DNA of 64,000 bases from Anaerolineae bacterium. Its GTDB lineage: Bacteria > Chloroflexota > Anaerolineae > CG2-30-64-16. A model generated the notes under the pieces. It searched no databases. It saw only the letters and a program-made list of their open reading frames with translations, and had not been told where the DNA came from. This document shows positions 1-64,000 of this stretch, one piece after another (position 1 is the stretch's first letter; each line of letters opens with the position of its first letter). Location: assembly GCA_040772005.1 (NCBI GenBank), contig JAXGYZ010000011.1, forward strand, positions 45,228 through 109,227, in the 5' to 3' direction. Both the position numbers and the translations under genes were made by a program.

Positions 1-2789
1 CTGCGTCGCGCAATCTCTTCGCGGTCGGTGATGAGGATCAGTGTCTGGTCGCTGGAACTGAGATTCTAACGCCTACTGGTCCGGTCACCGTCGAGCAAGT
101 GCGCGTCGGCGACAGAGTACTCGCGGCTGCAGGACACGGCAGTCGAGCAGTCGGTACAGTGGACGCCTGTCCAAGCCACCATTATGCTGGCGACGTGGTC
201 ACGGTATGTACTGCGTATGGGCGGCAACTAACTGCGACGCCTGAGCATTGCGTTTTCGCCAGGTTCGACCCTAACAACGATCGATACCGTTACGTATACT
301 TGATGTATTCCCGCAGGCTTGGATATCGCATCGGCCAGACGGGGGCGATTCGCTCGAACGGTGACAAGAAATATCCTGGCTTTACTGAACGTTTGCGCCA
401 GGAACGCGGTGACGCGATTTGGTTGCTCCGCGCCTGTGGAGATGCAGGGGAGGCAACCTACTGGGAGTCCTACTACGCAGCCAAATACGGATTGCCGACG
501 GCATGTTTCTATGCCGATGGGCGACGAGTGTCTATGACGAACGAGCATATCCAGCGCCTGTACTCAGAACTTGATACTGCTGGTTGTGCAGCCAGACTGG
601 TGAATGATCTGGGACTCAGCCTCGCGCACCCGCATCACGTGCCTCAAACTACTATTCGGGGTGCGTCCTTGCGCAAGACCATCTCGCTTAACATGTTCGG
701 CGCCAGTAACGTTAAGTATGGCGGCGGTCGCTGGCACAGACCATTCGATCCATGGCATCTACACGAGTTGTCTATTTGTAGCTCGGATGAGCCGTATCGT
801 CAGCAGGTTGAGCAGGTGTTGCCGACGCGACCTCACAAGGAAATCTACTGGCAGGCCCGACGCACGCACGGCGATTACGATGCAATGCTGCTTACCCTGG
901 ATGAACTCACTGCTGCTATCCCTGACGCCCGGATCTGGAAGCGAGCAAAACTGACCGACGAGACGTTTGAATTCATGCCCATCGGCAACCTGGTTCCCGG
1001 CGCAATCTTGCCGGTGCTTGACGTGAATGGGAAAGTGACGGAAGACGAAGTTGTTGCAGTGAATCACCGGCACTACGATGGGCTCGTCTATGACCTGTCG
1101 GTGCCGAATTATCGGAACTATGTTGCTGGTGGCATTGTGGTTCATAACTCTATCTACATGTTCCGCGGTGCGGACTACCGGAACGTAATGCGCTTCCGGG
1201 AGGACTTCCCCGAGGCGAAGGTCGTGCTGCTGGAGCAGAACTACCGCTCGACGCAGACCATCCTCGATGTCGCAAACGCGGTCATCGCGCGCAACCAGCA
1301 CCGCACCCCCAAGAAACTGCGCACCGACCGCGGGCAGGGCCTCGAAATCACCTCGCACGAGGCGTATGATGAGGCGGACGAAGCCGCGTTTGTCGTCAGC
1401 ACGATCCAGCGGTTGGTGCGCGGGCACCAGGCCACGCTGGGTGACTGCGCGGTGATGTATCGCACCAACGCACAGTCGCGCTCGCTGGAAGACGCTTTCA
1501 TCGCGCGGGGCATCCCCTACCGGCTGGTCGGCGGGGTGCGGTTCTACCAGCGGCGGGAGATCAAGGACGCGCTGGCCTATCTGCGGCTGGTACACAACCC
1601 GGCAGACAACATCAGCCTGGGCCGCATCATCAACGTGCCCCCCCGCAGCATCGGCGACAAAACCGTGTCCAACCTCGCGGCGTGGAGCGCGGAGCTGGGC
1701 GTGTCGATGGTGGGCGGGCTGGCGCTGCTGGCCGGAGACTTGCACAGCCCCGTGCTCGACGACGAGTTCAGCGCGCGCCACACGCAGGCTCCACAGCACC
1801 CGTTCGGCGCGGCCGCGGTTAAGTCCCTGACGGCGTTCTACAAGATGCTGGCACTTTGGCTGGCCGTGAAGGACGGCCTGACCGTCGCGGAGCTGCTCGA
1901 CCGCATCACCGAGGAATCCAGCTACACGACATGGCTGCGCGATGGCACCGAGGAAGGTGAGGACCGCTGGGCGAACGTGCAGGAACTTCGCAGCGTGGCC
2001 GCGCACTACGACGACTTCCCGCCCGACCTCCGGCTGACCGCCTTCCTGGAGGAAGTCGCGCTCGTGTCGGACCAGGATGACCTGGCCGAACCGGAGGACC
2101 GGGTCACGCTGCTGACCATCCACACGGCGAAGGGGTTGGAGTTCCCGGTCGTCTTCATCGTCGGGCTGGAGGAGAACATCTTCCCCCACAGCCGGAGCAT
2201 GGAAGACCCGGACCAGATGGAGGAGGAGCGGCGGCTTATGTATGTCGCCGTGACCCGCGCGAAGGACCGGCTGTATCTGCTGCGTGCATTCCGCCGCATG
2301 TTATACGGCCGCAGCGAGGTGAACGAGCCGTCGCGCTTCCTGAAGGATGTGGTGAAAGTGCAGGGCGTGCGCAACGATGCGGCTAATGGCCGGGCCGCAA
2401 GCGACCGCGCGGGCGGCTACGGCAATGGCGGGCTGTCCGAGCGCGCCGGGTATGGCGGCGCGTTCGGCGGGCGCAATTTGGCGCGTGGCAGTAACGATGG
2501 GCCGTGGGGCCAGCGATCGCGGTCCGCACTGCGCGGCGCCGGCCGCGCGAGCGAGCCGCCGGCCCGCGCCGCCGGCAGCCTGGCGTCCCGTTCGCCTGGG
2601 AAATCCCCGGCGCGCGCGGAACGTCCCCTCCAGTTCAAGCCCGGCGACCGCGTCGACCACGGCCTGTTCGGGCAGGGCATCGTCATCAAGTCCGAGCCGA
2701 CCGCGGATGATGAAGAAGTCACGGTGGCGTTCGCGGGCAAGGGCACCAAGACCTTGCTGGCCGGGTTCGCCAAGCTGCGCAAGCTGTAA
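1..2789 (+). CDS. pcrA: ATP-dependent DNA helicase PcrA/UvrD family (5' end outside window), host of an intein
   Basis: Frame 3 is open from nt 3. The exteins carry SF1 motifs: VGDEDQ|SIYMFRGA (motif III, split by the intein), VLLEQNYRST, VMYRTNAQSR, FYQRREIKD, TIHTAKGLEFPVVFIVG, LMYVAVTRAKDRLYL. C-terminal Tudor-like tail FKPGDRVDHGLFGQGIV. Confidence 0.9.
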   Translation, partial: ASRNLFAVGDEDQCLVAGTEILTPTGPVTVEQVRVGDRVLAAAGHGSRAVGTVDACPSHHYAGDVVTVCTAYGRQLTATPEHCVFARFDPNNDRYRYVYLMYSRRLGYRIGQTGAIRSNGDKKYPGFTERLRQERGDAIWLLRACGDAGEATYWESYYAAKYGLPTACFYADGRRVSMTNEHIQRLYSELDTAGCAARLVNDLGLSLAHPHHVPQTTIRGASLRKTISLNMFGASNVKYGGGRWHRPFDPWHLHELSICSSDEPYRQQVEQVLPTRPHKEIYWQARRTHGDYDAMLLTLDELTAAIPDARIWKRAKLTDETFEFMPIGNLVPGAILPVLDVNGKVTEDEVVAVNHRHYDGLVYDLSVPNYRNYVAGGIVVHNSIYMFRGADYRNVMRFREDFPEAKVVLLEQNYRSTQTILDVANAVIARNQHRTPKKLRTDRGQGLEITSHEAYDEADEAAFVVSTIQRLVRGHQATLGDCAVMYRTNAQSRSLEDAFIARGIPYRLVGGVRFYQRREIKDALAYLRLVHNPADNISLGRIINVPPRSIGDKTVSNLAAWSAELGVSMVGGLALLAGDLHSPVLDDEFSARHTQAPQHPFGAAAVKSLTAFYKMLALWLAVKDGLTVAELLDRITEESSYTTWLRDGTEEGEDRWANVQELRSVAAHYDDFPPDLRLTAFLEEVALVSDQDDLAEPEDRVTLLTIHTAKGLEFPVVFIVGLEENIFPHSRSMEDPDQMEEERRLMYVAVTRAKDRLYLLRAFRRMLYGRSEVNEPSRFLKDVVKVQGVRNDAANGRAASDRAGGYGNGGLSERAGYGGAFGGRNLARGSNDGPWGQRSRSALRGAGRASEPPARAAGSLASRSPGKSPARAERPLQFKPGDRVDHGLFGQGIVIKSEPTADDEEVTVAFAGKGTKTLLAGFAKLRKL
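42..1148 (+). mobile_element. Intein (369 codons) inserted in helicase motif III
   Basis: N-extein ...AVGDEDQ is followed by Cys1 (tgt 42-44) CLVAGTEILTPTGPV (block A). Block B is TATPEHCVF. The C-terminal end is YVAGGIVVHN (Asn codon 1146-1148), followed by Ser+1 SIYMFRGA. Removing 42-1148 restores the canonical VGDEDQSIYMFRGA. Confidence 0.85.
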
Positions 2790-3091
2790 CAGGGACCGGC
2801 TGCCAGAACGTCCATCAGTAATCTCAAATGTACCGACGTGCAAGCATCCTGAGCGGGTGGACGGCTCAGCGTTGGTGACGAGATAGCGCTAGTCGAAGGA
2901 TGCAGCCCCTACGCCGGGCCGCTCCGGCGCCCTTCGACTGTGGGCCGGCCACAAAGCGGGCCGGCCCTCCGCTCAGGGTGCCTGCGCTGGCGGCTATGGT
3001 CCGAATTCCAGGAACGTCTCTACTTCCCATTTCACGCGAAGTTGGGTAAGATACAGGTCACGCGTATGTAAGTCTCCCAGGAGTATACAAG

Positions 3092-4339
3092 ATGCCCCAT
3101 CCTGTCACCTGCCCTCGCCCGGCGCGCGGCCTGCTCATCGGTCTCGCGCTCTACCTGCTACTCGTCCCTTTAGCGGGCTGCGGCCGCTCCGAGCCGCCGC
3201 CTGAACCGGTCGAAATCACCTTCCGCCACCCTGACAGGGATCAGCAGTATTTCGAGAACGCACTGACCGGCTTCAAAGAGAAATTCCCGCACATCACGGT
3301 CAAGCTATCGACCACGGATTCGGCTGCCGATTGCTTTGTCGATGAATCCTACGACATCGTGGGCCTGGTCGACAACGAGAGGATCGTCAACCTCAACCCC
3401 TTCCTGGACCAGAACGAGGACTTCGACAAGAGCGACTTCGTGCCAGGGATTCTGGACATCTTCACCACCGAGAACAAGCTGTGGGCCATCCCCGCGGGCT
3501 TCAACCCCGCGGTCATGTACTATAACCAGGAATTGTTCGACCGCTACGGCGTGGCACATCCCATCCCCGGCTGGACGGTCGATGACTTTCTCGCCGCGAC
3601 GATGGCCATCCGTGACCCGCAGAACAACGTCTTCGGCTATGCCAGCCCGCCGGTCACGGACATGCCCGATGCCCTGATGTTCCTCTACAGCAAGGGCGGT
3701 CGCATCCTGGATGACCTGCAGAACCCCACGCGGGTGACGTTGGATGACCCGGCGACGATCGAAGCCCTGGAATGGTATGTCCGGCTGATCAACGATTACA
3801 ACGTCGCGCCGACCCAGGAGCAGATCCGGGACACCTTCGGCAGCGACAATCGCGCGGTCTACCGCGGCATCATGGAGAACCAGGTGGGCACGTGGATTGG
3901 CTGGTTCCAGGACCGCGGCGGGTTGACCTGGAACATCGAGTGGCCGATGAAGTGGGGCATGGCGCCGCTGCCGCGCGGCGATGTGTCGGTCACGATGGCG
4001 TTTGCGGAGGGCTACTTCATCTCCGCGGATTCGCCCAACACCGAAGCCTGCTGGCAGTGGCTCTCCTATCTATCGCGTGAAGCAACCTCGCGCATGATAC
4101 CGCCGCGGCAGTCGGTCATCAATTCGGAGGCCTACGAGCGGCTGGTGGGCCGCGAGGCCGCAGCCACCGCGCGTGCGGCCGTCGAGGATGTGGTCCTTGT
4201 GTCGGCTGAGCTGGCCGAATACGAGGACGTGCTCCAGATCTTCTATATGGCGGTGCTCGGCGTGCTCGACGGCCAGCTCACTGCGGAAGAGGCGTTGACA
4301 TTTGCCCAGCAGGAATGGGATGCGCGCCCGCCCGACTGA
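3092..4339 (+). CDS. Extracellular solute-binding lipoprotein (ABC sugar-transporter type), no adjacent permease or ATPase genes
   Basis: ATG preceded by AGGAG. Signal peptide with lipobox LAGC. The length and sequence pattern are typical of family-1 solute-binding proteins. Confidence 0.7.
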   Translation: MPHPVTCPRPARGLLIGLALYLLLVPLAGCGRSEPPPEPVEITFRHPDRDQQYFENALTGFKEKFPHITVKLSTTDSAADCFVDESYDIVGLVDNERIVNLNPFLDQNEDFDKSDFVPGILDIFTTENKLWAIPAGFNPAVMYYNQELFDRYGVAHPIPGWTVDDFLAATMAIRDPQNNVFGYASPPVTDMPDALMFLYSKGGRILDDLQNPTRVTLDDPATIEALEWYVRLINDYNVAPTQEQIRDTFGSDNRAVYRGIMENQVGTWIGWFQDRGGLTWNIEWPMKWGMAPLPRGDVSVTMAFAEGYFISADSPNTEACWQWLSYLSREATSRMIPPRQSVINSEAYERLVGREAAATARAAVEDVVLVSAELAEYEDVLQIFYMAVLGVLDGQLTAEEALTFAQQEWDARPPD

Positions 4340-4441
4340 TGCTGACTGTACCCGGCTGTGGCACGGTGTGCTGTGGCGAAGCCACAGCCTAGACCGGCCC
4401 CAGCGGTTTTCGGATAGATTCTAAATTCAATCGAAGGACAC

Positions 4442-5206
4442 ATGATGAATCACGACACTCTTTCGCAACTGGTGGCCTTGTCAAACACCCTGGGCCGCCC
4501 CGAGAACGACTACGTTATCCTGGGTGAGGGCAACACCTCAGCGCGGGCCGATGCCGAGACGTTCTGGGTCAAGGCCAGCGGCACTGAGCTGCGCACCATT
4601 ACAGCCGATGGCTTCGTGCGCTGCTCGTTCGAGCGGGTGAAGACGCTGATGGATCAGCCCAACCTGACGGATCAGCAGGTCAAGGAAGGCCTGACCGCGG
4701 CGCGGGTGGACCCCGCTGCGACGAGGCATCCCTCCGTCGAGACGCTGCTGCACGCGCTGGCGCTGAGCCTGCCGGATGTCAACTTCGTCGGGCACACCCA
4801 CGCCAGTGCTGTAAATATGATCACCTGTTCTGCGGGCTTCGAGCAGGCGTATGCCGGACGGCTCTTCCCGGATGAGATTGTGCTCTGCGGCCCCGCGCCC
4901 GTACTGGTGCCTTACACGGATCCCGGCGTCCCGCTGGCGCGCGAGGTATGGGCGCGCATCCAGCGCTACATCGAGGAATGGGGCGAGCGCCCGAAGGTCA
5001 TCCTGATTCAGAACCACGGCCTGATCGTGCTGGGCAAGACCCCCCAGCAGGTGCTCGATGTCACCGCGATGGCCGTCAAGACCGCGCGTATCCTGCTCGG
5101 CACCTTTGCTGCGGGCGGGCCGCGCTTCATGACCGCGCACGATGTCAGCCGCATCCATACCCGGCCGGATGAGTTGTACCGGCAGCAGCAGTTGGGGTTG
5201 AAGTAA
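4442..5206 (+). CDS. Class II aldolase/adducin-domain protein
   Basis: GEGNTSAR...KASG, PSVETLLH, VGHTHA and IQNHGLIVLG segments match the class II aldolase fold, as in the N-terminal half of bifunctional rhamnulose-1-P aldolase/dehydrogenases. Confidence 0.7.
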   Translation: MMNHDTLSQLVALSNTLGRPENDYVILGEGNTSARADAETFWVKASGTELRTITADGFVRCSFERVKTLMDQPNLTDQQVKEGLTAARVDPAATRHPSVETLLHALALSLPDVNFVGHTHASAVNMITCSAGFEQAYAGRLFPDEIVLCGPAPVLVPYTDPGVPLAREVWARIQRYIEEWGERPKVILIQNHGLIVLGKTPQQVLDVTAMAVKTARILLGTFAAGGPRFMTAHDVSRIHTRPDELYRQQQLGLK

Positions 5207-5218
5207 GCACGTCCGGTA

Positions 5219-5253
5219 GCTCAGTTGTGTAGTCTTCGGTTACACAACCGAGC
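5219..5253 (+). other. 13-bp stem hairpin between the two aldolase genes
   Basis: gctcagttgtgta / tacacaaccgagc arms (1 mismatch) around a 9-nt loop. Confidence 0.5.
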
Positions 5254-5293
5254 CACAACGAGGACCACAGCAAGACGTGGAAGGAACGACATC

Positions 5294-6118
5294 GTGGCAA
5301 TCGATACCCCTTATCCCGAACTGAGTGAGTTGCTGAACCTGATGGGCGAGGCCGGGCAGCGCATGTCTGAGATCGACGCGACCGAGGCGGCCGCGGGCAA
5401 CATCTCGGTGTATGTGGGCTGGCCGCTGGACCCTCGGCGCGCCTTCCCGAATGTCGAGACGCTTGTCTTGCCGGAACCCGTGCCCGAGCTGGCAGGCCGG
5501 GCGTTCCTGGTCAGCGGGTCGGGCCGGCGACTGCGCGAGATTATCCACGACCCGGCGGCCAACCTGGGCTGCGTCATCGTGGACGAGGGCGGTGTCACCG
5601 GCAGGCTGTACACCTCGCAGCGGCGGCTGTATGCCCGGCTGACCAGCGAGTTCAACTCGCACCTCTCGGTACACCGCGACCAGGTCGCGCTGACCGGCAC
5701 GAATTTCCATGCCGTCATCCACGCGCAGCCGCCGCACCTCACCTACCTGAGCCACATCCCGCGCTATCTGGATGGGACCTACCTCAACCGGCGGCTGCTC
5801 CGTTGGCAGCCGGAGACGATCATCAACCTGCCTGAAGGCATCGGCGTGATTCCGTTTCGGCTGCCGGGCTCGCCGGAGCTGATGGCGGCAACGGTCGAGA
5901 AATTGCGTACACATCGGGTGGTGCTGTGGGCCAAGCACGGTGTGATGGCCCGCTCGGACCAGTCCGTGAAGCGCGCCTCCGACCGCATCGAGTATGCAGA
6001 AACCGGCGCCAGGTACGAGTACCTGAACCTGGTCAACGGCGAGCAGGCCGAGGGCCTGTCGGATGATGAAATGCGTACCATCTGCCGCGCGTTCAACGTC
6101 CAGCAGAATATCTTCTGA
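5294..6118 (+). CDS. rhaD: Rhamnulose-1-phosphate aldolase-like class II aldolase
   Basis: GTG at 5294 lies 9 nt after GGAAGGA. Segments AAGNISVY, LVSGSGRRLREI, HAVIHAQPPHLTYLSHI and VLWAKHGVMA resemble RhaD. The listed ORF start at 5225 is probably too far upstream. Confidence 0.6.
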   Translation: MAIDTPYPELSELLNLMGEAGQRMSEIDATEAAAGNISVYVGWPLDPRRAFPNVETLVLPEPVPELAGRAFLVSGSGRRLREIIHDPAANLGCVIVDEGGVTGRLYTSQRRLYARLTSEFNSHLSVHRDQVALTGTNFHAVIHAQPPHLTYLSHIPRYLDGTYLNRRLLRWQPETIINLPEGIGVIPFRLPGSPELMAATVEKLRTHRVVLWAKHGVMARSDQSVKRASDRIEYAETGARYEYLNLVNGEQAEGLSDDEMRTICRAFNVQQNIF

Positions 6119-6126
6119 GTATAGGT

Positions 6127-6196
6127 GGAGTCGAGGCTTCAGCCGGTTTGGCGGTGTACGCATGCAGCCAGACTAACCGGCTGAAGCCTCGACTCC
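6127..6196 (+). repeat. 70-bp palindromic intergenic repeat, copy 1
   Basis: 20-nt arms ggagtcgaggcttcagccgg / ccggctgaagcctcgactcc flank a 30-nt core containing gtgtacgcatgc. Confidence 0.9.
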
Positions 6197-6215
6197 AGTC
6201 TTCGACAAGGATGTC

Positions 6216-7463
6216 ATGTTCCAGCTCGATCCCCGCTTCATCCCGCCGGCCTACGATGGGCACTGCTTCTCCGCGATTCCTGGGAGCATTGCCGGCTTGT
6301 TGACCGGACAGCCGCCCATCCCGCTCGCCCCGGATGCGCTGCCCGACCGCACGACACCCTATGGCACGGTGATCCTGCTCGTCGTGGACGGGTTCGGCTG
6401 GCGCTTCGCGGAGCAGTACGCGGCGCACTACCCCGCCTTGCAGCGCTTCCTGAAGCATGGCCGGGTGACGAAGTTCACCTCGCAGTTCCCTTCCACGACC
6501 GCGGCGCACATCACCACTCTGCACACCGGGCAGGAAGTGGGCCAGCACGGTGTCTACGAATGGCAATATTATGAGCCGGTCGTCGACGCAGTGGTGGTCC
6601 CGCTGCTCTACTCGTACGCGGGCACCAAGGATCGCGAGCAGTTGCGCAAGGCGAAGGTCGATCCCAAACGCATCCTCCCCACGCACACGCTCTACCAGGA
6701 CCTCGTTGCGCTCGGCGTCCGCACGACTATCTTCCAGCACCGCGAGTATCTGCAATCCACGTATACCGATGCCCTGATGGCGGGCGCGCAGATGACCGGC
6801 TATCGTGCGCTGACGGAGGCGCTCGTCAACGCGCGGCAGGCCCTGGCACGGGTGGAGAGCCCGACGTATTTCCTCCTGTACTATGACCGGATCGACGGGC
6901 TGGCCCACGAGTACGGGCCCAACTCGCCGCATGTGGCCGCGGAGATTGACCTGTTTCTGACCGCGCTGGAACGGCACTTCCTGGCGCCGCTCGCGCCGCA
7001 GCAGGATACGCTGGTGCTGTTGACCGCAGACCACGGCATGATGGAGACGGACCCGGCCACGAGCACCTACATCAACCTCGCTAGCCGGTTCCGGGGCTAC
7101 GAGCGCTACCTGGTAAAGGATGGCAAGGGCAAGCCGCGGGACCCGGCCGGTTCGGTGCGCGACTATTTCCTGTATGTGGAGGATGCTCGGCTGGACGAGG
7201 CGCACGCGTTCTTCGCGGAACGGCTGGCCGGCATCGCACAGGTCGCGGCTACGGCTGACCTGGTGGAGGCGGGCTACTTCGGCAACCGGCCGGCGTCAGA
7301 TGTGCTGCTGGCGCGGCTCGGCAACCTGGTCATCCTGCCCTATCACGGGGAGGCGGTGTGGTGGTATGAGAAGGACCGTTTCGAGCAGCGGTTCTACGGC
7401 CATCACGGCGGCCTGACGCGGCAGGAGATGGAGATCCCGCTGCTGGCGCTGGCAGTGACATAG
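6216..7463 (+). CDS. Alkaline-phosphatase superfamily protein (nucleotide pyrophosphatase/phosphodiesterase type)
   Basis: LLVVDGFGWRF, FPSTTAAHITTLHTG (Thr nucleophile context), LLTADHGM, GHHGG. Confidence 0.7.
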   Translation: MFQLDPRFIPPAYDGHCFSAIPGSIAGLLTGQPPIPLAPDALPDRTTPYGTVILLVVDGFGWRFAEQYAAHYPALQRFLKHGRVTKFTSQFPSTTAAHITTLHTGQEVGQHGVYEWQYYEPVVDAVVVPLLYSYAGTKDREQLRKAKVDPKRILPTHTLYQDLVALGVRTTIFQHREYLQSTYTDALMAGAQMTGYRALTEALVNARQALARVESPTYFLLYYDRIDGLAHEYGPNSPHVAAEIDLFLTALERHFLAPLAPQQDTLVLLTADHGMMETDPATSTYINLASRFRGYERYLVKDGKGKPRDPAGSVRDYFLYVEDARLDEAHAFFAERLAGIAQVAATADLVEAGYFGNRPASDVLLARLGNLVILPYHGEAVWWYEKDRFEQRFYGHHGGLTRQEMEIPLLALAVT

Positions 7464-7466
7464 TCA

Positions 7467-7542
7467 CCACGGAATACACAGACCACGCGGAAAGGGCTCA
7501 ATGTGAAATCCCCTTTTCCGCGTGATCCGTTTGTTCCGTGGT
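7467..7542. terminator. Nested hairpin between convergent genes
   Basis: Outer arms ccacggaa/ttccgtgg and inner arms cacgcggaaaggg/cccttttccgcgtg, between the stops at 7463 (+) and 7548 (-). Confidence 0.5.
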
Positions 7543-7547
7543 TGCGC

Positions 7548-7907
7548 TTAGAATCTCAGCCATTGCTTCAGGGCGAAGATCAGTGCGAGCGTCACACCCC
7601 AGGTGACATAACCGACCGCCAGCATGGGCAGCAGCTTCCACCCGGCGCGGGCGGCCAGCCATACGGCGAGGATGAACGCCACTGTGCCGAGAATGCCGAA
7701 CGGCAGCGTATCGGTGTACTGCCGGATGCTGGACTTCTCGCCGTTCGCGCCGCTGTAGACGATCCACAGCGCCAGCGCTACATTGATGGGCATCGTCCCC
7801 AGGATGCCGGCCAGCACGCGGGAATGGTTACGCAGCACTGCGACCGCCAGGATGATGAGGATCGAGAGCAGGACGGGGCCGACCTGCCGCCAGGTGTCTG
7901 CGTGCAT
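7548..7907 (-). CDS. Small integral membrane protein (about 4 TM), function unknown
   Basis: ATG at 7907-7905 overlaps the upstream stop (TAATG). The product is hydrophobic (MHADTWRQVGPVLLSILIILAVAV...). It is the only plausible part of the 415-aa ORF 7548..8795. Confidence 0.6.
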   Translation of the reverse strand: MHADTWRQVGPVLLSILIILAVAVLRNHSRVLAGILGTMPINVALALWIVYSGANGEKSSIRQYTDTLPFGILGTVAFILAVWLAARAGWKLLPMLAVGYVTWGVTLALIFALKQWLRF

Positions 7908-9022
7908 TAGCGGGCCGTCCCTGTCACGAGGCGACCGTATTTGCGCAGCACGGCTTGCAGCCGGTCGGCCGGCAGCGCGTAGACCGTGCGGCCCTGCTGC
8001 CCGGTCATATCCTCGGCCGCGACCAGCGCATTGACGATGGCCTCCTCGGTTGCCTGGACGGTCGCGGCGAAGAGCGCGTTCATCCGGTTGTTCGCCAGCA
8101 TCCCGACCTGCCGCACGCCCCCCGCAGACTCCGCCCCCAGCGGGGCCGTCGAGAACGCGATGAAGATATCGCCGGAGCTGTTTTCCCCCAGGCCTCCGAC
8201 GCGGCCGATGCCCAGGCTGACGCGCTGCGCCAGCCGGCGGAGCTGGTGGGGCAGGAGCGGGCAGTCGGTCGCGACCACCGCGATGATCGAGCTGGACGGC
8301 ATATCGGACGCGGGCGGCTCCGCCGGCAGCAGATCGGTGATTTCTGCGCCGACCGGCGCGCCCGCGATGGTGAGCTGCTCGCGGGATCCGTGGTTCGCCT
8401 GCACGAGCACGCCGAGCGTGTAGCCGCCATCCTCGTCTGCAAGCAGGCGCGAGGCCGTGCCGATGCCGCCCTTGAATCCGTGACAGATCATGCCCGTCCC
8501 GCCGCCGACGTTGCCCTCCGCGACCGGGCCGGAGGCCGCGGCCGCGAGCGCAGCCAGCGCGTGCTGCTCCCGGACGTGCCGTCCGGAGATGTCGTTCAGG
8601 AAGCCATCGTAAGTTTCCGCGACGACCGGCAGCACGAACGCGGGCCGCGGCACGCCGTACCACCAATCGGCCACTGCATCCGCCACGACACCGACACTCA
8701 TCGTGTTGGTCAGCATGACCGGGCCGGCCAGTATGCCGGACTCCGCCAGCCATGTCGTGCCGGTCATCTCGCCGCAGCCGTTGAGCGTGTGCCACGCGCC
8801 GAAGACCGGCTCGGAGTTGCTGCCGCGCGGCAGGATGGCCGTGACCCCGGTCCGCACCGTGGTGGGGCCTCCGCTGATAACCAGGGCCGCATGTCCCCGC
8901 GGGAAATGGGAAATCAGCGTGGTGTGGCCGACTGTGACGCCCGCAACGTCGGTGATGGCATTGTGTGCGCCCGGCGTCCCGTCGAACGGGATGCCCAGGT
9001 CGCGCGCGCGTGGTTTGTTCAT
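7907..9022 (-). CDS. P1 (formerly S58) family peptidase, DmpA-like aminopeptidase
   Basis: N-terminus RARDLGIPFDGTPGAHNAITDVAGVTVGHTTL and the autoprocessing-type segment GNVGGGTGMICHGFKGGIGTASR. Confidence 0.75.
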   Translation of the reverse strand: MNKPRARDLGIPFDGTPGAHNAITDVAGVTVGHTTLISHFPRGHAALVISGGPTTVRTGVTAILPRGSNSEPVFGAWHTLNGCGEMTGTTWLAESGILAGPVMLTNTMSVGVVADAVADWWYGVPRPAFVLPVVAETYDGFLNDISGRHVREQHALAALAAAASGPVAEGNVGGGTGMICHGFKGGIGTASRLLADEDGGYTLGVLVQANHGSREQLTIAGAPVGAEITDLLPAEPPASDMPSSSIIAVVATDCPLLPHQLRRLAQRVSLGIGRVGGLGENSSGDIFIAFSTAPLGAESAGGVRQVGMLANNRMNALFAATVQATEEAIVNALVAAEDMTGQQGRTVYALPADRLQAVLRKYGRLVTGTAR

Positions 9023-9041
9023 AGGTGAGTTCCTTATTGTC

Positions 9042-9111
9042 GGAGTCGAGGCTTCAGCCGGCTTGGGCGTGTACAGGAGCCGTCAACCAAACCGGCTAAA
9101 GCCTCGACTCC
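9042..9111 (+). repeat. 70-bp palindromic intergenic repeat, copy 2
   Basis: ggagtcgaggcttcagccgg ... ccggctaaagcctcgactcc, with the core in the same orientation as copy 1. Confidence 0.9.
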
Positions 9112-9256
9112 TATTTCGCCTGCGGTGTTGGGGACATTATAACGGCGCGAGCCGCAGTTCCTCAATTCGGTCAAGTCGATAAATCGTTTCAAACGCCCGG
9201 TCGATTTTTCACGAACAGGGCAATCTGAAGTAGACTGGGGATTGGAGGCGGATGTA

Positions 9257-10480
9257 ATGGAGACGCTGCGCGCTCGGTGGGCCGATTTCACGCGGGATGA
9301 GAGCTGGCCGGTCATCCCCCTGCTCCTGGTGCAGTTCCTGACCGGCGCCTGGACGCTGTCACAGGGGTCCTTCTTTGCCATCTACCTGAACGAGCGGCTG
9401 GCTTACACCGCGGTCGCGGTTGCGACGATGGTCTCGGCCGGCCAGGTGTCGGGGATGCTGTCCGGGTTCCTGGGCGGGCTGCTCAGCGACCGGCTCGGCA
9501 GCCGCGGCCTGCTGATCGCCGGGGTCTTCACGATGGCGGTTGCCAGCCTCGTGTTCCAGGTCCGGTTCCCGCCGGCGATTGCCCTGTTGTGGTTCCTGTC
9601 CGGCATGGGCATGGGATTGATTACGCTCGGCGGCTCCAGCTACCTGACGCGCGTGGCCGACCCGCGGCGCCTGGGCGTGCTGTCCGCACTCTACGCGCTC
9701 AGCGGCACGGCGGGCGGTGCGGCGGGCAACCCCGTCGCGGGCCGCGTGCTGGACACAGCCGGGTTCTCCGTCTACGGGCTGACTGGGTTGGCGCTGCTGG
9801 TGGTGGCGGGGCTGCTGGCGCTGTGGCTGCTGCCGGTGCTGGCGGGTGATCGCAAGGGCAGCCGGCCGCGCGGCAACCTGTTCGGCATGTTCCGGCGGCC
9901 CGTCGTCCGGCTGCTGGTGTATCTGCGCTTCCTGCCGACCATCTACTACGGCATGTCGCTCGTGTTGATTCCGCTGCTCATCAACAATCTGGCGGGCAAC
10001 AAGACCACCGTCGCCATCTACACCGCGGCCAGCCTGGTCTGTGCCTCGCTGGCGCAACTGCTGACGGGGCGGCTGGCCGACCGGTACGGCCACCGCTGGC
10101 CGAACGTCATCGGGTTCGCTGCGCTGATGGTCGCGGGGCTGGGTCTGGCCTTCTTCTCCGACCGCCTGTGGGGCATCTTCGTGTTCGGCATCCTGGGCAG
10201 CGCGGCGGCCTGGTCGATTGCAGCCTTGCTCTTCCTGCTCGTGTCGGACGGCGTGGCGCGCGACGAGCATGGCCGCGTGTTCGGCCTGTTGCACGTCTCA
10301 TGGAACGTGGCATTTATGACCGGTTCGATTGCCGGCGGCGCGCTGATGAGCGTGGCAACCGGCCTGCCCTTCGCGGTCGCAGCCCTGTTGTGCGTCGTCG
10401 CCATCGGCGTATTGTTCGTGTTCTACGCGCAGGTCAAGCCCGCGCCCGCGCTCGAAATGGCCGTTGAGGAAATCGCTTAG
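9257..10480 (+). CDS. MFS transporter
   Basis: About 12 predicted hydrophobic helices. The loop motif LSDRLGSRG after TM2 is MFS-typical. ATG at 9257 follows GGAGG. Confidence 0.75.
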   Translation: METLRARWADFTRDESWPVIPLLLVQFLTGAWTLSQGSFFAIYLNERLAYTAVAVATMVSAGQVSGMLSGFLGGLLSDRLGSRGLLIAGVFTMAVASLVFQVRFPPAIALLWFLSGMGMGLITLGGSSYLTRVADPRRLGVLSALYALSGTAGGAAGNPVAGRVLDTAGFSVYGLTGLALLVVAGLLALWLLPVLAGDRKGSRPRGNLFGMFRRPVVRLLVYLRFLPTIYYGMSLVLIPLLINNLAGNKTTVAIYTAASLVCASLAQLLTGRLADRYGHRWPNVIGFAALMVAGLGLAFFSDRLWGIFVFGILGSAAAWSIAALLFLLVSDGVARDEHGRVFGLLHVSWNVAFMTGSIAGGALMSVATGLPFAVAALLCVVAIGVLFVFYAQVKPAPALEMAVEEIA

Positions 10481-10492
10481 TAAGACAGGCTT

Positions 10493-10548
10493 GGCGGTCT
10501 TTGCGTCTTGGCGTGAACTATAGCTCACGCCAAGACGCAAAGACCGCC
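10493..10548. repeat. Perfect 24-bp-stem hairpin (possible bidirectional terminator)
   Basis: ggcggtctttgcgtcttggcgtga - actatagc - tcacgccaagacgcaaagaccgcc, 13 nt after the MFS stop. Confidence 0.8.
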
Positions 10549-10581
10549 AGGACACATATCTTCACAAGGGAGCAACGCATC

Positions 10582-11865
10582 ATGTATCACCCCAAACCGA
10601 CCGCCGGTGACACATCGTGGTTCGTCCACGATCGCTTCGGGATGTTCATCCACTGGGGCCTGTACGCGCTGCCTGCGCGGCACGAGTGGGTGCGCCATCA
10701 CGAGGAGATTCCCAATGAGGCGTACGAGAAGTATTTCGAGAACTTCGACCCCCACATGTTCGACCCCGAGAAGTGGGCGCGGACGGCCTGGGATGCCGGG
10801 ATGCGCTACGTCGTGCTGACGACGAAGCACCACGAGGGCTTCTGCCTGTGGGACAGCCAGTATACGGACTACAAGGTCACGAACACGCCGTATGGCAAGG
10901 AAATCCTGCGCCCGTTCGTGGAAGCGTTCCGCAAGCAGGGCTTCCGCATCGGCTTCTACTACTCACTGATCGACTGGCATCACCCCGAGTTCCCCATCGA
11001 CGGCGTCCATCCGCTGCGCAACCACCCCGACGCGCTCGAAATGAACAAGAGCCGCGACGTCCGCAAGTACGCCGAGTACATGCGCAACCAGGTGCGCGAG
11101 CTGCTCACGAACTACGGGCAGGTCGATGTCTTGTGGTGCGACTTCTCATATCCCGGCCGTGAGTACAAGGGCATGCCCGGCAAGGGCCGCGACGATTGGG
11201 AGAGCGAGAAGCTGGTCGCGATGATTCGCGAGCTGCAACCCAAGATCCTGTTGGATGACCGGCTCGACCTGCCCGGCTCGGCGGACATCTACACGCCGGA
11301 GCAATATCAGCCGGCCGCGTGGGTGCGGGTGGACGGTGAGCCGGTCGTCTGGGAAGCGTGCCAGACGTTCAGCGGCTCCTGGGGCTATCACCGCGACGAG
11401 GCGACCTGGAAGGATGCAGGGCAGTTGGTGCGCATGTTGGTCAACACGGTCGCAACGGGCGGCAACCTGCTGATGAACGTAGGGCCGACCCCGCTGGGCA
11501 CGTGGGATAGCCGGGCGCTCGACGCACTGAAGATCTACGGCGACTGGATGAAGTTCCACGGCGAGGCCATCTACGGCTGCACGCAGAGCGAGTTCACTGC
11601 GCCGCCGGACTGCCGCCTGACGCAGAAGGGCAACAAGCTCTACCTGCACATCTACGCGTGGCCGTTCCGCTACCTGCTGTTCGAGGGCATGGGCGACAAG
11701 GTGAAGTTTGCGCGCTTCCTGCACGATGGGAGCGAGGTGCTGATGAATGCCATCCCGGAGTGGCAGTTGACGCACTTCGGACTGGACAAGTCCGCGCTGG
11801 TGCTGACGATTCCGGTCAAGCAGCCGGACACCCCGGTGCCGGTCATCGAACTGACGCTGAAATAG
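10582..11865 (+). CDS. Alpha-L-fucosidase (GH29)
   Basis: FGMFIHWGLYALPA, VVLTTKHHEGFCLWDS, YYSLIDWHHPEF. ATG at 10582 follows AAGGGA. Confidence 0.85.
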   Translation: MYHPKPTAGDTSWFVHDRFGMFIHWGLYALPARHEWVRHHEEIPNEAYEKYFENFDPHMFDPEKWARTAWDAGMRYVVLTTKHHEGFCLWDSQYTDYKVTNTPYGKEILRPFVEAFRKQGFRIGFYYSLIDWHHPEFPIDGVHPLRNHPDALEMNKSRDVRKYAEYMRNQVRELLTNYGQVDVLWCDFSYPGREYKGMPGKGRDDWESEKLVAMIRELQPKILLDDRLDLPGSADIYTPEQYQPAAWVRVDGEPVVWEACQTFSGSWGYHRDEATWKDAGQLVRMLVNTVATGGNLLMNVGPTPLGTWDSRALDALKIYGDWMKFHGEAIYGCTQSEFTAPPDCRLTQKGNKLYLHIYAWPFRYLLFEGMGDKVKFARFLHDGSEVLMNAIPEWQLTHFGLDKSALVLTIPVKQPDTPVPVIELTLK

Positions 11866-11961
11866 GACGCGCAAGTGCGCCGCGTCTCCCAGGTGCGGCG
11901 CACTGCTTTGCAAGAGGTCTTGCAGGACGGGTTGCCAACCCGTCCTACCTTACCTTGACGC

Positions 11962-13830
11962 CTACGGTCGCCGGCCGCGGCCCCCGAAGCTGCGCACATT
12001 GCCCACCCCCGTCACGACACCCGACACTGTGAAGGTCGTGTAGGCTGTCCCGCCGGAGTAGGTCCCGCCCTGATACAGCCCGTCCGTCACCTCCCCCGTG
12101 GCCTGCCCGCCGTAGGAGACCTCGTAGGTCGTACCCGTTTTCAGTTCGGGCGACGAGAAGGCAATCGACTGAATCGCCTTGGCCGTCTCGAAGGTCAGCA
12201 CGTCCTGCCCGTCGCTGCTGCGGATGTTGATGAGCGTGCCTGCGGGCAGCGTGGTGTTGAAGTTGAGCAACAGCGCGTTCTGCGTGGATGCGGCATCCGC
12301 GGTCTGCGCCATGCCCGCGCTGCCCACCGCCACGATGAAGCCGCCGCTGATCGTGAAGCCGCTGTGATCCAGCGCACCGTTCATCTGCTCGGTCGGGCCG
12401 TTGACGATGACCAGGCCATCCGTCATGTTGAGCACCCCGTTGACATCCAGGCCGTCGCCGCCCGCATCCACATACACATACCCCCCGTTGATATTGAGTG
12501 TCTGGCCGCTTGCCGCACCGCCGAAGGTGTCCTGGCCCGGCCGGCCGCCCATCATGCCGTCGTTGTCGCCCGCCACATTGATGCCGTCGTCCGCAGAGAC
12601 GAGGTGAATGCTGCCGTCGTTCAGCGTGATGACCGCGCTCTCGATGCCCTCGTAGGAGCGGGTGATGTCCAGCGTACCGCCGTTGATGGTCAGGTTGGTA
12701 TCCGCATGGACGCCATCGTCGCCCGTTGCGATGGTGAAGTTGCCGCCGTTGATGGCGATATTCGTGTTCGAGTGGATTCCGTCGTCGGCCGCGTCGATGG
12801 CGAAGGTCCCGCTGTCGATGTCCACGTTCGCGCCTGCCTTGATGGCCTTGGCCGACACGGTTTCGTCGAGACGGGCGCTGCTGCCGCCGCCCGACTTGAG
12901 GGTGAAGTCGCCGGCCAGGATCAACACATCGGTCTCGCCCGTGATGGCGTCGCCGCCCGCAGTGACGTTGAAAGTGCCGTTCTCGATGGCGATGTAGCCC
13001 AGGGCTGGGTCCTCCTCGTTGTCCGCTTTCAGCCCGTCGCCGCCCGCGGTGACGGTGAGCGTGCCGCCCTCGACCACCAGGTAGTCCTTGCCGCGGATGC
13101 CGTCATCGACGGCCTCGACGGTAATCGTGCCGCCTGTGATGGTCAGGCCGTCCTTCGACGCGATGCCATCGTTGTAGTGCCCTGCGACGACCAGCGCGCC
13201 GCTGCCGCCGATGGTCAGGTCCGCCTTGCTGAAGAGCGCGGCGTTCGGCTCGTCCTCGTCCGGGCTCGCGAAGACGTAGGTCGCGCCGTCCACAACGCGG
13301 TTCGTGCTGCCGCCGGCCAGGACGATGGTAACATCTTCGGCATCCGCAATGTAGAGCGGCGCGCCGGTCGAGTTACTGATGTCGATGCCGTTCAGGATGA
13401 GGGTGACGGTCTCCTCATCCCCAGTATCAACGATGATTTGCCCCTCTGTGAGCGAGCCGCTGAATTCGTAAGTGCCCGCCGCGGTGATCGTGACCCGGCT
13501 GCCGTCCACGCTCGCGCCTTTGCCGTCAACCGTGATGGCGCTGCCGTCCAGCGTGATGCGCGTCGCATTACCGGTCTGCGCGGTCGTCTCAGTGGCAGCG
13601 GGCCGGGCAGCCTCTTTTTCTGCGGCTGCGGTGGCGGCGGATACTGCCGGTGTGGCTGCCGTCGCACTGCCGGCGACTGTGCCGGCCTGGGTCGCTTGGA
13701 GGGTTGTCGCTGTCGCGGCAGGTTGCGCTTGCGCGCCGGTTGTGGCACTGGGAGCGGTCGAGCTGCCGCAGGCTGCCAGCAGTGCGGCGGTGAGCGCGAC
13801 CGGGATTATTCTGGATAAGATCCTGTGCAT
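11962..13830 (-). CDS. Secreted lipoprotein, Cthe_2159-type carbohydrate-binding beta-helix protein
   Basis: Signal peptide plus lipobox (LLAACGSS). Then ITLDGSAITVDG...VTITAAGTYEFSGSLTEGQIIVD and many repeated DDGI/GDGL beta-helix turns. Start chosen at MHRIL (13830). Confidence 0.65.
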   Translation of the reverse strand: MHRILSRIIPVALTAALLAACGSSTAPSATTGAQAQPAATATTLQATQAGTVAGSATAATPAVSAATAAAEKEAARPAATETTAQTGNATRITLDGSAITVDGKGASVDGSRVTITAAGTYEFSGSLTEGQIIVDTGDEETVTLILNGIDISNSTGAPLYIADAEDVTIVLAGGSTNRVVDGATYVFASPDEDEPNAALFSKADLTIGGSGALVVAGHYNDGIASKDGLTITGGTITVEAVDDGIRGKDYLVVEGGTLTVTAGGDGLKADNEEDPALGYIAIENGTFNVTAGGDAITGETDVLILAGDFTLKSGGGSSARLDETVSAKAIKAGANVDIDSGTFAIDAADDGIHSNTNIAINGGNFTIATGDDGVHADTNLTINGGTLDITRSYEGIESAVITLNDGSIHLVSADDGINVAGDNDGMMGGRPGQDTFGGAASGQTLNINGGYVYVDAGGDGLDVNGVLNMTDGLVIVNGPTEQMNGALDHSGFTISGGFIVAVGSAGMAQTADAASTQNALLLNFNTTLPAGTLINIRSSDGQDVLTFETAKAIQSIAFSSPELKTGTTYEVSYGGQATGEVTDGLYQGGTYSGGTAYTTFTVSGVVTGVGNVRSFGGRGRRP

Positions 13831-13847
13831 GGGTTGCTCCTGAAATG

Positions 13848-13869
13848 CATGTAAATCCGCTATTACATG
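13848..13869. promoter_or_regulatory. Palindrome CATGTAA-N8-TTACATG in a divergent promoter region
   Basis: 7-bp perfect inverted arms between the divergent starts at 13830 (-) and 13941 (+). Confidence 0.3.
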
Positions 13870-13940
13870 GCGCAGCATACAGGAGTCATGTTTAGATCAA
13901 ATAAAGGTTTCTTTGGGATTCTATCAAGGGAGACGCAAGG

Positions 13941-15032
13941 ATGCTTGTTATGACGAGAATGCTGCCGTTCGGTCTGGTCCTGGCAGCGCTCACGCTGCTG
14001 CCCGCATTGCCTGCGCACGCGCAGGGTACGGCACCGGCGGAGCCAGGCGCGCCGGTGCTGGTCAACCCCGGCTTCGAGTGCGGGCAGGGGAATCATGCGC
14101 AGCCGGGCATCAACGGCATGGTGCCGAACGGCTGGACCGCGGCGGTGCTTAACGGTTCGCCCCACATCAACAGCACGCAGCTCTGGGCCCGCGGCGGCAG
14201 TTGCGACCCGGCTGACCTGCGCTGGGAGAAGCTGGAGGGCCACGACAGCCTCATCATGCTGGCCTATCCGCCCGGCGGCAGCGACCTGGCGCCGCCTTTC
14301 GATGCGGCCGTCTATCAGCGCGTCGCAGTGACGCCGGGCACGGCCTACAGTCTCAGCGCGTGGATGGTCAGCCTGTGTGGGGGCAGCGCCATGCCGAACG
14401 ACTGCCCGGCCGGGTATTATCTGTCCAAGCTGGCCGGGCTGGACGCGACGGGCGGGACCGATACGCGCGCGGCGACGGTCGGCTGGGTGGAGGACCGGCG
14501 GCCTCACTATATCGCGCGCTGGGTGAACCTTGTCACCGCCGCCACCGCGCAGAGCGACGCCATGACCGTGTTCGTGCGGCTGTACAGCCCGTTTTACCAT
14601 CACGGCAACCACGGCTTCGCAGATGCGATGAAGCTGGTGCGCGCGCCGACGGCACAACTTACTCAGCTCCAGCCCGCGCGCGATACGATCTCGGTCGCGT
14701 GGGCGGGCAGCCTCGGCCCCGACATCGCGGCGATTCCGGGCGGCAACTATCGCCTGTATTTCGAGGTGGAGGTTGCCGCGGGTGCGGCGGCGACCTGGCA
14801 GCCGTGGCTGAGCAATCAGCCGGTGGGCAGTGCGGTGTTGTCCATCGGGGGTTCGTGCGTGGACCGGACCTATCGCTTCCGCGTGCGGGTGCGCGCCGAA
14901 CAGCCCGCCGGGGAGCCGGGCGCGCGGCCCAACCATCGCTTCATCAGTGTGTGGCAGGAATCGGCGCCAGTGCGCGTGGCCCGCACGGTCGTCTGCGACG
15001 AGCAGGCGTTCCTGCCGCTGGTTCGGCGGTAG
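13941..15032 (+). CDS. Secreted protein with a CBM-like jelly-roll plus an FN3-like C-terminal part, function unknown
   Basis: Signal peptide ending ALPAHAQG. NPGFECGQG...GWT is typical of the start of a CBM4/9-like module. GGGAG lies upstream of the ATG. Confidence 0.5.
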   Translation: MLVMTRMLPFGLVLAALTLLPALPAHAQGTAPAEPGAPVLVNPGFECGQGNHAQPGINGMVPNGWTAAVLNGSPHINSTQLWARGGSCDPADLRWEKLEGHDSLIMLAYPPGGSDLAPPFDAAVYQRVAVTPGTAYSLSAWMVSLCGGSAMPNDCPAGYYLSKLAGLDATGGTDTRAATVGWVEDRRPHYIARWVNLVTAATAQSDAMTVFVRLYSPFYHHGNHGFADAMKLVRAPTAQLTQLQPARDTISVAWAGSLGPDIAAIPGGNYRLYFEVEVAAGAAATWQPWLSNQPVGSAVLSIGGSCVDRTYRFRVRVRAEQPAGEPGARPNHRFISVWQESAPVRVARTVVCDEQAFLPLVRR

Positions 15033-15107
15033 GGTGCAGGGTGGCAGGTTGGCTGGCAGGGCCCACGCGAAGAACTTGTAGCTTTGAGCCTTGTGCCGAA
15101 GAAGAAA

Positions 15108-15132
15108 GCGGGCGGCCCTTGCGGCCGCCCCT
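15108..15132 (-). terminator. GC hairpin with a T-rich tail downstream of the PhyH gene
   Basis: gggcggcc-cttgc-ggccgccc; on the minus strand it is followed by ctttcttcttc. Confidence 0.5.
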
Positions 15133-15162
15133 AAAGGTTCAATCAGGCGCTGCGAGTGCTAC

Positions 15163-16005
15163 CTACCGCCCCGCCGACCAGATGAGCGGGAAGTGGTCGC
15201 CCACGACCGGCGCGCCGTCGGACACCGTGATGAACGGCTTCATCGGATGGTTGCCGCTGGTGTCGTAGACGGTTTCCTCGGTCATGAAGTGCAGCGCAAT
15301 GGCGCGGCGCGGGCGATTGCTCGTGTTCGAGCCGGAACCGTGCCAGGTCAGCGAGTGGTGGAAGTGGACGTGCCCTTTCTTCACCGGCGTCGTGACCACG
15401 TACACCGGATGGCCCTCGAACTCGTCGGGGAGGGGTGCGCCGTCAGGCACGGAGCGCAGGAAGGCGTCGCGGTCGCCCCACCGGTGCGAGCCGGGGACCA
15501 TGTACATGCAGCCGTTGTCCAGGTCCGCATCATCCAGCGCGACCCACGCGGTAATCTGCGCGGTCTTGGGCTGCAAGGTGGGCCAGGCCGGCGAGTCCTG
15601 GTGCCAGTGGAGCCGGCCGCCGTGAGCCTGGGGCTTGTACTGAATCTGGTCGTGCCAGATGCGCAGCTCGCGCGCACCGGTCAGTTGGGCGGCCATCTCC
15701 GCGATCCGTGGGTTCGTAATCAACTGGCGGAAGGCCGGGCTGGCCTCGTAGATGTTCACGATCTGCCAGATCGGCCGGTTGTCATCGTTGGTCAGGTTGC
15801 GCAGGAGCACGGGCTGCTGCACCTGGGGGTTGTTCCGGTCGTCGATCACCCGCAGCGTCTCCGCGCGCAGCACCTCGACGGTCTCATCATCCAACACCGG
15901 GCCGCCGTTGACGAAGCCGTTGCGGCGATACAGTTCCATCTGTAGTTCTGATAGGCTCACAGTTCCCTCTCCCATCACGGTGATGTCAGGATAGTACGCT
16001 TGCAC
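15163..16005 (-). CDS. Phytanoyl-CoA dioxygenase (PhyH) family Fe(II)/2-oxoglutarate oxygenase
   Basis: HWHQDSPAW (HxD), VALDDADLDNGCMYMVPGSHRWG, HFHHSLTWHGSGSNTS..RRAIALHF. Start uncertain: GTG at 16005 or ATG 30 nt downstream. Confidence 0.8.
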   Translation of the reverse strand: MQAYYPDITVMGEGTVSLSELQMELYRRNGFVNGGPVLDDETVEVLRAETLRVIDDRNNPQVQQPVLLRNLTNDDNRPIWQIVNIYEASPAFRQLITNPRIAEMAAQLTGARELRIWHDQIQYKPQAHGGRLHWHQDSPAWPTLQPKTAQITAWVALDDADLDNGCMYMVPGSHRWGDRDAFLRSVPDGAPLPDEFEGHPVYVVTTPVKKGHVHFHHSLTWHGSGSNTSNRPRRAIALHFMTEETVYDTSGNHPMKPFITVSDGAPVVGDHFPLIWSAGR

Positions 16006-16140
16006 GCCGCAGCCTGGGGCTGGCGCAGGAGGGGAGTATAAAATGCCCCCGGCCCGGCGTCAAGTCGCAAGCATCATTCTATCGTCATACAAATCGGGAG
16101 ACCGTGAGATGCAATCCATCTGCAAGGGCTTTTTGAATGT

Positions 16141-16187
16141 TTCAGGGGGTATGATGGGCGGCTCAACCACCCATCATACCCCCTGAA
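16141..16187. repeat. 18-bp-stem hairpin downstream of the DUF1080 gene
   Basis: ttcagggggtatgatggg ... cccatcataccccctgaa. Confidence 0.6.
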
Positions 16188-16225
16188 GAGGATTTTACTG
16201 CCTGAGCACGAATAAGGTCAGGGCG

Positions 16226-16957
16226 TTACAGAGAGCGCATCCAGATGTTGCGGAAGCGGATCGGATTGCCGTGATCTTGCAACTCCAGCGGACCCTCCGG
16301 CGGATGCGGCGTGTTGTAGTTCGCCACGATCTTGTGGTTGGTCGGGCCCTGGGCGGCCTGGTCGTGCTGCACCAGCACGTTATTCAGGAAGACCGTCAAC
16401 CGTGCGGGCTGGACGAGCTTGCCCTCGGCATCCCAGCGGGGCGCAAGGAAGACGATGTCGTAGGTCTGCCACTCGCCGGGGCGGCGGCAGGCGTTTGCCA
16501 GGGGCGGGAACTGGCCATAGACGGCCCCGCAGGTGCCGTCGGCATAGGTGTAGTTGTCGTAGTTGTCGAGCAACTGCACCTCGTACAGGCCCAGGAAGAA
16601 GACGCCGCTATTGCCGCGGCCCTGGCCCTGGCCGACGATCTCGGTGGGGGTGGCAAATTCGAGGTGCAACTGGCAATCGCTGAAGTGAGCGCGCGTGCGG
16701 ATGCTGCCCGCACCGCGTACCACCTCCATGTAGCCGTTCTCGACCTTCCAGCCCGCGGCCTCGCCCGTCTTTGCGCTGACCCAGCCCGAGGCGTCGGTGC
16801 CGTCGAACAGCACGGTTGCATCCGATGGCGGTCCGCCCGCGTCACCCGGCGTCACCACCGGCGGTTGCGGACGATAGGGGTCGTGCACGTGCCACTCCGA
16901 ACCGGGGACGAGAGGGGTGTCAGTGTAGCCATCCACGGCTACCCGCTTGAGCTCCAT
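16226..16957 (-). CDS. DUF1080 (3-keto-disaccharide hydrolase-like) domain protein
   Basis: GWKVENGYMEV, DCQLHLEF, GNSGVFFLGLYEVQLLD, GEWQTYDIVF, LELQDHGNPIRFRNIWM. Confidence 0.8.
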   Translation of the reverse strand: MELKRVAVDGYTDTPLVPGSEWHVHDPYRPQPPVVTPGDAGGPPSDATVLFDGTDASGWVSAKTGEAAGWKVENGYMEVVRGAGSIRTRAHFSDCQLHLEFATPTEIVGQGQGRGNSGVFFLGLYEVQLLDNYDNYTYADGTCGAVYGQFPPLANACRRPGEWQTYDIVFLAPRWDAEGKLVQPARLTVFLNNVLVQHDQAAQGPTNHKIVANYNTPHPPEGPLELQDHGNPIRFRNIWMRSL

Positions 16958-17100
16958 GATTCTGCCTCCTGAGGGAAATGGTGGAAAAACCTTTTTGCCC
17001 GGTCAGTATACTCCGGTTATCCGTGAATGCCTAGTTTCGACTGCCAGGAATACTGAGCGCTGCACAGCCGGAGTTCCTGGTGTAGCGCGATTTGAAGGTT

Positions 17101-17170
17101 GGAATCGAGGCTTCAGCCGGTTAGGTTGCCTGTGTGCGTCTACGCCCAATCCGGCTGGAGCCTCGACCCC
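17101..17170 (-). repeat. 70-bp palindromic intergenic repeat, copy 3 (core inverted)
   Basis: ggaatcgaggcttcagccgg ... ccggctggagcctcgacccc. The core is the reverse complement of the copy 1/2 core. Confidence 0.85.
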
Positions 17171-17303
17171 AGGCACATTAGGAGTTCCTGGTGTGGCCGC
17201 ATTGCCTTGACATGGGCGCACGTTTGGACTATGCTTGTCCCGTAATTTTTTGCTGATTGTATGCTTGCCTGTCAGACCAGACCTGGGTGCGGAGGGCAGA
17301 TAT

Positions 17304-18332
17304 ATGGATGCTGAAGCGAAGAAGTCGAAGATTGCCTGGTATCGCTCGCCGGTGGACCGGCAGACGCTCGCCCGGCTGAACCAGCGGAGCAACCTCAAGG
17401 GCTTCGCACAGACGTTGGGCCACCTCGGGCTGCTCTTGCTCACGGGCGCGGCCGCGTGGTATGCCGCAGAGCACCTGCCCCTGCCGGTGACGCTGTTGCT
17501 CTTGTTTGTCCACGGCACGTTCTACGCCTTCCTGCTCAACGGGTTCCACGAGCTGTGTCACGCGTCGGTGTTCAAGACCAAATCGCTGAACACGGCCTTC
17601 CTCTACATCATCAGCTTCCTCGGCCAGTTCAACCCGGTGCTGTTTTGGGCGAGTCACCAGGAGCACCACAAGTACACGCTGCACCCGCCGGATGACCTCG
17701 AAGTCGTCCTGCCGGTCGAGCTGACTCTGACGAGTTTTCTCAAGAGCGCAATCGTCAACCCGTGGGGCTTCGTGGGCCGCTGGAAGGGCGTCATCCGCTT
17801 GAGTCTGGGCAAACTCGAAGGCGAATGGGAGCACGCCCTGTTCCCCGAAACCGCGGTTGAAGCTCGCAGCCGGCTGTTCAACTGGGCGCGCATCCTGCTG
17901 GTCGGCCATCTGCTGCTGACTGTCGTCTCGCTGCTGTTGGGCTGGTACATGCTGCCGGTGCTGATCACGTTAGCGCCATTCTACGGCGGTTGGCTGCTCT
18001 ATCTTTGCAACAATACGCAGCACGTGGGGCTGCAGGACAATGTGCCCGACTACCGGCTGTGCTGCCGGACCATCATCCTGAACCCGTTCCTGCGCTTCGT
18101 CTACTGGCACATGAACTTCCACACCGAGCATCATATGTACGCGGCCGTGCCGTGCTACAACCTAGGCAAGCTGCACCAGGCCATCAAGCCGGACCTGCCG
18201 CACTGCCCGGTCGGGCTGGTCGAGACATGGCAGGGTATCATCGCCATCCTGCGCAAGCAAAAGGTCGACCCGGCCTACGAGTACGTGCCGGACCTGCCGG
18301 TGCGGCCAGAGCAGCTGGTAGGGGCGAGGTAA
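17304..18332 (+). CDS. Membrane fatty-acid desaturase family protein
   Basis: Three His boxes: HELCH, HQEHHKYT, HTEHHMY. Hydrophobic segments are present. ATG at 17304. Confidence 0.8.
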   Translation: MDAEAKKSKIAWYRSPVDRQTLARLNQRSNLKGFAQTLGHLGLLLLTGAAAWYAAEHLPLPVTLLLLFVHGTFYAFLLNGFHELCHASVFKTKSLNTAFLYIISFLGQFNPVLFWASHQEHHKYTLHPPDDLEVVLPVELTLTSFLKSAIVNPWGFVGRWKGVIRLSLGKLEGEWEHALFPETAVEARSRLFNWARILLVGHLLLTVVSLLLGWYMLPVLITLAPFYGGWLLYLCNNTQHVGLQDNVPDYRLCCRTIILNPFLRFVYWHMNFHTEHHMYAAVPCYNLGKLHQAIKPDLPHCPVGLVETWQGIIAILRKQKVDPAYEYVPDLPVRPEQLVGAR

Positions 18333-18361
18333 CCTCGCCCGCACCCCCAGGAGGTGCGACC

Positions 18362-18829
18362 GTGACGATCACTTCCGCCGCAGCGTTCGTCCCCGCGGGC
18401 CAGGACATCTACGGCCAGCGCTGGGGCCTGGGCGTCAGCACGATGGCGTTCAAGGTTGCCGGACAGGGCGAGCAGGGCCTGTTCGTGCTGGAGAATACCT
18501 TCCATGCGCAGGGCGGCCCCGCCCGCCATCTGCACTACGCGCAGGATGAATGGTTCTATGTGCTCGAGGGTGAGTTCATCGTCGAGGTCGGCGGGGAGCA
18601 GTTCCGCCTGCGTCCGGGCGACTCGGTGTTTGCTCCGCGCCGCGTGCCCCACGCGCCGGCCCATGTGGGCGACGCGGTGGGGCGGCTGCTGGTAACCTTT
18701 TCGCCCGCGGGCCAGATGGAGGCCTTCTTCCGGCTGGTGACGCCGGAGAACAAGATGCCCGTGCCAGAGCCCGCGCTGTGGCGCGCCTACGGCATGGAGG
18801 TGGTGGGGCCGCCGATCGAGATTCCCTGA
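18362..18829 (+). CDS. Cupin-domain protein
   Basis: GTG follows GGAGG. GGPARHLHYAQDEWFYVLEGEF...PGDSVFAPRRVPHA is the cupin motif 1/2 pattern. Confidence 0.7.
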   Translation: MTITSAAAFVPAGQDIYGQRWGLGVSTMAFKVAGQGEQGLFVLENTFHAQGGPARHLHYAQDEWFYVLEGEFIVEVGGEQFRLRPGDSVFAPRRVPHAPAHVGDAVGRLLVTFSPAGQMEAFFRLVTPENKMPVPEPALWRAYGMEVVGPPIEIP

Positions 18830-18837
18830 TCGCGGTC

Positions 18838-19092
18838 TCAGGCTGGCTGGCGCGCGAAGCGTGCAATCTTGACGAACATCTCCTCCAGCAGGAAGCGCAC
18901 GTCGAACGTTTCGTATATCCAGCGACTTGAAGATGACGTTCGCTGCATGGATATCATTGGACAGGTTGAACTCGCGGCCGCCAATGGGCCACGGGCCGCC
19001 GCCGATTCAGACCACGCGCGCGTTGCGCGTCTCAATGCGCGGCTCCCGCAGCAGCGCGGAGGCTATGCCGGTCAGCGGCCCGACGAACGCGA
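18838..19092 (-). pseudogene. Remnant (about 85 codons) of an inosine-uridine-preferring nucleoside hydrolase gene
   Basis: The minus-strand translation RVAFVGPLTGIASALLREPRIETRNARVV*IGGGPWPIGGREFNLSNDIHAANVIFKS matches the IUNH core (GPLTNIA...V.MGG...EFN...D..AA..VF). It contains an in-frame TGA and a later frameshift, has no N-terminal half, and is closed by TAA at the edge of the 19099 hairpin. Confidence 0.55.
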
Positions 19093-19098
19093 CGCGTT

Positions 19099-19149
19099 AC
19101 AAATCCGGTTTCCGTGCGAAGCATAGCTTCGCACGGAAACCGGATTTGT
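19099..19149. repeat. Perfect 24-bp-stem hairpin with a 3-nt loop
   Basis: acaaatccggtttccgtgcgaagc-ata-gcttcgcacggaaaccggatttgt. Confidence 0.85.
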
Positions 19150-19244
19150 GGGTCTGCTGACGGCCACGAGACCTGATGGCACGAGGCAGCGCTGAACACC
19201 GATATCTCCAGGGCGGTTTCAGAGTGCATCAGGTGAACCCACCC

Positions 19245-19345
19245 GGCAACTGAAGTTGCGGCTACCGTTGCGAAGTCTGCCTTCGCAGACTGGAAACTAA
19301 CCGACGCAGGTCGGTTTTGCAGTGGTAGCCGCAGTTTCAACTGCC
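19245..19345. repeat. 101-nt element predicted to fold as an outer stem plus two internal hairpins
   Basis: Outer arms ggcaactgaagttgcggctacc / ggtagccgcagtttcaactgcc (18/22). Inner hairpins gcgaag-tctgc-cttcgc and aaccgac-gcag-gtcggtt. A flanking 10-nt direct repeat cgatatctcc lies at 19200 and 19382. Confidence 0.6.
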
Positions 19346-19414
19346 AGGCAGAAGGCACGAGTGCAACATGATTTCGCCCTGCGATATCTCCCAGCCAAGT
19401 TGGGAAACGGCCGG

Positions 19415-19443
19415 TTGCATGTTATACTTGTGTGTCAGATTAT
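19415..19443 (+). promoter_or_regulatory. Candidate sigma70-type promoter for hypA
   Basis: TTGCAT-17 nt-GATTAT, just upstream of the GGAG and TTG start of hypA. Confidence 0.3.
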
Positions 19444-19458
19444 CTTTTGGAGCCGTTT

Positions 19459-19821
19459 TTGCACGAGTTATCCATTACCCAGGGCATCCTCGACATTGCG
19501 CTGGCCGCGGCGCGGGATGCGCACCTCGCCCGCGTGACAGCCGTCCATCTCGTCGTCGGTGACCTGAGCAGTATCGTGGACGACTCGGTGCAGTTCTACT
19601 TCGACCTGTTGAGCAAGGGCACCGCTGCTGAAGGGGCCAGCCTGACCTTCGAGCGGCGGCCCGCGATCCTGACCTGCGCGGCGTGCAGCCATACCTTTAC
19701 GGTCCGCCCACCGCTGCCGCCGGCCTGCCCGGCCTGTGGAGCTGCGCGGCTGCGCGTGACCGGCGGCCGCGAGTTGCGCGTCGAGAGCATCGAGGCGGAC
19801 GGGCAAGGACAGACAGAGTGA
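19459..19821 (+). CDS. hypA: Hydrogenase nickel-insertion protein HypA
   Basis: (M)HELSITQGILDIA at the N-terminus and a CxxC...CxxC zinc site (CAACSH...CPACG). TTG start at 19459 after GGAG. Confidence 0.85.
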   Translation: MHELSITQGILDIALAAARDAHLARVTAVHLVVGDLSSIVDDSVQFYFDLLSKGTAAEGASLTFERRPAILTCAACSHTFTVRPPLPPACPACGAARLRVTGGRELRVESIEADGQGQTE

Positions 19822-20474
19822 AAATCGACATCGCCAAGCGCATTTTGAGCGCGAACGATGAGGTCGCGGTCGAGAACCGCGCCTTTTTTGATAGCCACGG
19901 CATTCTCGCCATCAATATCATGGCCTCCCCGGGCGCAGGCAAGACCAGCCTTATCCTGGCGACTGCGCCGCGCTTGCCGGCTGACCTGCGCCCCGCGGTC
20001 ATCGAGGGCGACCTCGCGTCGAGCATCGACACGGATACCCTGCTTGCGAGCGGCATCCCCGCAGTCCAGATCAACACCGGCGGCAACTGTCACCTGGACG
20101 CGCCGATGGTGCGTGCCGCGCTGCCGCGGCTGCCTCTGGATATGACCTCTCTGCTGTTCATCGAGAACGTCGGCAATCTCGTCTGCCCCGCAGAGTTCGA
20201 CCTGGGCGCGCAGGCCGCAGTCGTCGTCGCCAGCGTGCCGGAAGGGCATGACAAGCCGTACAAGTACCCTGGCATGTTCGCGGCCGCGGACGCGGTGCTG
20301 CTCAACAAGGCGGACCTTATCGCGTACTTCGACTTCGACGTGGCGTATTTCCGCCGCGGACTGGACATGGTCAACCCCGATGCGCCGCTGTTTGTCGTTT
20401 CCTGCCGCAACGGCGACGGCCTGGACGCGTGGGTGGCGTGGCTCGCGCGTACGAAGTTGCAGGTTGAAAGTTGA
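19818..20474 (+). CDS. hypB: Hydrogenase nickel-incorporation GTPase HypB
   Basis: The GTG start overlaps the hypA stop (GTGA). P-loop SPGAGKTS, ENVGNLVCP, NKADL. Confidence 0.9.
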   Translation: MKIDIAKRILSANDEVAVENRAFFDSHGILAINIMASPGAGKTSLILATAPRLPADLRPAVIEGDLASSIDTDTLLASGIPAVQINTGGNCHLDAPMVRAALPRLPLDMTSLLFIENVGNLVCPAEFDLGAQAAVVVASVPEGHDKPYKYPGMFAAADAVLLNKADLIAYFDFDVAYFRRGLDMVNPDAPLFVVSCRNGDGLDAWVAWLARTKLQVES

Positions 20475-20550
20475 AAGTTCAGAGGACACAGGCTCATTGG
20501 ACGGAGTGAACGAGCAACCTGTAACCCTGCAATCTGAAACCAGCAACCGT

Positions 20551-22929
20551 ATGCGTTTGCGCGTCGAAATCCACGGTGCAGTGCAGGGGGTCGGCTTCCG
20601 GCCCTTCGTCTACCGGCTTGCAACGGAGCTGGGGCTGGCCGGTTGGGTCATTAACGACACACGGGGCGTGTTCATCGAGGTCGAGGGCGCGGCCCCGGTG
20701 CTCGAAACGTTTCTGGCGCGGCTGCCGCATGAGGTGCCCCCACGCGCAATCGTGCAGGCCCTGGACCACGCGTGGCTGGCGCCTGCGGGCTATTCCCGGT
20801 TCGAGATTCGTCACAGTGACCAGGGTGGGGCCAAGACCGCGCTCGTGCTGCCCGATGTGGCTGCCTGCCCGGAGTGCCTCGCAGAGGTGGCCGACCCGGC
20901 CAACCGCCGCCATCGTTACCCGTTTACGAACTGCACCAACTGTGGCCCCCGCTTCAGCATCATCGAGGCGCTGCCCTACGACCGGCCCAACACGACGATG
21001 CGCCGCTTCACGTTGTGCCCTGCGTGTCGGGCGGAGTACGATGACCCTGTCAACCGCCGGTTTCACGCGCAGCCCAATGCGTGCCCCATCTGTGGGCCGC
21101 AACTGGCGTGGATCGAGCGTGCGAAGGGCAGTGATCCTTCGACTGGCGTCGTCTTGTCGGGTGCGTTGAGCCGTCCACCCGCCCAGGACGGTGCGTATCG
21201 CACGACCGCACGCGGGGATGCCGCGCGGCGCAGCGCGGCAGAGGCGTTGGCCGCGGGGCAGATTGTCGCGGTCAAGGGGCTGGGCGGCTTTCATCTGATG
21301 GCCGACGCGCAGGATGCTCGTGCAACGGGCCGGCTGCGTGAGCTGAAGCGCCGGGGCGACAAGCCGTTCGCAGTCATGGCTCCGACCCTCGCCTGGGTGC
21401 GAGAGCATTGCGAGACGCCGCCTGCTGCTGAGACGCTGCTGACGTCCGCTGAAGCGCCCATCGTCCTGCTGCGCAAGACCGGCGCCGCGGGGGTGGCCGA
21501 GGCCGTCGCGCCGGGCAACCCATCGCTGGGCGTGATGCTGCCGTACACGCCGCTGCACCGTCTGCTGCTGGACGAGGTGGGTTTCCCGGTCGTGGCGACG
21601 AGCGGCAACCTGACAGACGAGCCCATCTGCACCGATGAGGCGGAGGCGCTGGACCGGCTGGGCGGCATCGCAGATGGCTTCCTGGTCCACGACCGGCCCA
21701 TCACCCGGCACGTGGATGACAGCGTGGCGTGGATCGTGGACGGCACGCCGCGGCTGCTGCGCCGCGCGCGGGGCTATGCGCCGCTGCCCGTGCTGCTGCC
21801 CGCGCCTGCGCCGGCCATCCTGGCTGTCGGCGCGCACCTGAAGAACACGGTCGCGCTGAGCGTGGGCCGGCAGGTGTTTATCAGCCAGCACATCGGCGAT
21901 CTCGAGACGCCGGAGGCACTGGCCGCGTTCGAGCGGGTCATCGCGGACTTCCTGCGGCTGTACGAGGTCGCGCCGGTCGCGATCGCACATGACATGCACC
22001 CGGATTACCAGTCGACGCGCTGGGCGCGCGAGGCTGCGGCGGCATCGGATACGAGCTGGCGTGATGTGCCGCGCATTGCCGTCCAGCACCACCACGCGCA
22101 CCTGGCCGCCTGTCTGGCCGAGAACCATGTCGCGGACCGTGCGTTGGGTGTGACATGGGACGGCACCGGGTATGGTCCCGACGGCACGATCTGGGGCGGG
22201 GAGTTCCTGCTTGGTGACGCGGCGGGCTACACGCGCGTCGCGCGCCTCCGCCCGTTCCGGCTGCCGGGGGGTGATGCCGCGGTGTATGAGCCGCGACGGG
22301 TCGCGCTCGCGCTGCTGTACGAGTTGTACGGCGACGCGGCCTTCGAGATGGACCTGGTGCCAGTCCGTGCATTCAGTGCGGGCGAGCGCCGCGTGTTCCG
22401 GCAGATGCTCGCGCGCGGGGTCAACGCACCGCTGACCACCAGCATGGGGCGCTTATTCGACGGTGTTGCTGCACTCGTGGGCTTGCGCCAACAGGTGTCG
22501 TTCGAAGGGCAGGCCGCGATGGCGCTGGAGTTCGCCGCGGACTCGGATGAAGCGGCCGCGTATCCGTTGGCCCTCGTCACCGGGACAGGTGACGCTCGGC
22601 TGCTGGATTGGGGGCCGGCTGTGGAGGCGTTGCTGACGGACGTGGCGGCAGGCGAGCCGGTGGGCCGCATGTCTGCACGGTTCCACAACGGGCTGGTCGC
22701 CGCAATCGCGGACGTGGTGCGTGCGACCGGGGAGCGGCGCGTCGCGCTGACGGGGGGCTGTTTCCAGAACCGGCTGCTGACCGAACGCGCGTGCGCCGCG
22801 CTGGCGGATGCGGGCTGCGAGGTGCTGCTGCACCGGCAGACGCCGCCGAACGATGGCTGCATCAGCCTCGGGCAGCTCGCGGTCGCTGCCGCCAGATTGG
22901 ATTTAGCTGCAGAAAGCGCAGAGGCGTAG
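20551..22929 (+). CDS. hypF: Carbamoyltransferase HypF
   Basis: Acylphosphatase N-terminus VQGVGFRPFVYRLA. Two zinc fingers: CPECLAEV...TNCTNCGPRFSII and CPACRAEY...CPICGP. YrdC-like and Kae1-like parts are also present. Confidence 0.92.
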   Translation: MRLRVEIHGAVQGVGFRPFVYRLATELGLAGWVINDTRGVFIEVEGAAPVLETFLARLPHEVPPRAIVQALDHAWLAPAGYSRFEIRHSDQGGAKTALVLPDVAACPECLAEVADPANRRHRYPFTNCTNCGPRFSIIEALPYDRPNTTMRRFTLCPACRAEYDDPVNRRFHAQPNACPICGPQLAWIERAKGSDPSTGVVLSGALSRPPAQDGAYRTTARGDAARRSAAEALAAGQIVAVKGLGGFHLMADAQDARATGRLRELKRRGDKPFAVMAPTLAWVREHCETPPAAETLLTSAEAPIVLLRKTGAAGVAEAVAPGNPSLGVMLPYTPLHRLLLDEVGFPVVATSGNLTDEPICTDEAEALDRLGGIADGFLVHDRPITRHVDDSVAWIVDGTPRLLRRARGYAPLPVLLPAPAPAILAVGAHLKNTVALSVGRQVFISQHIGDLETPEALAAFERVIADFLRLYEVAPVAIAHDMHPDYQSTRWAREAAAASDTSWRDVPRIAVQHHHAHLAACLAENHVADRALGVTWDGTGYGPDGTIWGGEFLLGDAAGYTRVARLRPFRLPGGDAAVYEPRRVALALLYELYGDAAFEMDLVPVRAFSAGERRVFRQMLARGVNAPLTTSMGRLFDGVAALVGLRQQVSFEGQAAMALEFAADSDEAAAYPLALVTGTGDARLLDWGPAVEALLTDVAAGEPVGRMSARFHNGLVAAIADVVRATGERRVALTGGCFQNRLLTERACAALADAGCEVLLHRQTPPNDGCISLGQLAVAAARLDLAAESAEA

Positions 22930-22979
22930 CAAGCCTCTGCGTTCGCTGGACCCTGCGGCTCAACTTATGGAGTGGGAAT

Positions 22980-23222
22980 ATGTGCCTGGGTGTGCCCGGG
23001 AAGATACTTGAGATAACCCCCGGTCTGCCGGGGATGCCGATGGGCCGTGTGAGCTTCGGCGGGGTCGCCAAGGAGGTCTGTCTTGCCTATGTGCCGGAGG
23101 CCGCAGTCGGTGATTACGTGATCGTGCATGCGGGATTTGCGTTGAACACCCTCGACGCGGAGGAGGCGCAGGAAGTCTTCGAACTGCTGCGGCAGATGGG
23201 CGAGCTGGACGAGGCTGTCTGA
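22980..23222 (+). CDS. hypC: Hydrogenase assembly chaperone HypC
   Basis: [13 protein letters not shown]-terminus (essential Cys2), 80 aa. Confidence 0.9.
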
Positions 23223-24331
23223 TGCGCTACATGGATGAGTACCGCCGCGAGACGGATGCACGCAAGTTCGTGCAAGCGATTCGCCGCGCGACGACGCGCC
23301 CCTGGACGATCATGGAGATTTGCGGCGGGCAGACGCACACGCTGATCCGGTCCGGCATCGACCAGTTGCTGCCCGATGCGCTGACGCTTGTCCACGGGCC
23401 GGGCTGCCCGGTCTGCGTCACTCCACTGGAACTGATCGACCGCGCCATCGCCATCGCGCAGCGGCCCGAGGTCATCTTCACATCCTTCGGGGACATGCTG
23501 CGCGTGCCCGGCTCCACGACCGACCTGCTCAGCGTCAAGGCACAGGGCGGCGACGTGCGCATGGTCTACTCGCCGCTCGACGCACTCATGCTCGCGCAGA
23601 AGCACCCCGACCGGCAGGTCGTCTTTTTCGCGGTCGGCTTCGAGACCACCGCGCCCGGCAACGCGATAGCCGTCTGGCAGGCGCGGCAACTGGGGCTGGC
23701 TAACTTTTCGATCCTTTGTTCGCATGTGCTCGTGCCGCCCGCGATGGAGGCAATTCTGAGCGCCGGGGCTGCCGAAGGTGAGCACGGAAACCGGGTGCAG
23801 GGCTTCCTCGCGGCGGGTCACGTCTGCACGGTCATGGGCTATCGCGAGTATGAGCCGATTGCCGCGCGCTACTGCGTGCCGATCGTTGTGACCGGTTTCG
23901 AGCCGCTGGACCTGCTGCAGGGCATCTACATGACGGTGCAGGCGCTGGAGGCGGGCCGCTACGACGTGCAGAACCAGTATGCCCGCGCGGTCACCCGTGA
24001 CGGCAACCGTGCCGCGCAGGAACTCATCGGCAAGGTCTTCGAGGTCACGGACCGCCAGTGGCGCGGCATCGGGCTGATTCCCGCCAGCGGCTACCGGCTC
24101 CGCGCGGAGCTGGCCGATTTCGACGCGGAGCGCCGGTTCGGGGTCGCGGATATCACCGCGCCGGAGTCTTCGGTTTGCATTGCGGGCGAGATTCTGAAGG
24201 GCCATCGCAAGCCGCACGACTGCCCGGCCTTCGGCACGCTCTGCACGCCCGAACATCCGCTCGGCGCGCCCATGGTGTCCAGCGAAGGGGCCTGCGCCGC
24301 CTACTATACGTATAGGTCTGCCCAGCCGTGA
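23222..24331 (+). CDS. hypD: Hydrogenase formation protein HypD
   Basis: ATG overlaps the hypC stop. [36 protein letters not shown]. Confidence 0.92.
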
Positions 24332-25431
24332 ATCTTCAATCTTCAATCTTCAATCTGCAATGTCCCATCCCGCTCAGCGAGTATCCTACCGTCACCCTGG
24401 CGCACGGGGGCGGCGGTCGCCTCACGCAGATGCTGATCGAGCGCATGTTTGTGCCCGCGTTCGGCCGCGGAGGGCAGGCCGCGCTGCATGATGGGGCGGT
24501 GGTGGACCTCACCCCCCTGCCCCGCTTTCCTACTCCGGTGGGAGAGGGGGCCAGCGGGTTGAGGCTGGCCTTCTCCACCGATTCCTTCGTGGTCAGCCCG
24601 CGGTTTTTCCCCGGCGGCGACATCGGGTCGCTTGCCGTGCACGGGACGGTGAACGACCTCGCGATGTGCGGCGCGCAGCCGGCCGCGCTCTCCGTCGGGT
24701 TCATCCTCGAGGAGGGGCTGCCGATGGATGAGTTGTGGCGCATCGTCACTGCGCTGGCGGCCGCAGCGCAGGCCGTGGGTGTGCCGGTTGCGACCGGCGA
24801 CACGAAGGTCGTGGACCGAGGCAAGGGAGACGGCATCTACATCAACACGACCGGCATCGGCCTGATTCCCGCGGGCGTGCACATCTCGCCGCTGCGCGCG
24901 CAGCCGGGTGACGTGGTGCTCGTCAGCGGGCGCATCGCGGATCACGGCATGGCGATCATGTCGGTGCGCGAGGGACTGGCGTTCGAGACGGAGCTGGTGA
25001 GTGATTCTGCGCCTCTGCACGGGCTGGTGGCTGAAGTGCTCAGGGCCGGCGGAGACAGCGTTCACGTGCTGCGCGACCCGACCCGCGGGGGCGTCGCAAG
25101 CGCGCTCAATGAAATTGCGCAGGCCGCGCAGGTGGGGATCCGGCTGGTGGAAGCAGCCATTCCGGTCGGTGACGCAGTACGCGGCGCGTGCGAGATCCTC
25201 GGGCTGGACCCACTCTACGTGGCGAACGAGGGGAAGTGTCTTGCTATCGTTGCGCGGGAGGATGCGGACGCGGTGCTGGCCGCGCTGCGGGGCCATCCGC
25301 TGGGCCGCGAGGCCGCGGTCATCGGAGAGGTGGTCGCGGAGCACCCCCGCAAGGTCGTCATGCGCTCGCGCATCGGCGGCCAGCGCATCGTGGACTTGTT
25401 GAGCGGCGAGCAGTTGCCGCGGATCTGCTGA
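24328..25431 (+). CDS. hypE: Hydrogenase maturation protein HypE
   Basis: The GTG start overlaps the hypD stop (GTGA). LAHGGGGR; AIR-synthase-like fold; C-terminal PRIC. Confidence 0.9.
24331..24358 (+). repeat. Heptamer tandem repeat (AATCTTC x3 + AATCTGC) inside the first 10 codons of hypE
   Basis: Read directly: aatcttcaatcttcaatcttcaatctgc. Confidence 0.9.
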
Positions 25432-25473
25432 TCCGTCAGACGGCAAGGCTTAAGGGTTGTACTGCCGGCCGGT

Positions 25474-25953
25474 CTACACCCCGAATCTGCCCCACAGTTC
25501 CTCAACTACCTGCCGGACACCCTCCGCGGTCGCCGGACTGATCTCGGTGGTGAAGTCGAACGCGAACCCGCGCACAGAGATCAGCTCCGCGGTCGGCGCG
25601 CGGCCGTAGAGTTCGCCTGCCAGCGCCAGCAAGGTGCCAGGCTTGAAGTGGTGGGAGACGATGGCGGGGGCGTTCTCCGGGTCCAGCGGAGTCACGTGGA
25701 CCAGCTCAGGGTACAGGCCGAAGTGTGCATCCACCAGGCAAACGTGATCGTAGTCGATCAGCGTCTCGGCCAGCTCCGGGCTGAGCTGCTGGAGGAACAG
25801 CGTATCGAGGGACCCACCCAGGTCGTTGAACCCATCGTCGCCTTCTTCAAGCAGCGGTTGGCCCGCGGCCGCGCGCAGTCCATTCACGACTGCCAGTCCC
25901 ACGCCATCGTCCTGGCGGCTGGGGTTGCCATATCCGATGATCAGTACGCGCAT
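25474..25953 (-). CDS. hoxW: Hydrogenase maturation endopeptidase (HoxW/HyaD family)
   Basis: MRVLIIGYGNPSRQDDGVG N-terminus, about 160 aa, downstream of the large subunit gene. Confidence 0.85.
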   Translation of the reverse strand: MRVLIIGYGNPSRQDDGVGLAVVNGLRAAAGQPLLEEGDDGFNDLGGSLDTLFLQQLSPELAETLIDYDHVCLVDAHFGLYPELVHVTPLDPENAPAIVSHHFKPGTLLALAGELYGRAPTAELISVRGFAFDFTTEISPATAEGVRQVVEELWGRFGV

Positions 25954-26136
25954 ATGCCTACCCATGTGTGCGGACAACTGCGGGTCGCCGCCATATAACA
26001 AGCGTCGGGGCGACCGCAGGGCGCCCCGACAGCATCCGTTTATCTGCTCTGTGCGTGACGTTGACCGCTCAAGCTGTGGCTCGGTTGTGCAACCTTTGGT
26101 TGCCGAAACCGGCTACAGCCATCCTCAGTCAAATGC

Positions 26137-27561
26137 CTATTCGCGCATCACCCGGTTAACTTCGTCGCCGCTCGCGTCGTAAACGACGACTTCCAGCGGC
26201 ATCTGCCCCAGCGCGTGCGTGGAGCAGGACAGACACGGGTCATACGCGCGGATCGCGGCCTCGATGCGGTTGAGCTGCCCCTCGGTGACGTTCTTGCCGT
26301 CCACGTAGGTCTTCGCCACCGAGTCCACGGCTTTGCTCATCGCCCAGTTGTTATTGCCCGTCGCAACGATCAGGTTCACCTTTTCGAGCCGGCCGTTCTC
26401 GTCCACCCAGTAGTGGTGCCACAGGGTCCCGCGCGGGGCCTCGATGACGCCGACGCCCTCGGCGTTCGTCACGGGCCGGTGGTCCTGGATGTCGGTGCTG
26501 AGCACATCCGGGTCGAGCAGGATTTCCTTCACGCGCTCCGCCGCGTACAGGTCCTCGATCAGGCGCGCGTAGTGATAGTATAGCGTCCCTTCGACGACCT
26601 GCCCGTCGCGCACCTGCTGGAAGACCTCGTATTCGGCCTGCGCGAGCGGGGTCGCCATCCGCTCCGCCGCGTTCAGCCGGCCCAGCGGACCGACGCGGTA
26701 TACGCCATCCGGCCAGCCAAGCGCTTTGTAGTACGGGAACTTCAGGTAAGTCCACGGCTCCACGCGTTCCCCGATGTAGTCGAGGTAGTCATGGCCGTCG
26801 AAGCGGTTGATGAACTGCCGCTGCTTGTCCACGATACGGATATCGCCGTCGTAGAGTTGCAGGGCGTTGTTCTCATCGACCATGCCCAGGTAGTTCGTCG
26901 CGAACACGCCGAACTTGTTCAGGTCCTCCAGGTTTGCGGCCATCCAACCCTTGATGACGCTGAGGCCGATCTGGATATCCGCGATGACGCCGTCGATGCC
27001 GCCCAGCAGTGCATCGCGGTTAGTCAGGCTGAGCGTCTGGTTGACGCCGCCCGGCACTGCGAAGTTCGGGTGGACGCGGCGTCCGCCCAGCCGTGCGATG
27101 ATGTCCTGGCCGTACTTGCGCAGACCGATGGCCTTGACGGTGAGCTCAGGATTCGCGTTGTACAGGCCGACCACGTTGCGCACTTTCGGGTCGCAGTCGA
27201 ACCCCAGCAGCAAATCCGGGCCGCCCAGCTCGAAGATGTGCATCGAGTGGGACTGGATAATCTGCCCCATGTGCATCAGCTCGCGCAGCAGTTGCGCAGG
27301 CCGCGGCACCTGCGCGCCCACGATGGCGTCACACGCCTTCGCGCTCGCCAGGTGATGGCTGACCGGGCAGATGCCGCAAATGCGCTCGGTGATGAGCGGC
27401 ATCTCGAAGAACAAGCGTCCTTCGCAGAACTTTTCGAATCCGCGGAACTCGTTGACGTGAAAGACAGCCTTCTCCACCTGGCCCTGGTCGTCCAGGTACA
27501 CGCCGACCTTGGCATGCCCTTCGATACGGGTGACCGGCTCGATCATGATTTTCTGTGCCAT
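26137..27561 (-). CDS. hoxH: [NiFe]-hydrogenase large subunit, bidirectional NAD(P)-linked (group 3d-like) HoxH
   Basis: N-terminal RIEGH, L1 motif [12 protein letters not shown]-terminal DPCLSCSTH followed by a cleavable extension. Confidence 0.9.
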
Positions 27562-27569
27562 ATGCCCTC

Positions 27570-28139
27570 TCAGTGCCAGTCCAGGAATTTGCCCTTGACC
27601 TCGGGCATCCGGCCGTTCGCCAGTTCCGACAAGACGTGGAAGATTGCGTCCGCGCTCGGCGCGCAGCCGGGGAGGTAGATGTCCACCGGTACGACTGCGT
27701 CCACGGGCCGCGTCTCTTGCATGACGGCGATGTCAGGATGGTCAGGAATCTGTCCATCCACTGTGCTCTCGCTCTCTACATAGGCGCGACATAGCGCTTC
27801 CTGGATGCCGCAGGTGTTGCGCATCGCAGGCACGCCGCCGAAGACTGCGCAATCGCCCAGCGCTACCAGAATCTTGGATCGCGCGCGCATCATTTTGGCG
27901 ACGGCCTCGGTCGCAGAGTTGTTGATGCCCCCCTCCAGGATGCCGACTGTGACACCCTCCTCAGGGGGATGTTTCAGGTCAGTCACCGGGGTTGACCAGA
28001 GCGTCGCAGCCTCGATAATGTCTACGATGCGCTCGTCGATATCCAGGAGGGACATATGGCAGCCCGCGCAGCCGGTCAGCCAGTCGCTGGCGACTGTGGG
28101 CTTGCTGCCGTTTCCGTTCCCCTGTTCGTGTTCAGCCAT
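27570..28139 (-). CDS. hoxY: [NiFe]-hydrogenase small subunit HoxY
   Basis: LTGCAGCHMSLLD (proximal-cluster Cys pair), GDCA, PGCAPS. The short 189-aa form is typical of group 3. Confidence 0.85.
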   Translation of the reverse strand: MAEHEQGNGNGSKPTVASDWLTGCAGCHMSLLDIDERIVDIIEAATLWSTPVTDLKHPPEEGVTVGILEGGINNSATEAVAKMMRARSKILVALGDCAVFGGVPAMRNTCGIQEALCRAYVESESTVDGQIPDHPDIAVMQETRPVDAVVPVDIYLPGCAPSADAIFHVLSELANGRMPEVKGKFLDWH

Positions 28140-28169
28140 TTGGGCCTGCTCCTTTCTTGGCTTCGCCGC

Positions 28170-36741: not shown

Positions 36742-37160
36742 CACTGCAGTACCTCCTCGACACGAATGTTATTTCTGAACCACTGCGACCTGTCCCCAAC
36801 CAGGAGGTGCTGAATCACTTACGGGAGCATCAGACCGAGATCGCGATCGCCGCTGTGGTCTGGCACGAGTTATGGTACGGCTGCAATCGGCTGCCGCCAT
36901 CATCCAAGCGCACAGCAATCGAGGCTTATCTCAAAGATGTGGTTGGTCGTGCGCTTCCGATCCTGGCGTATGACCAGCGAGCGGCGTCCTGGCATGCGGA
37001 GCAGCGGGCCCAACTGGCAAGGATTGGCAAGCTGCCACCATTTGCCGATGGACAGATCGCAGCCATTGCGGTCACGAATGGCTTGACACTGGTGACATTC
37101 AATCGCAATGACTATCTTTCCTTTCAAGGTCTGAGTTTGGAGGATTGGTATCAGGGCTGA
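36738..37160 (+). CDS. vapC: Type II toxin VapC (PIN-domain ribonuclease)
   Basis: LLDTNVISE (first acidic residue). 140 aa. C-terminal TFNRNDY motif. GTGA overlap with the antitoxin gene. Confidence 0.8.
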   Translation: MTLQYLLDTNVISEPLRPVPNQEVLNHLREHQTEIAIAAVVWHELWYGCNRLPPSSKRTAIEAYLKDVVGRALPILAYDQRAASWHAEQRAQLARIGKLPPFADGQIAAIAVTNGLTLVTFNRNDYLSFQGLSLEDWYQG

Positions 37161-37311
37161 AAGTGGGGACGCGGTTCTGTGTTACGCTGCGGCGCGTGGA
37201 GTAAACCCCCTCTGGTCGAAAGTCGGTTGCATGTTCGAATGCCTCGTGCTATGTTTGATTTGCACAGCACGGGGAAATGAGTCGTTTGGGCATCAAGAAG
37301 GAGATACTCGG

Positions 37312-38796
37312 TTGCTATCAGCGGTCGAACAGAAGAGACTGCAAATCTCAAAAAGCACCGACGCCAGGAAAAAATCGCGGCTCGGTCAGTTCTTTACGCC
37401 CGAAAGAACTGCTGCGTTTATGGCCGGGCTGTTCCCGGATGGAAGCGGTCTTTGTCGCCTTTTGGACGCAGGAGCCGGGATCGGTTCGTTATCGGCAGCT
37501 TTCTTGGATAGATGGCGGGATGGCGGTTTTCACTTTCAGCGCGTTGAAGTGGAGGCTTTTGAGCTGGATCACGATTTGATTGCGCCCTTATCGCAAACGC
37601 TGGATAGGTATAGCTATAGGAGCGATTTTTCCGGCAGTATCTACCAAGAAGATTTCATTCATGCTGCGGCTGAATCTCTGTCCGGCAATCTGTTTGCGAG
37701 ATCCTTGGAAGGCTATACGCACGCAATTCTAAATCCACCTTATAAGAAGATCAATAGTGATTCATCCCATCGGTTGGCTCTGCGCCGTATCGGCATTGAG
37801 ACGGTGAATTTGTATTCTGCCTTTGTGGCGCTGGCTGTGGCCGTGGCCACGCCCGGCGGGCAGATCGTGGCCATTATTCCGCGCAGTTTCTGCAATGGTC
37901 CATACTACCGCCCGTTCCGCGACTTCATCCTTGAGCGGGCGGCCATCAGACACATGCACCTGTTTGAATCGCGCAGCAAGGCTTTTAAGGATGATGAGGT
38001 CTTGCAGGAGAATATGATCATTCGCTTGGAGCGTGACGCTCAACAGGGGAAGGTGACGGTTTCGATTTCAACCGATGACACTTTCTTTGACCTTGTGACC
38101 CATGAACATCCGTTTGACCGGATTGTGTTTCCGGATGATCCCGAGCGGTTCATCCATGTCCCCACCACGACTGAGAAAAGTGCCATCGAACTGTCAACCG
38201 CCGTGCGCTGCTCGTTGAATGATATCGGTATTGAGGTGTCGACCGGGCCGATAGTCGATTTCCGCTTGAAAGCGCACCTGCGCGACATGCCTGAGGCTGG
38301 CGCCGTCCCCCTAATCTATCCCGGACACTTGCGCATGACCGGGATGGTGTGGCCCGCGCCAGGCTCGAGGAAGCCGAACGCGATCATGCGCAACGACGAG
38401 ACGGAAAAGTGGCTTTACCCGAACGGGTTTTATTGTGTGGTCCGCCGCTTCTCGTCGAAAGAGGAAAAGCGCCGCATAGTAGCCAGCGTGGTCGATCCGG
38501 CCGCATTTGGCGGTCATTCCGTTTTGGGTTTTGAGAACCATATTAACTTGTTTCACGAGAACAAACACGGTTTGCCCGAACTGCTGGCCCGTGGGCTGGC
38601 CGTGTTTTTGAACACGACCGCCGTAGATGAGCATTTCCGGCGCTTCAACGGCCACACACAGGTCAATGCTACTGACCTCAGGCTGATGAAGTACCCGAGC
38701 CGTGATGCCTTGTTCCGGGTTGGCGAGTGGGCCATGCAGCAAGAAATGCTCACGCAAGACCAGATCGACGCCCAGCTAGGAACCCTGATCGTATGA
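37312..38796 (+). CDS. N6-adenine DNA methyltransferase, PstI/BsuBI-type (Eco57I-like gamma class)
   Basis: LGQFFTPE, LLDAGAGIGSL (SAM motif I), AILNPPYKKI (motif IV). TTG at 37312 lies 8 nt after AAGGAG; the start is uncertain. Confidence 0.8.
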   Translation: MLSAVEQKRLQISKSTDARKKSRLGQFFTPERTAAFMAGLFPDGSGLCRLLDAGAGIGSLSAAFLDRWRDGGFHFQRVEVEAFELDHDLIAPLSQTLDRYSYRSDFSGSIYQEDFIHAAAESLSGNLFARSLEGYTHAILNPPYKKINSDSSHRLALRRIGIETVNLYSAFVALAVAVATPGGQIVAIIPRSFCNGPYYRPFRDFILERAAIRHMHLFESRSKAFKDDEVLQENMIIRLERDAQQGKVTVSISTDDTFFDLVTHEHPFDRIVFPDDPERFIHVPTTTEKSAIELSTAVRCSLNDIGIEVSTGPIVDFRLKAHLRDMPEAGAVPLIYPGHLRMTGMVWPAPGSRKPNAIMRNDETEKWLYPNGFYCVVRRFSSKEEKRRIVASVVDPAAFGGHSVLGFENHINLFHENKHGLPELLARGLAVFLNTTAVDEHFRRFNGHTQVNATDLRLMKYPSRDALFRVGEWAMQQEMLTQDQIDAQLGTLIV

Positions 38797-39746
38797 CCGA
38801 CCAGAATGACTACATTGGGGCTGCACAGCAAATCATCGTTTCCTTGGGCCTGCCTCGTGCACAGCAGAACGAGCGTTCCGCCCTGTGTCTGCTGGCCCTC
38901 CTGAACCTCACGCCGGGCAAAGCATGGGCCGACGCGGGAAATCCGCTTGTGGGCATCACCCCGATTATGGATTGGGCACGGGAGCACTACGGCAAGGAAT
39001 ACGCGCCCAACACCCGCGAGACATTCCGCCGCCAGTCCATGCACCAGTTTTGCGACGCTGGCGTGGCCCTCTACAACCCGGACAAGCCCGACCGTCCGGT
39101 GAATAGCCCGAAGGCGGTTTATCAGATCGAACCTGCCGCGTTAGCTCTGCTGCGTACCTTCGGCACTCCGGCATGGCATGATAACCTCGCTGCCTATCTG
39201 GCTCGACGTGAGACATTGGTAGCCAAGTATGCCAGGGAACGCGTACAGAGCCGCGTCCCGGTTGAGATTGCAGCCGGTCAGCGGATCACTCTCAGCCCGG
39301 GAGAGCATAGCGAATTGATCCGGGCAATCATCGAGGACTTCGCCCCGCGCTTCGCGCCGGGTAGCGTGCTGGTCTATGTCGGCGACACGAGCGACAAATG
39401 GGGTTACTTCGACGCCGTCCTGTTGGCCGGTCTGGGTGTCGAGGTGGATACACACGGCAAGATGCCCGATGTGGTGCTGCACTACACCGCGAAAAACTGG
39501 CTGCTGTTGGTTGAATCGGTCACCAGCCACGGGCCGGTCGATGGCAAACGGCACGTCGAGCTCGCCAAGTTATTTGCCGGCTCGACCGCGGGACTCGTCT
39601 ATGTGACTGCCTTTCCTAACCGGGTCACTATGGGCCGCTATCTTGGCGAAATCGCTTGGGAAACCGAGGTGTGGGTAGCGGATGCGCCATCGCACCTGAT
39701 TCACTTCAATGGCGCGCGCTTTCTGGGCCCGCACGGGGCGACGTAA
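38793..39746 (+). CDS. Type II restriction endonuclease, BsuBI/PstI family
   Basis: ATGA overlap with the methylase stop. ERSALCLLALL...ITPIMDWAREHYGKEYAPNTRETFRRQSMHQFCDAGV...NPDKPDRPVNSPKAVYQI matches my recollection of the family N-terminal domain. 317 aa. Confidence 0.65.
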   Translation: MTDQNDYIGAAQQIIVSLGLPRAQQNERSALCLLALLNLTPGKAWADAGNPLVGITPIMDWAREHYGKEYAPNTRETFRRQSMHQFCDAGVALYNPDKPDRPVNSPKAVYQIEPAALALLRTFGTPAWHDNLAAYLARRETLVAKYARERVQSRVPVEIAAGQRITLSPGEHSELIRAIIEDFAPRFAPGSVLVYVGDTSDKWGYFDAVLLAGLGVEVDTHGKMPDVVLHYTAKNWLLLVESVTSHGPVDGKRHVELAKLFAGSTAGLVYVTAFPNRVTMGRYLGEIAWETEVWVADAPSHLIHFNGARFLGPHGAT

Positions 39747-39826
39747 CCCTGGAGACAGTTGGCAGCTTTGCTGTGCGATGTGGATGACGGTCGCACGATA
39801 GCCGGATCGCGACTGAACCGCAACAC

Positions 39827-39862
39827 AAAAAGGAGGGCCCCCCATGGGGACCCTCCTTCTTT
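39827..39862. terminator. Bidirectional intrinsic terminator
   Basis: aaaa-aggagggcccc-ccat-ggggaccctcct-tcttt, with an A-run on one side and a T-run on the other, between convergent genes. Confidence 0.65.
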
Positions 39863-39872
39863 ATCGCCAGTT

Positions 39873-39907
39873 GTTGTAGAGACGCTCCGTCGGAACGTCT
39901 CTACAAC
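39873..39907. terminator. 12-bp-stem hairpin just downstream of the cytochrome gene
   Basis: gttgtagagacg-ctccgtcggaa-cgtctctacaac. Confidence 0.5.
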
Positions 39908-39916
39908 CGATGCTGT

Positions 39917-42328
39917 TTACTTGAACAGCGGCATGACCTCGTCGAACACCGATTGGAGGGTTTCCAGTGGCGCTTCGCCAGCCTCGACGAAGTAGCCGCC
40001 CATGTCCATGTGCTCTTTCAGCATGGCGAACCCGCCGGCACTGTCTTCCTTGATCAACTCAGCCCGGTGGCAGCCGCCGCAGGCGCGGGTGGCCGGCCCG
40101 GTGACGTAGGACGGAACGCTCTCGATGTCCCGGTCCAGCGTCTCGTTGTCGTCGGATGCCGACAGCAGCCCCGGCAGCGACTTGCCCTGATCCGGTACCT
40201 CGTAGGTGCCCGGGAAGTGGCAGGATTCGCAGTTCGTGTTGGCGTGCGTCGGATACGGGAACGCGATGTGGTGCTCATAGTGCATGGCCTGCACCGGGTC
40301 GCCGAAGTCGATGTCGCTGATGTCGAAGGCCTGACCGGAGTGGATCGCGTGCGCATAGGAATCCAGCGACCGCGACTGCATCTCCAGGTGTGAGCCGCCC
40401 GACTTGGTGACATGGCACATCCGGCAGGCAGTCACACTGCCGCCGTAATCCGGGCTGTGGAAGTTCGTGGCGAGCGCGGCATGGCAGTTCTGGCACTTTT
40501 CGATGTCCGCGATAGGCTTGAAGTACTTGTCGTCGAACGCGTTCGCGGCCAGGTCGAATGTCCTGGTGGTCGCGTCGATGGCGAGTTCCTGCTCATCGAC
40601 CACGAGGGCCGGGAGCACACCCACTTCCACGCGCTTCACGGTGCCATTCGCGATGAGGTCCTTCCAGGGCGACAGGTCCGCGGTGATTTCCCACTGGCCG
40701 CCCTCCGCGGAGACTGTCTTCATGCGCGGATGCTCGGCGCCGACCTCGAATTCGAGGGTGCGCATGTCCTTGCTGTCGATCGTGCCGTCGCCATTGTCAT
40801 CGAACAGCCGCTCGTGCGCGCCGACCACGAAGTCCTTCGTGTTCCAGCCGTACAGGCCTACCAGCACGCTCGGCACGATGTCGGCGGCGTCCACGCCTTC
40901 GATGTCCGGTGATTCCGCTGCGCTGAACTTCACGCTCAACGTATCGCCGTCCAGCATCGCGCTCTCGATGGTGACCGAGATGGCGTCGGAATAGCGGATG
41001 CCGTCTGCGGTGTAGATCGTGGTGTCGTAGCCGGTGTGGGCCACGCTCCAGGCGGGTGCCATCTTGCCTTCGCCGTGGCAGGTCGAGCAGTCAGTTGTCG
41101 CCAGGTCCATGTTGGCGTGCGGGCCGGTCAGGAGGGTCTTCAGCGCCAGGCCGGTCGTGTCGTAAGCCGGGTCTTCGCCCTCGGCGGCCTCAGCCTTCGC
41201 GCCCGTCATGGGGTGGCAGCTACGGCAGGTCGTGATGTTGAAGGTGGCATCCGTCAACACAGCGTCGAGTTTGCCTGCATGGCAGGTGACGCAGTTCGCC
41301 ATGGATTGCGGATACGGGAATTCCATGGCATGCGACATGTGCACGTCGTTCATGACGGACGGGTTGTACGCGAACTGCTGGTGCTGCTCTTCGGTCAGCT
41401 CGACTTCGCCGGCCAGGAACTGCGCAGCCAGCGGCGGATCCTCAACCAGGAGCTGCCATTCGAAGTGCTCGCCGGTGCCGTTATCCAGGTGGCAGGCCTT
41501 GCAGGTATAGAAGTCGGTGGCCGAGTCATTATCGACCTGCCCGTAGATGTAGCTGTGCTTGAGATAGGGCTGCGTGTGGCACAGCTCGCAGCCATCGTTG
41601 TTGGCCGGCGAAACATAGTCGACGCCCGCGCCGGTCTCGAGCACGGCTGCGAACGGGAACCTGTTCTGGTCGACGCGCGTGCCCGGAATCCGCCGGACGG
41701 TTTCGTCGCGGCCGTAGATGACGATGAGGCCGTTGACGCCGCTGATGTCGGTGTAGTCAACGAAATCCTCGGCGCCTGCTTCCTTCTCGACCAGCGTGCT
41801 TGTCACGTTGCCGGCGCCGTCCCAGGTCAGGTTACCCTTGAGGGCCAAACGCTCTGCCGGCGGGTCGAACTGGAACTTGCCGTCCGCGTAGGGCACGAAG
41901 TAGATGCTGATGTTGTCAGCCTGCTTCGGGTCGAACGGTTGGCCGTTCTTCGTCATCTTGAAGGTGATGGTGGTCGTATCGGGTGCGGACGTGAAGGCAT
42001 AGGCCACATCCGTGACCTTGATCACGCCGTCCTGGTACAACTCATCGTAGGACGCCTGGTGCTTTTCACCAGCGTCCTTGTGGCAGATCGCGCAGGTTTC
42101 AGGCGGGGTCTTCGTGTCGGCGACCATCGTCACGCCGGCTTCGCCAGCGGGACCGGCGGGGCCAGCGGGACCGGCAGGACCGGCAGGACCGGCGGGGCCA
42201 GCAGGGCCTGCGGGACCGGCAGGACCTTGCGGGCCGGCAGGGCCGGCGGGGCCAGGAGTGCCCGCGCAGGCCACGAGGGTGGTCAAGACGACCACCAGAG
42301 CGAGGAGGACCAGAAGTGTTCTTTTCAT
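39917..42328 (-). CDS. Decaheme c-type cytochrome lipoprotein with an N-terminal collagen-like (Gly-X-Y)14 stalk
   Basis: Ten CxxCH motifs (CAICH, CELCH, CKACH, CVTCH, CRSCH, CSTCH, CQNCH, CRMCH, CESCH, CGGCH). Signal peptide with lipobox [16 protein letters not shown](GPA)9GEA follows directly after the lipobox. ATG at 42328 is preceded by GGAGAGAAAGG. Confidence 0.9.
42134..42262 (-). repeat. Collagen-like triplet repeat coding region (14 x Gly-X-Y, mostly GPA)
   Basis: 9-nt periodic ggaccggca/ggg units on the plus strand, in frame with the cytochrome. Confidence 0.9.
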
Positions 42329-42397
42329 GTTTGCCTTTCTCTCCATTGAGGGTGGTGGGTTGGAGATAGTGGTCTGAATGTAAGGAGGACCACATAG

Positions 42398-42426
42398 AGG
42401 GTACCATATTGTGCTATTTGTGTCAA
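42398..42426 (-). promoter_or_regulatory. Candidate promoter of the cytochrome gene
   Basis: TTGACA-17 nt-TACCCT on the minus strand; the -10 element is weak. Confidence 0.3.
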
Positions 42427-42476
42427 AACCAGAAAATGAGGTAAGTGCTCAGCGCTACCTCGCAGCCCAAGATCAG

Positions 42477-42523
42477 CACGCCCACAACCCCGATTTCTCG
42501 GAGAAACCGGGGTTGTGGGCGTG
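42477..42523 (-). terminator. 16-bp-stem hairpin downstream of feoB
   Basis: cacgcccacaaccccg ... cggggttgtgggcgtg. Confidence 0.55.
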
Positions 42524-42616
42524 CACAGTTGCAAAACGAGGGAAATCGCTCGGGGCCGATATATGAATTTTAGGCATCTGGGGCTATTGTGACAGCGGCC
42601 CGAAGCGGCAAGGCTA

Positions 42617-44626
42617 TCAGAACGACAGCAGCCACCGTGCGATGTGATAGATGACCGTGCCCAACGCCAGCGAAATGACCAGCGGCACCGCGATGCTGAG
42701 GGCCGTCCAGCCCCAATTGCGCGTCTCCTGCCGGATCGCGGCCACCGTCGCGACGCACGGCACGAACAGCATCTGCACGGCCATGAACGCCAGTGCCGCG
42801 GCCGGCGTCACGATGCCGGTCAGCGTCTCCGCGAGTCCTTCTCCGGCTTGCCCGGCGCCATACAGGACTCCCAGTGTGGCGATGACGTTTTCCTTGCGGA
42901 CGAAGCTCGTCACCAGCGCGACCATCAACTGCCAGCTCAGGCCCATCCACGCGCCGACCGGTTCGAGCAGCCGGCCAAACGCGGCGAGGTAGCTCGTTTC
43001 CACCTGTCCCGTCGGCAGGTTGAGCAGCGCCCATAGCACCACAGAGACCACCAGGATGATGCTGCCGGCCACGCGCAGGAAGTCAACCAGCCGTTCGTAG
43101 ATGGAGCGGAGAATCGCGCGCGCATCGGGCGGGTGATACAGCGGCAGTTCCATGATGAAGGCGATGTGCTCGCCGCCCAGCAGCAGCTCGTGCAGCAACA
43201 GGCCCACCAACGCCATGATCACGACGGCCAGCGCCATCAAGGCCAGCGCCACCCAGGGTGCGTGCGCAGCAAAGAAGATCGGCGTCAGGATCGCCACCAC
43301 GCTCATGCGCGCGGGGCAGGGCACGAAGGGGGCCAGGAGAATCGTCAACAGCCGCGCCTTCGTGGAGTCGATGGTGCGGGCCGCCATGACGGCGGGCACA
43401 TTGCAGCCGAAGCCGAGAAACAGGGGCAGGAAGCTCTTGCCGTGCAGGCCCATGAAGTGCATGAAGCGGTCGGTGACGTAGGCCGCGCGCGCGATATAGC
43501 CCACGTCTTCCAGCAGCCCCAGCGCCGCGAAGAAAATCAGCAGGATGGGCAGGAACGTCAGCACCAGCCCGACCCCCGCGATGATCCCGTCGGCTACGAG
43601 GCTGCCGACCCAACCCGGTGCGCCGGCCAGCGCGGCACGCGCCCACGCCGCACCCGCCTGCACCAGGTGTGTATCCAGGAACGCCTGGAGCGGCGTGCCG
43701 ATGGCATAGGTCAGCCAGAACGTCAGCCCCAGCACCGCAGCCAGGATCACCAATCCCACGACCGGGTGTGTCGCCAACCGGTCGATGCGGCTGGTGAGGG
43801 ACACCCGCCCCGGCCGCGGCCGCGTGACTGCCGCGCGCACCATCCGCCCGATCCACTCGTAGCGGCCGCTCGCGACTGCCAGCACGGCGTCTTCGTGCCG
43901 CATCAGTAGGGCGTGCAGGGTCGTCCACCCGTCGCCCAGCCGCGGCCGCATCAGCGCGGTGATTTCGGCATCGCCTTCCAGCAGTTTCAGCGCCACCCAG
44001 TGTTCGGGATAGGGCGCGGGTACGTGCCCGGTAATGAGCCGGCTCACCTCCGCCAGCACAGCCGCGTGGTCCGTGCGAATCTCCGGTCGCCGCGGGGACA
44101 AGCTGGCGGGTTGGCGTGCCGTATGGGCCGCGGCTTCTATCAGCTCACGTACTCCCTGGTTGCGGGTTGCCACCATGGGGACTACCGGCACGCCCAGCGC
44201 CGCCTCCAGTACGTGCGGCTCCACTTGCAGTCCTTCCTGCGCGGCAACGTCCATCAGGTTGAGGCCCACCACAATGGGAATCGGCAGATGCAGCAGCTCG
44301 GCCAGCAGATAGAGGTTTCGTTCGAGCGCCGCGGCGTCGACCACTACGGCCACGACATCCGGCCGCTGGCAGATGATGTAGTCCCGCGCGATGCGTTCTT
44401 CTTCTGAGTTGGCCGTGAGGCTGTAGATGCCTGGCAGGTCCACCACGCGCAGCCGCGTCCCGTTCTGACGATACTCGCCGATGCGTTGCTCGCTGGTCTT
44501 GCCGGGCCAGTTGGCGACGTGCTGCGATAGCCCCGTGAGCATGTTGAAGATGATCGACTTGCCCACGTTGGGCTGGCCGACCAATGCGACTGTGAGGGGG
44601 ACTGGCTCAACCACCTTGTGCGCCAT
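42617..44626 (-). CDS. feoB: Ferrous iron transporter FeoB
   Basis: G-domain VALVGQPNVGKS, DLPG; nucleoside-recognition and gate membrane domains. ATG at 44626. Confidence 0.92.
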   Translation of the reverse strand: MAHKVVEPVPLTVALVGQPNVGKSIIFNMLTGLSQHVANWPGKTSEQRIGEYRQNGTRLRVVDLPGIYSLTANSEEERIARDYIICQRPDVVAVVVDAAALERNLYLLAELLHLPIPIVVGLNLMDVAAQEGLQVEPHVLEAALGVPVVPMVATRNQGVRELIEAAAHTARQPASLSPRRPEIRTDHAAVLAEVSRLITGHVPAPYPEHWVALKLLEGDAEITALMRPRLGDGWTTLHALLMRHEDAVLAVASGRYEWIGRMVRAAVTRPRPGRVSLTSRIDRLATHPVVGLVILAAVLGLTFWLTYAIGTPLQAFLDTHLVQAGAAWARAALAGAPGWVGSLVADGIIAGVGLVLTFLPILLIFFAALGLLEDVGYIARAAYVTDRFMHFMGLHGKSFLPLFLGFGCNVPAVMAARTIDSTKARLLTILLAPFVPCPARMSVVAILTPIFFAAHAPWVALALMALAVVIMALVGLLLHELLLGGEHIAFIMELPLYHPPDARAILRSIYERLVDFLRVAGSIILVVSVVLWALLNLPTGQVETSYLAAFGRLLEPVGAWMGLSWQLMVALVTSFVRKENVIATLGVLYGAGQAGEGLAETLTGIVTPAAALAFMAVQMLFVPCVATVAAIRQETRNWGWTALSIAVPLVISLALGTVIYHIARWLLSF

Positions 44627-45419
44627 GATCTGCCTTTTCGGGAATGACCAGGACATGGGCGGCCTCGCCGCGGCCCAGCACCAGCCGCGTATCGCGCACG
44701 AGGACGATGACCGGCCCGTTACTCGGGTTCTGTGCCACTTCCAGGCGCGTGCCCGGCGTCAGGCCCAGTGCTGCCAGCCGCGCCATCAACTCATGCCCGC
44801 CCGTCAGCGCGGCGACGCGGGCGGAGCTGCCGGTCGGCAGCGCGCGCAGGGCGAGCGACTCAGCCGGATTGACGGCGTCCGGCTGCGCAGCCGCCACGGC
44901 ATCCCCAGGGCGCAGGGAGCGGCGGAGGATGTTGACGACGCGGGAGCGCGGGCCGGTCTTACGCCGGGCCTCCGGTGCAGCCGGCGGCGGCTGGACGGTC
45001 ACGCGACAGTTCGCGCAGGTGCCCAGCAGGTCCACCTGCGCATCGGCAATCGTGTAGTCCAGCTCGCGGCCTACGGCCTCCTTCAGTTGCTCGATCAGGG
45101 GGCTGGTGAACTCGACGACCGAACCGCAGTTCCGGCAGACGAGATGGTAGTGCGTGGCAGGCGCTTTGAGTTCATAATGGTGGTGATCTTCGCCCAGGTG
45201 TTGCTCGTCCACGAGGTCGAGGTCGCGGAGCAGGCCCAGAGTGCGATAGACCGTGGAGAGGTTCAGCCGGGGATCCCGCTCCTGCGCGAGGCGATAGAGC
45301 TCGCGCGCGTCCAGATGGCCGCCGTGCTCCTGGAGCAGCTCCAGGAGCAGGCGACGCTGGTCGGTCAGCCGCCGGCCTGACCCGCGCAAGGTATCGCGCA
45401 ACTCAGATTGAGGAGACAT
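44607..45419 (-). CDS. Fur-family metalloregulator fused to a C-terminal FeoA domain
   Basis: N-terminus LTDQRRLLLELL...HLDARELY...LNLSTVYRTLGLL...HHHYELK..HYHLVCRNCG...GTCANC (Fur with a CxxC/CxxC zinc site). Pro/Arg linker. C-terminus LRALPTGSSARVAALTGG...RLAALGLTPGTRLEV...PVIVLVRDTRLVLGRGEAAHVLV (FeoA SH3-like). One uninterrupted frame, with its 3' end overlapping feoB by 20 nt. Confidence 0.75.
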   Translation of the reverse strand: MSPQSELRDTLRGSGRRLTDQRRLLLELLQEHGGHLDARELYRLAQERDPRLNLSTVYRTLGLLRDLDLVDEQHLGEDHHHYELKAPATHYHLVCRNCGSVVEFTSPLIEQLKEAVGRELDYTIADAQVDLLGTCANCRVTVQPPPAAPEARRKTGPRSRVVNILRRSLRPGDAVAAAQPDAVNPAESLALRALPTGSSARVAALTGGHELMARLAALGLTPGTRLEVAQNPSNGPVIVLVRDTRLVLGRGEAAHVLVIPEKADHGAQGG

Positions 45420-45437
45420 GCGGGGAACCTCCACTTG

Positions 45438-45460
45438 TTGCAAATGCCACTTATTCGCAA
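45438..45460 (-). promoter_or_regulatory. Fur-box-like palindrome TTGCGAAT-N7-ATTTGCAA
   Basis: 7/8 matching inverted arms that abut the -10 element of the fur-feoA promoter, between it and the SD. Confidence 0.5.
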
Positions 45461-45488
45461 GTGTAGGCTCCCCTGGTCGATGTGTCAA
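45460..45488 (-). promoter_or_regulatory. Sigma70-type promoter of fur-feoA-feoB
   Basis: TTGACA-17 nt-TACACT on the minus strand. Confidence 0.55.
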
Positions 45489-45517
45489 ATCGAGGGGCAC
45501 GATTTCCCAATGTAGCT

Positions 45518-45587
45518 GGAGTCGAGGCTTTAGCCGGTCAGGTCGCCCGTATGCGTACACGACCCATCCGGCTAAAGCCTCGACTCC
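45518..45587 (-). repeat. 70-bp palindromic intergenic repeat, copy 4 (core inverted)
   Basis: ggagtcgaggctttagccgg ... ccggctaaagcctcgactcc. The core is the reverse complement of the copy 1 core (gtgtacgcata). Confidence 0.9.
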
Positions 45588-45615
45588 AGCCAGCCGTTGC
45601 ACTTGGCACTGTGGA

Positions 45616-48120
45616 CTACCCTGTCACAATGTTGAGCAGGCGGCCCGGCACGTAGATGACGCGCGCCACCGTGTTTCCGCGCAGCGCGCGCTGCACCGCG
45701 GGGCTGAACAGGGCCCGCGCCCGGGCTTCATCCTCAGCGGCCCCGGCTGCCAGCACCAGCCGGTCGCGCACCCGGCCGTCTACCTGGATGACCAGTGTGA
45801 CGCCCTCCTCGCCAGCGCTGGCCGGTTCGTCGTGAGCGGGCCACTGCCGGGTGTGGATGCTGTACGGCTCGCCCAGCCGTTCCCACAGCTCTTCGGCGAT
45901 ATGGGGCGCGAAAGGCGCCAGCACCAGTACGAAGTCGCGCACGGCCCGGCTCAGCGCTGGAGTGACGCCGCGGGCCGAGCGATGCTCGCTCATCGTGTTC
46001 AGGCACTTCATCAGCGCAGCCACGGCGGTATTGAATGCCAGTGTCTCGATATCTTCAGTCACCTCGCGCACCGCCCGGCGGACGGCGCGGGTCAGTTCTT
46101 TCTCCGCCGCGGCGGGTGAGTGGGCCGTGTCAGCCGCCGCGCGGGCGCCGGCAACCTCGTTCACCAGCCGCCACGTGCGCTCCAGGAAGCGGCGCGCGCC
46201 GTTGATGCCGTCCGGCTCCCAGACGGTGTTGTTTTCGAAAGGGGCCATGAACAGCAGGTACACGCGCAGCGCATCTGCACCGTGCGACTCGGCCACGCTG
46301 TCGGGCGTCACTACGTTGCCCGTTGACTTGGACATGCGCCGTATGTCGCCGTTTTGCGGGTCGCGGGCGTGCATCGTGCCCTGGCTGCGCAGCACCGGGA
46401 ACGGCTCACGGAACGGCACGATACCGGCGTCCGCCATTACCTTTGTCCAGAAGCGGGCGTACAGCAGGTGCATCACCGCGTGCTCCGCGCCGCCGACGTA
46501 GATGTCCGGATGGCCCCACTGCGCGAGCGCCGCGGGGTCAAAGGGGCCGTCGGCGTAATCCGGGCTGACGAAGCGCAGGAAGTACCAGCTTGAGCAGGCA
46601 AAGCCGTCCATCGTGTCGGTCTCGCGGCGCGCGGGCCCGCCGCACTGCGGACAGCGCGTTTCGACAAACGACGGCAGCCCCGCCAGCGGCGAGCGGCCGT
46701 CATCCCCCGGCAGCCAGCGTTCGATGGCCGGCAGCAGCACCGGCAGCTCGGCCTCAGGCACAGGCAGCGTGCCGCAGCGATCGCAGTAGACGATCGGGAT
46801 CGGCGCGCCCCAGTAACGCTGCCGCGAGATCAGCCAGTCGCGCATCCGGTACTGGACGCTGGCGCGCCCGATGTTGCGGCCGGTCAGCCAGGCCGTGATG
46901 CGCGCGGCTGCCTCCTCGGAGGCCAGCCCGGTCCACTCCCCGGCAGCGACCATCACGCCCGCGCCGGTGTAGGCCGCCTGTGCCACAGGCTCACCGACCA
47001 TCGGCGCGACGACGACCCTGACCGGGATGCCGTGGCGGGTTGCAAACTCGTAGTCGCGCTGATCGTGCCCGGGCACGCCCATGATGGCCCCGCTGCCATA
47101 GGCCATCAGCACGTAGTCGGCCACGTACACCGGGACGCGTTCGTCGTTCAGCGGGTTGACCGCGGACAGGCCCGTGAATGCGCCCGCCCGCGTCCGGTCG
47201 CCTTGCATGCGGTCGATATCGCTGCGCCGGACGGCTTGCTCGCGGTACGCGGCCACCGCGGCACGCTGCTCGACGGGGACGGCCTCGCAGCCGATGACCT
47301 GCTCGACCAGGGGATGCTCCGGCGCGATGGCGACGAACGTCACGCCCGGGAGGGTGTCCGGCCGGGTCGTGAAGACGTCGATGGGTAGCCCCGCGCTCGC
47401 GCCCGCGGCATCGTGGATGGGCATGCTGAACTCGACGCCCTCGCTGCGCCCGATCCAGTTGCGCTGCATCGCAACGATGTGCTCCGGCCAGTCCAGCGTC
47501 GCCAGGTCGTCCAGCAGTTGCTCGGCATAAGCTGTGATGCGGAAGTACCACTGCTCCATGTCGCGCTTGTAGACGCCGGTATGCCCGCGCCAGCAGGCGC
47601 CGCCGGCATCGACCTGCTCGTTGGCCAGGACGGTCTGGCAGCCGGGGCACCACCACTGGCGGCCTACCGCGCGGTAGGCCAGCCCGCGGCGGTACAGCAG
47701 CAGGAAGAACCACTGCGTCCAGCGGTAGAAGTCGGGCGTGCTCGAGTTGATCTCCCGTTCCCAGTCGTACGAGCAGCCCATCAGGGTCATCTGGCGGCGG
47801 TAGTTCGCCGCGTAGCGCGTGGTGGTCTCGCGCGGGTGGACCCCGCGCTTGATGGCTTCGTTTTCGGCGGGCAGGCCGAACGCATCCCAGCCCATCGGAT
47901 GCAGCACCGCGCGGCCCTGCATCCGGTGGTAGCGCGCGATGACATCGCTGGGCACGTAGTTGCGGCCGTGCCCGACGCTCAACCCGTACCCTGAAGGATA
48001 GGGGAAGAAATCCAGGCAATAGTACTTCGGCCGGTCCGGTCCCGGCGACGGCGTGCGATACAGAGCGTCAGCGGCCCAGCGTGTGCGCCACTTCTCCTCG
48101 ATCGCGATGTGGTCGTACAC
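45616..48120 (-). CDS. leuS: Leucyl-tRNA synthetase
   Basis: IEEKWRTRW, PYPSGYGLSVGHGRNY (HIGH-type), CP1 editing domain, RMSKSTGNVV (KMSKS). GTG at 48120 gives a normal N-terminus (MYDHIAIEEKW). The open frame runs up to a TTG at 48219 that sits inside the leader terminator tail. Confidence 0.9.
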   Translation of the reverse strand: MYDHIAIEEKWRTRWAADALYRTPSPGPDRPKYYCLDFFPYPSGYGLSVGHGRNYVPSDVIARYHRMQGRAVLHPMGWDAFGLPAENEAIKRGVHPRETTTRYAANYRRQMTLMGCSYDWEREINSSTPDFYRWTQWFFLLLYRRGLAYRAVGRQWWCPGCQTVLANEQVDAGGACWRGHTGVYKRDMEQWYFRITAYAEQLLDDLATLDWPEHIVAMQRNWIGRSEGVEFSMPIHDAAGASAGLPIDVFTTRPDTLPGVTFVAIAPEHPLVEQVIGCEAVPVEQRAAVAAYREQAVRRSDIDRMQGDRTRAGAFTGLSAVNPLNDERVPVYVADYVLMAYGSGAIMGVPGHDQRDYEFATRHGIPVRVVVAPMVGEPVAQAAYTGAGVMVAAGEWTGLASEEAAARITAWLTGRNIGRASVQYRMRDWLISRQRYWGAPIPIVYCDRCGTLPVPEAELPVLLPAIERWLPGDDGRSPLAGLPSFVETRCPQCGGPARRETDTMDGFACSSWYFLRFVSPDYADGPFDPAALAQWGHPDIYVGGAEHAVMHLLYARFWTKVMADAGIVPFREPFPVLRSQGTMHARDPQNGDIRRMSKSTGNVVTPDSVAESHGADALRVYLLFMAPFENNTVWEPDGINGARRFLERTWRLVNEVAGARAAADTAHSPAAAEKELTRAVRRAVREVTEDIETLAFNTAVAALMKCLNTMSEHRSARGVTPALSRAVRDFVLVLAPFAPHIAEELWERLGEPYSIHTRQWPAHDEPASAGEEGVTLVIQVDGRVRDRLVLAAGAAEDEARARALFSPAVQRALRGNTVARVIYVPGRLLNIVTG

Positions 48121-48220
48121 GGCGCGTGATCCCTGCTGCGGCGCCGCCGCCTGGTCCGATGTGCTGGTGGTTACTGTGCGAGCCCCATGTGAATCTCTCC
48201 TTTCGCGTGCGCATGGCAAT

Positions 48221-48250
48221 CAAAAAGGCCTCCCACCTGGGGAGGCCTTC
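48221..48250 (-). terminator. Intrinsic terminator/attenuator inside the leuS leader
   Basis: Minus strand reads gaaggcctccc-caggt-gggaggcctt followed by TTTTTG, 100 nt upstream of the leuS GTG. Confidence 0.7.
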
Positions 48251-48382
48251 GACCGGCAATGCACTATTTAATGGCAACTATGCGGTCAAGTGCTGGCGGC
48301 TGCCCAGGCGGAACTCTCTCCTCTCAGCGAGGAGCCCGGCAAGGCAGAGGACCTGGACCGCATGGCGTGTCTTCATGTTTGC

Positions 48383-48411
48383 ACTATAGCACGTTCCTGT
48401 GCGCTGCGCAA
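48383..48411 (-). promoter_or_regulatory. Sigma70-type promoter of the leuS leader
   Basis: TTGCGC-17 nt-TATAGT on the minus strand. Confidence 0.55.
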
Positions 48412-48434
48412 GAGGCAATTTTCCGCCTGTGCTA

Positions 48435-48713
48435 TCAGCTGCGTGTCAGGTAGTCGGCCATCGTCAGGCCCAGCATGATGAACAGCCACATCAGCCCCAG
48501 CGCGGTGAAGACCCAGGCGACCTTTGTGGTCTTGCGCAGATGCATGAAGTAGACCATGATCAGCCCGGCCTTGAGGCCCGCGATGAGCAGCGCCACGATG
48601 GGGCCGAACGGGCCGAGGTCGATCAGTGCCACGCCGACCGTGACGCCGACCAGTACCAGCAGCGCGACGAAAATCAGCAGGTAGGTTCGCAGTTCAGCAT
48701 CCAGGTTCATCAT
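48435..48713 (-). CDS. ctaF: Cytochrome c oxidase subunit IV (bacterial CtaF/CoxIV type)
   Basis: 92 aa, three TM helices, YFMHL motif, last gene of the oxidase cluster. Confidence 0.75.
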   Translation of the reverse strand: MMNLDAELRTYLLIFVALLVLVGVTVGVALIDLGPFGPIVALLIAGLKAGLIMVYFMHLRKTTKVAWVFTALGLMWLFIMLGLTMADYLTRS

Positions 48714-48720
48714 GTCGCCC

Positions 48721-49381
48721 TCAGCCGTGCAGGTTGATCAGGTAGAGCAGTGGGAACAGGAACACCCACACGATGTCTACGAAGTGCCAGTACAGCCCGA
48801 TCATCTCGATGTTGGTGAACATCTGCGCGACATGTCGTTTGCGCAGCAGCCACAGCGCCGCCAGGACCACCACGCCGATACCGATGATCATGTGGATGGC
48901 GTGCAGCCCCGTCATCGTGAAGTACAGGACGAAGAACAGTTCTTCCTGGTTCGCGTTCGGCCCCGTGACCAGCCAGTTGAGACCGGGCACCAGCCCTTCA
49001 TTCCAATCGACGATCCACTCGACGGCCTTGATGCCCAGGAAGGCCGTGCCGAGCGCCGCGGTGAGCAGCAGCAGCATGACGGCACTCGGCTTGCGGTCCT
49101 GACGTACGAAGTAGACGGCGAGCACCATCGCGAGGCTGCTGCACAGCAGGAGCGCGGTGTTGGCCGTGCCCAGCGGCACGTTCAGGTGGCGGCTGGCCTC
49201 TCCGAACGCGTGGGTGTACAGCGAGCGGAATACCAGGTAGCCGAGGAACGTGCCGCCAAAGAACAACACCTCGGTCGTCAGGAAGACCCACATCCCGAGG
49301 GTGTTGGCCTCGTGCTGCTGTTCTACGTCATCGAAATGGTGCGCAACGACCGGCCGCGCCTCGGCTGCGATTTGCGATACG

Positions 49382-49389
<8 letters not shown>
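48721..49389 (-). CDS. ctaE: Cytochrome c oxidase subunit III
   Basis: HHFDD..QQHEA..LGMWVFL..E.LFFG, YWHFVD.VW. Confidence 0.88.
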
Positions 49390-51051
<1,662 letters not shown>

Positions 51052-51055
<4 letters not shown>

Positions 51056-52011
51056 TGAGCACCCCCTTGTTCTGCGCCCAACTCCTTGATGTAGGCGATG
51101 ATCTGTAACACCTGGTCTTCGGTCAACTGCCCCTGATACGGCGGCATTACCGGCTGGTAACCTTCGACCACCTGGGTGGCCGGTTCGAGGATGGACTTCC
51201 GCAGATACGCCTCGTCACGGGTGACGGTTTCACCACTCACCAGCTTGGCTTCTTGTCCGAAGATGCCGGCGAGCGCCGGGCCGATGGCGGCCGTGCCGTC
51301 GAGCTTGTGACACGCGACGCAGCCGGTCCGGTTGAACAATTGCTCGCCGGCCTGTGCAGCAGAGACAGGCTGCCCACCTGTGGCGCCCCCTCCGCTGGCC
51401 CAGGCGAGGTACTCTTCTTCCGGCATCACGATCACCTGGCCGGTCATGCCTGAGTGCTCCGTGCCGCAGTATTCGGCGCAGAACAGGTGATAGTTGCCCG
51501 TCTCCGTCGCCTCAAACCAGACGGTCGTGTAGCGCCCCGGCAGCACATCCGTCTTGATGCGGAATGCAGGGACGTACATGCTGTGGATCACATCCTCGGA
51601 GGTCATGGTGAGCTTGATGGGCCGATTGACGGGCACGTGCAGGTCGTTGACCTCGATCTGGCCCGTATCCGGATGTTGGAATTTCCACATCCACTGCTTG
51701 CCGATGACGTAAATCTCCATGGCATCGGACGGCACGTCGTACATCTGGAAGAAGAGGCTGCCGGCCCATAAGAACACGCCCAGGAAGGCGATCAACGGGA
51801 CAATCGTCCATGTCAGTTCCAGCTTGTGGTGCGTCTCGATCGGGTTGGTGCGATCGGCGTCTTTGCCGCGGCGGTACTTCATGACGAAGAAGAACACCAC
51901 GGTGGTGATACCGATGATGACCAGCGCGCTGACGGCCACCAGGAACAGAAAGAGCGTATCTACGCGGCCCGCATGGGCGGTTGCCTGGTCAAGCGTCCAC
52001 TGGGTATTCAC
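51052..52011 (-). CDS. ctaC: Cytochrome c oxidase subunit II with a C-terminal cytochrome c domain (caa3 type)
   Basis: CuA site HSMYVP...[12 protein letters not shown]; heme c site CVACHKLDG. Confidence 0.92.
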
Positions 52012-52949
52012 GACTGGCTCTCCTTCTGGTCATCAACCTGCTCCTCGACCGGCAAAACCGGCGGCTCCGACTGGCGCGGTTTTGAACGTGCCAGCACCAG
52101 CACCATCGCACCGAGCCCGAACATCGTCAGCAGGGCGGCATACTTGAGGATCTCCCGGATGGCGACGGTGTACTTGCCGCGCGTCGGGTCATAATGGAAG
52201 CAGCGCAAGAGAAGCTGATCCACCGCACTGCCGATCTTGCCGGCGGAGGCATCCACCAGCGCGAGCTTCAGGTCGCGCGGGGAAAACTCCAGCCCGTAGA
52301 GATACTTTGAGATCCGGCCGCCCGGGGTCATGACCAGGATGCCTGCAGGATGAGCATACTGGTCGGACTTGGGATCGTAGACATAATGGAAGCCGGCGGT
52401 GTCTGCCAGCCGCACGATTGAGTCTTCCGGTGCAGTCAGGAAGTGCCAGCCGTCCTGCGAGCCCCAGCGGCCATAGCTGGCGATAATGGCGGCTTTGGCC
52501 GCGGTGGACTGCTCCGGCGTCTCGCGCGGGTCGATGCTGGCGACCACCACGTCGAACTCCTTGCCCACCTCGACCTGCATGGTGCGCAGCGATTCGCTCA
52601 GCCCGTGCAGGATGATGGGGCAGAGGTTGGGGCAGTTGTAATAGGTGAACACCAGGATGGCGGGCTTCTGGCCCAGGTACTGGCCGAGCGTCACGCGCCG
52701 CCCTTGCTCGTCGATCATGGGAACTTCCAGCGGCATCTGGCTGTCCAGGTTCTGATCGAACGACACCTGGTTGAGCACAGCTTCGTCGGAAGTGTGATCT
52801 GTGTGCGAATCATCCTGCGCATACACTGTGCCGGCCGGCATTGTGAGCAGCGATATCAGCAGGGCTAGCAGTATAACAAAGCCGACCCGGTGGTTGCCCG
52901 TCGATCGGCCCTGGTGGGATGCCTGTCGCTTTGTGTCGAACATAACCAT
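52008..52949 (-). CDS. SCO1/SenC copper chaperone with an extra C-terminal TM tail
   Basis: FTYYNCPNLCP (CxxxC) and a downstream His in a thioredoxin-like fold. N-terminal and C-terminal TM segments. Confidence 0.8.
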   Translation of the reverse strand: MVMFDTKRQASHQGRSTGNHRVGFVILLALLISLLTMPAGTVYAQDDSHTDHTSDEAVLNQVSFDQNLDSQMPLEVPMIDEQGRRVTLGQYLGQKPAILVFTYYNCPNLCPIILHGLSESLRTMQVEVGKEFDVVVASIDPRETPEQSTAAKAAIIASYGRWGSQDGWHFLTAPEDSIVRLADTAGFHYVYDPKSDQYAHPAGILVMTPGGRISKYLYGLEFSPRDLKLALVDASAGKIGSAVDQLLLRCFHYDPTRGKYTVAIREILKYAALLTMFGLGAMVLVLARSKPRQSEPPVLPVEEQVDDQKESQS

Positions 52950-53045
52950 TAACCCTTAACCCTTCTGTGATAATGGTCCCTAATATATGCCCCTGCTGTC
53001 CCCTTGTATGTTGGTTTAACTGCTATCAGGCGTTGGGCTTGTGGT

Positions 53046-53771
53046 TCAGTCCTGGCCGACCGCCGGCAGCAGGCCCTCCGTAACCAGCGTCATGGCGCGG
53101 GTGATGGGGATGCGGGCCACGCCCGCCGCTTCATCCACCCAACCATAGCTGTTGAGCGTCGCCTGTGCCGCCGTCTGGTAGCGGTCGAGCGCACTTACCG
53201 GGTTGACGCGCATCTCGACTGCGGCGGGCGGGGCCGCGGTTGCGATGGGCGAGCCGCCCTGCGACTGCGTCTCCGGCGAGCTGGAAAAGACGTTGGTGAG
53301 CAGGCTGACCGCAATGAGCGCGATGATGATCAACCCGCCGACAATGGCCCCGGCCGCAACCAGGATGTTCAGTCCCACATCGGACGTTTCATGCTGCGCC
53401 TCGGTCGTGCCGGAGGGCGCGCCGTGGGGGATGGCCTGGGCGTGCGAGTCATCGCGCACCGCGTCCACGTCGTGCTGGCTGCGGTGGATTTCCCCGCGTT
53501 CGTGGGGCTGCGCCACCCCAGGCGGCGCCGCCTGCGCAACCTGCTGACCGGCGGCCTGTTCTTCGAGGGCGCGTTGTTCGGGTGCAGGCTGTTCTGCCGC
53601 GAGCCGGTCCGCGCCGAGCCGTTCGGCAGTTTCCGGGTCACTGACGCCCCGGTCGCGCGCTTCCTCCTCGGTGAGCTTGCGTTCAGGCGCGGGGCCGCGG
53701 AAGTAACCGGATGGCTGGTGTCGCCCGCGGGGCTCACGCTGCGGATCGGTCGAATCAGGCTTATCGCTCAT
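53046..53771 (-). CDS. Single-pass membrane protein with a long disordered N-terminus, in the position of ActG (function unknown)
   Basis: ATG overlaps the actF 3' end. About 130 aa are rich in P/E/R/A/Q. TM segment ILVAAGAIVGGLIIIALIAVSLL. Conserved-looking tail YGWVDEAAGVARIPITRAMTLV. Confidence 0.5.
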   Translation of the reverse strand: MSDKPDSTDPQREPRGRHQPSGYFRGPAPERKLTEEEARDRGVSDPETAERLGADRLAAEQPAPEQRALEEQAAGQQVAQAAPPGVAQPHERGEIHRSQHDVDAVRDDSHAQAIPHGAPSGTTEAQHETSDVGLNILVAAGAIVGGLIIIALIAVSLLTNVFSSSPETQSQGGSPIATAAPPAAVEMRVNPVSALDRYQTAAQATLNSYGWVDEAAGVARIPITRAMTLVTEGLLPAVGQD

Positions 53772-54963
53772 GCCGCACAATCCTGTTGTGATGTGGTTCG
53801 GAAGCCACAGTGTTGTCCTGCATGGGTGCAGGCAGGCCCGCAGGCAGCAGCGGCGCCCGCGCCAGGTTCCAGACGAAGAAGGCTGTCCATAAGCCCCCGA
53901 TGCCGAGCAGCGCGGTCAGGTGGGGCCAGACTGCACCGACGCCGGCTGTGCCCAACGACGGGACGATCAGCCAGAAAGTGTCGAGGCCGCGCATCAGCAC
54001 CAGGAAGGCAGCGATGGCTGCCAGCAGCCGGCGGTTGCGCTTGACATCGCGGAAGATGAGCAGGACGAACGGCAGCGCAAAGTGAAGCACCAGGATGGCG
54101 ATGGCGATGTACTTCCAGCCGCCGGCCATGCGCGCCAGGTACCACGGCACCTCTTCGGTGATATTCGCGCCCCAGATGAGCAGGTATTGGGAGAAGGACA
54201 GATAGGCCCAGATCATGACGAAGGCCAGCATCAGGCTGCCCAGGTCATTGAAGCGCCGGGGTGAGACCGCTGCGTCGAGCGGCGGCCAGTCCGACGCCCA
54301 GGCTGCCAGGGCCACTGACAGCGCAAAGGCGCCCAGCATCATGCCCATCGTGACCATCAGCCCGAAAATGCTGGACATCCAGTGCGGCTCCAGCGACATC
54401 ACCCAGTCGAACGCGGCAAAGCTCGCAGTGAGCGTCACGGCCAGCAGTCCGCCCGCGCCTATGCCCCGCAGCGTGCCCGCGATGTTCACGTCGCCCGTCT
54501 CGTCGAGCTTGAGCGAGAGGGCGCCCGTCCGATACGCGAAGAACGTCCACACCGCAAAGTAGATGACCGTGCGGATGATGAAGAAGGGCACGTTGAGATA
54601 CGGCTGCTTGTGCTCCAGGACGGGGTCACCGATGACGTGCGCCGGGTCTGCCCATGAGTACAGCGTCTTCATGCCTAAGATGATGGGGATGAAGAGCACG
54701 AGCATCAGCGGCAGGGTGCGCGCGCCTGCCTCCACGAACCGCTGGATGGGTGCGCCCCAGCCGGAGCGGGTGAGATGTTGCAGCAGCGCCAGGAGCAGGC
54801 TGCCGATGCCCATGCCCGTCCAGAAGACGAACGCGTACAGGTAGGCCGGGTAGGCGCCGGGGATGCCCAGGAACGCGCCTGCCAGCGTCGCGATCAGCCC
54901 CACCGCGCCGACCACGAGTGCGGCGGGCATCATGCGGCGGAAGATGCCTTGTGGTGTCATCAT
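53761..54963 (-). CDS. actF: Alternative Complex III subunit ActF (NrfD-like membrane subunit)
   Basis: About 10 TM helices, in the position after actE, paralogous in appearance to actC. Confidence 0.75.
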   Translation of the reverse strand: MMTPQGIFRRMMPAALVVGAVGLIATLAGAFLGIPGAYPAYLYAFVFWTGMGIGSLLLALLQHLTRSGWGAPIQRFVEAGARTLPLMLVLFIPIILGMKTLYSWADPAHVIGDPVLEHKQPYLNVPFFIIRTVIYFAVWTFFAYRTGALSLKLDETGDVNIAGTLRGIGAGGLLAVTLTASFAAFDWVMSLEPHWMSSIFGLMVTMGMMLGAFALSVALAAWASDWPPLDAAVSPRRFNDLGSLMLAFVMIWAYLSFSQYLLIWGANITEEVPWYLARMAGGWKYIAIAILVLHFALPFVLLIFRDVKRNRRLLAAIAAFLVLMRGLDTFWLIVPSLGTAGVGAVWPHLTALLGIGGLWTAFFVWNLARAPLLPAGLPAPMQDNTVASEPHHNRIVRHER

Positions 54964-55547
54964 TGGGTCGCCCCTCCGAGTTGCTGCAGGTCCTCCGCCG
55001 GCAGGGCGTCGGCAGGCGCCGCCTGGCTGAGTTGCAAGGCCCGCACGTAGGCGGCGATGGCCCAGCGGTCATCTACATCGGGGATCTGGCTGGCGTACGG
55101 CTGCATCCGGCCAAAGCCGTTGGTGATGACCTGGAAGAAGTAGCCGGGCGCCGCGGTGCGCAGGCGGTCCTGGTGGAAGGTCTGTGGCGCAGGGAACCCG
55201 CGCTGCACGACCATGCCGTCGCCCGCGCCGGTGTAGCCGTGACAGGGCGTGCAGTAGATGTCGTACTCCTGGCGGCCGCGCTCCAGCAGGTCCGTGGTCA
55301 GCTCGAACGGGAACTCGGCTGCCGGCGCGCCGTTGAACTGGCCCGTATCGCGCACGTCGCTGGTGCGCAGTTGGCCCTGTGCGACTGACCCTTCGACCTG
55401 CGGCCGCGCCGACTGCCCGTCGGCAAAGAACGCGCTGGGCTCCAGCGGGTCATAACGCGGCTGGTCGGCCATCGCCTGGCAGCCCGTCAGCGCCACAAGC
55501 GCAACCAGGAGCAGGATTGAAGATTTCGGAAATCTGCAATCTGTCAT
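54960..55547 (-). CDS. actE: Alternative Complex III monoheme cytochrome c lipoprotein ActE
   Basis: Lipobox LTGC; single CTPCHG site; ends with a cytochrome c fold. Confidence 0.75.
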   Translation of the reverse strand: MTDCRFPKSSILLLVALVALTGCQAMADQPRYDPLEPSAFFADGQSARPQVEGSVAQGQLRTSDVRDTGQFNGAPAAEFPFELTTDLLERGRQEYDIYCTPCHGYTGAGDGMVVQRGFPAPQTFHQDRLRTAAPGYFFQVITNGFGRMQPYASQIPDVDDRWAIAAYVRALQLSQAAPADALPAEDLQQLGGATQ

Positions 55548-55558
55548 CTGGAATCGTT

Positions 55559-56137
55559 TCACGGCAGCACCTCGTGCACGCTGGCCGGGGCCAGGTTCTC
55601 CAGGAACCGGCGAGTCTGGGTCATGTCGAAGCGCGGGTCGGTCGCCTCGATCGCCAGGAAGAAGCGATCCTGGCTGGCGCGGGCGAATTCGGCCACGTTG
55701 AACAACGGGTGGTAGGGCGCAGGCAGGCCGTTGAGCACGATCATCGCCAGCACGCCCGTCAACGCCGCCAGCAAGACGGTCGTCTCGAAGGTGACGGGCA
55801 CCCACATGGGCACGCTGTTGAGCGGCTTGCCGCCGATGTTGATCGGGTAGTTGATGACGTGCACCCAGTATTGGAGCGCGAAACCGCCGACCAGCCCGGC
55901 GATGCCGCCCAGCAGCATGAGCAGCGGGATGCGGCTCTTGCGGAAGCCGACTACCTCCGATAGGCCTTCCACCGGAATGGGGGTGTAGGCGTCCAATCGG
56001 CGGTACCCTTCGGCGTAGGCGCGGCGCGCGGCCTCCAGAATCGCGTGTTCGTCCACGAACTCGGCCACGAGGCCGTAGGGCCGCACCGCGGCCTCGGCCA
56101 CCTCATGCGCCAGATCGTGGGCCACATGCTCCGTCAT
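55559..56137 (-). CDS. actD: Alternative Complex III subunit ActD (DUF3341)
   Basis: YGLVAEF...AY.P.PV, then two TM helices. About 190 aa, between actC and actE. Confidence 0.75.
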   Translation of the reverse strand: MTEHVAHDLAHEVAEAAVRPYGLVAEFVDEHAILEAARRAYAEGYRRLDAYTPIPVEGLSEVVGFRKSRIPLLMLLGGIAGLVGGFALQYWVHVINYPINIGGKPLNSVPMWVPVTFETTVLLAALTGVLAMIVLNGLPAPYHPLFNVAEFARASQDRFFLAIEATDPRFDMTQTRRFLENLAPASVHEVLP

Positions 56138-57530
56138 TCGACCTTCCCTCCTGTCTGATGCACCAGCTCGCGCGTCTCAGCCATCGAGATGAACGGCAGG
56201 AAGCGGATGAACAGGAATATCAGCGTGCCAAACAGCCCCAGCGTACCGATGAACGTGGCGTAGTCCCAGATGGTCGGCGTGTACATCGCCCAGGAAGAGG
56301 GCAGGAAGTCGCGGTGCAGGCTGGTGACGACGATGACGAAACGCTCGAACCACATGCCGAAGCTGATGACGAGTGAAATGCCCCACAGCCAGAGCGGATT
56401 TGTGCGGAACCGCTTGAACCAGAGAAGCTGCGGAATGATGACATTGCAGGTAATCATCAGGGCGAATATCCAGCCGTAAGGCCCGGTGATCCGGTTGAGC
56501 ATCATGAAGCCTTCGTACTCGTTGCCGCTGTACCAGGCGGTGAACAGCTCCATCGCGTAGCCGTAGGCCACGACCAGCCCGGAGGTCAACATCACGATCG
56601 CCATATTGCGCAGATGTCGGTCGGTGATGAAGTTCTCCATGTGATAGTACTTGCGCAGCGGGATGGCGATGAGCAGCACCATCGCAAACCCCGCGTAAAT
56701 TGCGCCCGCCACGAAGTAGGGCGGGAAGACGGTCGCGTGCCACCCGGGAATCACGCTCACGGCGAAGTCGAAGCTCACGATGCTGTGGACGGACACGACG
56801 AGCGGCGTGGCCAGCGCGGCCAGGAGGTAGTACAGGTCCTGATAGCGCTTCCAGTGGACCGCGGAGCCGCGCCAACCCATCGACAGGATGCCGAAGGTCA
56901 CGCGGGTGAAGGTGCTCTTGGCGCGGTCGCGCAGCGTCGCCATGTCGGGGATGAGGCCGACGAACCAGAACAGGAGCGAGACCAGGCCGTAGGTGGCGAT
57001 GGCGAAGAAGTCCCACATCAGCGGGCTGCGGAACTGCGGCCAGTAATCCAGCGTGTTCGGGTAGGGCACCAGCCAGTAGAAGTACTGGGGCCGGCCCAGG
57101 TGCAGGATGGGGAACAGCGCCGCGCAGGCGACTGCGAACAGCGTCATGGCCTCGGCAAAGCGGTTGATGGACGTGCGCCACTGCTGGCGCAGCAGGAGCA
57201 GGATGGCCGAGATGAGCGTGCCCGCGTGGCCGATACCGATCCACCACACCAGGTTGATGATGGCGAAGCCCCAGCCCACCGGGATGTTGATGCCCCAGAT
57301 GCCGACGCCGCGAATGAAGAGCCAGGTGACCGCGCCGAGGAACACCATCAACAACAGGAAGGCGATGGCTAACCCCAGCAGCCAGCCGCGTTGGAAGCCG
57401 CGGCGCAGGACGACGGAGCCGATCTGCTCGTTGACCGACTCGAAGGTTTGGCCGGGCTCGATGACCGGCACGAGGTCCGCCCGATCCATCGGCGGCCTGA
57501 TCAGTTCCTTGCGGATAGGCTGCTCATGTA

Positions 57531-57534
<4 letters not shown>
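56134..57534 (-). CDS. actC: Alternative Complex III quinol-interacting membrane subunit ActC (NrfD/PsrC-like)
   Basis: 466 aa, polytopic, directly after the Fe-S subunit with overlapping stop and start. Confidence 0.8.
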
Positions 57535-60515
<2,981 letters not shown>

Positions 60516-60540
60516 ATGAATCTCTTCCCCTCGGATGGCT

Positions 60541-61197
60541 CTATCGATGGCAGGTCGAGCAGTCAGTTCTTGCGTTCACCTGATACTCGACGACAAGCTG
60601 TCGCCCGAGCTCAAGCTGGTTGGCCGGCGGCACCCAGTTCACGTTGAAGACCTCTGCGCGCGGCCGGAGGTACTTCTCCGGTGCGCGGTGGCAGTCGAGG
60701 CACCAGTTCATCAACAGGGTGCTTTCCTGCCAGGTGAGGGCCATATCCTGGACCGGGCCGTGACAGGTGGTGCAGCCGACGCCTTTCGCCAGGTGGGCGC
60801 TGTGGTCGAAGTACGCAAAGTCGGCCAGGTTGTGGACGCGCACCCACTGCACCGACTGGCCTGTCCGGTAGGCTTCGCGGATAGGTTCCAGGATGGCCGC
60901 GGTGACGTGCAACTGCGAATGGCAGTTCATGCAGGTGGCGATGGGGGGGATGCCCGCAAAGCGGGATTCCTCGACTGCGGTGTGACAGTAGCGGCAATCG
61001 AGGCCGACGTTGCCGACGTGGGTGCGGTGAGCGAACTGCACCGGCTGCTCCACGTGGACGCGCTGCTCGGTGTTATAAGGCGAGCGGATGTACGCAAAGC
61101 CGGTTGCCACGAGGACAACAACCAGCAGCAGCCCACCCACAATCGAAGCCCGAGCAATGACGTTTGCGCTGGGACCGAAGATCTGTCGCATTGGCAC
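60541..61197 (-). CDS. actA: Alternative Complex III pentaheme cytochrome c ActA
   Basis: N-terminal TM anchor and five CxxCH motifs (CRYCH, CMNCH, CTTCH, CLDCH, CSTCH). Confidence 0.88.
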   Translation of the reverse strand: MPMRQIFGPSANVIARASIVGGLLLVVVLVATGFAYIRSPYNTEQRVHVEQPVQFAHRTHVGNVGLDCRYCHTAVEESRFAGIPPIATCMNCHSQLHVTAAILEPIREAYRTGQSVQWVRVHNLADFAYFDHSAHLAKGVGCTTCHGPVQDMALTWQESTLLMNWCLDCHRAPEKYLRPRAEVFNVNWVPPANQLELGRQLVVEYQVNARTDCSTCHR

Positions 61198-61307
61198 TCT
61201 TCCGATTCAGCACGCGCGAGTGAATTTGCCCTGTCAGATGGCGGAGGTCGCTGCGCCCCGTCAGGACAGCCGTCTACGCACAAGCGAAACATTTTTTATG
61301 AGAACGA

Positions 61308-61341
61308 ACAAGCTTAACCCAAGCTAAGGACAAGCTTAACC
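61308..61341. promoter_or_regulatory. Direct repeat ACAAGCTTAACC x2 (22-bp periodicity) upstream of actA
   Basis: Identical 12-mers at 61308 and 61330, each containing the AAGCTT palindrome. Confidence 0.35.
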
Positions 61342-61439
61342 GAAGTTGAGAAAAAGTCAAGTGGTTTGCCCCCGCTTTCAGAATCTGCTATGATCATTTC
61401 TCTGACCCCGGACCTTTCTTCTGGCGGAGCCTGGTGTAG

Positions 61440-61880
61440 ATGAGCGTTGAGCCCAAAGCGAAAACGAAGTGGCGCAGGCACTGGCTGATGTGGATAAGCG
61501 TACTCGCCGCCATCGGCGTCATCCTGTTCGTGTGGGCCGGGCCATCCCTGGCCGTCCGCCGCTACCTGGCGCGCACGTACACGCAAGACCTGGCGCCGCA
61601 GCGTGTGAGCACGCGCGTGCTCATGCCTGGGCTTGCGCGGGTCGTCGTGCGCGTGGAAGCGTTCTTTCGCTATGATCCCGATTACGGCAACGACCGCGCG
61701 GCGCGCGACGGTGCCGTCTACCGCGGTGATGTGACTCTGGTACGCAAGGGACTGCGGTGGGTGCCGGCGGAGGGTGGGGTGTTGTCCAGCGGGGCGACGT
61801 ACGGCCTGTTCAACGGGCACTGGTTCGCGGTGGACCCGGAGGTGGAGCGGCTGCGCGCGCCCGATGATGCTTGCGGCTGA
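61440..61880 (+). CDS. Membrane-anchored hypothetical protein
   Basis: One N-terminal TM (WLMWISVLAAIGVILFVWAG) and a protein-like composition. The overlapping minus-strand ORF looks like a GC shadow. Confidence 0.5.
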   Translation: MSVEPKAKTKWRRHWLMWISVLAAIGVILFVWAGPSLAVRRYLARTYTQDLAPQRVSTRVLMPGLARVVVRVEAFFRYDPDYGNDRAARDGAVYRGDVTLVRKGLRWVPAEGGVLSSGATYGLFNGHWFAVDPEVERLRAPDDACG

Positions 61881-61920
61881 CCGGGCCATTAGCAGCCGGT
61901 CGGCTGCCAGAGAGCGATAT

Positions 61921-61952
61921 GCGGAGTGGGCATCCTCAGATGCCCACTCCGC
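61921..61952. terminator. Perfect 14-bp-stem hairpin between convergent genes
   Basis: gcggagtgggcatc-ctca-gatgcccactccgc. Confidence 0.6.
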
Positions 61953-61963
61953 GTTCCCCAAAA

Positions 61964-62938
61964 CTACAGCCCCATCAGGAATTGGAACACGATGTCATTC
62001 ACGCCGGGCAGGCCCTCGTGGCCGAAGTCCGGGTAGATGGCCATGCGCTTGGGCGAGGTGATTTTGTTGTAGGCCGCGAACTGGCTGGACGGCGGGCAAA
62101 TCTGGTCCATCAGCCCAATCGGCCAGAGCACCTCCGAGCGGATGCGCGGGGCGAGGTGCTGGATATCCACGTAGCCGAGCTGCTCGAAGACGGCCGCTTC
62201 CTGCTCGTGGCGCGGGTCGAAGAGGCGGAAGAAGGTGCGCAACTCCTCATAGGCGTCCTTCGCCAGGTCCATCTGCCAGACGCGCAGGTAATCGCTGAGG
62301 AAGGGGAAGATGGGCGCGGCGCGCTTGATGCGCGGCTCCAGCGCCATGCACGCGACCGTGAGTGCGCCGCCCTGGCTGCCGCCGGTCGCGCCGACGCGCG
62401 TCGCATCCACGCCCGGCATGTCCATGACGATGCGCGCCAGTTCTGCGGTGTCGAGGAAAATCTGACGGAACAGCAGCTTGTCAGGCCGGCCGGCCAGCGC
62501 ATCGGCCAGCCCGCGGATGATGTGGCCGCGGTGCGTGTTGCCGACCACGTCGCTGTTGTCCTCAGACAGGCCGCCCTGCCCGCGGCAGTCCAGCGCAGCC
62601 ACGGTGTAGCCCGCGCCGACATAGCCGAGCTTATCGAACCAGTCGCCGGAGTGCCCGCTGTAGCCGTGGAACATCACGACCGCCGGGGCAGCAGATGCGG
62701 TGTGCCTGGGCCGCAGGAGCTTGGCGTGCACGCGCGCGCCGCCGACGCCGGTGAAGTACAGGTGGAAGCATTCGGCGCCCGGCGCCTGGAACTCCGCAGG
62801 CACGAGTTCCACTTGCGGGTCGAGCGCGTGCATCTCCGCCAGCGCGGCGTCCCAGTAGGCGTCGAAATCTGCCGGTCGCGGATTGATGCCCTGGTAGGTC
62901 TGGAGCTTGTCGAGCGGGAAATCGAAGGTGAGTGGCAT
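61964..62938 (-). CDS. Acetyl xylan esterase / cephalosporin-C deacetylase (CE7)
   Basis: FDFPLDKLQTY...PADFDAYW N-terminus; nucleophile elbow GGSQGG; C-terminal HE motif (FGHEG). Confidence 0.85.
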   Translation of the reverse strand: MPLTFDFPLDKLQTYQGINPRPADFDAYWDAALAEMHALDPQVELVPAEFQAPGAECFHLYFTGVGGARVHAKLLRPRHTASAAPAVVMFHGYSGHSGDWFDKLGYVGAGYTVAALDCRGQGGLSEDNSDVVGNTHRGHIIRGLADALAGRPDKLLFRQIFLDTAELARIVMDMPGVDATRVGATGGSQGGALTVACMALEPRIKRAAPIFPFLSDYLRVWQMDLAKDAYEELRTFFRLFDPRHEQEAAVFEQLGYVDIQHLAPRIRSEVLWPIGLMDQICPPSSQFAAYNKITSPKRMAIYPDFGHEGLPGVNDIVFQFLMGL

Positions 62939-62975
62939 GAGAACTCCTGTGATGGGTAAGGGATGTACAGAAAGC

Positions 62976-63569
62976 TTACGACTTGACGTTGCGTCGTCGC
63001 TGTACCATCGTCTCCACGGTCTCGCGCCAGCGACGCTTGGCGTCTGATGGTTGGCCTGAATTCAGACTATCGAGCAGCTCAAGCACGCTCTCGTGGCTGC
63101 CCTCAATCAGGTTGTTACCGACCGATCGGTTCGGCAGATTCTGCTTCAAGTCCCAGTGGAAGGCATGTATCAGTTGGTCGATGCAGACCATCCGCGCTTG
63201 CGGTGAACGTGCGCGCGGGTAGGCGTCAACGTATGCCTGGAACGCGGGCAAGGCGTTGCTTCCAATGAGGTCCCGATGACGCCATGACAGATGATAGTCC
63301 TGGCGCGGTGTCTGCCAGCCGCAATCGGGCGTCGGGCAGGTAACCGGGTCCGGCTCGGTGGCCGACCAGTTGCCCAGGCTGAACACCTGGTGGCAGCGCG
63401 GGCATTCGACTTCGTGATGACTGACCATGAGGATGGCCTGGCAGCGTAACCACAAGGAGAAACCGACATCCTCCACTAACCCTTCATCGACGGTGCCGCG
63501 GGCGTCATTTTGATAAAGCTGCCAGATTCTGGCCTGCGTAATCTTGGGCGCCCAGCGAATCTTCTCCAT
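62976..63569 (-). CDS. Hypothetical protein with a 4-Cys zinc-ribbon-like motif
   Basis: CPRCH...(19)...CPTPDC. No family recognised. Confidence 0.45.
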   Translation of the reverse strand: MEKIRWAPKITQARIWQLYQNDARGTVDEGLVEDVGFSLWLRCQAILMVSHHEVECPRCHQVFSLGNWSATEPDPVTCPTPDCGWQTPRQDYHLSWRHRDLIGSNALPAFQAYVDAYPRARSPQARMVCIDQLIHAFHWDLKQNLPNRSVGNNLIEGSHESVLELLDSLNSGQPSDAKRRWRETVETMVQRRRNVKS

Positions 63570-63578
63570 CGAGCTGGC

Positions 63579-64000
63579 TCAGGCATTACAAAGCTGGAAC
63601 GCGCTGCGCAGCGCGGCCAGACCGTCGCCCTTCGGGATGAACTCCTGGCCGACGAACCCGGCGTAACCCGTCTCTGCAAGCGCGGCCATGATGGGCGGGT
63701 AGCACAGCTCCTGAGTGTCGTCCAGGTCGCGGCGGCCCGGGTTGCCCGCAGTATGGACATGGCCGATGTGCGGCGCAATCTGCCGGATGGTGCGGATGAT
63801 GTCGCCTTCCATGATTTGCATGTGGTAGATGTCGTAGAGCAGCTTGACCGACGGGGAGTTGACCAGGGTCGTCACGAGCACGCCCCATGCGCTGTGATCG
63901 CACTGGTAGTCGATGTGGTCCACTTTCGAGTTGAGCAGTTCGAGGACCAGCGTGACGCCCGCGGCCTCCGCGAGCGGCGCGAGCCGGCCCAAGCCCTCCG
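63579..64000 (-). CDS. Xylose-isomerase-like TIM-barrel protein, hydroxypyruvate isomerase family (5' end outside window)
   Basis: [46 protein letters not shown]. Confidence 0.75.

Follow-up and report, generated by a model that had tools for sequence, protein, structure and literature searches.

A putative collagen-like stalk between the lipid anchor and the head of an MtrC/OmcA-like decahaem cytochrome from an Anaerolineae bacterium

The multihaem cytochromes MtrC, MtrF, OmcA and UndA of Shewanella are lipoproteins with ten CxxCH motifs (decahaem/undecahaem group). The haems of MtrC are distributed 5+5, and a CX8C disulfide in domain III, conserved in the Shewanella clade, is associated with redox-linked flavin binding. 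To our knowledge, the MtrC-family proteins of Shewanella are not trimers. A trimeric rod is known from Braun's lipoprotein (Lpp) of E. coli, which is N-terminally lipidated and acts as a molecular ruler within the envelope. In Gram-positive metal reducers, a placement at or in the cell wall, without a porin-cytochrome conduit, has been proposed for the multihaem surface cytochromes OcwA of Thermincola potens and OmhA of Carboxydothermus ferrireducens, and the relatives of OcwA are cytochromes of the octahaem nitrite/sulfite reductase type (PMC7829351). Uninterrupted Gly-X-Y repeats are found in Scl1 and Scl2 of Streptococcus, BclA of the Bacillus exosporium, Lcl of Legionella and Bucl8 of Burkholderia (PMC7682875), where they hold a functional domain off the cell surface and vary in number between strains. 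How redox proteins are placed across wall layers without a classical outer membrane and a porin-cytochrome conduit is poorly understood, and the Chloroflexota are a prime example. Multihaem cytochromes are numerous in the Anaerolineae of this phylum, which abound in sediments, soils and wastewater (bioRxiv 10.1101/2021.08.23.457424).

In the window, that is, the whole 64 kb of Anaerolineae DNA analysed here, haem motifs were looked for in the long ORFs, and the sole case at the present locus was the ORF 39917..42346 (-). This ORF opens with an in-frame ATG at 42346 and encodes 809 aa, and the residues of all protein parts are numbered from that ATG. A second ATG at 42328 (MKRTLLVL...) is preceded at a distance of 5-16 nt by the GGAG-rich sequence GGAGAGAAAGG, and the N-termini of the closest relatives, L008 and L009, likewise start with MKRTL. 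On account of this upstream site and the shared start, translation likely begins at 42328, and the resulting protein of 803 aa agrees with the coordinates 39917-42328 given in an earlier note on this DNA. A promoter scan returned one weak site, not above chance expectation. The features of the gene are as follows.

39917..42328, minus strand: reading frame of the lipoprotein decahaem cytochrome (803 aa with the start at 42328)
42266..42328, minus strand: predicted type II (lipoprotein) signal peptide with the lipobox Cys, read from the sequence
42128..42262, minus strand: collagen-like stretch, putative stalk, residues 29-73, uninterrupted Gly-X-Y
42095..42127, minus strand: junction of 11 residues from the last triplet to the first haem Cys
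42038..42094, minus strand: N-terminal haem-1 module, CAICH at 85-89, helices 85-88 and 92-103
41633..42022, minus strand: haem-free beta-domain I, residues 109-238 (AF2, pLDDT mostly 85-95)
41039..41599, minus strand: pentahaem domain II, residues 250-436, CxxCH at 253, 282, 352, 374 and 420 (PF22113, PF14522)
40553..40981, minus strand: haem-free beta-domain III, residues 456-598 (AF2, pLDDT 90-98)
39920..40513, minus strand: tetrahaem domain IV, residues 612-809, CxxCH at 618, 641, 706 and 756
39826..39857, minus strand: intrinsic-terminator-like hairpin, GGAGGGTCCCC...GGGGCCCTCC then TTTTTG, about 60 nt past the stop codon

The signal sequence consists of MKR, a hydrophobic core and the motif L-V-A-C, which fits the lipobox consensus [LVI][ASTVI][GAS]C; the lipobox Cys is residue 27 (21 from the second ATG; codon 42266-42268). 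The motif predicts a bacterial lipoprotein, lipidated as a substrate of signal peptidase II, and the signal peptide with lipobox LVAC reported in the earlier note was read directly in the sequence. Two residues past this Cys begins the Gly-X-Y run, for which 14 uninterrupted triplets had been claimed; these were found, ending in (GPA)9 GEA, and an in-register GVT extends the run to 15. The stretch scored 30.6 bits against the Pfam Collagen family PF01391 (cutoff 27.2). When Gly-X-Y runs of at least five triplets were sought in the real ORFs of the window, this stalk was alone of its kind; the plus-strand run at the same place is this DNA read in mirror. The collagen-like run is not due to chance. 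The other run of at least five triplets in the window was a Gly-rich 5-triplet stretch inside a 1084-aa oxidoreductase ORF. The NCBIfam models of collagen-like proteins matched in the repeat region alone and scored far under their cutoffs (SclB, 29.8 vs 325; SclA, 26.7 vs 400; Lcl, 21.7 vs 500). With such scores under the equivalog cutoffs, and with neither an LPXTG nor an exosporium anchor, the protein does not group with the adhesins of the Scl, Lcl or BclA type.

The ten CxxCH motifs (residues 85; 253, 282, 352, 374 and 420; 618, 641, 706 and 756) reproduced exactly the 1+5+4 layout of the earlier note, and the protein contains no CxxxCH or CxxxxCH variants. The length of 150-170 aa that had been given for the two haem-free gaps was right for the first (168 residues) and too short for the second (198 residues). 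Across 80 homologues, nine of the CxxCH motifs were invariant, as was C756 of the tenth, whose C759 and H760 were present in at least 90%. Beyond the motifs, twelve invariant and two near-invariant His residues are available as distal ligands in the same 80 sequences, and in the haem-1 module C85, C88, H89 and H96 were invariant. Beta-domain III contains an EF-hand-like acidic loop, with weak EF-hand Pfam matches at 513-530 and with D516, D520, G521, D527 and E532 invariant. The protein has 21 Cys residues, 20 for the haems and one in the lipobox, and as none is left over the CX8C disulfide is absent.

The resemblance to MtrC and OmcA proposed in the earlier note was borne out by profiles and by fold. 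PF22113, which represents domains II and IV of MtrC/MtrF, matched in two stretches with 86.3 bits (cutoff 30), the better of them at residues 612-769 (profile positions 3-132 of 176), and TIGR03507 matched in part, at residues 253-783, with 110.8 bits (E = 6.3e-32), under its cutoff of 209.3. The AF2 model (pLDDT 78.6, pTM 0.73) gave the order beta, pentahaem, beta, tetrahaem. When this model was compared with the PDB by Foldseek, the best 15 matches were all MtrC, OmcA, UndA or MtrF, with full-length alignments, E values of 1.5e-15 to 4.5e-12 and target-normalised TM scores of 0.43-0.58, a comparison that rests on a predicted structure without modelled haem geometry. OcwA, to which the earlier note had also suggested a comparison, was not among the 17 Foldseek matches with E <=1e-3, nor were NrfA or octahaem reductase chains. 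Searches of the PDB sequences with phmmer and with the family profile retrieved no MtrC or OmcA, only collagen peptides and chance matches, and the relationship is therefore visible only through the Pfam and NCBIfam profiles and the comparison of folds. The head of 735 residues is thus predicted to be a divergent four-domain cytochrome of the MtrC/OmcA fold. Since it lacks the CX8C motif and misses the NCBIfam cutoff, its function is not simply transferable from MtrC.

The recurrence of the stalk was evaluated in 179 non-redundant N-termini of the family, 76 with a lipobox and 103 without. At least five triplets were present in 66 of the 76 lipobox forms, which carry 5-20 triplets, compared with 7 of the 103 non-lipobox forms (table 66/10/7/96, Fisher p = 9e-30), and triplet number thus varies among homologues, which the earlier note had proposed to check. 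On a neighbour-joining tree the trait needs at least 21 changes, and so it does not trace to a single inherited event. Eight of the ten lipobox forms without triplets have a Pro/Ala/Thr/Glu-rich spacer of 40-79 residues instead. Lipobox and triplets are both missing from 96 forms, which have no lipid anchor and a short link only (median 23 residues over all 103 non-lipobox forms). As Pro/Ala-rich linkers are interchangeable with the triplets, a triple helix is not required for the function of the head. In the 68 homologues with seven or more triplets, all 790 triplets lie in single uninterrupted blocks. In 51 of the 64 sequences that have an anchor Cys, the first residue of the block is found between -2 and +2 residues from it, and the junction to haem 1 measures exactly 11 residues in 35 of the 68 and 8-14 in 62. 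In the first homologue set, the 34 members with a stalk have Pro at X in 74% of their triplets, and at Y they have Ala, Glu, Pro, Gln or Thr. At the X position of host-guest peptides, no residue is more stabilising than Pro (PMC8233474). The pairing of a lipid anchor with a collagen-like stretch is a selected and recurrent architecture. Four homologues from MAGs labelled archaeal have an N-terminal transmembrane helix followed by 8-27 triplets. The earlier note knew of no described collagen-stalked multihaem cytochrome, and no account coupling collagen-like repeats with multihaem cytochromes was found in the searchable literature.

An unrelated family of multihaem lipoproteins, with five or six CxxCH motifs, was found to have the same lipobox and a stalk of about 11 triplets. 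It was recovered among many plain collagens by an exhaustive HMMER search (P0163) and was counted in 583 or more species-representative genomes, most of them from Gemmatimonadota, Bacteroidota and Ignavibacteria, with Gly invariant at three-residue spacing across sequences of 37-55% identity. Similar stalks appear to occur on several mono- and dihaem proteins as well. A search with the N-terminal 78 residues, whose listed matches were all under 140 aa, served as a lead, and another with a 69-aa cytochrome fragment found one fragment. The same stalk on a second family in these phyla, taken here as diderm, implies that it is not monoderm-specific, and the earlier note's reading of it, as a means to dispense with the porin-cytochrome conduit of diderm bacteria, has to be revised.

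Two respiratory modules lie in the same window.

53761-61197: alternative complex III (ACIII)
49382-52011: caa3-type oxidase

In CP070639, an ACIII-like operon with additional cytochromes stands immediately upstream of the homologue, and another homologue lies 5.4-8.9 kb downstream of genes for cytochrome b, a Rieske protein and cytochrome c. At about a fifth of the loci (~19 of 87), the gene clusters with genes for further large multihaem cytochromes, which have 10-16 haems. Most of the homologue neighbourhoods that were read contain a solitary gene, the ACIII-like or bc-type clustering being occasional, and a conserved operon was rejected, as none appeared in seven gene tables or when the window proteins were compared with all loci by BLAST. 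No porin-cytochrome module of the MtrA/MtrB type was found by Pfam among the neighbours in the window or in the gene tables of the seven homologue loci.

Taken together, the stalk is on balance regarded as a spacer tethered to the membrane. It would place an electron-transfer head and would probably form a trimeric triple helix about 12 nm long. Sec would export the protein, lipidation would take place on the lipobox Cys, and the N-terminus would then reside in the outer leaflet of the cytoplasmic membrane, since the Lol and Bam genes have been reported to be lacking in Chloroflexota. With 14-15 triplets spanning nearly all of the distance from the anchor to haem 1, the spacer would set the height of the head over the membrane, most likely as a collagen-type triple helix of three identical chains, about 12-13 nm long and registered by three adjacent lipid anchors. 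These anchors might stand in for a trimerisation domain. Within the wall layers or beyond them, the head would exchange electrons with Fe(III)/Mn(IV) minerals, humics, flavins, other cytochromes or similar partners. As an insulator, a collagen rod can position the head only, and other carriers or movement of the head would be required; electrons from quinol-oxidising modules, for which the ACIII of the window and the operons of ACIII-like or bc type next to some homologues are candidates, might reach it through other c-type cytochromes or by pivoting of the head on the short junctions. With 14 triplets, no hydroxyproline and a single charge, the helix may melt under the growth temperature. The envelopes of Chloroflexota are multilayered, some with outer-membrane-like layers (PMC13319060, PMC7332563), and a stalk of 12 nm may therefore fall short of the exterior.

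Other explanations of the stalk were weighed. The strong preference for Pro at X over Y is a signature of the triple helix and no trait of a generic linker, and the Gly register remained unbroken over the 790 triplets although the codons have diverged and the residues at X and Y vary, with the same periodicity invariant in the second, deeply diverged family. These observations speak against a rather unlikely reading in which the stalk is a flexible tether of a single chain, extended in a polyproline-II-like form, and the head shuttles between membrane-proximal donors and distal acceptors, as does the position of the run, which abuts the anchoring Cys in a geometry apt for registering three chains. 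Such a tether would fit the spacers of similar length and non-collagen, Pro/Ala/Thr/Glu-rich composition that other lipobox members place at the same position, as well as the shortness of the run, which has no hydroxyproline and is nearly uncharged (one charged residue in 14 triplets). It would also fit the AF2 monomer model, in which the stalk is unstructured (pLDDT 35-39, that is, <50), and the Pfam, NCBIfam and Foldseek results, in which no trimerisation or nucleation domain comparable to the V domain of Scl or the C1q-like domain of BclA was detected. The duplication of a 9-bp tandem unit would by itself yield a three-residue periodicity. The stalk DNA is indeed an imperfect tandem 9-bp repeat, and tandem repeats of this class are prone to collapse and expansion, but an assembly or sequencing error in a low-complexity, GC-rich region is an extremely improbable source of the repeat or of its length. 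The self-identity of the units is only 76%, and mixed codons (GGC/GGT, CCT/CCC/CCG, GCC/GCT/GCA) encode a protein that remains GPA; with unit differences at synonymous sites reads are placeable, and the repeat is neither recent nor a collapsed perfect one. L008 and L009, which are independently assembled MAGs with 92-93% protein identity, have exactly one GPA triplet (9 bp) fewer and differ in the rest of the repeat mostly at synonymous sites, and more than 60 other assemblies contain 5-20 in-frame triplets at the same position. With independent assemblies one in-frame triplet apart, the assembly artefact that the earlier note had raised against its own reading is excluded as far as the DNA itself can tell.

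The site of action was considered separately. Both here and in two close relatives, feoB and a fur-feoA fusion precede the cytochrome gene, 270 bp upstream of it, an arrangement that would suit an intra-envelope role as a ferric reductase for Feo-mediated iron uptake. Among 86 loci, however, only these two closest relatives share the adjacency, a 24-nt inverted repeat lies after feoB and before the cytochrome gene, and no Fur box of the E. coli type was found upstream of the latter. With the adjacency so restricted and no such Fur box, a feo link was rejected as a feature of the family, and iron uptake is not the main explanation. More broadly, it is unlikely that the protein serves within the envelope as such a reductase, as an electron relay or store, or as an Fe(II)- or electron-uptake oxidase feeding the aerobic chain, rather than as a terminal extracellular reductase. 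The structural relatives of the head are all cell-surface metal reductases, and the clustering of about a fifth of the loci with 10-16-haem cytochromes resembles respiratory electron-transfer gene sets. An intra-envelope role would nevertheless be consistent with the ACIII and caa3 oxidase of the window, which indicate an aerobic respiratory chain, with the cation-efflux (CDF) gene that adjoins a homologue at two other loci, with the same stalk in presumed diderm phyla, where an anchored lipoprotein could be periplasmic, and with the several layers outside the Chloroflexota membrane (PMC13319060).

If the spacer is read as a trimeric triple helix, a wider proposal can be made, although it is a tentative one that may well not hold. 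Short collagen triple helices starting at a lipidated Cys could be a widespread and unrecognised standoff module for c-type cytochromes, with the heads trimerised about 8-13 nm off the membrane, and could have been recruited repeatedly, by the MtrC-like decahaems of Chloroflexota, the five/six-CxxCH family of Gemmatimonadota and Bacteroidota and several mono-/dihaem proteins, with a transmembrane anchor in the archaeal-labelled MAGs. If so, the length of the stalk would be tuned to the geometry of the envelope and would set the layout of periplasmic and extracellular electron transfer. A lipid anchor combined with a collagen-like spacer of fixed length would be a concrete and testable answer to the positioning step, and a use of bacterial collagen that is neither adhesin nor structural. 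The pairing of anchor and spacer, the variable number of triplets and the recurrence in a second family offer both a comparative and an experimental handle, and the design of the stalk would be suited to displaying redox proteins at a set height over a membrane or an electrode.

Among the systems described, MtrC, MtrF, OmcA and UndA (PDB 4lm8, 6qyc, 3pmq, 4lmh and 3ucp) come closest to the head, of which they were the sole significant full-length structural matches; they share with it the lipoprotein nature, the ten CxxCH motifs and the same predicted order of beta, multihaem, beta and multihaem domains, with a sequence identity of just 12-14%. In the Chloroflexota protein, unlike MtrC, haem 1 precedes domain I (1+5+4 vs 5+5), the CX8C disulfide of the Shewanella clade is absent, a collagen-like stalk of 14-15 triplets follows the anchor and no MtrA/MtrB is encoded nearby, and the host, unlike Shewanella, has no classical outer membrane. 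OcwA and OmhA are alike in the proposed role of a multihaem cytochrome placed at or in the wall without a porin-cytochrome conduit. However, the fold family of OcwA differs from the MtrC/OmcA fold of the head, OmhA is loosely bound and shearable (PMC7829351), and a collagen-like stalk has been reported for neither. Scl1/Scl2, BclA, Lcl and Bucl8 share the uninterrupted Gly-X-Y repeats, but they are adhesins or structural fibres and no redox proteins, they have dedicated trimerising domains, and they are anchored by LPXTG, the exosporium basal layer or an outer-membrane barrel, whereas here an N-terminal lipid would abut the first triplet. The closest analogy for a lipidated rod of set length is that with Lpp, which forms an alpha-helical coiled coil and bears no cargo domain, and the likeness is one of analogy without homology.

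The open reading frame 39917..42346 on the minus strand (809 aa) was confirmed and is the only one rich in haem motifs in its part of the window. Translation probably begins at the second ATG, 42328, given the GGAGAGAAAGG stretch just upstream and the MKRTL N-termini of both closest relatives; residue numbers here count from the ATG at 42346. The N-terminus has the MKR, hydrophobic core and L-V-A-C of a classical lipoprotein signal, and the LVAC lipobox described in the earlier note can be read directly from the sequence. The motif count likewise bore out the proposed 1+5+4 arrangement of ten CxxCH sites (residues 85; 253, 282, 352, 374 and 420; 618, 641, 706 and 756), and the 21 cysteines of the protein are exactly the 20 haem cysteines plus the anchor. 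The 14 uninterrupted triplets reported two residues after this Cys were found as well, with a fifteenth, GVT, in register: the run consists of 12 residues, (GPA)9, GEA and GVT, giving 14–15 unbroken Gly-X-Y triplets at nt 42128-42262, and passes the Pfam Collagen gathering score (30.6 vs 27.2). That the repeat is an assembly artefact is very unlikely. The 9-bp DNA unit is imperfect, with 76% matches and mixed synonymous codons, and so not a recent perfect repeat, and the corresponding stretches at L008 and L009, the loci of the two closest relatives (proteins 92–93% identical to the window cytochrome), are shorter by exactly one GPA triplet (9 bp), the remaining repeat differences being mostly synonymous. 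This one-triplet difference rules out an artefact as far as sequence allows and indicates that the repeat number varies naturally.

The mature part has 907 relatives, the best 120 of them at 61–68% identity; nearly every named one among the best 120 belongs to an Anaerolineae or Caldilineae MAG, one being labelled Gammaproteobacteria, and JGI often annotates relatives as OmcA/MtrC family. When each species was represented by a single genome, 224 species had a relative, mostly Anaerolineales, Caldilineaceae and other Chloroflexota. The relatives place the host organism in the class Anaerolineae. Decahaem homologues also occur in MAGs labelled Thaumarchaeota or Bathyarchaeota (four loci, L043, L057, L074 and L076, and a further one, L081, in one of two analyses only), where an N-terminal transmembrane helix replaces the lipobox and is followed by 8–27 Gly-X-Y triplets; Pfam searches of the flanking genes neither upheld nor contradicted these labels.

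Stalk statistics were collected on 179 non-redundant family N-termini with a threshold of five or more triplets. With a lipobox, 66 reached the threshold and 10 had fewer; without one, the numbers were 7 and 96 (Fisher p = 9e-30). The search for homologues differing in triplet number, suggested in the earlier note, returned runs of 5 to 20, with modes of 9 and 11. Eight of the ten lipobox forms without triplets have instead a spacer of 40–79 residues rich in Pro, Ala, Thr or Glu, and forms without a lipobox have a short link only. The stalk trait has been gained or lost many times, at least 21 changes being needed on a neighbour-joining tree (about 52 when labels are shuffled). In the 68 sequences with seven or more triplets (790 triplets), the run is a single unbroken block in every case; among the 64 with an anchor Cys, 51 begin the block −2 to +2 residues from it, and for 62 of the 68, 8–14 residues lie between the end of the block and the first haem Cys (exactly 11 in 35). 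In the first homologue set, 34 members have a stalk; Pro occupies X in 74% of their triplets, and Y is usually Ala, Glu, Pro, Gln or Thr. In host-guest triple-helix peptides no residue at X stabilises more than Pro (PMC8233474). Across these alignments the spacer fills the distance from anchor to haem 1, and anchor and spacer co-vary: anchored forms carry a long spacer, unanchored forms do not, and the preferred spacer keeps strict collagen register. The stalk is thus a recurrent feature under selection.

The same architecture is common among other lipoproteins. With the 78 N-terminal residues as query, 63 of the 120 short proteins listed had a lipobox Cys with Gly-X-Y triplets within 25 residues, usually immediately after it, several of the short matches being fragments of other c-type cytochromes. 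Four N-terminal c-type cytochrome fragments with the motifs GCPACH, VCRHCH and SCLSPCHGF (P0130, P0150, P0190 and P0233) each have a lipobox and then a collagen-like stalk, which suggests that the module was recruited independently several times. Other proteins (P0122, P0126-P0135, P0143-P0146 and others) are lipoproteins of 100–137 aa in which the lipobox Cys is followed by about 15–25 triplets and a C-terminal Cys-rich domain of about 50 residues (...LRVVTG..C...DE.LVS..C..GAPDG..C....TGLCMRK). From P0163, one of the short cytochrome fragments, a second lipoprotein cytochrome family of about 365 aa was reached (loci L088-L167; proteins P0244, P0254, P0258, P0266, P0279, P0286, P0291, P0324, P0337, P0366 and P0388 in alignment A2), with five or six CxxCH and one conserved CX4CH; one of these proteins, P0266, is a fusion of 797 aa that has additional haems. 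Between sequences 37–55% identical, neither the lipobox Cys nor the Gly positions at three-residue spacing vary. A motif filter recovered 50 of the 80 loci, 46 with a recognisable N-terminus; six or more triplets were present in 44 of the 46 (43 of these 44 matching the lipobox pattern), with 6–14 directly after the Cys and a mode of 11. At least 583 species-representative genomes carry a member, most of them from Gemmatimonadota, Bacteroidota, Ignavibacteria and Marinimicrobia, and the stalk is thereby present in phyla regarded as diderm. It is therefore not a monoderm-specific adaptation, and the proposal that it is a way around the diderm porin-cytochrome conduit has to be revised; it is a general module for lipoprotein cytochromes.

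Once lipidated, the cytochrome would be tethered to the cytoplasmic membrane, in its outer leaflet; Lol and BamA are reported to be missing from Chloroflexales (PMC7332563), and BamA from Ardenticatena (PMC5808234). Three chains, registered by adjacent lipid anchors, would form a triple helix 12–13 nm long (about 0.29 nm per residue over 42–45 residues) that would keep the head at a fixed height. Because such a rod is non-conducting, electrons for the head must come via other carriers. Cryo-ET of Caldilineae and Chloroflexales revealed inner and outer layers in addition to peptidoglycan, together with coats that are S-layer-like or amorphous (PMC13319060, PMC7332563), and the far end of a 12 nm stalk may still lie within the envelope. 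The main alternative, a monomeric polyproline-II-like tether, is possible though on the unlikely side: Pro/Ala-rich linkers interchange with triplet stalks and a trimerisation domain is absent, but the Gly register is never broken in two diverged families.

An intra-envelope relay, or a role in Fe(II) oxidation or iron acquisition, was also weighed against the genes around the cytochrome, which are as follows.

29918-33172, minus strand: 1084-aa fusion of NuoE/NuoF-like domains (2Fe-2S thioredoxin-like, FMN, 4Fe-4S) and a GltD-like pyridine-nucleotide-disulphide oxidoreductase module
36451-39746, plus strand: VapBC toxin-antitoxin pair, BsuBI/PstI-type restriction enzyme and Eco57I-like methylase, between ComM and the cytochrome
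42476-42524: 24-nt inverted repeat in the feoB-cytochrome intergenic region, 96% complementary, 1 nt between arms; possible regulatory site or terminator lacking a T-run
42617-44656, minus strand: feoB, directly upstream of the cytochrome gene
44607-45602, minus strand: Fur-family regulator domain fused to a FeoA domain in a single ORF, preceding feoB
49382-52949, minus strand: SCO1, then caa3-type oxidase (COX2 fused to a cytochrome c domain, COX1)
53761-61197, minus strand: alternative complex III (ACIII; pentahaem ActA, ActB, NrfD-like ActC, ActD and more), with a cytochrome c as possible ActE and, as possible ActF, a sixth ORF without Pfam match

The order ComM, VapBC, cytochrome, FeoB, Fur/FeoA, LeuRS is common to L008 and L009; the restriction-modification pair beside VapBC looks like a mobile insertion, being present in L008 and absent from L009. 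An iron-linked or relay role is judged unlikely: the Feo adjacency is lineage-specific, shared only with these two relatives, the inverted repeat lies between feoB and the cytochrome gene, and a Fur box was not seen. ACIII, SCO1 and the oxidase together make up an aerobic respiratory supercluster, and from ACIII and the caa3-type oxidase it follows that the organism can respire oxygen. The cytochrome gene is solitary at most loci; one homologue immediately follows an ACIII-like operon that has additional cytochromes, another has genes for cytochrome b, Rieske and cytochrome c 5.4–8.9 kb upstream of it, and of the 87 loci read, about 19 contain further multihaem cytochromes (4–16 haems).

The likeness of the head to MtrC/OmcA-type cytochromes, first noted from the layout of its haems, was strengthened by Pfam PF22113 (MtrC/MtrF domains II/IV), which scored 86.3 bits (cutoff 30). 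NCBIfam TIGR03507 (OmcA/MtrC decahaem) aligned to residues 253-783 with E = 6e-32, its score of 110.8 lying below the curated 209.3. AlphaFold2, given 80 homologues, predicted the following parts in this order (pLDDT 78.6, pTM 0.73).

Residues 85-103: haem-1 helix module
Residues 109-238: first beta domain
Residues 250-436: pentahaem domain
Residues 456-598: second beta domain
Residues ~612-808: tetrahaem domain

The 15 best Foldseek matches in the PDB were MtrC, OmcA, UndA and MtrF chains (E 1.5e-15 to 4.5e-12), all aligned over the full length at 12–14% identity, and the next was an MtrC fragment; the comparison also proposed with OcwA gave nothing, no OcwA or NrfA-type chain being among the matches, and sequence searches of the PDB with the protein or its family returned collagen peptides only. 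All ten CxxCH are conserved over the 80 aligned homologues (the last in at least 90%), and 12 invariant and two near-invariant further His are numerous enough to be putative distal ligands. An EF-hand-like acidic loop in beta-domain III (residues 513-530; 40757-40810, minus strand), with Asp, Gly and Glu positions invariant over the same homologues and sub-threshold Pfam EF-hand matches, may be a structural Ca2+ site. Profile matches, predicted structure and conserved haem sites identify the head, as modelled, as a divergent cytochrome of the MtrC/OmcA fold.

Full-text searches found no paper combining collagen-like repeats with multihaem cytochromes and no description of lipobox-anchored bacterial collagens with redox cargo, and collagen is unmentioned in the papers found on Chloroflexota cytochromes and electron transfer; the sequences are already in databases, some entries listing both Pfam domains, so that the parts are known and the architecture appears undescribed. 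If the triple helix and a ruler function hold, a broader module is indicated. In contrast to MtrC and OmcA, the window head has one haem shifted ahead of domain I and lacks the CX8C disulfide, and Pfam searches of the window neighbours gave no MtrAB partner near the gene; the protein is an MtrC/OmcA-family cytochrome bearing a bacterial collagen-like repeat.
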